This document shows, in pieces, positions 1 to 64,000 of a stretch of 64,000 nt of DNA. Origin of the DNA: Penicillus capitatus (taxonomy: Eukaryota; Plantae; Chlorophyta); contig OZ287694.1 in the NCBI GenBank assembly GCA_965649825.1, positions 433,197 to 497,196 of the forward strand, read 5' to 3'. Numbering within the stretch: position 1 is the stretch's first letter; every line of letters begins with the position of its first letter. Under the pieces are notes generated by a model that saw nothing but the letters and a program-made list of their open reading frames with translations, made no database searches and was not told the DNA's origin. The position numbers were made by a program, and so were the translations under genes.

Positions 1-1548
1 CTGCCTAAGCTCCATGGTCTGTTGCTCCAGAAGCTGCGCAGACACTTCCAAACTCTGTATCAACTCTGCCACATCTGTGAGGATCTGATTCGCATCTTCC
101 GTCATCGCACAACGTTCAGCGCGCAGCTCCTGCAAATTAGTTTGGGAGACAGTTCACGGGTGCGGCGTCGATGCGAACCTTGACGGGTTCGTACAGATCG
201 AGAGCTTGCGCAAGAAGAACCTTTGTATTTTCGCGGACAACGGCATTGCCCAGTCGGATGCCTTCGTAATCCAACAAGACGCGTTTCAGCTCCTTCAGCA
301 TCAATGTGGAGAACTGCTCTGTCAACGTTTGGATTCCGATCTGCAGCATCTCCTTCGATTCCGCATCCAACTCTGGATTTCGCACGTCAGATTCTGCATT
401 TCCACAACGGCCTCGGGCACCACCTCAACCAACGGTCTGACTCTTTACGTGTGGAGAATGGAGCTTGAATCATTCTGTCTGCTATTTGTTTTATTTCTTC
501 TATGATGACGGTATCGGACGTTGAATTGACTTGTATCGGAAAGAGCTCTTGATAGGATCTCTGCTTGATGAACTGTGCGTTGCGTGTAAATTCTTTCACA
601 AAACGAACGACAACGGCGTGTTGACGCTTCCTCGTATCGAGTCGTCTCTCATTCTGTCGAATCTGAGCCTCGGAGAGAATCCTGAACAACACCCCTCGTT
701 GCAGCTTCTATGCAGCTTCGGTGACCACTTTTCCTGCTTCAGCATGGGCAGGATGTATTTGAACATCTGCTTTGGTGTGAACTCTGGATGCGATTGAATG
801 GCCAGGACGTTCCGCAGGCACCAGATTTCGTTGACGCAGGTTGGAGAGGTGGCCAGAAGGACAGCTCCTTCCGGCAGTTCGACAACCTGATCGCCGTGCG
901 ACTCGATCATCGACAGCGTTTTCGTCTCCGATCCTATAAACTTCGAAAACACAGGTAAGACTTCTAAACTTTCAACTGCCCTCGCAACAGAACGGGTCAC
1001 TCTTTGATCGCACACATTCCAGATAGCTTACCCGTCGCGATATACTCGCCGGGATTCTTTCCCACGCGACCCCCCAATGCCACGGCCAAGAGCTGGAAAC
1101 AAACCTCTCGGGGAGAAGACATCTGAAGGGCGATCGATGCACTTGTGCTCCAAAGCAGATGCCGACGACGAGGATCTGTTCTTGGGCGTATTGAGTGACC
1201 GTTTTGCACAGTCCAGCAATCCATGGCTGGGAGGCGTCGTTGACGGAGGAAGGACTGCCCGTAATAAAGATGGCATCGAAACGGTGTGCCTCCTCCACTG
1301 AAGGCCACTCACCGGAACAGCACTAATGCAACAAACGCCGTCACCGAAGCGCCGCCATCGCGCAGGCCGCTTGACCGCAAAAGCTTCCCACGTATCCGAC
1401 GCTTCGCCGTAGGTGTCGATGAAGAGTTCGATGAGGCCATCGACTGTCCCTTTCACATTCGCTCTAGGCTGCGCAGAGCCCAGCGCCGTTCGCTGGAGAA
1501 TGTGTGTGAGAGAAGTGTGACTTTACTTGTCTTGATGTTGCGCGCCAT
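1..1548 (-). CDS. Class I glutamine amidotransferase (gamma-glutamyl peptidase-like) with long helical/coiled-coil C-terminal extension; multi-exon, runs off the left edge
   Basis: Spliced motifs GEWPSVEEAHRFDAIFITGS, GICFGAQ (nucleophile Cys), ESHGDQV and IQSHPEF (His-Glu). In-phase GT-AG introns join ORF 387-692 and ORF 137-385 to the catalytic domain. Start ATG at 1548 is tentative. Confidence 0.85.
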
Positions 1549-1639
1549 CTTCCGGTCACAAAGCAACTTAATACCGCAAAGTGGCACATGTTGCGCAAAA
1601 AGGCACGATACGAAACAAGCTTCGTCTGTCGTACGCAAA

Positions 1640-2531
1640 ATGCATCGAACGTGTGTGCCGATTCGGACGGCTGCGGTGCCACGATGTCTCGTCGGACGTC
1701 CTCGACGCCTTCGTGCTGCTCCACTGCGTCGCCAAACGATTCGCGCGACGGGATCGGATCCGCCGCCGGCAGAGGGAAGGAATTGGAATCCGTTCAAAGA
1801 GGACCCAGCCAAGCAGGTCACATCAAACGCCTTCTTTAAGGACTGCGACCCGCTTGGTTGTATAGGAGGCCGCAAAGAGGGCGGTGCAGGAGGCGATGGG
1901 CGGTCAAAAAGACGTTCTGGCAGATTTTGACGGCTCCGGTGGCGATGGGGACGACATTGGTGACGACGGCGACGAGGGATGGGATGAATGGACTTGGGAT
2001 GATATCCGAAATGAGTTCCTCGATTTCCGCCGAGCCTTATTCGAATGGCTCGCTGGAGTGGGCCGAGCCATAAAAGCCATATTCTATTTCTTCATGGGCG
2101 TACGGTCCCTTCTTCTCAGACCCAGTACTTAAGAGTGCCATCTCAGATCGTCTGCGTATCCCTCATCATACCGACCCTCCTCGCCGCAGTCACTTTCATC
2201 CGCGTGCTTCTGAGGTGTTGTCCAAAAGAGTGAGAAGAGTGAGGGATGTGGGCCGTCGTGTAGGTTGGAGAAGGCTGAAGATGTGTATGGGACGGGAGGA
2301 ACAGAGCCAGCTGGGATGCAACGCAGCGTGCTGTTCTCGGATGATGAGCAAGAGACGGAGGCGAAGTCCAAAGAGCAAGAGACGGAGGCGAAGTCCAAAG
2401 AGGAGCAAGAGACAGAGGCGAAGTCCAAAGAGCAAGAGACAGCGTCTCTCACGGAAAGGCAACGGCGTAGTCGCAAACGGCGCGAGAAGCAGAAACAGTC
2501 GAAATCTGATGAAGAAAACGAGAAGTCTTGA
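1640..2531 (+). CDS. Probable plastid-targeted membrane protein of unknown function (4 exons)
   Basis: Arg/Ala/Pro-rich transit-like N-terminus (MHRTCVPIRTAAVPRCLVGRPRRLRAA), acidic Gly-rich linker, hydrophobic segment AIFYFFM-IVCVSLIIPTLLAAVTFIRVLL, and a charged tail. GT-AG introns start near 1817, 2100 and 2214. Confidence 0.65.
2346..2444 (+). repeat. 27-bp coding tandem repeat (EQETEAKSK x ~3.5)
   Basis: gagcaagagacRgaggcgaagtccaaa at 2346, 2373 and 2403, with a partial copy at 2430. Confidence 0.95.
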
Positions 2532-2564
2532 GATGCCGATACAGATGTTCGCACGCTTGGCGTT

Positions 2565-3796
2565 TTATGGATCTGCTTTCGACTCGCGATCGATCGATGC
2601 GACGAGCGGCTCGGGAGGCGTCGTCGTCGTCGGTTGCAAGTTTCCGGCCCACGAGCAGATGGGACAGATCTTCCTGATATGCCTCTTGGCTGGGCAATGC
2701 TCCCGGCCGAACAGTGTGAACCGCAAATGCAGCGCATTCCTAAAGGGTACACAGAAAACGTTCGACGAGGGGAGAAAGACAGTGAAGGATGCACCAGTCT
2801 TCTTTGGGAAAGATCGCTTTTAGGTCTTTTTCCTTACAGGAGTCGAAATGCTGAAAAGGAGTGACAGAGAGCAGAGTCGTACGGTTTGGATGGCGCTCTT
2901 GCTGGGTGACAGTCCCCAGCGTCGAGCCAGTCGGTGAATGTGAATGTCCACAGGAAAGACCGTTTTCCTGACAGACAGCTTCCGACTGGCGTCTCTGGAG
3001 AAAGAGTGAGAACGTACCCAAATGCGTGAATCATGACAACGGATGCCGCTTTGTGCCCGACTCCTGGCAGCGCCTCCAGATCTTCCAAAGTGGACGGCAC
3101 GTGTCCATGGTGCACCTTCATGATTTTCTAACGCGTCTCACACAACTCAGAAGAGTGAGACGTCCCCTCATCGCGCACTTCGCTGAGCTGCGATATGTGT
3201 CTCGCCTTCGTTGGGGCGAGGCTCACTCTTTGAATGCATTCGTATATATCTTCGACCTTACAGATCTCGCATCTCACACATTGTCTCGTCGGCGCAGATT
3301 TGACCTTCAATGCAGCCATGGACTCGGGATCCGCTGCTTTCTTGAAAAGGGCTGGCGTCACTTTGTTGACCATTCGATCGGTCGTCTGCATTCCTCATTG
3401 AGCGCCGACAGTGAGGAAGCAAGCGGATTAGACTTGTGCCAAAAGGAGGGCGGAGACGAGGAGCTGAAACGGATCTTTGTGTTCAAACGGCAGCGTGAGT
3501 TTGGGATAGAACTCTTCAAGAATCGCCGAAATCCGCTCTCCCTTTGCGCGTAATGCTATGAGATCTCGCGGCGGCGGCGCTGCCGCCGGTTTCGGTCTCT
3601 CTCGCTTCAGGCGTTTCTTTCGTTTCGAATCCGTTCGTCTCGTCGGTAGGATATGCGATCGCTCCGTTTCAATAGCCGCCGCCGCCGCCGCCGGATCCGT
3701 CGCGATCGCCGCCGCCGCCGTTTGCTTTGCCGCAGTGATGACGCATCGCACGATCGATCGAGGCTTTGCAGCAGACAAGGACAAGCGAATCATCAT
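2565..3796 (-). CDS. NTH1: Endonuclease III (HhH-GPD DNA glycosylase), bacterial-type, with organellar targeting peptide
   Basis: Spliced motifs FEHKDPFQLLVSALLLAQ-TTDRMVNKVTPALF, HhH LPGVGHKAASVV, catalytic FPVDIHIHRL and C-terminal GREHCPAKRHIRKICPIC. TAA stop at 2565-2567. Confidence 0.9.
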
Positions 3797-3861
3797 GATC
3801 TCATGTTTCCTGCCGTGCAGTTGTTAACACACATTCACAAGTACTCTCTTGGCTGCACTGT

Positions 3862-6800
3862 TTACGGCGTACATCCCACCCAACGTTTCAACACACGGTG
3901 TACACGGGTGTGGACGAAAGCGCACCGTAAACGACATACCAAGCAAAATTTAACGATCCAGGGCTTGGAATAGTATCTATCTTTTCCAAACTCCCCCAAT
4001 GTCCAATCAACGCTACGCATCAAATGCTGCATCAAACCATAAAATAGACGGAGTACGACCAGAATCAAGATCACACACAGGACGACGAATATGACGCCAT
4101 TTCCTTCATCCAATGCATGAATTAAGCAGGCGGCAAAGTAGACGAGAAAGACGCCAAAGAGTGAGATCGTTTCCATATGACTCAACATCCGTTCGGGCTT
4201 CTCGTAGGGCGACGTCACCGAATGTGCCAAGAGAAAGAAAACAACGATACCGATGGCGACAAGCGTTTGGGTTTGGATACTGAAATGATAACCAAAGGCA
4301 AAAACAGCAGCCAGACACACCTTTCTCACAAATATTGTGAATTCCCAGTAGCGACGCTTATATTTGTACGCCTCGAACAGGAGTCCCCACGAACGGAGAC
4401 GTTCTGTTTTGCCTAGATTCTTGTGGATGCACAGAAAGACCAGAAAACTGACAGGGAATAGAACGAGCGTTATCAAGAGGAGTGGAAGACTGAAGTAGAG
4501 AAGCAGGTGTTGGTGGGCACCTTCGTAACAGATGACAGAGGTATCTTCAAGCCAGACATAGTTTTTCTCCTCGGGCGTTTGAGATTCGAGTGATGTACAG
4601 CTTAAGCTTCGGAAACAGGTGTGACAGACTGGAAGAAAGAATACATAAAATACAGCCACCAAGGAATTCTTCGCCCTTTGCCACAAAAGGGAAAGCGAAA
4701 AAGAACGATCCACAAGAAAGACGAGAAGCCAGAAAGTGAGAAAGAGTGTCGAGACCACGATCGGTGCCAAGAGAACGAAAACGAAGGACTGGATAGAAGC
4801 CGGTGCTCCGGAACGCCCGGCGCCTCCAAACATGCATTCCAAGGAGAAGTATGGACTGGAACCTGTTCCTAAGAAACCTGTGAGAAAAGAGTGAGATGCG
4901 TGGCGGATGAGAGAGGAGCTTTACTGAAGAGGCGTAAGATGCCATTGGTGGCGGCGGACCAGTTAATCTGAATGTACAGCGCCAAGCTAACGGACTGGAA
5001 AAACGTCAACAGTATCTGTCGGACAGAATTGAGTGAGGGCAACGTGCGAAAGAGTGACCTTCAGAGCTTCGGATAGAAGAGGTTTCAGGAGGACGTGCGA
5101 TTCGCTGATGATGTCAAAATCTTCGATGCTGAGGATTTGTCGGTGTTGGGGTTTCGCTATGTGAATCGCCGGCGTTATTTCGTTCCTGGTGCCGGACGAG
5201 CTCGATGAAGCGTTGTCTCTTATCGGCGATGTCACTCTGGGCGTCGCGCTCGGCGATGCTGGGGCAGAGCTGTGCGTTTTTTCGGTGTGATGATCGGCAG
5301 ATGTACTCGGCAGCGCTTCGGACGTGGATCGGCGCGATTCTTTTGCCCGTTGGCCACGAATGCCAAACGAAGCGATCGGCTCCAGATGCTCCGGAATCGG
5401 CTCTGCCTCGACATCTCCTTCGCCAAGAGCTAATGAACCACTCGTACTCGTCATCTGTATGTCAGCCGCCGGCGGCTGCTGAGCAGACGGCTCTCTGGCT
5501 ATACCGTAATCCGATACCCAGCTTGTCTTGATGAAGAAGACGGTGACGAAAAAGAAATAGATCATGAAAAGCACACCGTACATGATGCTCGCTCCTCGAT
5601 GGCATTCTTGGCACTCTTGGGCGCGGATATGACCGTAGCCATCCTCACATTCCCCGCACAACGCCCCCGTATATCCCTAACGCCCACAGATCATATAGAT
5701 CATTCGTAGAGTGACCGAAAGTGTGACCTCAATGCATGGATCGATGAGGAGCGGAGCTGCGCGTAGTGTATCGGCGTGCGGAATGACTTGGTTGTTTTCA
5801 CACGCTTGCGGCCGGACGCACTTGAGCACTTTGGTCGATGCCGTGTCGGCATTCCAGTAACCGTCTTGCGCCACGACGTATCCACCGGAGCAGACGGCGT
5901 GATCTGGGCACTGCTGACAGCCGCCATCTGCCATCGTCGTATAGCCGCCATCTTCGCACTCCACACAATACAGTCCATCCAATCTCTCCCCTGCGCCGCA
6001 CGGCGCGACGTGCACCGCGACGATATCGATGAGGTCGTTCCCCTGCTTCACACGCAACGTGTAGGCTCCCGGTTTCGCCGAGAGGACGATGCCATCGAAC
6101 TCCGCCGAGCCGTGATGCAGATGCGTCCGATTCTCGCCCTCTAGGCGGACGTGATCAGCAGCCCAGACGGAAAGCTCCAGATCGGCAAAGGGCACCATCT
6201 GGCCCAAGGCATCGATATCTCGTACGAGAATCACGTCCAGGACGTCGCCGCTCCTGTGATGGCGTATCTCTTCTGGCGTCACCTCGAGGAAATGACTCTC
6301 CGTTGAGAACAGCGGACCGTAGCCTTCGTCGCCAACGCGGTTGCCTTGATCCACGTCGGGGCAGATGTCGTGAAAGGAAGCCATAAGCGATGGCTCCAGC
6401 GGATGCAGGACAGCACCGTCCAGGCAATCGCAGCAGAGCTGGAACACTTCTGGACTTCTCGGGATGTGCACGCCGCCGCCAGAGATCTCGGCCACGTTGC
6501 CTTCGAACTGCACGTCGGCCAAGAGAACGCGATTCTCCGGAGACTCGGTGTGGACAGGCGAGGGCGGTATGGCGTAGATCCCGCCTCCCTGGCAGGCCGT
6601 GTTCTCCAAGAACATCGTTTCGGTCATAGAGGACACCACAACGTCCGCTGCGAAGGTGAGATTCCACAGAACGGCGCCGCCAAGCTGCGCCCTGTTGCGC
6701 CAGAAGATGGTGTACAAGATGTGCACTTCGTTTGGGGAAGAGAGGGCCAACGATCCCCCTTCCTCCGCCGTGTTATTCTGGAAATCGCTGCGGGTGATGT

Positions 6801-9800
6801 GCACGTGGATCATCGCCTTCCGCTGCGTGCGATCGATATGGACGGCGCCGCCCATCGAACCCCAGCGACGATAGTAGGCCAATCTCTCCGGGCAAAGACT
6901 GTTGTTGAAATGGACTTGACCGACGCTGTTGTGCGCGAATTGCGTGTCGTTGACCATCAGAGAGGTATCTTCAGCATGAATGGCTCCGCCGGACTGGTCG
7001 GCTGTGTTGTAAAGAAGCTCCAGTTCATGAAGTTGGGTCGTGGAGGTTATGTTGGCAAGGTAGATGGCCCCTCCGTATGCTGCGCTGTTGGATAGGAAGG
7101 TTGTGTTTTTGATGTGACTGGCCGCCGCCGTGTGGCTAAGAAACAGGCCGCCGCCGTTGCGTCCAGCTTGATTGGACGTCGCACTGCTGTTGTACAGAGA
7201 GATCCAACTGCCGGACTCCAAAAACAACCCGCCGCCGTTACGGTACGCCGCGTTGTGTGTGATCTCGACAGAATGTAAGGACAAATGGACTGGGCCAGTG
7301 AGATAGACAGCGCCGCCACTGGAAAGGAATGGCACGGAGAGAGGAGAACTCCGTGGACTGGCGACGTTTCTCCGAAACTGACTCCGAAAGAACCGCAACA
7401 GCGATGTCCCATTCCCTCCCTACACGCAGCCCTTGGATCTTCCGCCGAGTCATAAGAGTGAACGACTTTGCAGAAAATGGCGGCGCCGCCTTCGCGCGTG
7501 GCTGAGTTGTTGATAAAGTGCATTTCGGAGCCCTGCATCTCGATGTCTGCCGCTATGTAGAACGCCCCACCCGCGCGTGCTTCGTTCCTCGTCGCCTCCA
7601 CATCTGTCAGCAATGCTTGCGTCGATGCCTCGGTCGATATCGCTCCGCCATATGTCGCACGATTGCGTGAGACGACAGATCTTAGCATGCCAACAACTGC
7701 CCGTCCCTATCACATCCACCTTACACACGATCGAAACGCACGTGGGATAAGGATCACCTCTCGTAGCGCTATGGCGCCTCCCTTCGACGTGGCTCGATTG
7801 TCCAGGAGGATCGATCCGTTGAAGAAGAGGGAATTCGATCCTTGGCTATAAATCCCGCCGCCATCTTCACTCGCTGCGTTGCGCCGCCACTGTGTGCCGT
7901 TCATGAAGCGTGCGGCAACAGCTCCCCGCTTCTTCCCATCCTCCGATGGACTGATCAAACAGAGCGCCCCACCCGATGCCGCTACATTGTCCTCAAATCG
8001 TGCATCGTCTGTTGCTAAGGACACGCGTCTCTCCCGTGCCTATACCATAACCGTAGGACACACGTCGTCATGTGTGACCTTGGCTCACTTCGACATAGAC
8101 AGCGCCGCCCAGCCGCCGTCCGTTGTTGTGCATAAAGAGCGTTCCGTTGATGTGGCATCGATATCCATCGACGTAGTAAATGCCTCCCCCTTTGTCCGCT
8201 TCATTGCCCTCGAATTGGACATCATAGCTGCTGCGCATACATACACCTTTCCCCACGAGATGCAGACCTCCTCCGTGGAGTGCCGCGCTGTTGTTCATCA
8301 ATTTCACATGAGAGATCAATTGGATCACGAGTTTGTTGAATCGGTGGTCGACGGCCGATATCGCGCCGCCTTTTTTTGCCTCATTAAACTCAAAACCACA
8401 CTGCGAGAACGTCATGACGGCACCATTGATGCCATGTATGCCTCCGCCTCGATGCTCGGCACGATTGCTGGCGAAACGCGTGCCGTTTTGCATGTCGACA
8501 GTGGCAGTACTTATGAAGAGGCCGCCGCCATCTTCAGCGTAATTGCTGGACACATCGACATCATTGAACTCCATCGACGTCTTGTTCCGTCTCCCAAACG
8601 CCCCCTACGTCATCACCCCCCATCGCCGCTCAGCTTCTCGCCAGCTTCTTATCTCCGCGTACTTGGCAGTAGATGCCGCCGCCGGTTGTGGCGTTGTTCG
8701 ATGTAAAGGTGGATCGTACAATGGACAGTCGTACAAGCGGCCCCACTCTGAGGGCACCGCCATCTTTGCGTGCCTGATTGTTTGAAAACGTTTGCAATGT
8801 GATCTCGGCTTTGATTGGGCCTTCTAAAAATACACCCCCACCTGAAAGCGCGTAGTTCTTCGCTAGCCAAGAACTCTGCATAATCAAAGATCCCATCGGA
8901 CGATCCTGCAAACGTCACATCAAAAAGAGTGACATCCGCGAGATGGCGGCGCAGCATCACCTTTGTTCTCGAATAAAGAAAGCCTCCAACGGCCAGAGCC
9001 GTATTGTGTATCACCTGCGAATTTATTACTGTCATCCGTGCGACGTTCTGTGAAGCGATCACGCCTCCACGTCTCGCTGAGTTGCTCTCGGCTGTCAGTC
9101 CTCTAATGTCGACTTCTAAGTATCGTCCAGTGAAAGACAAACACCCGCCGTCGCCCAGAGCGCGGTTCGCTCGGCATTCACACTGCTCCATCTCTACCCT
9201 TGACGCCTCCCTTTGCCCCTAAACATGTGCACCACCTCCTTCAGCCGCCAGCCGCCAGAAGAGGCGAGATGTACATAGGCTGAGAAGGTGCTGCCGCTGT
9301 CTTCTGCGTTGTTTTTTCGAAAGGAGCAGTTGTGTAGAGTGGCGATGGCGACGTCCCTTGTCAAGAGAGATCGTCCTCTCTGTCTTCGGAACACCGTGTC
9401 CCGCACTTCTAATTGATCGAACTGATCCAGGGCGACGGTTGCATCGCCGTCACGGGCGGCATTATCTTCGAAGATGCTCATAGAGATGTGCAAACGCCCT
9501 CCACGATACCCCCCAATAAGCCGGATGGCTCGATTGCGCCGGAAAACGACGTTCTGAATCGAGATGGCAGAATTCGAGGCGCCTTGGATCACAGCGGTGC
9601 CTCTCTTGCCTTCCACTCTTTCGATCACCGAATTCTGCACCGTCAGATTTCCGTTCACCCAAATCGCCGATCCTTTATCCACGAGGCAGCCGCCGATCTT
9701 GATATGATCCAGAACAACATCCGAATCTCTAATGACATTAATGAGAGTCATTAAAGTCATTAACGATCTGCCTTTACTCGATCTGCAGCATCCGTTGCCC

Positions 9801-10293
9801 CGATCGGCACTCAAAGTGCGGCATAGTCGTTTCATCAAATGCGGCATGGTTCGTTGTTAATCGTTCATTAAATGCCTCTAATGAAGTGAACATCACACTT
9901 CGCTTTGCTTGAATGACGGTTGTCTTCATCCTCAGGACCTCTATCTCACACTTCTCACTCTTTTTCTGGACTTGTTGGTGGGGATGCTCTACGTGTGGTG
10001 TTGAAGATGATGAATGCCATACCGTTGGCATCTTGTGGCAGACAATCGACGAAGGGCTGCAATTCTCGACCGGCATTGCGCCAAGCGGCGTCGGTGATGG
10101 CGACCCCCGTGAAAACGAGCGTTTCGACGAGAAGTTCCGAACAGTCGACGTCGAGCAAGCGTCGCGAACGACGCTCTCGAAGGGTCTGTCGCGACGATAG
10201 GGCACCGCCATCGTCGTCATACGTCGCGACGCAAAGAGATAGAGCGAAAAGAAACAAGAATCGAAGTGCCGGAAGCGCAGCGCACGTCGTCAT
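3862..10293 (-). CDS. Large secreted/membrane protein: signal peptide, Pmp-like right-handed beta-helix (GGA[I/L/V]/FxxN repeats), Ig-like segment, Cys-rich repeats, multi-TM C-terminal domain
   Basis: Signal-like MTTCAALPALRFLFLFALSLCVA; numerous N-A-x-x-GGA(I/L) repeats in ORFs 5677-9847; CxxC-rich segment (CVECEDG..CQQCPDHAVC..GYW); hydrophobic last exon 3862-4842 with WxxDxSxxCY and YWE motifs. Confidence 0.85.
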
Positions 10294-10554
10294 TGAACTG
10301 AAATGCATTGCACCCGTTGACATCCCGATGGCGATAAGCGCGCTGAACGTCACATCGTCAGACGTCACATCAAGAAGACCGCAAGCGTTACGTGAAGTTT
10401 ACGCTGGTTGGTTGGTAGTTAAGCACGACAGATCCATGAGCAGTATTTATTGTACGACACAAACCACCCGGAAAACAAACCGATCGACACCGATAGAAAA
10501 ACAGGTAAGATGGGATCGACGTAGCAGCCATGAGATAAGCGCTGGTGTGGTTGG

Positions 10555-12876
10555 TCACTCGGATGGCGGACCGACGGTTGAATGGAACATGTCTTCCATG
10601 TGCTTCATTCTCGTGTACATGGTGTGAAACACTTTTCTCTTGTCCACTCTCTTCTGCGTGTAGACGTCCAATACGTGCGAGGCGGAGGGGAAATCGCGAA
10701 TCCAGGTATCCACACGACGCTCCTGCAGGTCATCCATCTACACACAGCCGCCAGTGCCTGTCACATCATAGATCAAAAGGATCGCGGATCTCACTCTAAT
10801 GATCGCATGGATCAAGCCGTCATTGTCGGCGCGTTCCACATCGGGTCGGACTTTGCAACTGAGGACCAAAGTGCCTGGCATAGAGAGACTGAGACGGCAG
10901 ACAAAGGTCCCCGCCGGTTCGTGCTGCAAGGCCTGAACCGTAGCCCTTCGATCCAGATGCAGTCCAGAGATCACACACGGATTCTCTGTGTTCCACACCG
11001 GAGCGATGCGCTTTAACATGCTCAAGACATCGCGGAACTGCCCCGTAAACTCCGTCCACTGACCCATGGAGATGCCAGCTGGACCGCCGCCGATAGGAAA
11101 GCCTGCCTGAGATTCGAGCGTCTGCAGATCGAGCTCCGTCAGACGACGCTTGAGTCCCGTCCCATCATACTCTTCCAGAATCCAGTCCCGCAATGCCTGT
11201 CTCGAATAGGGCAGCGTCACTTCGGGCTCCCCACCTTCGACCCTCGACTCCGAATCGTCCATTTCCGCCAGGGCGTCGCGCATCATGTCTAAGGAATCGT
11301 TATCGTGATGACGTTTGCTCGATGGCCTGTAGTGCACCGACGACTCGCTTTTGATGCCGTCCGTTGCCGTCTCGGATTCCATCGCACGCATCGGAATGCC
11401 CAGTTTGTCCGATGCCTTGATACGCTGCTCCGCTCGACAGATTCCGACGGTTGGGATGTGGTAGACACAGTAAAGCAGATCGCAGTCCAGAATGGTACAG
11501 GCAAAGCAGATGTAGACCTTGCTCATACGCGTCGGTTTGAGAAACTCGAGATTGGAGAATTCGAATTCGTGGGTCAGTGTCTGTTCCTGATTGCCGGCGT
11601 TGCTGTTGACGAGATCATCTACCGTCGGTTTCTGCTCCGGCGGCGACGTATACTCGCGACCGTAGTGCTCCGTCTTGATCCCCAGCGATGCCTGTCGGTC
11701 AAAGCCTTGCAGATGCGCCGCCGGTGGGAGATGTGACGGATCGGTGTTGTCGAGGATGTCGTGGATCATATGGGAGTAGTTCAGCCCGTCGGTAAATTCT
11801 CCGGTCATCTGGTTGGGATAGGGATAGACATTGCCGCCCTCTTCGCTGTAGAATTGCTGTTGCGCGTTGGTCGGTTGCATGAAGAGGTGCTCAGAGGTCA
11901 TGCCCTGCACCAGCGTCCCTTCCTGCCCCGGGAGAAACGTCGGTCCCGGCAGGGACGTCGGCATCGGTGTCTGGATCACGGATGATGGGACAACGTGCGG
12001 AATCGATGAGAGATAGGGCGCGCCGCCACCGACCAGACTCGACGAGAGCACCGACTGGAGACACACCAAGCGTCAGACACAGCTTCCGTGCAGCTTCGGT
12101 ATGGGCGATACCTGGTAGTGGTGACTCATGGGGTCGTGCTTCAGATAGAGACCCCCTGCTTCGATGCTCGATTCAAACTGCTGTGTGATGTAGGTGGTGC
12201 CCTTGAGCTCCGTAGGCGCCCGGCGCTCGACGGTATTGAGATTGGTGACGTGACTGCCAGTCGAGAGATGCACGAAGCCGTTATTGCGTCCGCCCTGTAC
12301 ATCGAAATCCGCCATCCCTTCTGGCCGCCACTCCGGCAGATTATCCTTCTCCTGCTGCGACAAGATATGCGCCCGGATGGTCAGGGGAAAATTCACACGG
12401 CCACGGTAGCGCACATCGACGCGGATCTTGAAATCCGGCGTCAGTCTCCTGCGCGGCACACAACGACGACATCCATCAAGGATCCCTCCCGCAGCTGTCG
12501 GTCCTACCTGTCCTGTTTGACCGGCACAGCAAACTCCGCTGGCGCCGAGATGATGCGCATCTGGATGGCGTGAGGCAGAGCAGCACCGGGGGACATCGAA
12601 GGCACCGACGAGAGATTCAGCATCGTCTCTTCACGGTTACGCAGTGGACTCGACGTCAGTTCCCAACCGTTTTGTGTGACCTGGCCTTCGTGTTGCCCCT
12701 GGTAACGCACGTAGGTCGACTGCCAGCGTTGGACGTCTGACAGAGGGCATCGCGATGAGGGCGAGGCGAGAAGGCAGAGCGATGGGACCTTTCATAGCAG
12801 CGCGTCGTTGGACGAGGGTATGGATATCGTCGCTCCAGTAGGGCGGAGTATCCGGCTCAACGCGTGGCTCCGTCAT
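10555..12876 (-). CDS. STAT-like protein: STAT-type Ig-fold DNA-binding segments, low-complexity insert, linker and SH2 domain
   Basis: SH2 core ALQHEPAGTFVCRLSLSMPGTLVLS with the conserved Arg; linker WTEFTGQFRDVLSMLKRIAPVWN; DBD-like IRAHILSQQEK and LEFLKPTRMSKVYICF...PTVGICRAEQ. Exons join in phase. Confidence 0.75.
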
Positions 12877-13108
12877 GGTTCAATACAGAAGGGGACGGAG
12901 ACGCTCTTGTAGGAGACCGTGCAGAGAAGGACGTTGATTTCGCAGTGGACTTCGGCGACAGGATTCGGATTTTCGTGGCGTTGACGAAGAGGACGTGTCG
13001 AACGAGCAAACACACGCGGCAACACGAATAGCACGAGTGTACGACGCGTGGGAGACGGAGGAAGAGGAAGAAAGCAGGAGGAAACGTCACATCATGAGTC
13101 GGTCGCGG

Positions 13109-16100
13109 TCACATCGGCAGCGATAGCAACAGCGCTGTACCGCGTAGAATCCAGTGGTCTGGAGAGAGGGCGCCCGGTTTGAGATCGATATGTGTGAGAA
13201 AAGAGGGACGTTCGCGGGTGCCGGAGCGCAGGGCAGTGAGATAGACGGGACAGGAGTAGTGCCGTTTGGCGGCGGAGCGGCGGCGCTGTTCGACAGGGCG
13301 AAACCAGAGGACCGGCATATCGACCGTCAGCTCCATGGGATGCGGTTCACAGAGCTCCTCCCGTTTGACGTCCCATCCAGCGCCTTCGAGAAAGAACCCT
13401 CGGACGTAGACGCCTTCATCTGGCGGCGTCTCGACGTCTTGCGCGACGGAGACGTCGAAGACCAGGGAGTCGATGGGGAGGCCGTGGAAACGCGCGGCGG
13501 TTTGGAGAACGGCAGTGAGGAAGCCGTTGGGATAGGTAAAGGCAGAGAGCCAGTAGACCGTCGGCTCGACACCGCGACTCCATTGGGCAAACTGTTCCAG
13601 ACGGAGAAGGAGATCGCGCGTCCACGACGCCAGCGGCTTGAGGGAAGGATAGGCACGACTCCATGCCGTCGGCACACGGCCGTCACGCAGGGCGGCGTAG
13701 ATCTCATCGAGATCGGCACTCATCACGATCCAGCCCTTGATTCCGCGCAGCAGTTGCGTACAGGAATGCCGTACAGTCGAGAGCAGGACGTTATAACGCT
13801 CGGTCTCTTGCTGCAGCACGACGTTCAGCGCAGAGGCGTCATCGGGATGCCGCTCACGGATGCGATCCAGATCGAACGCCGCCGGGAGAAGTTGGAGTAC
13901 GCTCTCGGCGGTCTCTTCCACCGATGGCCCCGCCGCCGCCGCCGCCGCGCCGTCACATCGTGCGGTAGGCTGAAGACGGACAAGAGTATCGACGAGGGAC
14001 TGGCCTTCTTCGCGGAGATACGAGATCTCTGCATTGGGATGCTGACCGAAAGCTTCGGGCGCGTCCGTCAAGGGAAGGGACTGGATATACGACAGCGCGC
14101 CGTCCACGGAGGCATCCTCCGGGATGCAGTAGAGATCGAGATCGGCCAGCGGGTAACGTGAGCGATGGACGGCATCTTCGCAGTAGAATCGGTTGAGGTA
14201 GCTGTTGAGCACCCGGCGATCGAGCTCGTCCGTCACCCGGCCGCCGTAGTTCGCCTCGGCAATGAGATACCGCAGCGCATCCCACGGGATCTCGCGGTAG
14301 CTCTCGAGATAGGACCGCAGCAGATCGTCCGACACGCGGAAATCGGTGTCGTTAAAGTCGTAGGGGATGTTGAATCCCAGCGAGCGGAATTTTCGCCGTT
14401 CCAGCAAGGTGCTGTGAAAGTAGGCGAGGGAGAAGAGCAGTTTTGAGTAGTCGTGGTATTTGGTGCAGGAGGTGAGACGTTCCTCTTCGATGGTGTGCTG
14501 GTAGAGTCGGTGGAGATTGGCGTGGAGGCCCTTCGGCGGCTCGGTCGTCATTTTGATCCCGCGCTGGAGGATGGACATCGGAAAGAGGGGGGAGGGATTG
14601 GAGGAGAGCCAGAGACGGAAGTCCGGATGCGGATGCTTGGCGTCGAGATCCTGGAGAATCTTTTCCAGCGTCGGTAGCCAACGCGTCATGAGATGGCAGT
14701 TGGCGAGAAAGATCCAGTGGCCGTCGCGAATGCCCCGTTCGATAAGTCGCATCGCAATCGGCGCCTGGCCTTGGCCCAGTGCCACGACGAAGAGCCGGTC
14801 GTCCATGTCCATCTCGACGGCGAGTTTGCGCAGTGGCTGCGTCGGGTCGACGCCCGGCGAGAGAACGAAGATCAGCGGCGAAAGCGGCGTGGAGTCGCGT
14901 AAGGTGTCTCGCAGATCGAGCACCGGTGCCTCGGTGTAGGGCGCGCCTAAGGATGCCCGGACGTAGCACGCGGCGCCGAAGACGACGCGATCAGGTCTAG
15001 AGGAAGACGCACGTCGCCGGTAGGTATTGCGGAGAGGGTGACCTGAGACAGCGCAGTAGGTTGAGTTTTGTGAGGGCGTTGCTGTCGTGTGGCGGCGCCG
15101 CCTTCTCCGGTTCTTTCAGGCGATACCATCGCTGCCATTTCTCCCCGTCGGTCGACAGGCTCTGCACGATCGATGTGTCGTCGAGGAGCGTCTGCAGCGC
15201 TGCGAGGGATTCCGCCGCCGCTTTCGGCAGCCACTGTGGGAAGGACGCATTGAGATCGGACGCACGGTGCAGTGTCGACGGTCCTCTGAGAAAGAACCCG
15301 AACTCCGCCTCTGCCAGCTTCCCTTCGGCGCGTTCAATGCTGAAGGCCATCTGCAACGACAGCAGAAGCTTATGGCGCTCAAACAACCCTCTCGCGGTAT
15401 ATCTGCCCACATCACACTTATTCCTGAGCCCGGCGAAAGAGTGAGATGCCGTGCTTGTAGACAGAATAGGTGTGGTAGGCATTGAGGGCGTCCATACGTT
15501 CTTGGACGTTGTCTTTCTTGGGGCTGTTCTCCAGCGACAGACGAAAGAGCGCTTCGTAGGCCTCGAGCGAAAACTGGTACATAGGGTCGACCGCCGCCAG
15601 ATCGTTGAGGACGAAGAAGAGCACGGCACCGCGCAGCGCACAAGGCTCGTACGCACGCGCCGCCGCATCGATCTCTCTCGCCGTCGTTTCCGCCACCTTA
15701 AAACCACACGCGCCGCCATTTCGCTGGATCCTATTGATGTGACGTCCAGTCCACCTGCAGCGAGGCGTTGATTTCTTCGTAGGTGACTTTGGAACGGTCC
15801 AGAGCGTCGATGAGATCGACGTTGTCGAGGAGCGATCCGGACGCGGACGAGAGCAGCTCGAGGATCTGATCTTCCAATGCCAGTTGCGATCGCTTCCCTT
15901 CGGCGACTTTTACCTACAGCACGCGCCTTAGACCATCGCCATCTTTGTGGCGGCGGCGGTGGCGGCGGCGGTTCCCACCACAAGGGCGTTCTTTTGCGTG
16001 TAGAGATCGGATCGCTCGTATTGCACGACGGTATCCAGCAGCTGCGCCTGAAGTCCTTGCTGCTTCACGGCAAAGTTCACGATCATGACTTTGGTGCTGA

Positions 16101-19100
16101 TCTCTGGGGTATAGTGCGGCGATGATAATTTCGTCGTCATAAAAAACTGAAAATCTGGATGGACGTCCACTTCCTTATCGCCCAGTTTCAGACACAGGCG
16201 ATTTCCCTAAACCCAACGTCCTGACCCGAGCCAAGCATCAGCCGCCACCTTTTTGCGAAAGGCCCGAGCGAGAAGCGGTTCCAGTACGGGATCGATGCTC
16301 TCCTTGACGTCTTCCAACAGAACGGGCGTGCCGAACTGAATGGCGTTCTCCAAGGAGCGCAACATATCGGCGGCGTTAGGATTGACGACGACGAGACCGT
16401 CGGCGCTCTTCTTGTTCTTGATCCATTTGTTCGCCTGGCCCTGCGGATCGATCATAAGCGGCCATCGACGTCCTCTACCATCGCCGCGTGAAAAATCCAC
16501 TCGAGCGACGCGATGGTCGTCACCTTGTTACCATCACACCGTTCTCGGTGCTAAAGGCATCGGCCGGTAGGCCCTGAATATTCCAGTCGCGTACATCCGC
16601 GGGATTCGCCATAAAGGTCTCGAAATTGAAGGCGGCTGAGGCGCGCACCTGACGCTTCTGTATCTCCGGGATCCAGATCTGTACACCGCGCCGTCAGGAG
16701 AGGGGAGAAGGGGAGGGTCGTTGACTTGGTGCACGAGCTGCGTTCGGTACTCGGAAGGAAACGGACCGCAGTAAGACATAAAGGCAATGGCCAGGGCGAC
16801 GTCGCCAGGGAGGCAATGTATCTGATGCTCCAGAGACGCGATCGACCCCTCCCATCGTTGCCGCTCTTCCGCCAGACCTGTCACGAGTTTGTGCGCCCGT
16901 TCAAGTTTTTCTTCGAGATCGGTGAGCTCGGTCTCCAACGCCTTCTTGTTGCTCGTCGATTCTTCGTAGCGCTCTCTGAGGCTCTGCACGTATACGGTGA
17001 TCAAAGTGGCGGCGGATGATGTGACGTGAGGTGCGGACCTGCACTTTCGCCAGTACTTCTGCCAGCTGCTCCTGAGCGCCGGCCAAATCTGCTCGCTTCT
17101 TCGCCAGGTCCTTTTGCGCAGCTCTGAGTTTCTCTCTCTTAGGAGCGACCTCCTTCGCCACGTTCCCGTACACCTCCATCGCCCGCACCCACAGACATAG
17201 TCCTGTGCAACGCCCTTAGGCATCCGCCGCCGCCGCCTGGCAAAGACGCCATACCTCTTGCGGCGGAGGAGACGTTTCCAATGACCTCCGGCGTGAAATC
17301 CGCCTGCGTCGTAAATCGGCGAATCTTTTTCAGCCGACCGTCGTCGAGTTTGTCCTGCGCCGCCACATCCGTCCGCTGCTGTACGCGACGGCCAATGGGA
17401 GACCTTATCGAATCGAACGAGTTTCTCCATGAAGCTCGCATCGCCCAATGCTTTCTTCGACTCTTCCCACGTCGCCGGTCGGTTCAGCACCGTCATGACC
17501 CCGCCCAGGGTCAGTTCGACCAGAGCTGGCGGCTTGGCGTATGCCTTGAGCTCGGACATGTCTTTCTTTGTCAGCACATTCAGCGCCTCCTCCGCCGCCT
17601 GCAACGCCGGCAGCGCTTTGTCCAGTTCCGACTGCACCGCCGTCGCAATGTCATTCGCCTCGGCTGCCTCGCGTCCAATCTTCTCCGTCTTCGCATTTAC
17701 CTGTAAGCGCCGCGGTCAGCCCATCCCGTCGGCGGCGGCGGCGGCGGCTGCGGTTACCTGTTTCTCTTGTTCGTCGGCAATGCGCTTGTCTTTGACGATA
17801 TGAACGAGCAGCTCCTCACATTCGACCTTCGCTGTCGCCACGTGCGTCTTCTTCTCTTCGCACACGATTCGCATTTCCGTCACCTGCAACGCACCACGCG
17901 TCTCTGCATCCAGCTCGGCGTGCAGGTGCGTCTGACTTGCGTGGAGGTCTCGTCGAGTTTCTCCAAACCGCCCGTCAGTTTTTCCAACGTGCTTCTTAGC
18001 ACATCGCGCTTCTCTTTCATCAGTCCTTTGTATCCGCGCACCGTCTCGAGATAGTTCGTCGGTGTGACGTCGTTCTGTCGGCCGATATCTCTCAACATAC
18101 GCCGCGACATCTCGCACACCGACTGATGCACGCGCACAAAGACCTGCGCCGACAGGACGGGCAGACATCACACGCCAGTAAGAGCGTGCGTACGTTCGCT
18201 TACTTGGCAGATGGCATGAAGCTCTTCGGCATCGACCAGGTGCTCGGATTCGAACTGCTTCAGTGCGACTTCGTACAGCGCGTCATCGGGCCATTCGGTA
18301 AACCAGTCGATCGTCGTGCCGTTGACGAGACCTGCGAGATGGGTCACGTCTTGCGTGAGAAATCGGGACGTGCGTGCCTGGAAATGTGCGACATCGTTGA
18401 CGGAAGGCCTCGCCGACGGGGCTCATGCACAGGACCACGTGTGTATTCGCCCGGACGCGTTCCATAAAGAAATGCTCCAGTGTCTCTGGCGAGCGATCCG
18501 CCTGAACCTGTCCGTCACATCAGACGTCACACCGATCACACTTTGCCGTGGCGGCGTTGCCTGTTTGGCGGCCGGTCGGATGTCTTCCAGCAGCGCCGCG
18601 AGCTCGTCTTTCTCGAACAGCCGCGGCACTTCGCCAGATGTCAGCATACCGTTGATGCATTCCAGAAAGCTCTCGTTCAGTATCTGCGTGTCGTCAAAGA
18701 GAAACACCGTTGGGCGATTCAGCACGCCGGTGCGTCGATAGAGCTCTTTGAGATCCTCTCGGAATTCGACCTGTGCGCCGCCACACGGACGTCATGGCGG
18801 CGCGATGTGACGTGGCGGCGCACCTCCCTGTAGTTCTTCGTGATCTCCACCACGAACACCTGCTGTCCAGCCAGGTAGGCAGCGAGTCGGGCAAGGCTCT
18901 TGCGTCCACTACCGCCGATTCCGACCAGCAGCGGATGACCTGTCGGTTGAGTGATGATCCGATGGATGCGGCAGAGGTGATGCAAGGCGTCTTTGAATAG
19001 CACCAGATCCATCGGGACATTGCCCGACTCGAGACCGTAATCCTCCAACGCACGTTCGGCCCGTTCTTTCAGCCGAGCGACATCATCAATCGCTTCGTAA

Positions 19101-22100
19101 GGCGGATCCTCGACGTCTCGTACGAAGCTCGTGAACGGCGGTACCTCGCCGTTGTGGAAGAGCTCCTCCCACGTCACACCGAAGGCGCTTGTCAGCCGTT
19201 CGGCGGTTGTCCTTTGGAGCCACTGACGATCGTCGCGATCCCACATTCGATCGCCAAAGATCCGCTGGATCTCATGGACCCATAACCGTAGCATCGACTC
19301 CCGCGAATCGACCTCGTCGTGCCGAACCTGCAAGAGGCTCTGGACCATCTTCGTCAGATCTCGTGTGTTAAAGAGATAGTGACTCTTGGACGGCGTCGGC
19401 AGCAACTCCCGTGATATGGCCCTAACGCAACGGCAGCATGAGTGGCGAGTGGCGGCGGGGGAGATGACCTGTAGAGATGGACGGTTGCTTCGACGATCTT
19501 GTCCGCGTTGCTTCGGATGTCGTGATCGAACTGGACGAGTCCATGGCCGAGCAGCGTCGAGTAGATTCGCTGCAGCTGCTCGTCGCTCGGTTGGGTGATA
19601 TTGAGCAGAGAGAAGCAGCACTGGATGCGTGGACTGAAAGGATGTCGACCACCTCCTGGCGGCGCCATGGCGGCGACGACGCGCACGTCTCGGATCCACG
19701 CCGCCTCGCAGCGCCGCCGGTCGTACCAGAACCCATAGTCATTCCACATCTTGAGCAGCTCCAGTGGCGGGATGAAACCAAAGGGCGACGTCTGCGGCAT
19801 GTTGAGGTCGTCCAGAAAGGCCACGAGGGTCTTGCCGCCTGGAGGTCCGTAAACACCCTTCGTGCGTTTCTCCAGTCGATTCTCGATCGCGTCCTGTAAG
19901 GCATTGGACGATGTCTGGGCAGAGAAGTTGAGTCGGAGCGTGGTGCGGTCTTCAGGAAGGGCATCGAGGACGTGTGTGAGCGATAAGGTTTTGCCATGGC
20001 CGACGCCTCCGACGACGAGGACGTTGTGGTGGCGGTGGACGAGGGCGGAGATGAGAAAGGTGTGGCGGACGGTGTCGACGGTGGGTACAAGGATTTTGGA
20101 GATGGGAAGAGGTGGTGGACGGTAGCTTCGACTCAGCTTCGTCTCCCAGTGCACCCACGAAAGCGTCGCCAGATCGACGGCGTAGTCGAAGACGATGCCG
20201 ACCACTGGGATCTGCGGATCGAGATCGCGGATGAAACCATCGAACCTGCAGAAAGGCGATGGAGGAAAGTCGATGGGATGATCATCTCACTCTTTTCGAC
20301 CAGCTTCGTCTAAGCTTCCGCCGATGCCCCAAATGAGTGAGAAGAGAAACCACATCTCCATGCGTCGTTTGAGGCTCTCTTTGCCGCGAGACGTCACATC
20401 ATCCGGTTGACAGAAACTGTCAAAGTACTGCGTGAATGTCCGGACGCTGCTCAAGGGATCGCACGAGATAATCTCCTATAGCAACACCCATCCACGTCTT
20501 ATATATACCCTTTGCCGTGCCGCTCCACACCTGGCAGCGCTTCTTATACATAAGCGCGACGTCCATGTGTGCATCGAGGAGAGAACGTAAAATGTCGTGG
20601 GCTTCCGGCACGTCACGTCTTTTCTCGACCCACGATGCGACAAACGGTCGCCATCCCATGTCTTCCACGTTCAGATAGATCATTCCCGCTCTGCTAACCG
20701 TCGCTGGCGACGCCTGCGACAGATCCTCGACCTCGAAGAGAAGGGACACTTGAGGCGGCATCGAGATACGCTCGCCACTAAGCAGCGTCAGGAGTTTGTT
20801 ATCATCGAGCAGCGTGTTCATCGATTCGATCCATAAGGTATCGACGGGACCATCGAAAAGGATCCACTTCTGATCGAGCGATTCGTCCTTGCAGACACGT
20901 CGCATCGTCTTCGCCAGCACGCCGTCACGCCATTCGTTGGTATTCGGATCGAAGCTGCCGTAGAGCTCTTCGCTGGAAAGCGCCAAAGGATTGATCACGT
21001 CGACGTGCACCTTCGCATAGAGCTCATGCTGCGGGTGTTCTGTATGGAGGGCCGTCAGGGATTGCTGCAGCATCCGCCAGGCAGTCGATTTGCCGGAGCC
21101 CGTTTTGCCGACGATCATATTACCATGTCGCGCCACTTTGCAATCGAAAATCTCGATCACTTTCGATACGAAACGATCGACGACCTGCGGCACGTCCTCG
21201 CCATCACGTCCAATCGACGGTTGGCTACCTGCAGCCCGTTCTGCACGAGTGTCTGGCGAATGGCGGTGTGCAAGGCGCTGTCTTCTTGTGGCGGAAGATC
21301 GACTCCAGGGAAGAGATCGGAAAGGAGTGACATGAAAAGTGTGAGATCTTTGTAGACGAGCTTCGGCCGAATGAGCTCCAACATCGTCCGATACATCACG
21401 ACCTCCTCCTTCACCTCCTCCCCGCAGCGTCGCCTCAGCGATCCCGCCGCTCGGGCGATGGGAATGACGAACGATCGCAGACCGTAATCGTAGTGATCCT
21501 GTTTCGACAGTTGCTGCTGCGAAAGCTCCATGATCGCAATCATCTTTTTCGCCAAGATCTTCGCCGAAGAGAAGCCCTCGGCGAACATCATGATCTCGGC
21601 GATGAGCGTAAAATCGGGGACCATCATCGAGATCGGTCGTAAAATGGCTTTTAGATTATCGGGCAGCTCCGATCGCCCGGCGTAGCCAGGATTCATCGTC
21701 ACGAAAACGGCACAGGAAGGAATCAGCCGAATCTCGTGCCCGAAGAAATCGAAACGCGAAGCCTGTTGCTTGATCGCCTGTCGCGCCGCCGTCAGGACGG
21801 AAAGATTTTTCATAGGGTGTTGTCTTGCCTGCATGAGTGTCGAGATCTGTGTGGCCACGACGGAGAGCACCTCCACTTCGATGCGGTTGAATTCGTCGAG
21901 GCATGCCCAGGCACCCGTCTGCGCGAGACCGCTGAACATCTTCTCCGTCATTTTGTAGTCGACGCCGTCGCTGCAGTTGAAGACGAGGACATAACGCGCC
22001 AGCGCTTTGCCGAAATCCTTAACCGTCTCTGTCTTGCCCGTGCCGGCTGGGCCGAGTGGGTTGCCGCCACGTCGGGTGAACATCGCTGCCCCAAGGGTCA

Positions 22101-25100
22101 TGTAGCAACGATCCGTCAACGGCGTCATCACCAGACGCCCATTGTTCCCTTGATACTCATAACCGTAGGCAAACTCCGACAGCACTTGCTTCACGCAGCA
22201 ATCCGTCTTCGCCTTCTCCCAATAGAAACGCAACTGACTGACCTACAGACGGCTGGCAAGTACACGGCAAGAAAGGCGGCGCGGGCAACAGACCCATTCG
22301 AAATCGAGCGGCGACGCGCAATTGGCCCGGTAGAGTTTTTCGATGACGTCTCTGGCGTGGACTTCGATGGTCATGAGCGCCACGACCTTCAGCCGCTCGA
22401 CTTTGGTGAGATCCGAGCGCGTAATCGCCGTGAGCTTCGTTAAGTAGGCAATCCATTTCTTCCGCAGCGCCTTGAGCGCACGCGACGACTCGTGCAGCGC
22501 CTTCTCGCAGTGCTCCGTCCAGGCGATCTGCCCAGCCGTAATCACCATCTGTCCCTGGTACTGCCGCAGCCACTTCTCCATCTTCAAACCTATGCCTAGC
22601 CGTCAGTAGATGGCGTCAGGCGCGAGGGTCGGCGTACTTTTGGCCGTTTCGATGGCTCGCATGAGGTGACCTTTCGTCGAGCGGAACATGGCGGTCTCGA
22701 CGTCGTTGAGCCAGTCCTCTGGACGCCCGTCAATGTTCACGACCTCCTCAAACGCCAGATACTCGCCATCCGACGCCGTCGCCCCGATCGTTTCGCTCGA
22801 CCCCTCGGCGTTGGTTCGTATATCCAGTTTCTGGATACCTGCGCACACAGCTGTCACATCACCAGGCGACGCGCGCACGCCGTACCTTCGAAACATTTCT
22901 TGAGATGTGACTGAATGTACTGTGGGTCCTTCGACTGACCCAAAATCTCCAAAAGATCGTCGCTCGAGAGGAAATAGAATCGCGGAAACTGTTGCCGTTT
23001 CTTCTCCAGATACGCCTCCAGCGATTTCTGAATCTTTTCTAACCGTTCGTCCATCCACTCAAAGTCCTCCAAAACGGTTCCCTCGCAGCAGGCTTCCCTA
23101 ACCGTTTCGCAGCGATAGAGCGCCGCCATTCTTTGCAGAAAGAGCGTATGGACAGAGAGAAAGAGGTCGTGCTCCACGGGCAACTGCTTCTGGATGTCTT
23201 CCGATCCCACGAAGATGTTCTCCAAGTACATCCAGCTGCGCTGCACTTGGAGTATAAGCTCGATCGTCTCGGAGATATCCGCAAGGGTTTTCTCCCACTG
23301 CACGATCTGCTGCTCGAAAACGGCAAAGAATTTTGAAGCCTTGATGGTCGACAGCGTCACACTGTGATCCTCCAATGCCGCGAAGAGGTCCTCAGTGGAG
23401 GTGATCTTGAATGTCTGCTTGTACGCCGCCATCTCTATCCCTAACGCTTTCCAACAGGCCTCAATACTTAAGAGCGATTCCTCGATGGCCATCTCTTTAG
23501 ATGCGCTGCCCGAGAGCTCCGATACGAAATCGGCGACGAGATCTAATCGCAGCTGCACGACTGTCTCCAGCGTAAAGTCATCGGAGAAGGGATCGATGGG
23601 CGTCCCGATCTCCGCCATCAGCGCCGACCAGTGCCGTTGGCGCATGGCCGGGTTGCGCAGATCGGCGATGAGAGGCAGCGTCGCTTTGAATCCCTCGATC
23701 ATCGCGCGCGTGTTCGATACGACACCCCAATTGCCGCCGCGCTCGCGTCCGAGTTTCACCACCGCACGGTGTGTACGCGCCGCCGCCTCTTCCATACCGT
23801 CGATCTGGATGTCACGGAATTTTGCGTCCTTCCACGAACGGTACTGCCTCTCCCAGTCGCCGCGGATCGTCCAGATAGTCTTCAGCTGCGACACGTCGCT
23901 CCCCTTCTCCGCCAACTCAGGATACGGCGGCGGCAGGATTCCAAAAATGTCCATACCCCGTTTCAGCTCCGCCGTCTACAGCACGAGCCCACTTCCACTC
24001 ATCAACACCGTCGCGGCGGCTCACCTTCGACATCTGTTGCGCCAGTTGAAGCTCGGCGCTACGGAGAAAAGCCTCGGCGTCTTCAGTCGTGAGGTGCTCG
24101 TCGCTGTAGGGCGCGCATCGCCTGAACTCGGCGTAGTCGTCTTTGACGTGGGTCTTGAATTGCTCGACCATGGAATGGACGCGATCTCGAAAAGCGTCCT
24201 TTGATCCATCGAGCATCTCCTGCGCCCGTTCGACGTTGCGCAAGAACGCCTGCCATTCGGTGTCCAGGGCATCCAACTGTGCCAGCTCCTCATCTGAGAT
24301 GACCACTTCGAAGCGCTCCAACGTCGAGTACTGCGCTTTCACTGGATCGAAACGCGCTTCCGTTTCCCTCTGCTCTTCCGTCAGCTGTCGATGAAGCTGC
24401 ACCGAAGCTGACAACTCCTCCAGCGTCGTCGGCTCCTGCGACAACGCCCGAGTATGCGTCGCAAAGTACGCATGAATAGACTCCAGTTCAGATCTGGCCG
24501 TTCGGTGCAGCAGAGACGTCAGTCGCTGCACCCAGCCGACGCAATGTCCAATGAGCGATTGCTTCAAGGGACCGCAGTCCACGCGAAGAAACTTGATATT
24601 CGTCATGGCATCCTCGCCAAGCACCTCCTCTTGCAGATTGAGGTGCTTCGTGATGTCGGCGACGAAAGCGTTGAGCGGTTTTCGCGCTCTCTCGTAGCGA
24701 CGTATGTAGGCGTCCTTGTCTTGATCCCATAGGTACTTGTACTTGCGCTCCCAGTAGTTAAGGAACTGCTGAATCTTGTCGACGATGGACGTGATGCTGT
24801 TCGTCATCTGAACGATCGACTTGAGCGTCGTCTCTTCGTCATTGGCAATCGTCTCGTAATAACTGACGAGATCTGGCGCCGCCAGACGCCCGTGCAGCTA
24901 CGAATCGATCAGCAATCGTTCGAAACGGCGGCGGACGTACTGGACGTTCTTTCAGTAGACGCGGTGCGGCGTCGATGGCCAGACGTGGAACGCACTTGGT
25001 CGTCGCGACGAGCTCACGGCAAGCGTTGTGTACCGTGTCGAAGAGTGACTGTATAATCGGCTGGAGCTCGACGCGCTGACTCGTGTCGAGGATCATCGTC

Positions 25101-28057
25101 ACGTAGAAGATCGGGAACACCTAGCGATAACCACAACGGCGGCGTTGCTGGCGGCCGGTCGCCATCCATGGGCACCTCTTTGCGTCTCTCCCCGCTGAGG
25201 CATTTGGAGAGCTGCTGCAGCGACGTGCGTACGGCAGTTTTGAGCGCAGCTTCGAGGATAGCGTCGATGCGCTGCGTGTAGCGCACCCATTCACGTTGGA
25301 CGTCGTCCGAGTCCTTTGCCACGTAAGCATAGAGGCGCTCCATACACGAGGCCATCTTCGCCGAGACGTCACGGAGAAACGCCCCGATGCTGAGAACACA
25401 CGCCCGCTGCTCCGCATCGAACTCGGCAACGGAGTAGACGCGCTTGGGCTCCAGCGCAACGAACGACGACGTCGAAATCGCCGTGCAATGCGCGAGCAGC
25501 TCTTCGTGCAGACACTACACCAAGTATGACGTCTGACGTCTATGAGAAGGCACCGGAGGACTTCTTACCTTGAACCCTTTCACCAGTTCAAGCGCGTCGC
25601 GACACTGCCGCGTCGCTTCTTGAGTAAAGTACTCCAGTGTGCGGCGGTCCGTCGACCACTTAAGCTTCGTCGCTCCTGGCAGAACCTTTCGGTCGAGAAC
25701 TCGCAGTCGGTCACGAAACAGGCGCTTCTCGTGGTCGTTTAGCGCGTTCATGATCTGCACGGCACAGTGTATAGTGTCGGGGGCGACGGACGATGGGACG
25801 GACGTTGTTGTAATCGCGAACAATCGCCAGGGCCGTTTCCCGCAGCAGCTTCAGTTTTTGTCGCTGTGCATTGACCTCGATCGCCACATAGGGACCGGTC
25901 AACCGCATCCATTCCCAAAACTGCACCTCCTGAAGCATGTCCAGCACATCCGCATCGAAATTCACCGCCAAACAGCCCTTATCCCCATCCTTCACAAAGA
26001 GCGTCCGCTCAAGACCTGCAACACAGCGTTCAGGCGGTGGCGGCCGTGGCGGCCGTGGCGGCGGTGGCGGCGGGTGACCTTTGAGAATTTGGGGGTCGAC
26101 GCTACTGAACCATCGCTGGTGCATATCGGCGATATAGTGCTCGAGTGACTGACGGGTGAGGCGATAGATGCGTTGCGCCTCGGAAGCTTCCGGAAGATTC
26201 GGCGTGATGGCCATCGCCGCTTCCAACGCCGCACCCATCTCGTCCACACGTCGCATCAAATCCGCAGCACACCTGCTGGTTCAGTCGCTCTTGTACTTAG
26301 CGCCGCCTCCTGTTCTCACACATACCTTGCGTTTCCGGCAAAGGCTGGCAGCACAGGGTCCTTGAAGGGATGGCGGCGAAGGTGGTCAAATTCGCGTTTC
26401 GTCATGTTCACTTCGGCAAGACACGCATCGCAGAACTCCGCCGTCTTTTTCGCCAAGGCCCTTTTTACGACATCTGTCTTTGCCACGCGTGCAAAGCACG
26501 ACAGCATGGACTGCTTCTCCGTCAGCGCCGAGAGACCGTCGCAGGCCGAAGAGAGCACGTCACAGAACTTTAGCTCGAGATCTTTGACGCCAGATCTGAA
26601 CTGAGTGAAATCGTCGAGCCAGCGAAGCTGCTTGACATCCAACGGGTCATAACCGACGTCCCGTAGGTGCGCCGCCAGACCACGAAATTGGTGGAAGATA
26701 TCGATGAGGCGCTCGTGAATGTGCGGTCCTTTGAGACCGGCGAAGATGGGCAGCGGCATCGGTGGGGCAAACTGCTGTTGCGCTTCGCAGATGTCTTGGA
26801 GATCGATGCAGCGCTGGACGAAGGCGTCGATACTGGAGAAGAGCGAGACCGGGTCGAAATCCCAAGCACGACCGCTATCGACCGTTCTCGCGGAGATGCG
26901 TCGAAAAATGGCCTTCCACGCATTCCCCGCGGCAATGCTCTGAACCACTGTCGTCTCGTCCGCGTCACCTGAGATCGCATCGGCAACGGAGAAGTCTATA
27001 ACGCGACGGTTGCCTGAGAAGATATCGTGGAGGTCGATGTGTTGTCGACAGCGCCGGACGATCTCGTTCGAGACTTTGACCAGGAGACCGCCGACGCGTT
27101 CCTTCGTATTATAGAATCGACTGAAATTCCAGATCAGCCGAACGGTGTGCAGTATGGACGGCACGATCGACGGGATGTCTCCCGGCGCTGCCGTCGAGAG
27201 TTGCTGACAGGGTCGCTCCAGACACGCTAAGAATCGCACGTTGTCTTCGGAGACATTCGCCTCGCGCTCGATGCGTTGACGCAGGCCGAGAAGCGACGGA
27301 AGATAGACCGACTTCGCCCTTTCTAAGACGGACAGGATCTCGCGAATCTGTGGTGCGTCGAGCTGCTCGAGCAAGGCACTCAGATCTGCACTCCGTCTTT
27401 GCCAGAAGGCAATCTCTTCGAGCGGCCCTGCCTGGGCATTCGACGCGTCCGCCGCTACAAACCGCCGCCGAACGTGATTCTCAGCAGTCTGAGTGTGATG
27501 TCACACTTTCTGTCTGGTGGATCATCTCTTTGATCTGTCGAGTCCAGTGGATGACGAGCGACTCCGCTCGGCGCAAGAGATCTTTGTCTATGGCGCGATG
27601 CCCATCGCCGTCGGGTGACATCTTCGGCGGCACGTACAGCACCGTACGCCCCTGTGCGCGATACACCGCCGCCGTCAGCGCCGCCATGAATCGGTGAACC
27701 CTCTCTGCGCCACAGCCGACGCCTCTCGCTCAGCCATATGCGTCTCGACGTTACCCGTCATGTCTTTCTGCGTCGTATCCGACACGCCAAACGCGTTTTC
27801 CGTTAAGGCTGGCAGAAAGCGCTCGTGCATGAGATGCAAAAGCGCCTCCATGGCCGTCGGCATCGCCACCGGAATCGACGCCAATTCTTCCAAAGACACC
27901 TCCTCCTACACCATCCCTCTGCTCACCATCGCCCTTGGTGCAAAACCACCTCGGCCGTCGCGGCAAACGCCGCCATGAGTTCCTCCACGGTCGTCATGAC
28001 TTCGCTTCGGCACGTCGCAGTCAACGTCACAATCATGGCATCCATCAACGGCGCCAT
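13109..28057 (-). CDS. DHC10: Axonemal inner-arm I1 (dynein f) beta heavy chain, DNAH2 type; many short introns
   Basis: P-loops [10 protein letters not shown] (AAA1), GKTGSGKS (AAA2), GGVGHGKT (AAA3), GIGGSGRKS (AAA4); stalk [13 protein letters not shown]; [18 protein letters not shown]; C-terminus [16 protein letters not shown]. The start codon could be one of several nearby ATGs (28057, 28045, 28036). Confidence 0.93.
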
Positions 28058-28128
28058 TAGTGACACGCGGCGGCGCAGCGTCTTCATTACCTCATCATCG
28101 CGTTTCGCTTGTGTTCTTCTGTTCCATC

Positions 28129-28875
28129 ATGGGTCGTCGTCCTGCGCGTTGCTATCGTCAAATCAAGGGCCGTCCGTATCCAAAATCGCGATACTGTCGC
28201 GGTGTGCCCGACCCGAAGATACGTATCTACGACGTGGGTATGAAGAAAGCGCCCGTCGACCAGTTTCCTTATGTCGTCCATCTGGTCAGCTGGGAGAAAG
28301 AAAACGTCTCGTCGGAGGCGCTCGAGGCAGCGCGCATCGCTGCGAATAAGTATCTGGTGAACAACGCCGGCAAAGAGTCGTTCCATCTGCGCATTCGTGT
28401 CCATCCTTTCCACGTCCTGCGCATCAACAAGATGCTCTCCTGTGCTGGCGCCGATCGTCTACAGACCGGAATGCGTGGTGCCTTCGGGAAAGCGGCTGGC
28501 GTCTGCGCCCGAGTTGGCATCGGCACTGTGCTTATGTCCATTCGGTGAGGACACACGTAAAGGCGGCGCCAAAATGTGTGACATGTGTGTACGGTTAGAT
28601 GCAAGGATAATCACGCGGCAGTGGCGGCGGAGAGTCTACGCCGAGCGAAGTTCAAGTTTCCGGGGCGGCAGAAAATCGTCACTGGGCGTAACTGGGGGTT
28701 TACGCAGTTTTCGCGTGAGGATTACGTCAAGTGGCGTCGATCGGGTCGTGTGATACCTGACGGGGTGACGGCGAAGCTCTTGAGCAACCATGGCCCGCTG
28801 AACGCCCGACCCACCGAACGGATCTTCACCGAAGCCGCCATGGCCGGCGGCCGGGCCGTCCACGTCGAGGACTGA
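28129..28875 (+). CDS. RPL10: 60S ribosomal protein uL16/RPL10 (intron 28545-28598)
   Basis: [35 protein letters not shown]...[24 protein letters not shown]...[12 protein letters not shown]. Confidence 0.98.
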
Positions 28876-28899
28876 TTCGAGACATTGCACGAATGCTTT

Positions 28900-29680
28900 T
28901 TAAAAGCCGAGGCATCGAAAGATCCACATCGCAAAGCTGCACCCGACGAGCGCGATCCACGGAAAATGCCGCCTGCGAGATAGCAAGCAAGGTATGAGGC
29001 GTCGCAGGAGTGATGCAAGCGACGGCGCACCCACCTTTCGTGGAGTTTGGATTTGAGAACGTATTTGACGGCCGTCAGCATGATGGACCCCGCCGCTATC
29101 ATCAATAGTAGACTCTTGCTGTACAAACTGACCTGCAGGATTTTGAGAAACGTCGTCAGAACGAGCCAGGATTCGGCTGTCTGCGCATCGGCAGGTAGCG
29201 CAATCTACAGGAAACCGTTGTTTGCAGATGACGTCTGCGAAAGGGCGAGTAACGGACCGCTGCTGGACGCGTTCGCCATTCCTCCAGATCGAATCTGTTC
29301 GTGGACGCTAACGCAGCCAATGCCGCCGAGTCCTGCGACGCAGCGACCTCTCGATGAGAGACGTCACGATGAGATAGGCACCTTCTCTGCTGTTGGCACA
29401 TGTTCTGTCGCCTCGGACGTCTCCGGCGCATCCGTCGACCTCTGCAGCACGATAACGCGTTTGTGAGAGAGAAGAGCGCGACCTGTGCTGGACGTCTGTG
29501 CTGTCGCGAAGGTGGACTGCCTGATGTCTGGCGTCGCACGGCTGATATGCCTCGATGCGGTAGAGGGACACTGATGCGTAGGCGTCGACCAGGATCTCTC
29601 GATGGACCGTCGGCGGCGGCGGCGGTGCGATTTCGAATCGGTGCTACGCGGAGGCCTTGAACGAAGGCGACGCGGTCCAT
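28900..29680 (-). CDS. Orphan membrane protein, possibly organelle-targeted
   Basis: Transit-like N-terminus MDRVAFVQGLRVAPIRNRTAAAA. In-phase spliced C-terminus ...LLLMIAAGSIMLTAVKYVLKSKLHER-RHFPWIALVGCSFAMWIFRCLGF* with two hydrophobic stretches. Middle exons are uncertain. Confidence 0.5.
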
Positions 29681-29738
29681 CCTGACAATCGCTGTCCGTG
29701 GCGTACGGCATTCCCGACGCCTTCCGTTTCAACCGACG

Positions 29739-30953
29739 ATGCATCCAGCCAGCACCGGTCCAGCCAAGCACTCCGTTGCGGTCGGTCACGAACGGTCCTT
29801 GCGTTTGAGGTCCTCGAAGCGGGTCCTTTCAAGCGGATCCCATTATTCGCGAATTCTTGCGCATCCTCGAGACGTCGAAGGATATCACCATTGCCGTCGC
29901 AGCAGTAAAAGTCCTCACAGGTGCGTCGCAGTAAGAGTGACAACAATCCACTGTCACACATCTGTCACATCACAGGGCGTATCGAAAACACGTCGGCGAC
30001 GACAGTCATGGAGCTGCACAAAGAACTCAGCGAAACGGCCAGCCGTCTGCAACAGTACTCCTCCCATACAGCGGCGACGGCGCCTTAGATGATAATACAC
30101 GTCTCTGTAGGGCCAAGCCGTCGGACATCTCGTTGAAGACAGCGTGTGATCTCTTCCTGCATTACGTCGCCCGCGGTCGCAACGTTCCCGATTTTGAAGT
30201 GCTGAAGAAGCAGTTCATCGATGTGCGTCGTCTTTCTCGCCGCATGTACAGATGTCCTTGCACTTAGAGAGGCAATGCCTTCGCTGAGATGTCCTTCGAG
30301 GCGCGTCAGGCCATTGCGCATCACGGCAAGCCCTTCATCGAACACGGCAAGACGATTTTGGTCCACGGCTACTCGCGTGTCGTCGTCGCTATCCTCAAAC
30401 ACGCCGCCAGCGAAGTCTCGCAACGATCCGTGCCCTTTACCGTCTTCATCTTGCCGTCTAGGGTGTGCCCTTTCACGTGGTGCTGACCGAAGGGCGGCCG
30501 AATGGAACGGGCATCGATCTGGCGAAGATCCTCGAGGCGAACAAGATCTCGGCAACTGTGGTGCTGGACAGCGGCGTTGGCTACATTATGGACCGCGTCG
30601 ATTGCGTCTTGGTCGGAGCGGGTGGCATCACACAAAACGGCGGCGTCATCAGCAAGCTGGGCACCTACCAGATCGCCCTGGCCGCGAAGAAACTGAACAA
30701 GCCGTTCTATGTCGCCGCCGAGAGCTACAAGTTTTCGCGTCTCTATCCACTGAACCAGGCGGATGTCCCGAGAGAGGCCGCTCCGGTGGATTTCGGTCCG
30801 CTGCTTCCGCCGGGGATCGAAATCGTCAACCCGACTCGGGACTTCACGCCGCCGGAGTATATCTCTCAGCTCATCACGGATCTCGGCATCCTGCAACCGG
30901 CAGCCGTCAACGACGAACTCTACAAGATGTACTCAAACATTCGAATGAACTAG
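29739..30953 (+). CDS. EIF2B1: Translation initiation factor eIF2B alpha subunit
   Basis: Spliced ITIAVAAVKVL, ATTVMELHKEL, TACDLFLHYV, TILVHGYSRVV, VVLTEGRP, VLVGAGGITQNGGVISKLGTYQIA, FYVAAESYKF, RDFTPPEYISQLITDLGIL. The first exon is tentative. Confidence 0.92.
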
Positions 30954-31122
30954 AAACGCATTGGATCTCCGATACCATCACACCATACCCTCACCGCCGA
31001 TGCGCTTGTCTCGACGCCATCTAGTCTCGCTCTTGACAGAAATGCGTTGCGGGACATTCTATATGTGACGAGAGGGAGTGTGCGTTAGGAAGGCGTCTGT
31101 TGGATGGGCGTGTGCTCGGGCG

Positions 31123-33712
31123 ATGCATCTGTTTGCCATTCTGTTCATCTGGGCGTTCTTGATTAAGGCAATGCATGGCGGCCTCTGTGCAAACGCGACG
31201 TGCGATTCTGTCGAAGCTGAGACAGTTTCGAAAGAAGACAGCGACGCCGAGCCACGTATCTCTCTTGTGCGGAAGGAGGGTTAACGGATACTGGTGCCAC
31301 AGGAGCGACGTCTTCGACGTCAAGGCATCGAAGGTTACCGACAGCACGCGCTGGAAGTGATCGAACGGGATGAGGATATCGAAGCTGTGGTGAAGGCACT
31401 GGACGTGCGTTCCCTCTACCGAGATCCACGTTTCTGCCACTGGAGTGCGCTCGAGCAACGACTCCCCTGTGTACAGAATCGTCTGCTCGACGTCTCTAGG
31501 CGCCGAACGTTGGCGTCCTTGTGTTCGTGGCGCAGTGCAGAAGGCGGCGGTGCGACTGGTGCGGCGCAAAACGGCAGGAGATGAGAATCCCGTGCGCCAA
31601 CTGCTCATCACCGTCCTGCGTCAGAGACTGCTGGATTGGTCACGGTGTACAGGACTGGTTCACCAAATGCTGCGGAGCTACATCTGGCACAAGGCACCGG
31701 TCGACGAGGCAAGATCCCGCTTACCAGATCTCGTGCCGCCAAATCAGAGATCCGTGGCAGATACTCTCGTTGGCCAAGAGGATGTTCGATCCGGCGAGAG
31801 CAACGGTGGCCCTCATACCGTCCACCTCGATGCTGCGTCTGCTGCTCACGGTCACGCAACAGCGCGGCGACGCTGGTATCTTCTGCAAGACGTGGACGTC
31901 CCTAGTATGCGCCCTGCCTCATCCATCGGGCGCAGGAACTCTGGTTGCTTCTAGGTGAAGCCAGTGCTGCGGGAGCATTTTGGAAAAAAGGTACCCGTCG
32001 CTGTATCGAGTGCGTACATCGGCGGATGTCTCTCCTTCGATTATCCCCTCACGTTCGACGAAGCGTTGAACGACGGGGAGAGCTACACGTCGAAGGCCAT
32101 CGGAGAGCTAATCAAGATAAACGACGCGTCGTCGAGATCAGGTCACACGTTTTCGTCGTTCTGCGTACGAGAGTGCTGATGATGTTCAGACGGGCCGTTG
32201 CTGGCCTCGGATGTGCTGATCCAACTGATCCGCCAGTCCTCGTCGGCGGCGGCGCTGCAGCTCGCGTTGAACAGCCGGCTCGGCAGACAACGGATCTCTC
32301 AACGCAAGCAAAAAGGACAGGAGATGCTGTTCTTGCACGATCAGCAGAAACAGACGCCACTTCAGTTTCTCTGGGATGGATCTATGAGCCAGAAATCGTG
32401 CCGTCTAGGCGGACCCGTCGCCCGGACAGCTATGCTAGCCTATCTGCGATGTGGACACCTGCAGCAAGTCACGCAGATCGTCTCCAGCCACGCAGCCGCC
32501 GCAAAACCCTCCATGGTGTCGCCTTGTCTCTTTGGATCTTCAGGAAGCGCGAACACAATCTGGTGACAGGTGTTGAACACGATGATGCAGATCGGCGATC
32601 GAGCGGACCATCCGCAGATGATGAAGGCGGCGTTTCGGCAGATGCTGGACGGCGATGTGCTGCCGCACGTGCGGAATATACGACGGCTGCTTGTGCGTCT
32701 GGCAGATCCTCTCGTATCCTGCGGATTCCGCGGACGGCTGGACGGTCTCATGGGATTCGTCGACTCCTATCTGCCACTTGTGTCCGTCCGCGACGTCAAG
32801 GCCCTATTCCTTGCACTGAATATCTCCGGAAGCATGCCCGACGTCATCCTCAGTGTCCTGAAGCGACTGATGCGACCCGATTACGATCCAGAGGAGAGAC
32901 TGGGTGTGGCGTACCCCTTTTCTGTTTCCAGGCACTACCGCACGTTTCAAAAGACGGTGCGGCTGTCGTTGCTGGATCACCAACGGTGGCAAGAGCAGCA
33001 CGGGATCGATGACGGGTGGAGATTCCGGGTTCTGCTGACCGCCGGGCGCCATCTCCGACAACGACCGATCTACTTCTCCCAGCTTCTGCCCTTGGCCGAA
33101 GAGTGGCTCCACATCGCCGCCGCCTTTCGTTCGACTGCCCTCACGAGAGGTCTCTTCCAGTTCGATCACATTGGATAGATCGGGTGGAATGGGTCAGGAA
33201 CGTGGGTCACCTCGGGCGACGACGCGATCTTCAGTGTCCTGCTCTCCTTCCTCATACGACCAGACGGCTCCCCCAAGCTCCTGAAGAGAGGTCCGATTCC
33301 ACGCACACGAGATAGATGAGCGACGTATGTGTCATCCAGGCAGTCTGTTCCATCTCATGCGACTGGGACTGATGTCCGGTATCCTCCCCGGCGCAAAATC
33401 GCGACGTACATTGTATTACTTCACGCAGCACATCACACAGAGTCGAGGCCGGCCGTTTTTGTACTACCGACGGTCCTATCCCGGCAGCCTTCTCGATGTC
33501 AACGAGGTAAGCCGCTGCCTCGAAGGCGGGTCGCTTTATCCCGCCTCTCCTGTCGGCAGATCATGCGCGCGTTTGATCGTCCGCTGGAGTGGTCCGTCGA
33601 GCAGCAATGCCTCCTGTCGTCCGTTGTGTGTCGTCACTTGATCGATGACTGCTTCCGTCGCATCGCCGACGTGAGCGGTCCATCTCTGCCATTAACGTTG
33701 CGTTCCGCCTGA
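31123..33712 (+). CDS. Orphan multi-exon protein with signal peptide-like N-terminus
   Basis: MHLFAILFIWAFLIKAMHGGLCA. A chain of ORFs (31445-31954, 31955-32179, 32198-32566, 32570-33178, 33327-33712) is linked by short GT-AG introns. No recognised domain. Confidence 0.6.
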
Positions 33713-33755
33713 GAACGTGTCATTGCGTGTCACTTGGCGGCCGTTTGTTCGTGCG

Positions 33756-34211
33756 ATGCCGTTCAAGAAATGCGTCGAGGTCGGCCGCCTGGCCGTCGTG
33801 AATTTTGGCCCAGACTACGGTCAGCCGGTCGTCATCGCGGACATCGTCGATCAGAACCGCGTGGGCACGACGGGTCCCCTCTTCGAGCGCCATCGTGTGC
33901 GTTCTTAGGTCCTGGTTGATCATCCAGACTTTCCATGCCGCCGTCTGATGAACCTAAAGCGCCTGACGATGACGAATCTGCATCTCGATGTGCCGCGTCT
34001 CTTCAAGAAGACGACTATGAAGACGGCTCTGGGAAAGAACGATGTGTTTGCGAAGTTTAAGGAGAGTGACCGAGGAAAAAAACTCGCGGCGGCGAGGGAG
34101 AAGAGGGAGATGACGGATCTGGATCGCTGGAGGGCATCGAAGAAGCGTTTTGAACGGGCCAAGAAGATCCGCCAAGTCTATGAGCGACTCAAAAAGGAAA
34201 ACGCACTCTGA
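33756..34211 (+). CDS. RPL14: 60S ribosomal protein eL14/RPL14 (one ~48-nt intron)
   Basis: [39 protein letters not shown]...NLKRLTMT...MTDLDRW. Confidence 0.93.
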
Positions 34212-34243
34212 TGCATGTCGGACGCGAAGGAAACAACTTTACA

Positions 34244-34248
34244 TGTAA
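34244..34248 (+). terminator. TGTAA chlorophyte-type polyadenylation signal of RPL14
   Basis: TGTAA 33 nt after the stop codon; TGTAA is the established poly(A) signal in many green algae. Confidence 0.55.
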
Positions 34249-35736
34249 TGCATATCCGAAAAGCATTCTATCTGATAAGTGTGACACCCGCTTGACTTTC
34301 TGTAACCACGGTAGATGGAAACGGATGGAGTGACGGGGACGCACGCGGATCGGAATACCTAGTCATTGCAGGTTAAGAAGTGTGCGGCCTCGACAAGAAA
34401 GGCGTCTTTCGTCGTTCTAGAAAAACATCTGGTCATTGAAGACAGATCGAAGACAGCTAGAGGAATAGTAGCGAGTATGGAGACTGCACTAGATGCCGGG
34501 ATCTTCATTCACAGCTTTGCCAAATCAGCACCAGCTGAACACGAAGCTATGGAAGGATAAGGTTAGTGGAAAAGATATCGATGTCCGAGCAAATCTTATT
34601 CACTTTTCTGATAAAACACCGTTCCCATAACGATGAGTACTTGGAATTCTTTGAGTGCTGTAAAGTGGTGCGAACTTTCCCTTGTGTAACCAGACCAATC
34701 GCAAGTGGCGATTTCAAAAGAGACTGTATAGCATCATTGCCGCTCTTTTATTTAAAGTTAAGAGGAGATTGACTGACGACAAGTTGAGCGTTTACCCGAA
34801 CTCGACCAATGAGTACCTCTGACGGTCCTAGGGTCACTATGTCTTCGGGGGCGAAGATCACGAAGTCGACGCTTCTGTCCTCTGAGCTCCGCCGCGTATC
34901 GTAAAGTTCCACGTGATAGATGACTTGTTCCGCTCCCTGTTGGTGGAGCTCCGCTTGTTCGCCTCGGCGAAACTGGTTGAGGGGCTCCTCGAAGGTTGGA
35001 TATGAAGGAGAACACGGGACAAGCACGCGTCGAATCTTCGTTCAGAGTGTCGCCGATCAGGTCGAACGCAAAACGTAAGCAGCGGAAGACTTCTGAAGTT
35101 TACAGAGTAAGGTCTGGAATAATCTGATTTCCCAATTAGGTACCCACGTGGTGATGTGACTTTCTTAGGTAGGTGACTCAGTGAGCTGTCAGAGCCACAG
35201 AGAATGGCCCCTTGGCCCCGTGACTAGACAGCAAGCGCCCCTCGAACACATGAACCCCTCAACAACAAGGCACTAAGTAGTCCCATCGCCAGGCGACAGT
35301 CACATCGAGGATTGAGTATTGAAGCGAGGGTCGGACACGTACGATATCTTTCGCTTGTCATCTGAGTTTAAACTCGAGTCTGTGAAATGCATACAATCTG
35401 TTTCTGTTCGTCAAAACATTCACTGTCTATCTTTGTTGTAATAAGTCGTCTCTTCGCTGCAACCTTTGGTGTTCGTGGCCTCCGTCCGATAAACCTCTGC
35501 CCACCCTCATCTTGCTTTAAAACTTCGGCTGCGCTTGTGAAATGAGTTAACCCGGAGACGATTCAAGCACTCACTCTCTCCCGTCGCTCGAGCGAAGGGA
35601 GATACGTCGTGTCCACGCCCAGGACATTCATTCTAAGGAACACGGATGGTGAGGCTGCCGGAAAGAGTTTCTTCACACAGCCGACGCGGTTTTCCGCCTC
35701 AGCCGCATCAAGGCCAAGGTGTCTATTCAGTCGCGT

Positions 35737-35807
35737 GACCGAACAGTTTCGACAGCGCGCCACACGTCTCATCAGGCCCTAAGAGTGCCGTCAGGATGAT
35801 GAAGGGC
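35737..35807 (-). ncRNA. Hammerhead ribozyme-like core (possibly decayed)
   Basis: Minus strand reads CTGATGA-GAC(gtgtggcgcgct)GTC-GAAA-CT(gttc)G-GTC. The core, stem II and a short stem III with a GUC site are present; a canonical stem I is not formed. Confidence 0.4.
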
Positions 35808-36034
35808 AGAAGAGAAATGATTCAAGACACGACCCATCCCCACAAGAGACATGAAGACGACGTTTACACTGTCCGTTCCGTGTTAGTGCCGCCACGAGGA
35901 GGCACGGGCTCGACGTTGCGTTGGCAAATGCACCATTGTTTGGACCGAGTTTTTGGAAAACCATAAGATGAAATGCTTTTTACAAGATTGTCTCGAGCAT
36001 ACAATGAATGAAATGCAAAGTAATGAACGCTCAC

Positions 36035-39000
36035 GAGTATACGGTCATGTCCTTCTTTCCGGGATTCCACCACCAAGTCAGAAAGGTGGACGCCTCATGG
36101 AGACGCCTCCCCTGCATCGCCTTCGGGACTTACTGGCGGGCCCGACGCCTCTAAAATGCGCCCAACGGTCCGCGCCACAACCGGCACGCGGTCTCCGCCG
36201 TTTACGTCAGCGTCTTGTGTGATGGTCTAAAATTGGATACTTTGATACTTCGAAAATTGGATACTTTGATACTTCGAAAATTGGATACTTTGATACTTCG
36301 AAAATTGGATAATTCGATACTTACTTCAGTCAGTGGTACGACTGACGGAACAACGAATACCACGCGTTCGGTGCGTTTGGACTCGAAGTGCGCAAATGGG
36401 GTGAGTATCTCCCAGAAGGAAGGGCGATCGCGAGGACCCCCTCCCCTCCGGAAAGAAAGGAAATCACACGGATGTCCTTCCCCCTGGGATTCCTCGAACA
36501 GGTCGGAAAGGTGGACGCCTCATGGAGACGCCCCCTGCATCGCCTTCGGGACTTACGGGTGGGCCCGACGCCTCTAAAATGCGCCCAACGGTCCGCGCCA
36601 CAACCGGCACGCGGTCTCCGCCGTTTACGTCAGCGTCTTGTGTGATGGTCTAAAATTGGATACTTTGATACTTCGAAAATTGGATACTTTGATACTTCGA
36701 AAATTGGATACTTTGATACTTCGAAAAGTAAGTAGCACGACTGACGGAACAACGAACACCACGCGTTCGGTGCGTTTGGACTCGAAGTGCGCAAATGGGG
36801 TGAGTATCTCCCAGAAGGAAGGGCGATCGCGAGGACCCCCTCCCCTCCGGAAAGAAAGGAAATCACACGGATGTCCTTCCCCCTGGGATTCCTCGAACAG
36901 GTCGGAAAGGTGGACGCCTCATGGAGACGCCCCCTGCATCGCCTTCGGGACTTACGGGTGGGCCCGACGCCTCTAAAATGCGCCCAACGGTCCGCGCCAC
37001 AACCGGCACGCGGTCTCCGCCGTCTACGTCAGCGTCTTGTGTGGTGGTCTAAAATTGGATATTTTGATACTTCAGTCAAGTAAGTAGCACGACTGACGGA
37101 ACAACGAACACCACGCGTTCGGTGCGTTTGGACTCGAAGTGCGCAAATGGGGTGAGTATCTCCCAGAAGGAAGGGCGATCGCGAGGACCCCCTCCCCTCC
37201 GGAAAGAAAGGAAATCACACGGATGTCCTTCCCCCTGGGATTCCTCGAACAGGTCGGAAAGGTGGACGCCTCATGGAGACGCCCCCTGCATCGCCTTCGG
37301 GACTTACGGGTGGGCCCGACGCCTCTAAAATGCGCCCAACGGTCCGCGCCACAACCGGCACGCGGTCTCCGCCGTTTACGTCAGCGTCTTGTGTGATGGT
37401 CTAAAATTGGATACTTTGATACTTCGAAAATTGGATACTTTGATACTTCGAAAATTGGATATTTTGATACTTCAGTCAAGTAAGTAGCACGACTGACGGA
37501 ACAACGAACACCACGCGTTCGGTGCGTTTGGACTCGAAGTGCGCAAATGGGGTGAGTATCTCCCAGAAGGAAGGGCGATCGCGAGGACCCCCTCCCCTCC
37601 GGAAAGAAAGGAAATCACACGGATGTCCTTCCCCCTGGGATTCCTCGAACAGGTCGGAAAGGTGGACGCCTCATGGAGACGCCCCCTGCATCGCCTTCGG
37701 GACTTACGGGTGGGCCCGACGCCTCTAAAATGCGCCCAACGGTCCGCGCCACAACCGGCACGCGGTCTCCGCCGTCTACGTCAGCGTCTTGTGTGGTGGT
37801 CTAAAATTGGATATTTTGATACTTCAGTCAAGTAAGTAGCACGACTGACGGAACAACGAACACCACGCGTTCGGTGCGTTTGGACTCGAAGTGCGCAAAT
37901 GGGGTGAGTATCTCCCAGAAGGAAGGGCGATCGCGAGGACCCCCTCCCCTCCGGAAAGAAAGGAAATCACACGGATGTCCTTCCCCCTGGGATTCCTCGA
38001 ACAGGTCGGAAAGGTGGACGCCTCATGGAGACGCCCCCTGCATCGCCTTCGGGACTTACGGGTGGGCCCGACGCCTCTAAAATGCGCCCAACGGTCCGCG
38101 CCACAACCGGCACGCGGTCTCCGCCGTTTACGTCAGCGTCTTGTGTGATGGTCGAAAATTGGATGGATACTTTGATACTTCGAAAATTGGATACTTTGAT
38201 ACTTCGAAAATTGGATACTTTGATACTTCGAAAATTGGATACTTTGATACTTCGAAAATTGGATACTTTGATACTTCGAAAATTGGATACTTTGATACTT
38301 CGAAAATTGGATACTTTGATACTTCGAAAATTGGATACTTTGATACTTCGAAAATTGGATACTTTGATACTTCGAAAATTGGATACTTTGATACTTCGAA
38401 AATTGGATACTTCGATACTTACTTCAGTCAGTGGTACGACTGACGGAACAACGAATACCACGCGTTCGGTGCGTTTGGACTCGAAGTGCGCAAATGGGGT
38501 GAGTATCTCCCAGAAGGAAGGGCGATCGCGAGGACCCCCTCCCCTCCGGAAAGAAAGGAAATCACACGGATGTCCTTCCCCCTGGGATTCCTCGAACAGG
38601 TCGGAAAGGTGGACGCCTCATGGAGACGCCCCCTGCATCGCCTTCGGGACTTACGGGTGGGCCCGACGCCTCTAAAATGCGCCCAACGGTCCGCGCCACA
38701 ACCGGCACGCGGTCTCCGCCGTTTACGTCAGCGTCTTGTGTGATGGTCTAAAATTGGATACTTTGATACTTCGAAAATTGGATAATTCGATACTTACTTC
38801 AGTCAGTGGTACGACTGACGGAACAACGAATACCACGCGTTCGGTGCGTTTGGACTCGAAGTGCGCAAATGGGGTGAGTATCTCCCAGAAGGAAGGGCGA
38901 TCGCGAGGACCCCCTCCCCTCCGGAAAGAAAGGAAATCACACGGATGTCCTTCCCCCTGGGATTCCTCGAACAGGTCGGAAAGGTGGACGCCTCATGGAG

Positions 39001-39240
39001 ACGCCCCCTGCATCGCCTTCGGGACTTACGGGTGGGCCCGACGCCTCTAAAATGCGCCCAACGGTCCGCGCCACAACCGGCACGCGGTTTCCGCCGTCTA
39101 CGTCAGCGTCTTGTGTGGTGGTGTGCGAGAGGATACTTTGGTACTTCGTATGACGGAACGACCAATACGACGTGTTCGACGCATCGGATTCAAACTTTGG
39201 AACTGCAGGGGAGTATCTCACGGAAAGAAAGAATGACGGA
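36035..39240. repeat. Nested tandem array: 7 full near-identical units (425, 399, 352, 400, 352, 595, 375 bp) plus degenerate flanking copies, each carrying 1-10 copies of a 24-bp subrepeat
   Basis: Anchor gaaaggtggacgcctcatgg at 36081, 36506, 36905, 37257, 37657, 38009, 38604 and 38979; 24-mer atactttgatacttcgaaaattgg. Confidence 0.98.
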
Positions 39241-41477
39241 AAGTGGAGTGCGTTATCACTTATATACCTTTCAGTTGATGTGACGTTGTCACTTCATTTT
39301 GTCGCTCGATTAGCCAATCGCGACGCGAGTTTTAAAGAACAACCGTCGGAAGAGGAAGCTGCAAAGAAGCGTCGATTCGGCCGGTGGCCAATCACGCTAC
39401 GGTAGAGGAATTATCGCTCTTCTTGTTACTCCGACTTCCGCACCATGCGTAGCGACGGTCGAAGCCCGTGCCTTAAGCACAAGGGTCACAAAATGTCAAG
39501 CAAATGCCGATCTTGATAATCATAGCGATATATGTCGCTATCACCGAGACCTCCGTGGCGATATGACTGACTTGTTGTGAAAGGGCGGGTCGTCTTTTTC
39601 AAAGAGGTGCTAGCTGTCCTGTCACGCAAGGTCTAAGTTCGTTAGGGGATTTTATTTTTTGCTTCTGTGGATTTGATGTTTAATTTGCCTAGAAAGTCAT
39701 CAGAAGGGGGCTCAAGTTGTGAATTGCTTTCCGACCTCTAAAACGTTTGTTCTCCACCCTGGCCGATGACAACGTCAATCGCGAATTCCGCCGACACTCA
39801 TTCCATTGTTGTGTTGTTGTGTTAAGCAAACACGCCCCTAACAATGAGCTCATCTACTTACACTTGTGTCGATCTCCAAGCGACAGGTCGTAGGTTCGCT
39901 ACACCTTCTCATCCAAAAATAGACCCGCGGCCTCTACGTCACAGATTCACAATAGCTTCCGGAATCTTCGCAGAATATTCCTTTTTTCCTACTTACTACA
40001 GCACCCTATAAAAGCGTTGTAGATGTACAGACCTTGTCTTTCGTTTGTAAGACTTTACGTTTCACAGGTTTACGTGCGCCCACCTTGAAAATTGTTTCCA
40101 TCTAAAAACCTACGCGACAGTGTTAAGCCACATCGCTCTTAATATGAGCTCATACATAATCTATTTACACGCATGTCAATCTCTAAATAACAGGTCGTAG
40201 GTTCTCGGTGACTTCCCTCCACCTTTCTATCTAAACATACGCCCGTGCCTTCTATATCACAGATTCCGAGCAGATTCCGGAATATTCTTCTTTTGTTACT
40301 AAAAATAATCTCGCGCCCCCTTGATGTCACATCACTAAAACACTATAAAAAACTGTCAAGCGGGAGGCGCCGGTCGCGCTCGAGAGAAAACCAACAGTGG
40401 AAGACTTTTGAAGTTTGGAAGGCAAGGTCGTCATCGCCGGGATTTCCTTGTCGATGTGACTGCCTTGTTTGCAATGGGTCATCCGTGGGAAAGGGCGTTT
40501 GTTCTCATTTCACAAGAAAAAATGTCACGGGAAGCGCCGCGCTAAACGAACCTAACAGTGGAAACAAAGGACCGTTTTTTCAGAGCAAGATCTAGAACGG
40601 TTCGAATTGCCGATTAAACATGTGCATTATGACGTACGTGACTTTCTAGGCAGTCGTGTCTTTATAGCGTCAGAACCAGAGAACCATGTCCCCAGACGCA
40701 GCCGAACTCCATTTAAAAAGAAAGGCAGAGCTCCTTGACACAGATGACCCCTTCAGAACAAGACAATCACTTCACCGGAGCAAATCTTGGCGACAAAGAC
40801 CTTGTTAGCTCTGGCTCAAAAATGTTGTGTTATGAAGACAGTGAATGACGTGACATGAGTTGCTGGCATGAGCCAAACGTTTGCACACGAAACTGTCGCC
40901 AAGATTTCCTTGTTGATGTGACTGTCTTGCTGGGCAAGGTTCAGGTGTTGTCAGGGGCGCTGGCTATCTTGTCATATCGGTTCAATGGGGACTAAAGGGC
41001 CGTTTTTTATGGTGCTGGCAGCGTGCTGGCTCGCCCGCCTAGGAAGTCGCTTCATCGCGCACGTATTTTGTGAACAGTCTGAATCATTCTAGACCTTGCT
41101 CCATAAACAAACAAGTCTTCTGCTGTTAGGCTCGTTTAGCGCGACGCCTCCGCGTGACAGAAACCGTTTTGCAGACGAACGAACCCCTGACCGACAAGAT
41201 CGGCTGTATGCAGTGTCGTCGGCGGCAACGACGTTGCAGCTTATCTCGTTCGATCATCGCGAAGAGAGTCGAGAGGCGTGGCATTTTCGTCACGTCACAG
41301 TCACATACTAAAAATGTCGCAGAGAAAGCACAAGGCTCACTCTATAAGGTGCATGATGCAGGTCACTTTTGTAGCATAGGTAAGGAAGTAATGTCCCGTC
41401 ACAGCTTTGAACATTAAGCCCGTTTAAGACTCAGCTTAAGAAAGAAAAAGCTTTCTGGGTAATAGATGTCGGTTCGT

Positions 41478-44400
41478 TCATGCCTCGACGGCCGATTGCT
41501 CGGCACTCTCGGGGTCTCCAGGTGTTTGATACAACTTCTTAAGCAGATGTTTGACTTCGTAGCTGATCCAGTGCGCCAGAACGCCGAACATGCCAGCATC
41601 AGATGCGACGTGCTCGTCGCTCTCCCTCAGCTTATACTTCAAGTACTCAGCTGCGAACTTGAGAATGTAGAAAACAAAAATGCAAAATGCGACGACATTC
41701 AACAAAGCGCATGCGACTGTAAGAAGCTCGCGAGTGAAGTTTTCTGGGTAGCCCTCGTCTTTGAGCATGACAGCTGCCAAGGACGTCGCCAGTGACACAA
41801 AAAGAGACGCCAGTTCCATTCCGTTGAGATCTTTAAACTCTTCGCGGTACGGCATCGCCAGAATCTGAGCCACGATAGCAAGCGTGATGACATATGCGAC
41901 GCCGGTGATCGGCACGCCACTGTCGAACAGGTGAGCGCAGAACACAAGAAAGGCGATGGCGGCCTTCCTCGCGACGATGGCGACTTCCCAGTATCGACGA
42001 AGATCCATTCTGTAAGATCGGTAAAGAAATCCCGTCGTCTGGTACGCCCAGCTGCGCTTGTGGATGAGATGCTGTGGTGGACTCTTAAGAAAGACGACGA
42101 AGAGTGTCAGCAGTCCGCCGTACACTGGACACACAAATGCAACAACCACTAAATAGACGAGTTTCCAGTGGTCGCCTTCGTAGCACCTCATGCCCGTGTC
42201 GACAGCCCAGTATATGTAAGTCGCGTCGATCTCCGCGAAGTCTGCCGAGTCATGCACGTCGACGCAGAGGAAGACGCTTAGTGCGGTCTTCAGCACGGGC
42301 ACGAGAGTGACGTACCAAATGACCATCGCCGAAAGCAAGCATCTCTTGGACAGATAGCGCTGAAGTCCGTCGCTTCCGGATCTCGTCGATTTTGCCGTCC
42401 AAAACACGATCCAACAGAGAAGCACAGCGCAGGGAACAACGCACACGCTGACGATGAGTGCCATTACCGTCGGCTGTAAGGACTGGTGATTTGAGGTCAG
42501 ACACACGACCGAGCGTCGAATGCCATCAGACGCCAGACCTCCAAATAACTCTGGAAACACCACCACAGTTCACAAGCCGTGAGACTGAAGAGAATCTGGC
42601 CTTACCTGCCACTGCCGCCATAACGATCACAGAGATCGCCCATCCCACGTCAAGGGAAGCCAAAAGAACAGTCGTCTGGACGTAGCTCAAAGTGATCTAC
42701 AAGACAACGAGTTCACTGAGAGAAGAAGAGATCGACTTTCCACCTTGAGCATCTCGACGGCTTTCCACTTGGCCAAAGTTATTCCGGAAGCAGGCACCCC
42801 GACGGCTTGGACCTACAGTGTGCTTACTCATTTGGGTGGATGCGCTGATGATATCCTTTACACCCACTTCCGTTCGCAAACGTGGCGATTCAACGATTTC
42901 CGTCGATGAAGACGGTGTCCTCAGGCTACGTGTCTGCACGTTGTCTCCGCGCAGAGCGCCGACCGTGCCGTGGATCGTAATGCCTGTGATTCCTAGGAGA
43001 ATTATCGCCGATGTCAGAATGTAGGCCACATTGAAAAACCCCTTGAGGCATTTTTTGCACTTGGACGACAGACCAGATCCGAAGTCTTCTTCACAGGATC
43101 CACAAAGTGGGCCCGTGTGCCCCTTATGAAGAAACAGACAGATGATTCAACCATCTGAACAGTCGAGAATGCAGCTTACCTCGGCGCACTGAGCTTGCGT
43201 GTATTTCTCGAGCCATTCTTCTTCGAAATCACAGCTCGAGACGTCTTCAACCATGGTCTTCAAGTCATTGGAGCGGTCTTGAAATTCACAGGCGGAGGTC
43301 GGTAGACATCTGTGAAGCTTGTCTGAACATGGCGTCTTCTGCCAGTAGCCGTCTTCTGGTGCGATAGCACGAGACTCGCAGTTGCCATTCTCCGGACAGG
43401 GCTGACAATGTTTCGCAGAATGGAAGAAGTTGTACGTCGTGCTGCTGCAGTCCTCGCAAAATCCAGCTGTCGACACAAACTCGCCGACGGAACAGTTGTG
43501 GACTCTCACAGTAATCCCGATGTCCTGGATCGCCTCTCTGTTAAATTCGACCGTCAGATTGTACTCTCCTGGAGGTACGAAGGTTTTGATGGATCGAAAA
43601 GTGCAGGATCATTCTCCATCGGCAACAGAATCGGCCAAAATAAGAAGTCGCTACTCAGTGAGGACATGTTAGCATTGACTCGGCGGAAGAGTTTTGCAGT
43701 TATTTGCCCCAATCCGTCGAGCAGCTTCACTGTCGCCGCCGGCAGATCTGTGCCAACTTGGTACCCGTCTACCATACAGTTCTCTCCTCCGCTCACACAG
43801 ACGGTCTTGTTTGTATCGTCGAGTGTCATCTGTGCAGCTGAGGCATGTGTGCCGATATCCTGCCCGTAAGCCTCAGCTCGATTGCCCTTCCACGATGAGC
43901 AGATGTCCTTATCCGATTCGACGTGTCTCAGGTCTTTCCACTCTTGCTCCGTGTAGAAGTCTAATCCAGCGTCCGACGAAGCGTCAGTACAACGAAAGCG
44001 GATAGCTTCTAAATATCCAGTGAAGACGGCTCCTCCAGCAATGCCGGCTTCGTTGTTCGAGAACGTTGTCTCTACCAAAGCCATGACGGGACAGTCGGTG
44101 CTGTTGGCGAGGCATTCCTCTATGCTATTGCTGCAGTCGAAGAAGAGTCCACCTGGGGATACATATCGTTAAAAAGCTGTACGTACAGCACGAGTGCATA
44201 CCTCCCATCCTCGCCACGTTGTTCTCAATGTGGCTTTGGACTAATTGCAAGGCGAGATTCTGCTCAAAGTCGGCATCAAGGAAGATTACGCCGCCTTGGC
44301 CTTCCTTCGCTGAGTTGCTGTTAAGCTTGCAGTCCGAACAGAGGACGGTTGATGACGCAAAGCCATACACACCACCACCGCTTTCGTCCGCTTCGCAATG

Positions 44401-46858
44401 AAGAATCGAGAGGTTGTGCGCTACCAAGTGAGACTCCTGTAACCAGATTGCTCCACCGTTCTTGGACTTTGCTCGTTCAATCGCAGAGTCGACGATAAGA
44501 AGCGAGCTGTTTTCACTTACTGCAGCAAAACCACCAGAGATTTCCGCAGAGCTGCCAAAGAATTGTGATTGCGCGATATCCAGGCTTGAATACCACGCCC
44601 GGACAAAGCTTCCATGTTTGGATTTGCTGTTGACAGCGGTGGTGTGCTCCGCTGTTACCTTCGACTTCCACGCATACATGAAGCCTCCATCGTCTCCTGC
44701 GCCATTGGATGTCGCGTTCGTGTACTGGAGCGTCACATTTGACTGCTCAATGTAGGCAAAACCGCCACGCGTTTGTGCACTGTTCTTCAGCGCAGACGTA
44801 TCCTCCATCTTCATCCTCGAGTTCCACACGAACATGAAACCGCCAAGGTCTCCCGCGCTATTCGATGTAGCGTTCGTGTGCTGGAGGGTCACATTCGACT
44901 GCTCAATGTGTGCGAAACCGCCACGCGCTTCTGCGCTGTTTTTCAGCGCGTTTATATCTTCCAGCTTCAACCTCGAGCTCTTCGCAAACATGAAACCGCC
45001 AATGTCTCCCGCGCTATTAGATGTCGCATTCGTCTGTTGTAGTGTCACATTCGACTGCTCAATGTGGGCAAAACCGCCACGCGCTTCTGCGTTGTTTTTC
45101 AGAGCGGACGTATCCTCCATCTTCAACTTCGAATTTTTCGCAAACATGAAGCCGCCAAGGTTTCCTGCGCTATTGGACGTCGCGTTCGTGTGCTTGAGTG
45201 TCGCATTCGACTGCTCAATGTACGCGAAACCGCCACGTGCTCTTGCACTGTTCGCCAGCGCGGATGTATCCTCCAGCTTCACCGTTGAGTTCCACGAGTA
45301 GATGAAGCCGCCAAGTTCTCCTGCGCTGCTGTTCGCCGCGTTTGTGTGCTTGAAGTTCGCTCTTGAGTGAATGAGGTAGACACAACCACCTTCCTTGGAG
45401 CCAACGTTGTTAATGAAACTTGAGTTGAGCACGGAAACATTCGTCTTTTCGGCAAAGATTGCTGCCCCTCTGAAGCCTTCAGTTTCAAAGATGACGCTGT
45501 CTTCTATCTGGGCAGACGACTTGACCAAATGAAAGCAGGGACTCTTCATTCCGTCGGCGATACGTGAATCGAGAGAATTCCGGCTAAACACCGTTTTCGA
45601 CACTGAAAGAGAGCTGTCTTGAATTCGGATAACTGTGAGCTTGTTTCCTCGAACCGTGAATCCTCGGATCGTGGTGTTGGATGAGTCAACCCCATAGAGC
45701 AAGGAAGATTGCTGCCCACTGGTTGCGGCCATTCTGTTTCCGAAAGCGACGCAGTTTTCCAACCGGTTCGTCTTTCCTAGATGGACACCGCAGGCCTCGC
45801 CAGAACAGACGTTCTCCGTGATCTCCACTTCCATTATCTCGAGTTCAGAACAGGACGAGGAGGGCATTCGAACTCCGGAAGCTGCTATTAGGCTGTTCTT
45901 TCGAAAGACGACTCGGTGCAGAGCTACGAGGCCGTAGGTTTCTTGGGAATGGCATGCTTCGACGTCAACAACCGCTTGGGATCCATCTGTGCCGTCGAAT
46001 GCACACTCTTCAATGACGAGATCGACGAAAGTGACATTCACGGACCTACAAGCGAAGCGAGAATGACCATCATTCTCACTCGAAGCGGTCTTACTGGACG
46101 AGAAAGAGGCCAGAGTTCTTGTGAGGACATGTGAATGTTGTCTTTGTTTTCGGGGTGAGATTGACGCCGTCATTAGAGTCGGCGTCTTCGATTTGGGTCA
46201 TGAGGGTCAGTTGCCAGGGAATGGTGACTCGCGACGATGGGCGCACGACGTCTGTCGCGTCAAACGACAGAACATCGCCTTCTTTGGTGCAATTGACAAT
46301 CTCTTGGAGATCGTTGTCGATTTCTTCAAGCACCGTGCCGTCGACGAGCCATGTTTTGCCATCGGCAGTCGTGTATCTTTCTGTAGCATCATGCGTCAAC
46401 GCACATTCAAAACCTGACACGCCAGAACACCATCGAAAATCGGCGTTCGATATAGCGAATAGAAAATGCCGAACCTGTATTGATTCCGCCACCGAAGCCG
46501 TTGAACTGAGAAAGAGCGCGCGCGTCGTTTACCATCTATGGACAACAAACGAGATGGTTTATGCTCTTACTGCCGAATGGCGGCGGGGGAATTCGACATT
46601 ACGTTTCGAAAGAGGTCGGAGGATAAAGCTGCAGGTGTTTTGGAAACCATGAGTGGCGATTCGTTGTCCGTTTTGCCTAAAACACGAGACAGCACCGCTA
46701 AAGAGTTACGGTGAAGTTAGCGTAAGAGAACCGTCTTTGGCCGAAGCGGCATCTGGAGGACGCGGGGACGCGCTCTGAACAGCGCGTAACAGTCCGACTC
46801 CACGCGCGAAGACGCAGCAGAACAGACAGAGCTCGAGGCAAGACAGAGTTCTTCGCAT
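41478..46858 (-). pseudogene. Second Pmp-like beta-helix/Cys-rich/multi-TM gene with an apparent 1-nt frameshift near 43610
   Basis: Signal peptide MRRTLSCLELCLFCCVFARGVG; GGF/GGA-FxxN repeats; Cys-rich CEDCSS..CQPCPENGNC..GYW; TM exon with WAVDTGMRCY and YWEVA. The frame jumps between PMEN and SCTFRSIKTFVPPGEYNL. A sequencing error cannot be excluded. Confidence 0.75.
44620..45390 (-). repeat. 156-bp (52-aa = 2 x 26-aa) coding tandem repeat, about 4-5 units
   Basis: GGFA(Y/H)IEQSN(A/V)TL(K/Q)HTNATSNSAG-GGFMFAKNSKLKMEDTSALKNNAEAR repeated in ORF 44125-46173. Confidence 0.9.
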
Positions 46859-49800
46859 CTTGAAGACGAGAAAGCCTAAACGAAACGTTGCAGAATGCGT
46901 CGTTTCGTTCGGCGAGAATCATTAACGACAGATTGATGCGGCAAGTGAAAAGACAGATGAATCAATCTGTCTTCGCAGAGGGACGAACTTGCTCGATGCG
47001 GCAGGCAGCCACACACACGTGCAGTTACTGTAGACCTCGAAGTGTGACCACTGCAGTTGTCGCTGTCGCTGTCCTGTCACATCTATTGGTCGAATGTGAT
47101 TCGTTCTGGCAGCTTCGTCAAATCGAAGCAAATGAACCGGAGATGATCGTCTGATGTGACGGAATGTCGACTTGGACGAGTCTTGTCTTACCTGCGTTGA
47201 TCAGATGTTTGAGGAATCCAGTCAACATCAACTCCTGCTTGCGTCGGACGTTCTGGGAATCGTAGTGTTGACTGATGAGACGTTGATCGCGATCGATTCT
47301 TCATACCAGAGGAACAGAGAGTGCGTGAAACGCAAATGGCATTGCCTACGATGTCTCGCCAAAAGTGCATTCTATAAAGAGGACATCATAACTGTTCTTC
47401 ATGCATCAACATTCACAATGACGCTTTTATACGTTGACTTCGATCAAGCTGTTAGACTGGGGTGTCGACATTCGCACAAGAAGGAATTGTTTGCTTGAGG
47501 TCTAGAGGTAATGAGATGTCCAAAGATAGAAAGAAATCTGTCTGCTGAATGACAGAGAGAAATTACATCGAATTGGATCTCAGATGTCCATTTCGAATAG
47601 AACTGACCGTTGGATCTCTCGTTTTTTCGCGAATCGCACGCGTCGAGAAGTTGCAAGATAAAGGGATTCAGAACCCTCGTTGCTTTATCGAAGACGTGAG
47701 CGCCCCAGCCAGTCAAAGCAACTGACTGCCCATCCTGCACAAAACGACAAATCTCTATTCTTCACAGCCGATGTAGCGACGCAGCTCTGTTCGACAGTCT
47801 TCCTTCGAAGGCTTGAGCAGTCTTGTCATGAAAGGAAGCTTGTCATGCTCAGGAGGAATCTGATGGAAGAGGAAAGTAGACATTGCCGTTTCGCTTCTCT
47901 TCAGTGTGGAGTATTGCGGGGAAGAGGAGAACGTTTTCTGTCGAGGAAGCGATAGACAGGTCGTGTACGCAATAGATCGTCCACCCACCGCGTCCATCCT
48001 TCTTATCGTCCACTACGTTCACTGGCACGGCAATGACTGAAAAGATACCTTAGATCCAAACTTAGACAGAGATACCCCTTCAGTTGGGGACCATTAGGAG
48101 CATAGCGATATGCAAGAATACCTTGTGTCTGAAGAATTTATGGAATCGTCGGCGATCAGCATTCTCAGACCTGCACGCCAGTGAGCCCAGTTCGCCGCCT
48201 ACCTACCGAAATCCGTTGTGTCATTCGTTTTGGACAACCTACAGGTACATACCTTCGTTCAGAATGGCTACACGATAATAAGGCGCGGCTTGCAGAACTG
48301 CGGGCGTGTTGCTACGTCTGTCGTACATTCGGGGACAGATGACTCCATTCGTGCAGCTCTGTCACCGCAGAGCCACAGAATTGATGAAGTCAATTCTCCA
48401 AATCATCTCGAACGCACCAACAGAAGTTTCACATGAATACGAAGCTGCAAGTTTGCATCAGTGGAAAGCGCTAGACTGAAAACATTTTATTAAATTGTAC
48501 GACAAGGTCGAAAACGACGTGACAGCACCTGTTTGCCATAGATATCTGAATGCATTGCGGGAAGACCCCTTACAATCCATTTCAAAGCGTAGATGCGTGA
48601 TCATGATGCATAGGCACGACACGCCTGTCGGGCACGCGTACGGTAGTGGGATCTGTGTCTAAAGAGTCGACGAGACAGCGGGGTTTTAGAATCCTTTCAG
48701 CCGGCAACATTAATCTTTACTGCGAACAAAAGAACTTTGGCGTCATGAAGGCTGATCTATGCTCGACAGAGTCACTCGGAGTCACGATCGTCTGGCGAAG
48801 CCGCCTTCGAATACAGCAGGAATATCACGTAGCATCGAAAAGCAATCAAGTCCACGACGGGGCAGTTCTGTCTGGGAAGATCTCTCTACAGACAGAATAC
48901 CAACACTCTCAGTTCAGAAAGAAGAGCATCATGCATGATGACATTGTCTTGCGTTATCAACTTCTTGATAAAGCAGTCCATGGTGCTGGACGAGAAGAAA
49001 GGTAGGCACCACATGACTTGGATGTGTTTTCCTAACGCACTCGATTGTCCTCTTTCGAGAGAAAGGCTCCATTCGTTCGTCCGCGTTCCAAAGAGTAGAC
49101 ACGCGACGTCCAGACAAATCTCGTTTGTTTAAGCGACACGAGAATGGATGGATCGAATCACGTGCCGAGTGTCTTCGCCATTGCCTTTTTGTTTCTTCCA
49201 CCAGAGGGTGACCACGGAACTCACACATCTCACTCCTGTTCGTTAAGGTCTACCCTACGATGCAGAAGAAAGCACTTCCGTTGAGAACGAAATATAGAGA
49301 GAGCGTGGATTCTTCGTGTCTTGATGCCGAGATCGCCGGCCATTACATCGCGCGAATCGAGATAGGGACTGATTGAATACGATCGTACGGTAAAGACGTC
49401 GCGTCGTGATGGACCGCCGCATACATAGCGGAAAGAGAGAAACCGTTGCCGACTCCGAAAGTGCCGCCGTGTTCATTGCAGCGGCAAAACGGAGGAGCTG
49501 TGTTTTGTCGGAAATTCGTTTCATTCTTAAGCTCATTGGCTCGTTCTGGATGTACCTTTGCAGCTAGTAGCACTCGAGCTGACTAGATATCAGCACAAAA
49601 CCGACATGAATGGCGCGTTCGCCAATGGTTTCTTGTGGCCAGTCGTCTTTTGCACTCGTGTTCATTCCGTTTTTCTGACTCGCCGACGAATCTCTTATCG
49701 AGTTCGTTTTCTGAGCGATTAGGGTCAGTCAAATTCTGACAACTCGCTAACAAGCTCTTGCATCGCTCAGAGTTGCGCAACCAGCTTCTCTTCGAACGAC

Positions 49801-50162
49801 GCATGTGCTACGGTAGTTACGCATCTTTACCTGTCAAAACACTATGAGAGCGCTCTCTACACATGAAGTATTTAGGAGGAGAACATTACAGCGTCGCTTA
49901 TCGATCTTTGTGGCGTGCGGCCGGAGACCTTTCGCTACCGCGCTATCACACGAATGCACGGATACGTGTTCCGCGGTTGGAGTTTCAAGTCGTTGACGGC
50001 GAGGCGGCGAGGGGTTTCTGAGCTATTCGGAAGAGGGATGTGTCATCCATCGAGCTGGCGATCATTCGGAGATGGCGAGAACGCGAATGGAATTCCTCGT
50101 TTGTACATTTGAGACGCAAGTTGCATGAATAGAGTCAAAAGCGTTCGATGTCGAACAATCTA

Positions 50163-52556
50163 TCACGGCCCATAGTATTCGTCAGACCACGTGCCGTGAA
50201 ATCCGTGACCAATCGTATGCTCCAAATAAAGAATGGCAATAGGACCATCCGCAATCTTAGCGGCGTCGAGAATCGCGAATTCCGTCTTCTGACGGAATGC
50301 ATCGTAACAGAGGGCGACAATCCATCCATCCTCCTCTTCCACTCCTCCCGGTTCTGATACAGAAACACCACCAACCGTTCCTGAGAATGCGTTGTCATGG
50401 TTGGCCAGACGCACTTGGTATAAAGCGTGGCTCGCCGACGAAGTAGTGCTCCCCTTTCGTCCATGTCTCCATGCCTCCGGTTTCGTAGTCGAACTGAGAC
50501 ACGACACGATCAGCGATGCGAAGCACGCAGAGGTGGACGCACTTTTCCCAGTACTTGTGTCTTGGAGTACGCATCTGGATACATCATGGTAACCATATAG
50601 GTGTAGCGCTGACGTCGTCCGACGTTGTGCGGATTCACACTGGCGAGATCCATTACATACGCCGTCATCTCTTTCGTCTCCACGCCGCCGTCCGAAGACA
50701 GTGTCGTTCGCCTCCACCTAAGAAAAGAGTTACAGCGACAGGAAAGACACTCGAGATTCTTCCGAACCGCGGGCCTGTGCCGATATCAGGATTGTAGACC
50801 TCTGAGCCGGGCAGCGTTTGATCAGCAATGCCTTCGACCGGGTGTGTCACGTAATGGGTCGCATCAACGATCACATTTCCATCTTCTTCGAAAGCATTGA
50901 TAAAGTGAAACAAGAAAGTTGTCTCCTCGAGCTGCCGATAAACGTCGGACAGGTCACACAACAATTGAAATAGTTGAATAGCATGGTGTGCGTACCTGAT
51001 AGACCTTTGGTGCGGCGTTTTCCGGTACATGGCCGTCGGGTGATGGACGAGGCAACAGATGAAACTGAAACACTCGAGGTTTTCTCACGTGCCGTCTTTT
51101 AATACAGACATCTCACTTCGTGGACGCCGCCATCTTCGAAGACGAATGCGTTTCCAGCGCCGACACTCGGATCGAGAAGTTTCTTCATATCCATTCGCAT
51201 TGGAAACTGGAGATCGAGTGTTGCGAGCGAGGCAATGGTATCGCCGGCTTTACCTTGTTGAAGACGTAATAGTTTTCAGTGACGCCGATGGAGTGCAGGA
51301 GTGAGAGGTCGTCAAAGGAATACGTCTGTCGGGCATGCACATTCAGATCTTCGTCAATTTCGTAGATGCTGACATCCGTTCGCACAAATGGCGGAGAGAA
51401 GGCCGGCTAGAGAAAAGAACAGCTCAAAGGACAGTTAAGTGAAATAGATCCTGACCGTCTGTCGTGCCATGGGCAAGATGGTGACGCCACGTCGTTTGTC
51501 GTATACAGCGTCGCCGACGCCGAAAACGGAATCAGCATCCAGATAACGGCAACCTAGAACGATTGGATACTTCATTAGCACTAATGCCATGTGCCAAACG
51601 AAAAGGAGTGCGAGAGAGCCTCACTGGAATTCTGCGGGGAAGAGAAGAACTGCTTCATGCCGAGATGCCATACAGTAGAGAATAGATCTTGCTTCGATCG
51701 CGGATCGATCGTCCGCAGTGTGTGAGGGTCGAGTACCGTCAAATAGGCACCCTGCAAAGAAAGGCGTTGCAGAACGACGGCTACGACACGCAACAGGCGA
51801 CAATACTTCTTGTGGGATGAGTAGTTTGTTTCCCACCACGATAGGCATTCCGTTTCCCGGGTTTCTGGGAAGGAATGACGCGAAAGGCAATGTGCCGTTC
51901 TTTGGCTCGGATCCGAACACGCCAGTGAATATCCGTCTTCCAACCTCCTCTTCGACCATGGTACTGCGTCACAAAGCATGATGCGACTGAGAAGTCCCAC
52001 GGGGTCGGCCCTACTGAAGGGTCCGGACAAATCTGGACCGAAAGAAGGCCTTGCCGTCTCGAATGGCGATGCTTGCGATGATGCCGTTCGCTTCGAAGAA
52101 CGAACAAAACCTCTCGCCCAAGAAATCAATCTCTCCAGGGCCATTCCTATCGCCACGCGTCGGGATCCGAATGGCATGAGAATCGCGTGTCCGTTACCGG
52201 AAGTAGGTGCCATGCAGCTCTGCCGGGATTTCACCTTCGACGTTCTCGACCCAGTACCCCTCGGGGCATTCTTCTACGGATGTGTAGGCGGAGAAGTAGC
52301 ACCTAGAAGGCACAAGACAGTGCGACGACTATGATGTCATTCAGAAGCACTCTCTGCCGACGTTGGTTCGTGCAAGATCGTCCTCCGTTTGTTCCGCCAG
52401 AGAGGACGGCGACTGAGGACTCGGACGACTGGTGAAAGCTGATTCGGACGCCTTTGGGATGTCGGCAATGCGCTTCGGTGCCCGATTCTTGCGAGAAAAA
52501 CTGCGCGGAATGCAAAACGTGGTACCAGAGACACTAGCGAGACGAACGGATTTCAT
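50163..52556 (-). CDS. Carotenoid cleavage oxygenase (RPE65/CCD family), plastid transit peptide, atypical active site
   Basis: VEGEIPAELHGTYFR-NGPG, LLHSIGVTENYYVF, FLFHFINAFEEDG, EPGGVEEEDGWIV, HGFHGTW; Ser/Arg-rich N-terminus MKSVRLASVSGTTF. Confidence 0.88.
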
Positions 52557-54179
52557 GTTAACAGACAACGCGAGGGAGAAAGGAATCGACTCTGATCTCA
52601 AAATAAGAACTAAAGCTTATGCGATTGGGAAATCGATGTTGAACTCCAGTCATGCAAGTGTCAGCACGTGTGGTTCAGGCGATTCGTGCATTCATTGTAC
52701 ACGCCGTAGCTGATGTGACGCGTACCGCTCGAGTCAATACATCCAGTCGAACACCGCTTCAAACGATCTTGGCTCCAGCTGTGTATCGTCGTGCTGCAGT
52801 CTCTGGCAATGTTCCCTTAATTCGCGTTCATGATGACCCCGGAAACCAACGAAGTGGATGATTTGGACCGACGATGTTTATTCGAAGATGGAATTGAGGT
52901 GACTGGCGAGTCGCTTCACATGAGGCAGCAAACAATCTCTGCCAACTGGCAACCTTTTCGGCCGATGGATGTGACTGGTCTCTCGTAAACTTGGCAGTTC
53001 GGCAGAAGAACAAAGAGATCCTCGTTGTCGAACTGACATTAGACAGGATGTGCTGTCAGGTCATGGATACTGGAACCAAGGGGTAAAGAAGATGACGTGG
53101 ACATCTCATGCAAAAGTGCAGCGAAGAGCTGGGTGATACTCATGACAGTCGAATACGTGTTAGCACGATCCATTGTGTCACATGACGAATACCGTCACAG
53201 GAAGACGCTCTGGCATAACATGCGTCTGGCCCCATTCCTGCCAGACGACACTTGTATTCGGCATCCTGAGAGAGGTTCTAGCAATGCTTCGTCGTGTCCA
53301 AGAGATATCCGACAGAAGCCTTTCTATGGTTAGCAGCGTCTGTGGCTGTATGGAATCGCAGTCGTGGCGATGCGTGGCAAACCGTCGTACGAATAAATCG
53401 TCTGGCGACCATTGATTCGTGTCTTTTGTGTTCGTCTGCTTTGTTCCTCTCCGACTGAGCTCCAAACCACTGCGACTTGTGTGCGGACCACCTTCCTGTT
53501 GTTCGTCGTTGGTTCGGCGACGCAGTACACGTCCTTCAAACTGATCGCGGAAGGCGGAGCAGAACGCAGTCGGAGGTTTGTCGACGGAGGTCGTCTGTTG
53601 TTTTCCGCAGTGATCCGACCCGCCCGGAGAGAACGACGACGGGCAGTGGAACCACGAGCGTGGAAGACGACATGTACTGCGAAGTTTGCGTCCGAAGAAA
53701 AGCAAGCTCCCAACCGACGCGTCAGAAACCGACGGGTCGTGCGGCGACTCTCCATGTAAGTAGGCTCTCCTGCGACCGCGCATCGCCTAAGAACGTTTGT
53801 TTCTTCAAGGAGACTCTGAGGCCAATAGATTCCCGAGCGACTGCGACACCGCCCACCGAACAAGGCGAAAAGGGCACCATCAGAGTTTCCCTGCCAGCGG
53901 CGCCCTCGGGAAATCCACGTGAGCCGAGTCAGTCACGGTAGGGTCAACGCATGGGCGTGTGTTCTAGATGCAGCTGTCACCTGGTGGTGGCACCTGGCTG
54001 AGGCAGCTCTGCGGTGGGATAGGCGGAGTATGCGTGGACGTGGCGTCATTCTGAAGCGCTGGGCCCGGTCCAAGCCCCTCGCGTTCGGATCTGTCGCCAG
54101 TACCTTGAAGGATGCTGGCTTTGGAGGCCCCCACTCAGGACCCGCATTTCCATTTTTTTCTATAAGGGTCTCTTGTTAG

Positions 54180-54570
54180 GGTCTTTTCTTTTCGTCCTGA
54201 GTGGGTTTTTCAGTTCGCCGTATTAGACATTAGTTTTTTATTACTTTGTTAGACCCTGCTCTTTCTGTTCTCCTTTCTGTGTTTAGAGTAAGTAGCCTCT
54301 TTCTTGACTGTACATTAATTTTTTTACCTTTTCTATGTGTGCTCTGGCGACCTTTCTGTCGCGCTTACTTTATTTATGTTTATTGTTTCCCAATTTTGTT
54401 TTGTCTCATTCCCTGTGTTTGCCTGTTTGTTACTGTGATGTCTGGGCTTGAGACCGGCCACCTGCCTTCTTGACTGTGTGTTTCTCTGTTCGTGTTTTAT
54501 TGCATGTGTGTTTTTTCATCTATACTGTGTGTTTTGCTCTTTTCTGTCCCTTCCTTGTGTGTTTTTTTAT
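54180..54570. repeat. ~390-bp T-rich, purine-poor low-complexity tract (A-rich on minus strand)
   Basis: Directly visible base skew with short T runs and (TG) patches. Confidence 0.75.
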
Positions 54571-55938
54571 TACCGTGCGCGCCGCCTTCGCATCCTTAGC
54601 TGGCTCTGCAGGGGGAAAGCACAGTGAAGGTGTGGGGTGAGGCTTTGCACGGGTCGGTGTCCCTGTCGTGGATGGTGACAGAAGCGGGCCCTGCAAGCTT
54701 TCGCTGCCCCCCAGGTCAGATCCCTACCTCTCTTGTATAGCATGACTCAGTACGTGTGTGTCTGCCATTAGGCTGTGGGTCGGGTCGCCGTCCGCCTCCA
54801 ATGGACAGCTGGCGATATACTTCACCCGAAGGCGCTGCACAGGCAGGTGATTACCAATAAACAATTAACTCCTTTTAAATAATAAGTCTATCGTCTTATC
54901 AGTGGTGGCCGGCGGCGAAACTTTCGCTGCTTCCCTTGACTAAGTCTTCTTTGCACCTGGATTAACACTACAGTTGTTCATATCCCTTGACCTCGGTGGA
55001 AAATTGGCACTCTTTCCATGCGCTGCAGATCCATGTTGACAGTATGTTGGCACCAGAGTCTTAATCTAATCATACACGTTCTAGATTGTACTATCATCTT
55101 CTTACCTCGTACACCCACGAATGCCTTTCTTGTACTCTACTTTGCTAATACCGTCATCATAAGTCGTCAGTTCTGCAGTGCATGGAAAGCAGCCGGCATT
55201 CTTGGCTTCCTTTGGCATCCTCACTTACCTTAAGCTGGCTTAGTACTAGTTTACCATGAAATGCACGCTTGCTGTAGCTTGAGCGCTGCGCTTGCCGTCT
55301 CTTCGAAGGGGAAAACGAAGAGGTCACTATCCTTAACTTAAAGAATATGATCACGTTGCACACGGCCGGGAATGAATGCAATCATGTCTATCGCACTACG
55401 TTTATCATCGTTTTACATACACATCATGTCAACGCTTCTCTGAGGGACAGATGTTGGATCATCACGTTGTCATCAGAAATGTCGAGAATGTCTATAAGTC
55501 GCCATCATACTGCCCCTTCTGTTCATGGACCTGCTTGTCTTGCGAGCTGCTCAGAGATAACATCTACGTCTTTCAAAAATAATGCAGCAAATACATCCGC
55601 AAAAGGCAGAGGAAACGTTCGGCAGGTTTAGATGTTTAAATATCTCCACCAAGTTGTGCTTTCATCGCACCTGCCGAACGTTTTATCTTTTCCTCAATAT
55701 CGATTCCCTTGCCACTGTCAGTCAGCGGGAAAATCTGAAAAGACAATTCACTGATCAAGGAATTCTCCCGTGGTTGGCAGATCATTTCCAGCCCTGAACA
55801 CTTGCTGCAACTCTTTGAAGCTTTTGTCGTCTTTTCTGTCCACACGAGTGCAACTAAAATGATGACAAGTCTTTGTCGCCCTGCTCCTCCAACAGAATTC
55901 AATATTAACTCTTCTAATACAAGTATATGAATAATAGC

Positions 55939-57721
55939 ATGTTGCAGTTCGCAAATCCGAAGTTGAGAGTGACTCGACAAGGCATAGGCGCTCAAGGACT
56001 GGATATCTCGGATGCGCTGTTTGAGACAACGAAGGCTGACTTCCCGAAGAAGCTCCGTGGTTCAGAATCCAGTTTTATGCGTGTTTGCATCGACTTCCCC
56101 AGAGATGTGTTTCTGCACATGTGTTCCGCGGTCAAGCGACCAGATGCTCGTGTTCAGTCAGGTACGCAGAGGAGGAGCTTCTGTCGTGTGTCCTTCTTTG
56201 TCGAATGATGGATGCTGTAGGCGTGAGTCTGAAGGCGACTGTAGGTGTGGTCAGCCAGGCTGAAGTCGTCGTGGCAATCGCCGAAGAGTTCAGAGAGCTC
56301 TGTCTTCAGATCTGGCGCATGATGTGCCCGAGTGGCATGGGGGTTATATAGGACCCGATCTGCTGAGAGATTCGGCTATCGCCTACGCGAGATCCAGCAA
56401 TGTGGAGTGGCTGAAGCGTTTAGATATGGCGAGGATTAGACGACTGAAACCGCTATCAGATCTGGCGATCCGATTCCGGACATTGTGTTTGAAGGCGTTG
56501 AGCGCTCTGTATTCGAAATCGGAGGATCGAAAGACAACGAGACAGGAAAGCAGCAGCAGGGTGTTGATCCTGAGTTTTACGACGGACGCAGTCAGCGTGC
56601 ACCTTACAGGCGACACCGTGGAAGTTGCTCGTCGTGAATGAACCTGCGATCGCCACACCTCGAAACACGACAATGTCAACCAGATGCTTATGGTCTCAGA
56701 AGAGTGAGATGTAACTCACTAAAATCTATTTCTTGCCTCTCGACTGTAGGTTCGTTGGAAATTTGCACGCTACCTGGAAGGCGTTCGGATTCGTTGGCAT
56801 GACGTCGTCAGAGAGTGACTCCGTTTCTCCATCCAGTTCCGAGTATCGACAGCTCCCGCCTTCTTTGTGCTGTGTCACGGGCTTGTTTCAATCTGACGAT
56901 GCGGAAGCGAACATCACTGGTGTCGATTGGCAGCAGTGTCGACATCGATTGGCGATGTCGCTGCGGAAGGACTCTTTTCTGAATAACGTGACGTCGATCT
57001 ACGAGTCGCCAGGAGGCAGTCGCGCGGGGGACCACGATAACGAAGCGCGAGACGATTCGTCTGGTGACAGAGAGTTTTTCTTTACACCCTCGGTATCGAG
57101 GCAAACGCGTTTATCATATGAGCAGACATTCCACTCCTCCCATTCATTCCGGATGTGCGAGCTGGATAGAAGAGCGAGAGTCAGAAGCAGTGTCGACAGT
57201 TTCCAATGAATCGCATACGAAAGCATGTGGCGGCTGGTGGCGTGAACAGGCGATAGGTGCCGCATTCAGAGGACATCAGAAGCGACCAGACAGCATGCTC
57301 GCTGCCTGTCCCATTTCTCAGTGCGTCTGGAACCACATAGCAGCTTCATGAACTCTTCGTGACGTTCCACACGCGGCCTGACTTGAATCAGTCGCATCAC
57401 AGGAAAGGCCATTCGACAATTCCGTCTCGTACGGCAATGGAGAAGTTCAGTAATCGCACTTCTGTTGATTGCGACAACGAGGAAGACACGGGGCTCGCGT
57501 TTTCAGGTGAACTCACACTGACGTCGTTATGTTGTGTTGAAGAAAAGATCGAGCATATGTCTTTGATGGTCAAAAAGATGCACATGGCATCTGCGTCTAA
57601 TACACCAATGCAGCAGCTCCACACCGCAAGAGGCTCGCGAAGGTACCCTGCGAAGCGTACGCACGCAAGCACCGCTCTCAGCCCAGATGCACTGTTAAAT
57701 GGCAAAGGTCCACTTGTGTAG
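55939..57721 (+). CDS. Possible multi-exon orphan gene
   Basis: Consecutive plus-strand ORFs (55927-56208, 56085-56351, 56324-56641, 56733-57209, 57359-57721), some with GT-AG junctions in phase. No recognised domain. Confidence 0.35.
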
Positions 57722-57937
57722 CAGAGTTTCCGTATTGACACTTAGATGCCCTGTTTAATGGCAAAGGTCAAAAATGCGTGGTGGAGATTCTGAAACGACG
57801 GAGGCCATTCATTCATTCGCCATCGATTTGTTTTGCACGCGCGCGTCTTGTGGTCTTGAATTTGTTTGCTGAATTCTGTTGCTTATTTCTCTATCGCCCA
57901 GCACCCCTTTGCCAAACGTGTCTCTACGATTTCTGCC

Positions 57938-58444
57938 ATGCGGACGCGTCTTTCCACCCTCATCGAGGACGGCACCGTCGTGCTCCGACTGTTGCAGTGG
58001 GTCTGGTTTTCGTCCCTTGTGTTGGCTGGATACTTCAGTCTTCAGTGCGTTTACACACTCGAGCCTCTAGATGACCGTTTTGAGGCACTGGGTCACGCGG
58101 CCTCTATTGTCTACGGTTTTGTCGTCGTCGGTCGCTGGATCGCCATTTTTTACTGGGGGTACTCTTGCCCGCCGATGTGCATCGCCAGTTTCACTCGTCG
58201 GCATCATTGGATGCATCGATGCATGCCTTGGCTGTGCTATATTCTATGTGCCTTCTTTATTTCTTTTTTCGTCGTTGTTCCTATTTCGCTCTATTTCGCG
58301 AATATAGCATCTGCGATAGATCACATAGACAATGCTGTCTACTCGGCTGGCGGCCTGATCATGGTTTTCCACATTCTGGGTCATTTGTGGATTCTCTTTT
58401 CGTGCCAGCAAGGTGACACGATTGTCGTTGAGGATGAACCTTGA
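57938..58444 (+). CDS. Small intronless multi-pass (about 4 TM) membrane protein
   Basis: Open 168-codon frame with four hydrophobic stretches (LLQWVWFSSLVLAGYF; ASIVYGFVVVGRWIAIFYW; WLCYILCAFFISFFVVVPISLYF; AVYSAGGLIMVFHILGHLWILF). Confidence 0.55.
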   Translation: MRTRLSTLIEDGTVVLRLLQWVWFSSLVLAGYFSLQCVYTLEPLDDRFEALGHAASIVYGFVVVGRWIAIFYWGYSCPPMCIASFTRRHHWMHRCMPWLCYILCAFFISFFVVVPISLYFANIASAIDHIDNAVYSAGGLIMVFHILGHLWILFSCQQGDTIVVEDEP

Positions 58445-61388
58445 TAGCATCGATCCTCGTATTATTCTTTGACAACATCGATCTCAGTGACAGACATTCT
58501 TTAACAGCGAGGGTATCAATGACATTTATTGCCATTTTTTGTAGTCGGGGGGTTGCATCAATGTCTCTGTCGCGGTTCGACAGAGAAATCTGTTCAAGGC
58601 TCAATATTCAGCGGCACTGTTTCTATAGACGAAGGATGCCCTTTCGTTGGAACAGTGCAGCTGTGCGAGCGATCTAGTGTCCAATTATGATTCTTTTCTT
58701 TCCACTTTTTTGAGAGCTATGGATGTCCTTCGCCGATCCGAAACGCAGAAATTGTCGCTGTTCGGCCAAACAAACGAATAGAAAGAGAAACTGATTCCAC
58801 AAAGCTGTCTTCCAGCAAGTGTGTGACAACACACCGCGTCTCTCCAAATGAAAAGGCCTAGCAGCGTTTAGACCGTTTGTATGCCAAGTTTAAAGATCTG
58901 ATCTGAATGAAGCGTGTGTCTTGCCATCGCGATCCGATCGACTCCGACGTAGAGCGGCTCTGTTCTCGTTATCTTCATGCGCCTGATTATAACACACGCT
59001 CTGCTGGAGTATCGTCTGTGGATTCAGAACCCTTGAATGCATCGCTCTCGCGGCTCTGGCCTCGACCATTCGCCCGTTGCGAGGATGGCGTTGCGTCGTC
59101 TGCAATTCGCCTGCCATGTGCCACTAGTGTGAGAAGTTCTTTCGCCCCCCCCCCGCGGGCCAGGAGGGATACGAAGATTCGGCCTGAAATGCAGAATGTA
59201 GACGACGCGGGGTGGCCGTAAGTGAGTCAGTACTGCGTCAGCCATGGCAGTGCGATCCATCGCTGGCGAAGAGCGTCGTTCTCGTATCTCCGTCCGCTGC
59301 GCACTCAACACCACTGCCGTCGTAGCGACAGTCAATCTGCCAGAGGCGACGTCTACCATCAGACATGAAGCAAGTGACGGCGACAACAGAAAGAGAGCGC
59401 TGAACGCTGTTGTGACAAAGAGGACATGAGAACGGAAAACTGCGAGAGGCGCCTCCGTTTCCACAGAATCAAACTGGCCTCCCCTCGTTTCTGTCGCCGA
59501 ATGCAGCGCAGCACAGACGATGACGGACTGTTCTATCGTTTTTTTTTTCGTAAGAAATCTCTTCGGCGAAAGGAAGCGGACGTATGTTACTCGATGTCTT
59601 TGAGCTCTCCGCATATGTCTGACCAAGCATCGAGTGCTCGATTCTCTTTTTCAGAAGGACTAAGCTTCGGAGATAGCTTGTTGTTAGAGGCGTTCTATCA
59701 TTGGAGATAACAGCTAGATTCCTAGCGTATGCTCCAAAGAGAGGGAGGCTGAACTCAGTAAGGGGTGTTATCCAATGACAGTGCTCTACTTTGAAAGAAT
59801 TGTTCAAGTTCTCTCGCTCGTTATGCCTTTTTTGATGTCGTTCGCGCGCGCGATAGATCGCTGTTGCGTTTTGGCTGTCGTTGTTTTCGGGATCTGAGAT
59901 CATACGGTAGGCCGTCTTACATGCGAGACGTCCACGACATCCGACAGTGTGAAAGTATACCTTTGGTCTAAGCATGATTTCGCGAAAAGATGTCGAGCCG
60001 TTCATCCGACGGCTTTGGCAACTTCTCGACAGACAAGATTGCTCAGAAAGGAAAGTACAGGGAGAGATTTGGGTGGAACAGTAGAGAGGTTGTCATGGAT
60101 TGTAAAAGACGTAAAAGAGTCGCCGGAAAATGTAAAAGACGTCAAACAGTCGTCGGCGAAGTCGTCGAGGACGCACGGAGGGCAACGGAGAAAGTCGTCA
60201 AAAGGCCGTCAGGAGAGTCGTCACGGGCGGGCTTACGTTGGCGACGGCGTTTTCTCGACTGTGGGGATCGACCCGAAGCGGATGGTGCAGTTGGACCAGT
60301 TCGAGAAGTACGACCGCGGGGGTTCGATACCTGCGCCGGACACAGAGGAGGGTTGTCCCATCAGAGTTGCCCGGTTGTGTCTGGCGAGCCCGCGCCGAGT
60401 TGGATGGGTTACGGCGGGGAAAGGACAACGTCGCGCTGAGTTCGGGGGCCGACGACGATGGAGTCTCACCACCCGGACAAAAACTTTTGGATTTTTATTT
60501 AACCGTCGCTTCTGTTCTTGCGCTCCTCCGCCTTCGCGAGTTCCGTTTGAGCTACGCAGTCGATTTCTGTCGACTCGATTCTGTCAAAGGTCGCGTTCGA
60601 CGACCGATTCGATTACAGCGGGGATGGCAGCGCCTCTTGCAACGCCGTCCGACAGTTCTTAGCAGCCCGTTTTGGGGTGTAATACACCGAATAGACACAT
60701 GGGATCCGGTTTTTTCGTCAAGAACCATCTTTTCTGTGATACCTTGCGTGCAGCTTGCGGTGACAGTGTGAAAGAGCATACAGCGCATTCTGTTACCCTG
60801 CTGCCTTCCATCGTAGCTGTCTTGCTGAACAGTTGTGGCAGGATTGGTTTGTCGATACAAGAGGCGATCTTCGTTGCACACGTGGTCGTTGTTTAAGAAA
60901 CGGAATATCGGTAGATATCGTCGTCAAGAGCGGTGTGTGGTTGTTGCAGATCGTGCACGGCAAGGGCCATGTCCGGCAGGATTCCTCTCTCGACGAGTGG
61001 CAGTTTCCTTTCGAACACATGATCATCTATTCAGTGTCGTCGTCTAACGAACGCGATCCTTCTTCGTCCAACGTTTTGTGCTTCGTCCAAAGAACTTTGT
61101 TTATTTGCTTTACAAGGATATTCACATTGTGCGATGCAGTTCTTGGCCAATGTATCACAAAGTGAGATCAGAAAGAATCCACCCACGTATGTGCTATCCA
61201 TTGCGAGAACAACATGTCTAAACAGCGTCCCCTTCGCTCTCTTCTGTCGACTCGATGGAATTCAGCCAACAAGCTGTCCTACTGCGTACACAATAACCTG
61301 CTGGTCAATTGTGGAGCCCGTATCCAAAAGCACAGGTTGCCCCGCTCCGTCAATTCCTTCATCCTTGGTGGCCTTTGGGGGAGTTTTG

Positions 61389-61830
61389 CTAAGATATTTC
61401 TGTGGGGTTTTTCCACGACAGTATTCTGGGTGGTTCGTTCGAACACTGAATCGTAGTCGGTTTCTTCTCTTTCTGTCTCTTCTTCGTTTTCTTTTCCTCC
61501 TCTTTCACTTCCTCTGCAGCGACGTCGACGTCGGCATCGTTGTCCCCTTCCCCCTCACTTTCCACATCTGCTACATCAAAGTCGATATCGTCATAGGATA
61601 CGACGTCCGTATCTATCTCAGCATTGTCTTGGCGCTTCGTCCGATTTCATTGCTTCTGCAATGCAGTTGTGATAAGACGACAGATGACTCTTGGGTAATA
61701 ACCGAACCAAGAACTTCGTGTGTGGTCGTCATCTCTCTTTCCGAATCTATCACTTCTTGCAGTCCGAAATCATCTTCAAAGGCGACGCTGATGACGTTAC
61801 CGTAGTCGGGGGCAGATGTGGAACCCAGAG
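61389..61830 (-). CDS. Possible terminal exon(s) of a gene with acidic then Lys-rich tail
   Basis: Minus frame ...DNAEIDTDVVSYDDIDFDVADVESEGEGDNDADVDVAAEEVKEEEKKTKKRQKEKK...TEIS*. The upstream exons were not resolved. Confidence 0.3.
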
Positions 61831-63276
61831 GCGTCTGCGTGCCACACAGAACGGTGTGAATTTCCTAGACGACACTTAACGTTACACACCCTTTGCAGGT
61901 TTCCCGAAATACCAACAGAAAAATCGAAATCGCGCAGGTTTTATCCATCGTTAAACGCGTGTCGTTTTTTCGACTTGCAGAAATATGAAGAACAAAGAAA
62001 CGCTCCGGCGCAAACGAATCTCATCGCAAAACCGCCAGTTGTACGAAGAGGCGTTCCACAGACAAGACACCCGCATGAAACCGATAGCCTGCGGCTGGAT
62101 GCCGGAAGTCACCTCTCCACACTTTCCAGTTGAGCCTGCGACGCACAACAACGAAAACAACCCACCCATAGATTCAGACATCTCTTTTCTCTCAGTCTGC
62201 GGCGTTTTTCTGCTCTTCCACTGGGCGATAACTGCAGAATCAAGAATGTGACTTTAAGAGATGCTTATTCCATGAATTCCGTAAAGCCTAGATGAGCCCT
62301 CGACGCATAGGATATATTGTTGTAAGGTTTCGCCCTCGAGAGTTTGAGGCTAGAGATCGCGGAGATACCTAGTGCCTTGTCTCTATTAGCTGGCTAGCAG
62401 ACAGCCCCACGGCAATCGTTGTGACACGACTAACCGATGTTCGCGTTGTTGGCTCGACAGGTTGCTGCCCCGTCGAGGCCGAGACCAAATGGTCGAGAGT
62501 GGGGCCAACGAGCCGCTTCGCTGAGGCCATCGATCTCAGTCCCGAAGGTCCTGGTCTTTGTACGACAATCGGTAACACATTTCTCCGTTTGAAAAAGTGT
62601 TTCTGTAAATGCCAGTATAAGACGGGAAGAGTTTCACAGCGTCGGATGGTGGTATCGATTCACTTGAGGGCTAAACGACGCGTTAGATATCTTTCGTGAT
62701 AAATATGCTGTGTGATTTATTAGGTCAAGGAAGATGCGAGTAAATCCGGCTACAGGACTGTCTAGTACTACGCATTGAACCCGGTGCGGATAGGCAGCTC
62801 TCGCAGCGTTATGACGAGAGCATTGGGTCAGCCCGACCAGATACCAACCCGCTTCCAGAATTCGCTCTCCACGTCGCATCGGATGAGGGTCTGTTTGAAA
62901 AGCGTGACAGCTACGACGGCATCGCAGAGTTCTGCACGATCCTTCGTTGTAAACTTAAATCGAGCTCGGTTCACAAATTCTACGACCCGTTCATCGACAC
63001 AATGAACGTTACGGAATTCGAGCCGTTCTTTGACGAGCGAGATCGAATCATGAATGTCTAAGGAAGTAGGCCGTCTTCATAAAACACGACTACGCTATTG
63101 CGGCAACAGAGAATCGAAACAAATGAAATATAATCTTTGGTATCCTTCATTCGTATCTGCATATTTGATCCGACTTTTGGGAAAGACGCCCGTCCAAGCT
63201 TCTCTTCAGCGAGGAGCGGAAAAACAACAGGACAAGAAGATTCCTTATGTCCTTGACAAACCGCATATGTTGTGCT

Positions 63277-64000
63277 TCAAAAGCCAGTCATGGCGAGTTT
63301 CACGATGGCGTGGGTCTCTTCTTCAGTCTGCACGACTCCGTGAAAAGGCAGGTGTGATGCGGAGAGATCGATCGCACTTGTATGCCATTCTTCTGCGTTT
63401 GGAGTTCTTTGTTCATGTCCATGGCGCCCTTGGGAAGATCCGTCTGAAACCATCGATGTTCCATGATTCCTTCCATGTCGATGCGTTGGGTTGGATCCTT
63501 GTCCAATATCTTGTGCAGCAGGTCGCTCAGATCGGCAGAGATGGCGGGATGATCAGGGATCGTTAACGGCGCTTCTGCAATTCTCTGGCGATGAACAGGA
63601 TCGATAGCAGAGACAAAGAATGAGGTGACTGCTCACTGTCATCATTCGTTGCGGTTTGTCTTGCCGATCGAGACTTCTTTTTTCGGTGTTATCAAAGGGA
63701 TACGATGCAAAAATCATGGTGTAAAGAAAGAATCCACACAACCAAATGTCCGCTTTCTGAAGCGACACGCAGACACACGTCATCTTCGGGATGTCGAGCA
63801 ATGGAACGGGTACTTTGCTGTCATACGTCTGTCCTTGCCTTGTTGCGAAGATGGCCTCTGGTGCCATGTAGGCAGGCGTGCCCACTCTCGGATGCGTCGA
63901 TCCACACATATCGTTCTGTGCAGAACGGAATGTCGAAAAAAAGCTTAGATGACAAGACAGACACGGCTTACCTGGCTATACCTAAAGCCACAGATTTTGA
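63277..64000 (-). CDS. SnRK2-like Ser/Thr kinase C-terminal half, probable pseudokinase; 5' part lies beyond the window
   Basis: Spliced LKICGFRYSQ-NDMCGSTHPRVGTPAYMAPE, KADIWLCGFFLYTMIFASYPFD, KDPTQRIDMEGIMEHRWFQTDLP and SnRK2-box-like TEEETHAIVKLAM. TGA stop at 63277-63279. Confidence 0.85.

What the first reader, a model, noticed from the sequence alone, without database searches (positions are those of the whole stretch)
10555..12876. Apparently complete STAT-like transcription factor (DNA-binding domain + linker + SH2) in a green alga
Besides an SH2 with the phosphotyrosine-binding Arg (GTFVCRLS) and a STAT-type linker, two segments match my recollection of STAT DNA-binding domains. PLTIRAHILSQQEK resembles STAT5 PPQVKATIISEQQAK. 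FSNLEFLKPTRMSKVYICF...PTVGICRAEQ resembles Dictyostelium STATa LKFLAGTRKCSVNLKF...PFVVITNECQ. The two halves are separated by a long Pro/Ser/Gln-rich insertion. The SH2 ends VDKRKVFHTMY, and the short tail after it has no further Tyr, so activation may differ from JAK-STAT. Plant STAT-like proteins are mostly known as linker-SH2 proteins, so a retained DBD would bear on STAT origins and phosphotyrosine signalling in algae.
Basis: partly seen in the sequence, partly recalled or inferred. Interest (0 to 1): 0.8.

Follow-up and report, generated by a model that had tools for sequence, protein, structure and literature searches.

The report
Green-algal STAT-core transcription factor gene
This green-algal gene encodes a protein with the core of an animal or slime-mould STAT transcription factor: a beta-sandwich DNA-binding-type domain, a helical linker and a phosphotyrosine-reading SH2 domain. 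It lacks the coiled coil and the tail tyrosine, which suggests that the STAT core is older than usually stated.

Summary

- **Family.** It belongs to a family conserved across core Chlorophyta: Caulerpa, Ostreobium, Ulva, Chlamydomonas CHLRE_12g489150, Volvox, Dunaliella, Raphidocelis, Haematococcus. A second paralogous family without the long insertion also exists.
- **Linker + SH2.** This part is clearly STAT-type. hhalign against verified STAT1/3/5A/6 gives probability 97.7%, E=1.5e-12. The best PDB hit is Dictyostelium STATa. The R605-x-S607-x-S609 pocket matches STAT3 R609/S611/S613.
- **DNA-binding-type domain.** Its two halves (aa 84-202 and 373-444) fold into one confident beta-sandwich once the disordered 170-aa insertion is removed (pLDDT 86, pTM 0.84). 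Its best structural matches are STAT DNA-binding domains, but only moderately (Foldseek E=2e-3, probability 0.9-1.0, TM about 0.3).
- **Sequence support for that domain** is weak but above null: hhalign score 20.3 against shuffles of 12.1±1.9, with 0 of 150 reaching it. Pfam STAT_bind does not hit.
- **Missing parts.** There is no N-domain, coiled coil or tail phosphotyrosine.

DNA binding and phosphotyrosine control are inferred, not shown. I rate it a new variant of a known kind, of moderate to high interest.

The parts
10555..12876 (-). Whole gene. Five coding exons: 12876-12789, 12736-12508, 12448-12112, 12054-10795, 10737-10555 (stop codon 10557-10555). Four GT-AG introns of 52, 59, 57 and 57 nt. 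The product is 698 aa.
   Evidence: The splice junctions are confirmed by a gap-free alignment to P0001 and other orthologues.
12576..12876 (-). N-terminal conserved region, aa 1-83 (RWQSTYVRY...GW). It has short helices and one strand that pack on the beta-sandwich. It is not a coiled coil.
   Evidence: Conservation is shown. In the DBD construct, aa 11-60 have pLDDT 93-98, and the secondary structure is H18-23, H31-34, E35-40, H61-68.
12160..12575 (-). N-terminal half of the beta-sandwich, aa 84-202 (contains intron 2). It includes the invariant loop APAEFxxPVKQDRR (aa 94-107), the strands FKIRVDV and PLTIRAHILSQQ, and TELKGTTYITQQFE.
   Evidence: hhalign pairs FKIRVDV with STAT3 FTTKVRL, and PLTIRAHILSQQEK with the STAT5 PPQVKATIISEQQAK column block.
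11593..12159 (-). Disordered insertion rich in P, G, S and Q, aa 203-372 (contains intron 3). It sits in a loop of the beta-sandwich. It carries a conserved acidic-hydrophobic motif, xN[FY]SxMIxDILD (aa 310-320, window 11781-11749), which may be a transactivation motif.
   Evidence: pLDDT is below 50 for aa 203-370. The motif is conserved in the Ulvophyceae-type orthologues (columns 470-495). The paralogous family lacks the insertion.
11377..11592 (-). C-terminal half of the beta-sandwich, aa 373-444: EFEFSNLEFLKPTRMSKVYICF...IPTVGICRAEQRIKA. R394, R425 and Q428 are conserved in both paralogous families.
   Evidence: hhalign pairs IPTVGICRAEQ with STAT3 LPVVVISNICQ. In that pairing R425 sits at the position of Asn466, and Q428 matches the Gln that is present in all four STATs aligned.
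11215..11376 (-). Disordered spacer, aa 445-498. It has a conserved basic patch, SSKRHH (aa 463-468, window 11322-11305). The patch reads [KR][KR]R in orthologues and K-K/R-x-R in the paralogous family. It may be a nuclear localisation signal.
   Evidence: pLDDT is below 50 for aa 445-498. The basic patch appears in alignment columns 880-900 and in the paralogue sequences. The NLS role is inference.
10984..11214 (-). Helical linker domain, aa 499-575 (helices 503-515, 525-534, 548-567, 569-572).
   Evidence: pLDDT is about 90. The PDB profile hit to Dictyostelium STATa covers profile positions 535-607. hhalign of linker plus SH2 against STAT gives probability 97.7%, E=1.5e-12.
10612..10983 (-). 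SH2 domain, aa 576-680 (contains intron 4). The pocket is R587, R605, S607 and S609. It ends in VDKRKVFHTMY with the invariant Y679.
   Evidence: Pfam SH2 scores E=0.021 in this protein. It hits 31 of 38 family members, best E=2.9e-7.
10558..10611 (-). Short C-terminal tail, aa 681-698. It has no tyrosine and is not conserved.

Best explanation
The gene encodes a minimal STAT-type transcription factor. A short conserved N-terminal cap is followed by a p53/STAT-like beta-sandwich DNA-binding domain, a four-helix linker and a STAT-type SH2 domain.

**Shown here**
- The gene model.
- Conservation of the family across core Chlorophyta.
- Homology of the linker-SH2 to STATs.
- Conservation of the pocket residues R-x-S-x-S, at the positions of the residues that form the phosphotyrosine pocket in STAT3 (their role there is my recollection).
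- A confident beta-sandwich fold for the two halves, with STAT DNA-binding domains as its best structural neighbours, in the same order along the chain as in STATs.

**Inferred**
- The domain binds DNA through its most conserved loops: VKQDRR, KPTRMxK and ICRAEQR. The last of these carries Arg425 where STAT1/3 have a DNA-contacting Asn.
- The 170-aa disordered insertion, with its conserved NFSxMIQDIL motif, acts as a transactivation region placed inside a DBD loop instead of at the C-terminus.
- The basic patch in the spacer is a nuclear localisation signal.
- The SH2 reads a phosphotyrosine made by a dual-specificity or TKL kinase.

There is no tail tyrosine, so activation cannot be the classical reciprocal tail-pTyr/SH2 dimer. 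More likely the SH2 docks on a phosphorylated partner in trans, or on a tyrosine within the insertion.
For: **Gene and family**
- Gene model.
- Family: 32 chlorophyte homologues, and 616 representatives at E<=1e-3, including a second paralogous family.
- Conserved blocks fall exactly on the predicted domains.

**Linker and SH2**
- PDB profile search: the best hit is Dictyostelium STATa 1uur, E=8.4e-6.
- hhalign against STAT1/3/5A/6 cores that were verified against PDB: full length gives probability 97.1%, E=6e-11 and 348 collinear columns, query 99-695 against template 9-383. Linker plus SH2 alone gives probability 97.7%, E=1.5e-12.

**Beta-sandwich domain**
- Full-length AF2 model searched with Foldseek: the top 22 hits are all STATs, E=3e-7 to 2e-4, with 322-365 aligned columns. 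Cbl TKB comes next, at E about 1e-2.
- DBD-only construct: pLDDT 86.4, pTM 0.84. Dictyostelium STATa is its top hit, and STAT5b, STAT1, STAT5a and STAT6 also rank among the best at probability 0.9-1.0. Other Ig-like folds (RhoGDI, VPS26, arrestin-like ARRDC3, GM2 activator, p53, T-box) lie among them at probability 0.15-0.63.
- DBD-only hhalign: score 20.3, P=0.016, 113 columns. The shuffled null is 12.1±1.9 and 0 of 150 shuffles reach the observed score. Cross-domain and reversed controls score 8.8-14.5.
Against: - No Pfam STAT_bind, STAT_alpha or STAT_int hit in any of the 38 family members, even at E<=10.
- The DBD-only profile finds no STAT in the PDB by sequence.
- DBD-only hhalign probability is only 2.8%.
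- Foldseek TM-scores are low (0.2-0.33) and rmsd is 6-10 Å, so the fold match is moderate. Generic Ig-like sandwiches also appear in the list.
- The coiled coil, N-domain and tail phosphotyrosine are absent.
- There is no experimental evidence for DNA binding, phosphotyrosine binding or nuclear localisation.
- The DBD construct was modelled with the insertion deleted.
Confidence: 0.65

Rival explanations
1. Only the linker-SH2 is homologous to STATs. On this view the N-terminal beta-sandwich is an unrelated or convergent Ig-like domain used for protein-protein contacts, and the protein is a cytoplasmic phosphotyrosine or phosphoserine adaptor rather than a DNA-binding factor.
For: - There is no Pfam STAT_bind hit and no PDB sequence hit for the DBD profile.
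- DBD-only hhalign probability is 2.8%.
- Foldseek TM is about 0.3, and other Ig-like folds appear in the same E-value range.
- Published reviews hold that STATs grew by adding domains onto an ancient linker-SH2 (PMC3670131).
Against: - STAT DBDs from five different STATs take most of the top Foldseek ranks, at probability 0.9-1.0. The generic sandwiches among them score 0.15-0.63.
- Domain order and spacing are collinear with STATs.
- The hallmark motif P-[TV]-V-x-I-x-x-x-x-Q is shared.
- The hhalign score exceeds all 150 shuffles.
- The strongest conservation lies in basic loops rather than in the hydrophobic core.
Confidence: 0.2
2. The protein is a STAT-core homologue whose SH2 no longer reads phosphotyrosine. 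Like the SPT6 SH2, it would bind phosphoserine or phosphothreonine, or an unphosphorylated ligand, and the protein would act as a constitutive nuclear factor.
For: - There is no tail tyrosine.
- Plants lack classical tyrosine kinases, and a review questions phosphotyrosine-dependent function of plant STAT-like proteins (PMC8331091).
- Pfam SH2 scores below its gathering threshold in this protein (15.4 bits against 21).
Against: - R605, S607, S609 and R587 are invariant, and they are spaced exactly as STAT3 R609, S611 and S613.
- 31 of 38 family members hit Pfam SH2, best E=2.9e-7.
Confidence: 0.12
3. The family reached green algae by horizontal transfer from an amoebozoan or holozoan STAT and then lost its coiled coil.
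For: Dictyostelium STATa is the best PDB hit by both sequence and structure.
Against: - The family, and a second paralogous family, are spread over Ulvophyceae, Chlorophyceae, Trebouxiophyceae and Chlorodendrophyceae.
- Identity to STATs is only about 15-19%.
- The gene has host-type short introns.
Confidence: 0.03

Closest known systems
Dictyostelium discoideum STATa (PDB 1UUR/1UUS) and the other amoebozoan STATs
   Same: - It is the best PDB match by sequence profile (E=8.4e-6).
- It is also the best match for the DBD-only model (E=2.1e-3, probability 1.00).
- It shares the same order of beta-sandwich DBD, helical linker and SH2.
- Like the algal protein, it has no metazoan-type N-domain or C-terminal transactivation domain (PMC3670263).
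   Different: - Dictyostelium STATs have a coiled-coil domain and a tail tyrosine for reciprocal SH2 dimerisation. The algal protein has only an 83-aa cap and no tail tyrosine.
- The algal DBD is split by a 170-aa disordered insertion.
Metazoan STAT1/3/5/6 core fragments
   Same: - hhalign gives probability 97% over 348 collinear columns.
- The R-x-S-x-S phosphotyrosine pocket is the same.
- The SH2 ends in a comparable motif, 'F-x-x-x-Y'.
- The DBD motif LP-V-V-x-I-x-x-x-x-Q is shared.
   Different: - There is no STAT_int, STAT_alpha or STAT_bind Pfam signature.
- There is no pTyr tail and no C-terminal transactivation domain.
- Arg replaces the Asn of the 'ISN' motif.
- Identity is about 15-19%.
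Land-plant STAT-type linker-SH2 factors (STATL, Arabidopsis SHA/SHB; Gao et al. 2004, as cited in PMC8331091 and PMC3670131)
   Same: They are Viridiplantae proteins with a STAT-type linker-SH2 and no conserved tail tyrosine. Their DBD is described as 'poorly conserved'.
   Different: A direct relationship was not tested, because none of my searches returned a land-plant protein. In the algal family the sandwich is the most conserved part of the protein and models confidently.
Cbl tyrosine-kinase-binding domain (four-helix bundle + EF-hand + SH2)
   Same: It is the second-best structural class for the full-length model (E about 1e-2, roughly 170-190 columns). The match is to the helical EF-hand-like unit plus SH2.
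   Different: There is no four-helix bundle or RING, the match is much weaker than to STATs, and a beta-sandwich lies upstream instead.

Membership tests
STAT transcription factors | SH2 domain with the phosphotyrosine-pocket Arg (betaB5) and flanking Ser residues | tested here: met
   R605, S607 and S609 are invariant in 25 orthologues. They align to STAT3 R609, S611 and S613. Pfam SH2 hits 31 of 38 family members.
STAT transcription factors | Helical linker domain fused directly to the SH2, detectable as STAT-type by sequence | tested here: met
   hhalign of linker plus SH2 gives probability 97.7%, E=1.5e-12. The PDB profile hit to 1uur spans the linker-SH2 junction. AF2 predicts four helices at aa 503-572.
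STAT transcription factors | Ig-like (p53-like) beta-sandwich DNA-binding domain immediately N-terminal of the linker, judged by fold | tested here: met
   The DBD construct models with pLDDT 86 and pTM 0.84. Foldseek top hits are STAT DBDs, but only at E=2e-3 to 1e-2 and TM 0.25-0.33. The full-length alignment to STATs spans 322-365 columns. The strength of this match is moderate.
STAT transcription factors | Sequence signature of the STAT DNA-binding domain (Pfam STAT_bind PF02864) | tested here: not met
   None of the 38 members hits it at E<=10. The DBD profile finds no STAT in the PDB. Only a weak profile-profile signal remains: score 20.3, P=0.016, above all 150 shuffles.
STAT transcription factors | Four-helix coiled-coil domain (STAT_alpha) and N-terminal interaction domain (STAT_int) | tested here: not met
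   Only 83 aa precede the sandwich, and they form short helices and one strand. There are no Pfam hits.
STAT transcription factors | Regulatory tyrosine in the tail C-terminal of the SH2, for reciprocal pTyr-SH2 dimerisation | tested here: not met
   The last Tyr is Y679. It aligns with the structural 'KYY' position at the SH2 end. The tails of orthologues have no conserved Tyr.
STAT transcription factors | Sequence-specific DNA binding (GAS-type palindromes) and signal-induced nuclear accumulation | not testable with these tools
   This needs DAP-seq or EMSA and localisation experiments.
Plant STAT-like linker-SH2 factors (STATL/SHA/SHB) | Detectable sequence homology to the Arabidopsis STATL proteins | not tested
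   No land-plant sequence was retrieved (top 150 only), 44 or 58.
Cbl TKB domain | Four-helix bundle + EF-hand + SH2, followed by a RING | tested here: not met
   Foldseek gives E about 1e-2 to the EF-hand/SH2 part only. A beta-sandwich, not a helical bundle, lies upstream.
SPT6-type tandem SH2 | Pfam SH2_2 tandem SH2 at the C-terminus of an SPT6 elongation factor | tested here: not met
   SH2_2 hits 1 of 38 members at E=0.84. There is a single SH2 and no SPT6 domains.

The most novel reading that the evidence does not exclude
The DBD-linker-SH2 STAT core was not assembled in Amorphea by adding domains onto an old linker-SH2. It already existed in the common ancestor of green algae and of amoebozoans plus animals. 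Green algae would then still run a JAK-independent route from phosphotyrosine to transcription. In that route a minimal STAT with no coiled coil and no tail tyrosine, and with its activation region inserted in a DBD loop, is switched on by docking its SH2 on a phosphorylated partner in trans.
Probability: 0.35. Interest if true: 0.8.

Novelty: new variant of a known kind. Interest (0 to 1): 0.62.

Why it matters
Reviews place the origin of STATs in amoebozoans and animals. They treat plant STAT-like proteins as linker-SH2 relics with a poorly conserved DNA-binding region and doubtful phosphotyrosine function (PMC3670131, PMC3670263, PMC8331091).

This family is conserved across core Chlorophyta. 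It has a well-folded STAT-like sandwich, an intact phosphotyrosine pocket and a Chlamydomonas orthologue (CHLRE_12g489150). Two open questions therefore become testable in a tractable alga. First, how old is the STAT core? Second, what reads tyrosine phosphorylation in the green lineage, which lacks classical tyrosine kinases and has almost no SH2 proteins? The family would also be a natural example of a STAT that must work without the tail-tyrosine dimer switch.

Tried and rejected
1. **Single-sequence searches.** Pfam gives only a sub-threshold SH2, and PDB phmmer gives nothing. These were not informative on their own.
2. **DBD-only profile against PDB sequences**. There was no STAT hit, only noise such as spectrin and a T-cell receptor chain.
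4. **Search for land-plant relatives from P0064**. I had guessed P0064 to be a streptophyte protein. Its named relatives are Ostreobium and Bryopsis, so it is an ulvophyte paralogue.
5. **Third homologue search, with a STAT3 bait row added to the alignment**. It returned only the already known chlorophyte proteins. No land-plant STATL and no true STATs were found, so this was a dead end.
6. **Pfam scan of all 38 members at E<=10 for STAT_bind, STAT_alpha and the STAT linker**. None hit.
7. **Literature**. I found no paper describing a STAT-type DBD in green algae. Gao et al. 2004 and the Liu & Nash papers are not held.
8. **Y679 as the regulatory phosphotyrosine.** I judged this unlikely, because it aligns to the structural F-x-x-x-Y at the SH2 end that is shared with STAT1/5/6. 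Its Y-x-R-[LM] context does not exclude it.
9. **tRNA and Rfam scans of the window.** Both were empty.
Full report
**1. What is in the sequence**

Translating the minus strand of 10400-13100 shows long open stretches in changing frames, joined by short GT...AG intervals. Splicing out four introns gives one 2097-nt reading frame. The introns are 12788-12737, 12507-12449, 12111-12055 and 10794-10738, of 52-59 nt each. The frame runs from the ATG at 12876 to the TGA at 10557-10555 and encodes 698 aa. An in-frame stop lies two codons upstream of the ATG.

The last tyrosine is Y679.

Upstream on the same strand, with a gap of only 232 nt, lies the 3' end of a very large dynein heavy-chain gene (about 13109-27400).

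**2. Family and organism**

The spliced protein finds 32 homologues, and every named one is a chlorophyte:
- Ostreobium
- Caulerpa
- Chlamydomonas reinhardtii CHLRE_12g489150
- Volvox
- Pleodorina
- Dunaliella
- Raphidocelis
- Haematococcus

The best hit, P0001, is 69% identical over the full length and comes from 2.4-kb contigs that are probably transcripts. It aligns without gaps across all four predicted splice junctions, which validates the gene model. A 94%-identical fragment lies on two large metagenome contigs with the same neighbours, a dynein upstream and a PMP-repeat ORF downstream.

A profile search of 1.84 billion representatives finds 616 proteins at E<=1e-3. Among them is a second, paralogous chlorophyte family that has the same blocks but no long insertion. 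It occurs in Botryococcus, Myrmecia, Tetraselmis, Bryopsis and Ostreobium, and more divergent relatives occur in Ulva and Micractinium.

No land-plant protein and no bona fide STAT appeared in any list I could see.

**3. Domain anatomy**

Conservation is concentrated in five blocks:

| Block | Residues | Conserved sequence |
|---|---|---|
| 1 | aa 30-60 | RWQSTYVRY..GW |
| 2 | aa 88-150 | APAEFxxPVKQDRRLxPxFKVRV...PLTxRAHxLSQQEKD..W |
| 3 | aa 185-200 | TELKGTTxITHHFE |
| 4 | aa 380-440 | EFEFxNLEFLKPTRMxKVY...PTVGICRAEQRxKA |
| 5 | aa 505-685 | linker and SH2 |

AlphaFold2 on the full length is confident exactly in these blocks. It is disordered in aa 157-183, 203-370 and 445-498.

With the insertion removed (aa 1-206 plus 372-448) and a 38-sequence alignment, the N-terminal part folds into a single beta-sandwich. 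Mean pLDDT is 86.4 and pTM is 0.84. The two 'halves' therefore belong to one domain, split by a 170-aa loop rich in P, G, S and Q.

**4. Is it STAT-like?**

*Linker and SH2: yes, clearly.*
- The family profile's best PDB hit is Dictyostelium STATa (E=8.4e-6), across the linker-SH2 junction.
STAT6 was copied from the PDB alignment output.
- hhalign of the algal alignment against these four gives probability 97.1%, E=6e-11 over 348 collinear columns, query 99-695 against template 9-383.
- Linker plus SH2 alone gives probability 97.7%, E=1.5e-12.
- GTFVCRLSLS aligns with GTFLLRFSESS. Invariant R605, S607 and S609 thus fall at STAT3 R609, S611 and S613.
- VFHTMY aligns with the STAT 'aFgkYY' end of the SH2.

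*DNA-binding domain: yes at fold level, weakly at sequence level.*
- The full-length model's top 22 Foldseek hits are all STATs (STAT5a, STAT5b, STAT6, STAT2 and Dictyostelium STATa). Their E-values run from 3e-7 to 2e-4 and they align over 322-365 columns. That is far more than the roughly 190 residues of linker plus SH2. The next class is Cbl TKB at E about 1e-2.
- The DBD-only model has Dictyostelium STATa as its top hit (E=2.1e-3, probability 1.00). STAT5b, STAT1, STAT5a and STAT6 also rank among the best, at probability 0.9-1.0.
- Other Ig-like sandwiches lie among these STAT hits but score lower, at probability 0.15-0.63. They are RhoGDI, VPS26, arrestin-like ARRDC3, GM2 activator, p53 and T-box.
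- TM-scores are low (0.25-0.33) and rmsd is 6-10 Å.
- Pfam STAT_bind does not hit any of the 38 members, and the DBD profile finds no STAT by sequence in the PDB.
- DBD-only hhalign gives a collinear 113-column alignment with score 20.3 and P=0.016 (probability 2.8%).
- In that alignment FKIRVDV pairs with FTTKVRL, and PLTIRAHILSQQEK pairs with the STAT5 PPQVKATIISEQQAK columns.
- EFEFSNLEF pairs with AEFKHLTL, and IPTVGICRAEQ pairs with LPVVVISNICQ.
- Controls: 150 column shuffles give 12.1±1.9 with a maximum of 19.5. The reversed and cross-domain controls give 8.8-14.5.

Three observations point the same way: the shared domain order next to a strongly homologous linker-SH2, the fold match and the weak sequence signal. 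Taken together I put the probability that this is a true STAT-type DBD homologue at about 0.8.

**5. What is missing or different**

- Only 83 residues precede the sandwich. They form short helices and one strand that pack on it. There is no N-domain and no four-helix coiled coil.
- There is no tyrosine after Y679, and orthologue tails show no conserved Tyr. Y679 matches the structural F-x-x-x-Y of STAT1/5/6 rather than the regulatory site.
- The sandwich carries a large disordered insertion with a conserved acidic-hydrophobic motif: LNYSHMIHDILD here, xNFSxMIQDILE in relatives.
- In the 'ISN' motif, invariant Arg425 replaces the Asn of STAT1/3. That this Asn contacts DNA is my recollection of the STAT1 and STAT3 DNA complexes.
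- The Gln four residues later is shared by the algal family and all four STATs aligned.

**6. Likely mechanism**

*Shown:* a conserved STAT-core architecture whose phosphotyrosine-pocket residues are all conserved.

*Inferred:*
- DNA binding occurs through the most conserved basic loops: K103/R106/R107, K391/R394/K397 and R425/Q428/R429.
- Nuclear import uses the basic patch in the spacer, SSKRHH. In the paralogous family this patch is a clear K-K/R-x-R motif.
- Transactivation comes from the P/S/Q-rich insertion.
- Regulation acts through SH2 docking on a phosphotyrosine in trans, since the classical reciprocal tail-pTyr dimer is impossible.

*Rivals:*
- An adaptor with an unrelated Ig-like domain (confidence 0.2).
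- A STAT homologue whose SH2 no longer reads phosphotyrosine (0.12).
- Horizontal acquisition (0.03).

**7. Comparison with what is known, and novelty**

Reviews state that a distant linker-SH2 orthologue exists in plants and that STATs arose by domain accretion in mycetozoa and metazoa (PMC3670131). They also describe amoebozoan STATs with coiled coil, DBD and SH2 as the earliest STAT-like proteins (PMC3670263). A 2021 review says the DBD and Tyr sites of plant STAT-like proteins are poorly conserved (PMC8331091).

I found no paper describing a STAT-type DBD in green algae. Database entries call these proteins only 'SH2 domain-containing' or 'hypothetical'.

I therefore file this as a new variant of a known kind: a minimal STAT core in Chlorophyta. 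It is not a canonical STAT family member, because three defining features tested negative: the coiled coil and N-domain, the tail tyrosine, and the STAT_bind sequence signature. Its relationship to land-plant STATL proteins could not be tested here.

**8. Verdict**

- Interest is 0.62.

Noticed in passing
window 13109-27400, minus strand: A very large dynein heavy-chain gene lies here. Pfam hits include DHC_N1, DHC_N2, the MT-binding stalk, AAA_lid_11 and Dynein_C. It ends only 232 nt upstream of the STAT-like ATG, so intergenic spacing is very tight. It also suggests a flagellated or ciliated life stage.
   Followed up: partly
window 5677-7398, minus strand; L001/L002 9476-12414: A long ORF carries Chlamydia-PMP-type repeats (Pfam Chlam_PMP, E=1.9e-18). 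It lies downstream of the STAT-like gene. The order dynein, STAT-like, PMP-repeat is kept on two metagenome contigs of a close relative (ENA ERZ26696514). Those contigs are nearly identical to each other around the gene, so they may be two haplotypes.
   Followed up: partly
window 36229-39148: A tandem array of 352-400-bp units (96-99% identical copies) is flanked and interspersed by a 24-bp sub-repeat, AAAATTGGATACTTTGATACTTCG. It lies where window GC drops from about 0.58 to about 0.49.
   Followed up: no
window 44661-45327 (inside ORF 44125-46173, minus strand): A 156-bp tandem repeat occurs here (4.3 copies, 81% matches). It lies inside a 682-aa ORF that has no Pfam hit, which may encode a repeat protein.
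   Followed up: no
window 11749-11781 (aa 310-320); alignment A1 columns about 470-495: A conserved short motif, xN[FY]SxMIxDIL[DE], sits in the middle of the otherwise unconserved disordered insertion. It looks like an acidic-hydrophobic activation or docking motif.
   Followed up: partly
proteins P0049, P0051, P0053, P0057, P0061, P0064, P0068, P0069, P0073, P0077: A second chlorophyte paralogous family has the same sandwich-linker-SH2 blocks but no long insertion. It carries a clear K-K/R-x-R basic motif after the sandwich and a more STAT-like SH2 strand (GTFLVRLCSEPG). The window does not contain this paralogue.
   Followed up: partly
window 2346-2440: A short 27-30-bp tandem repeat (3 copies, 90-93% matches) lies in a region with overlapping ORFs on both strands.
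   Followed up: no
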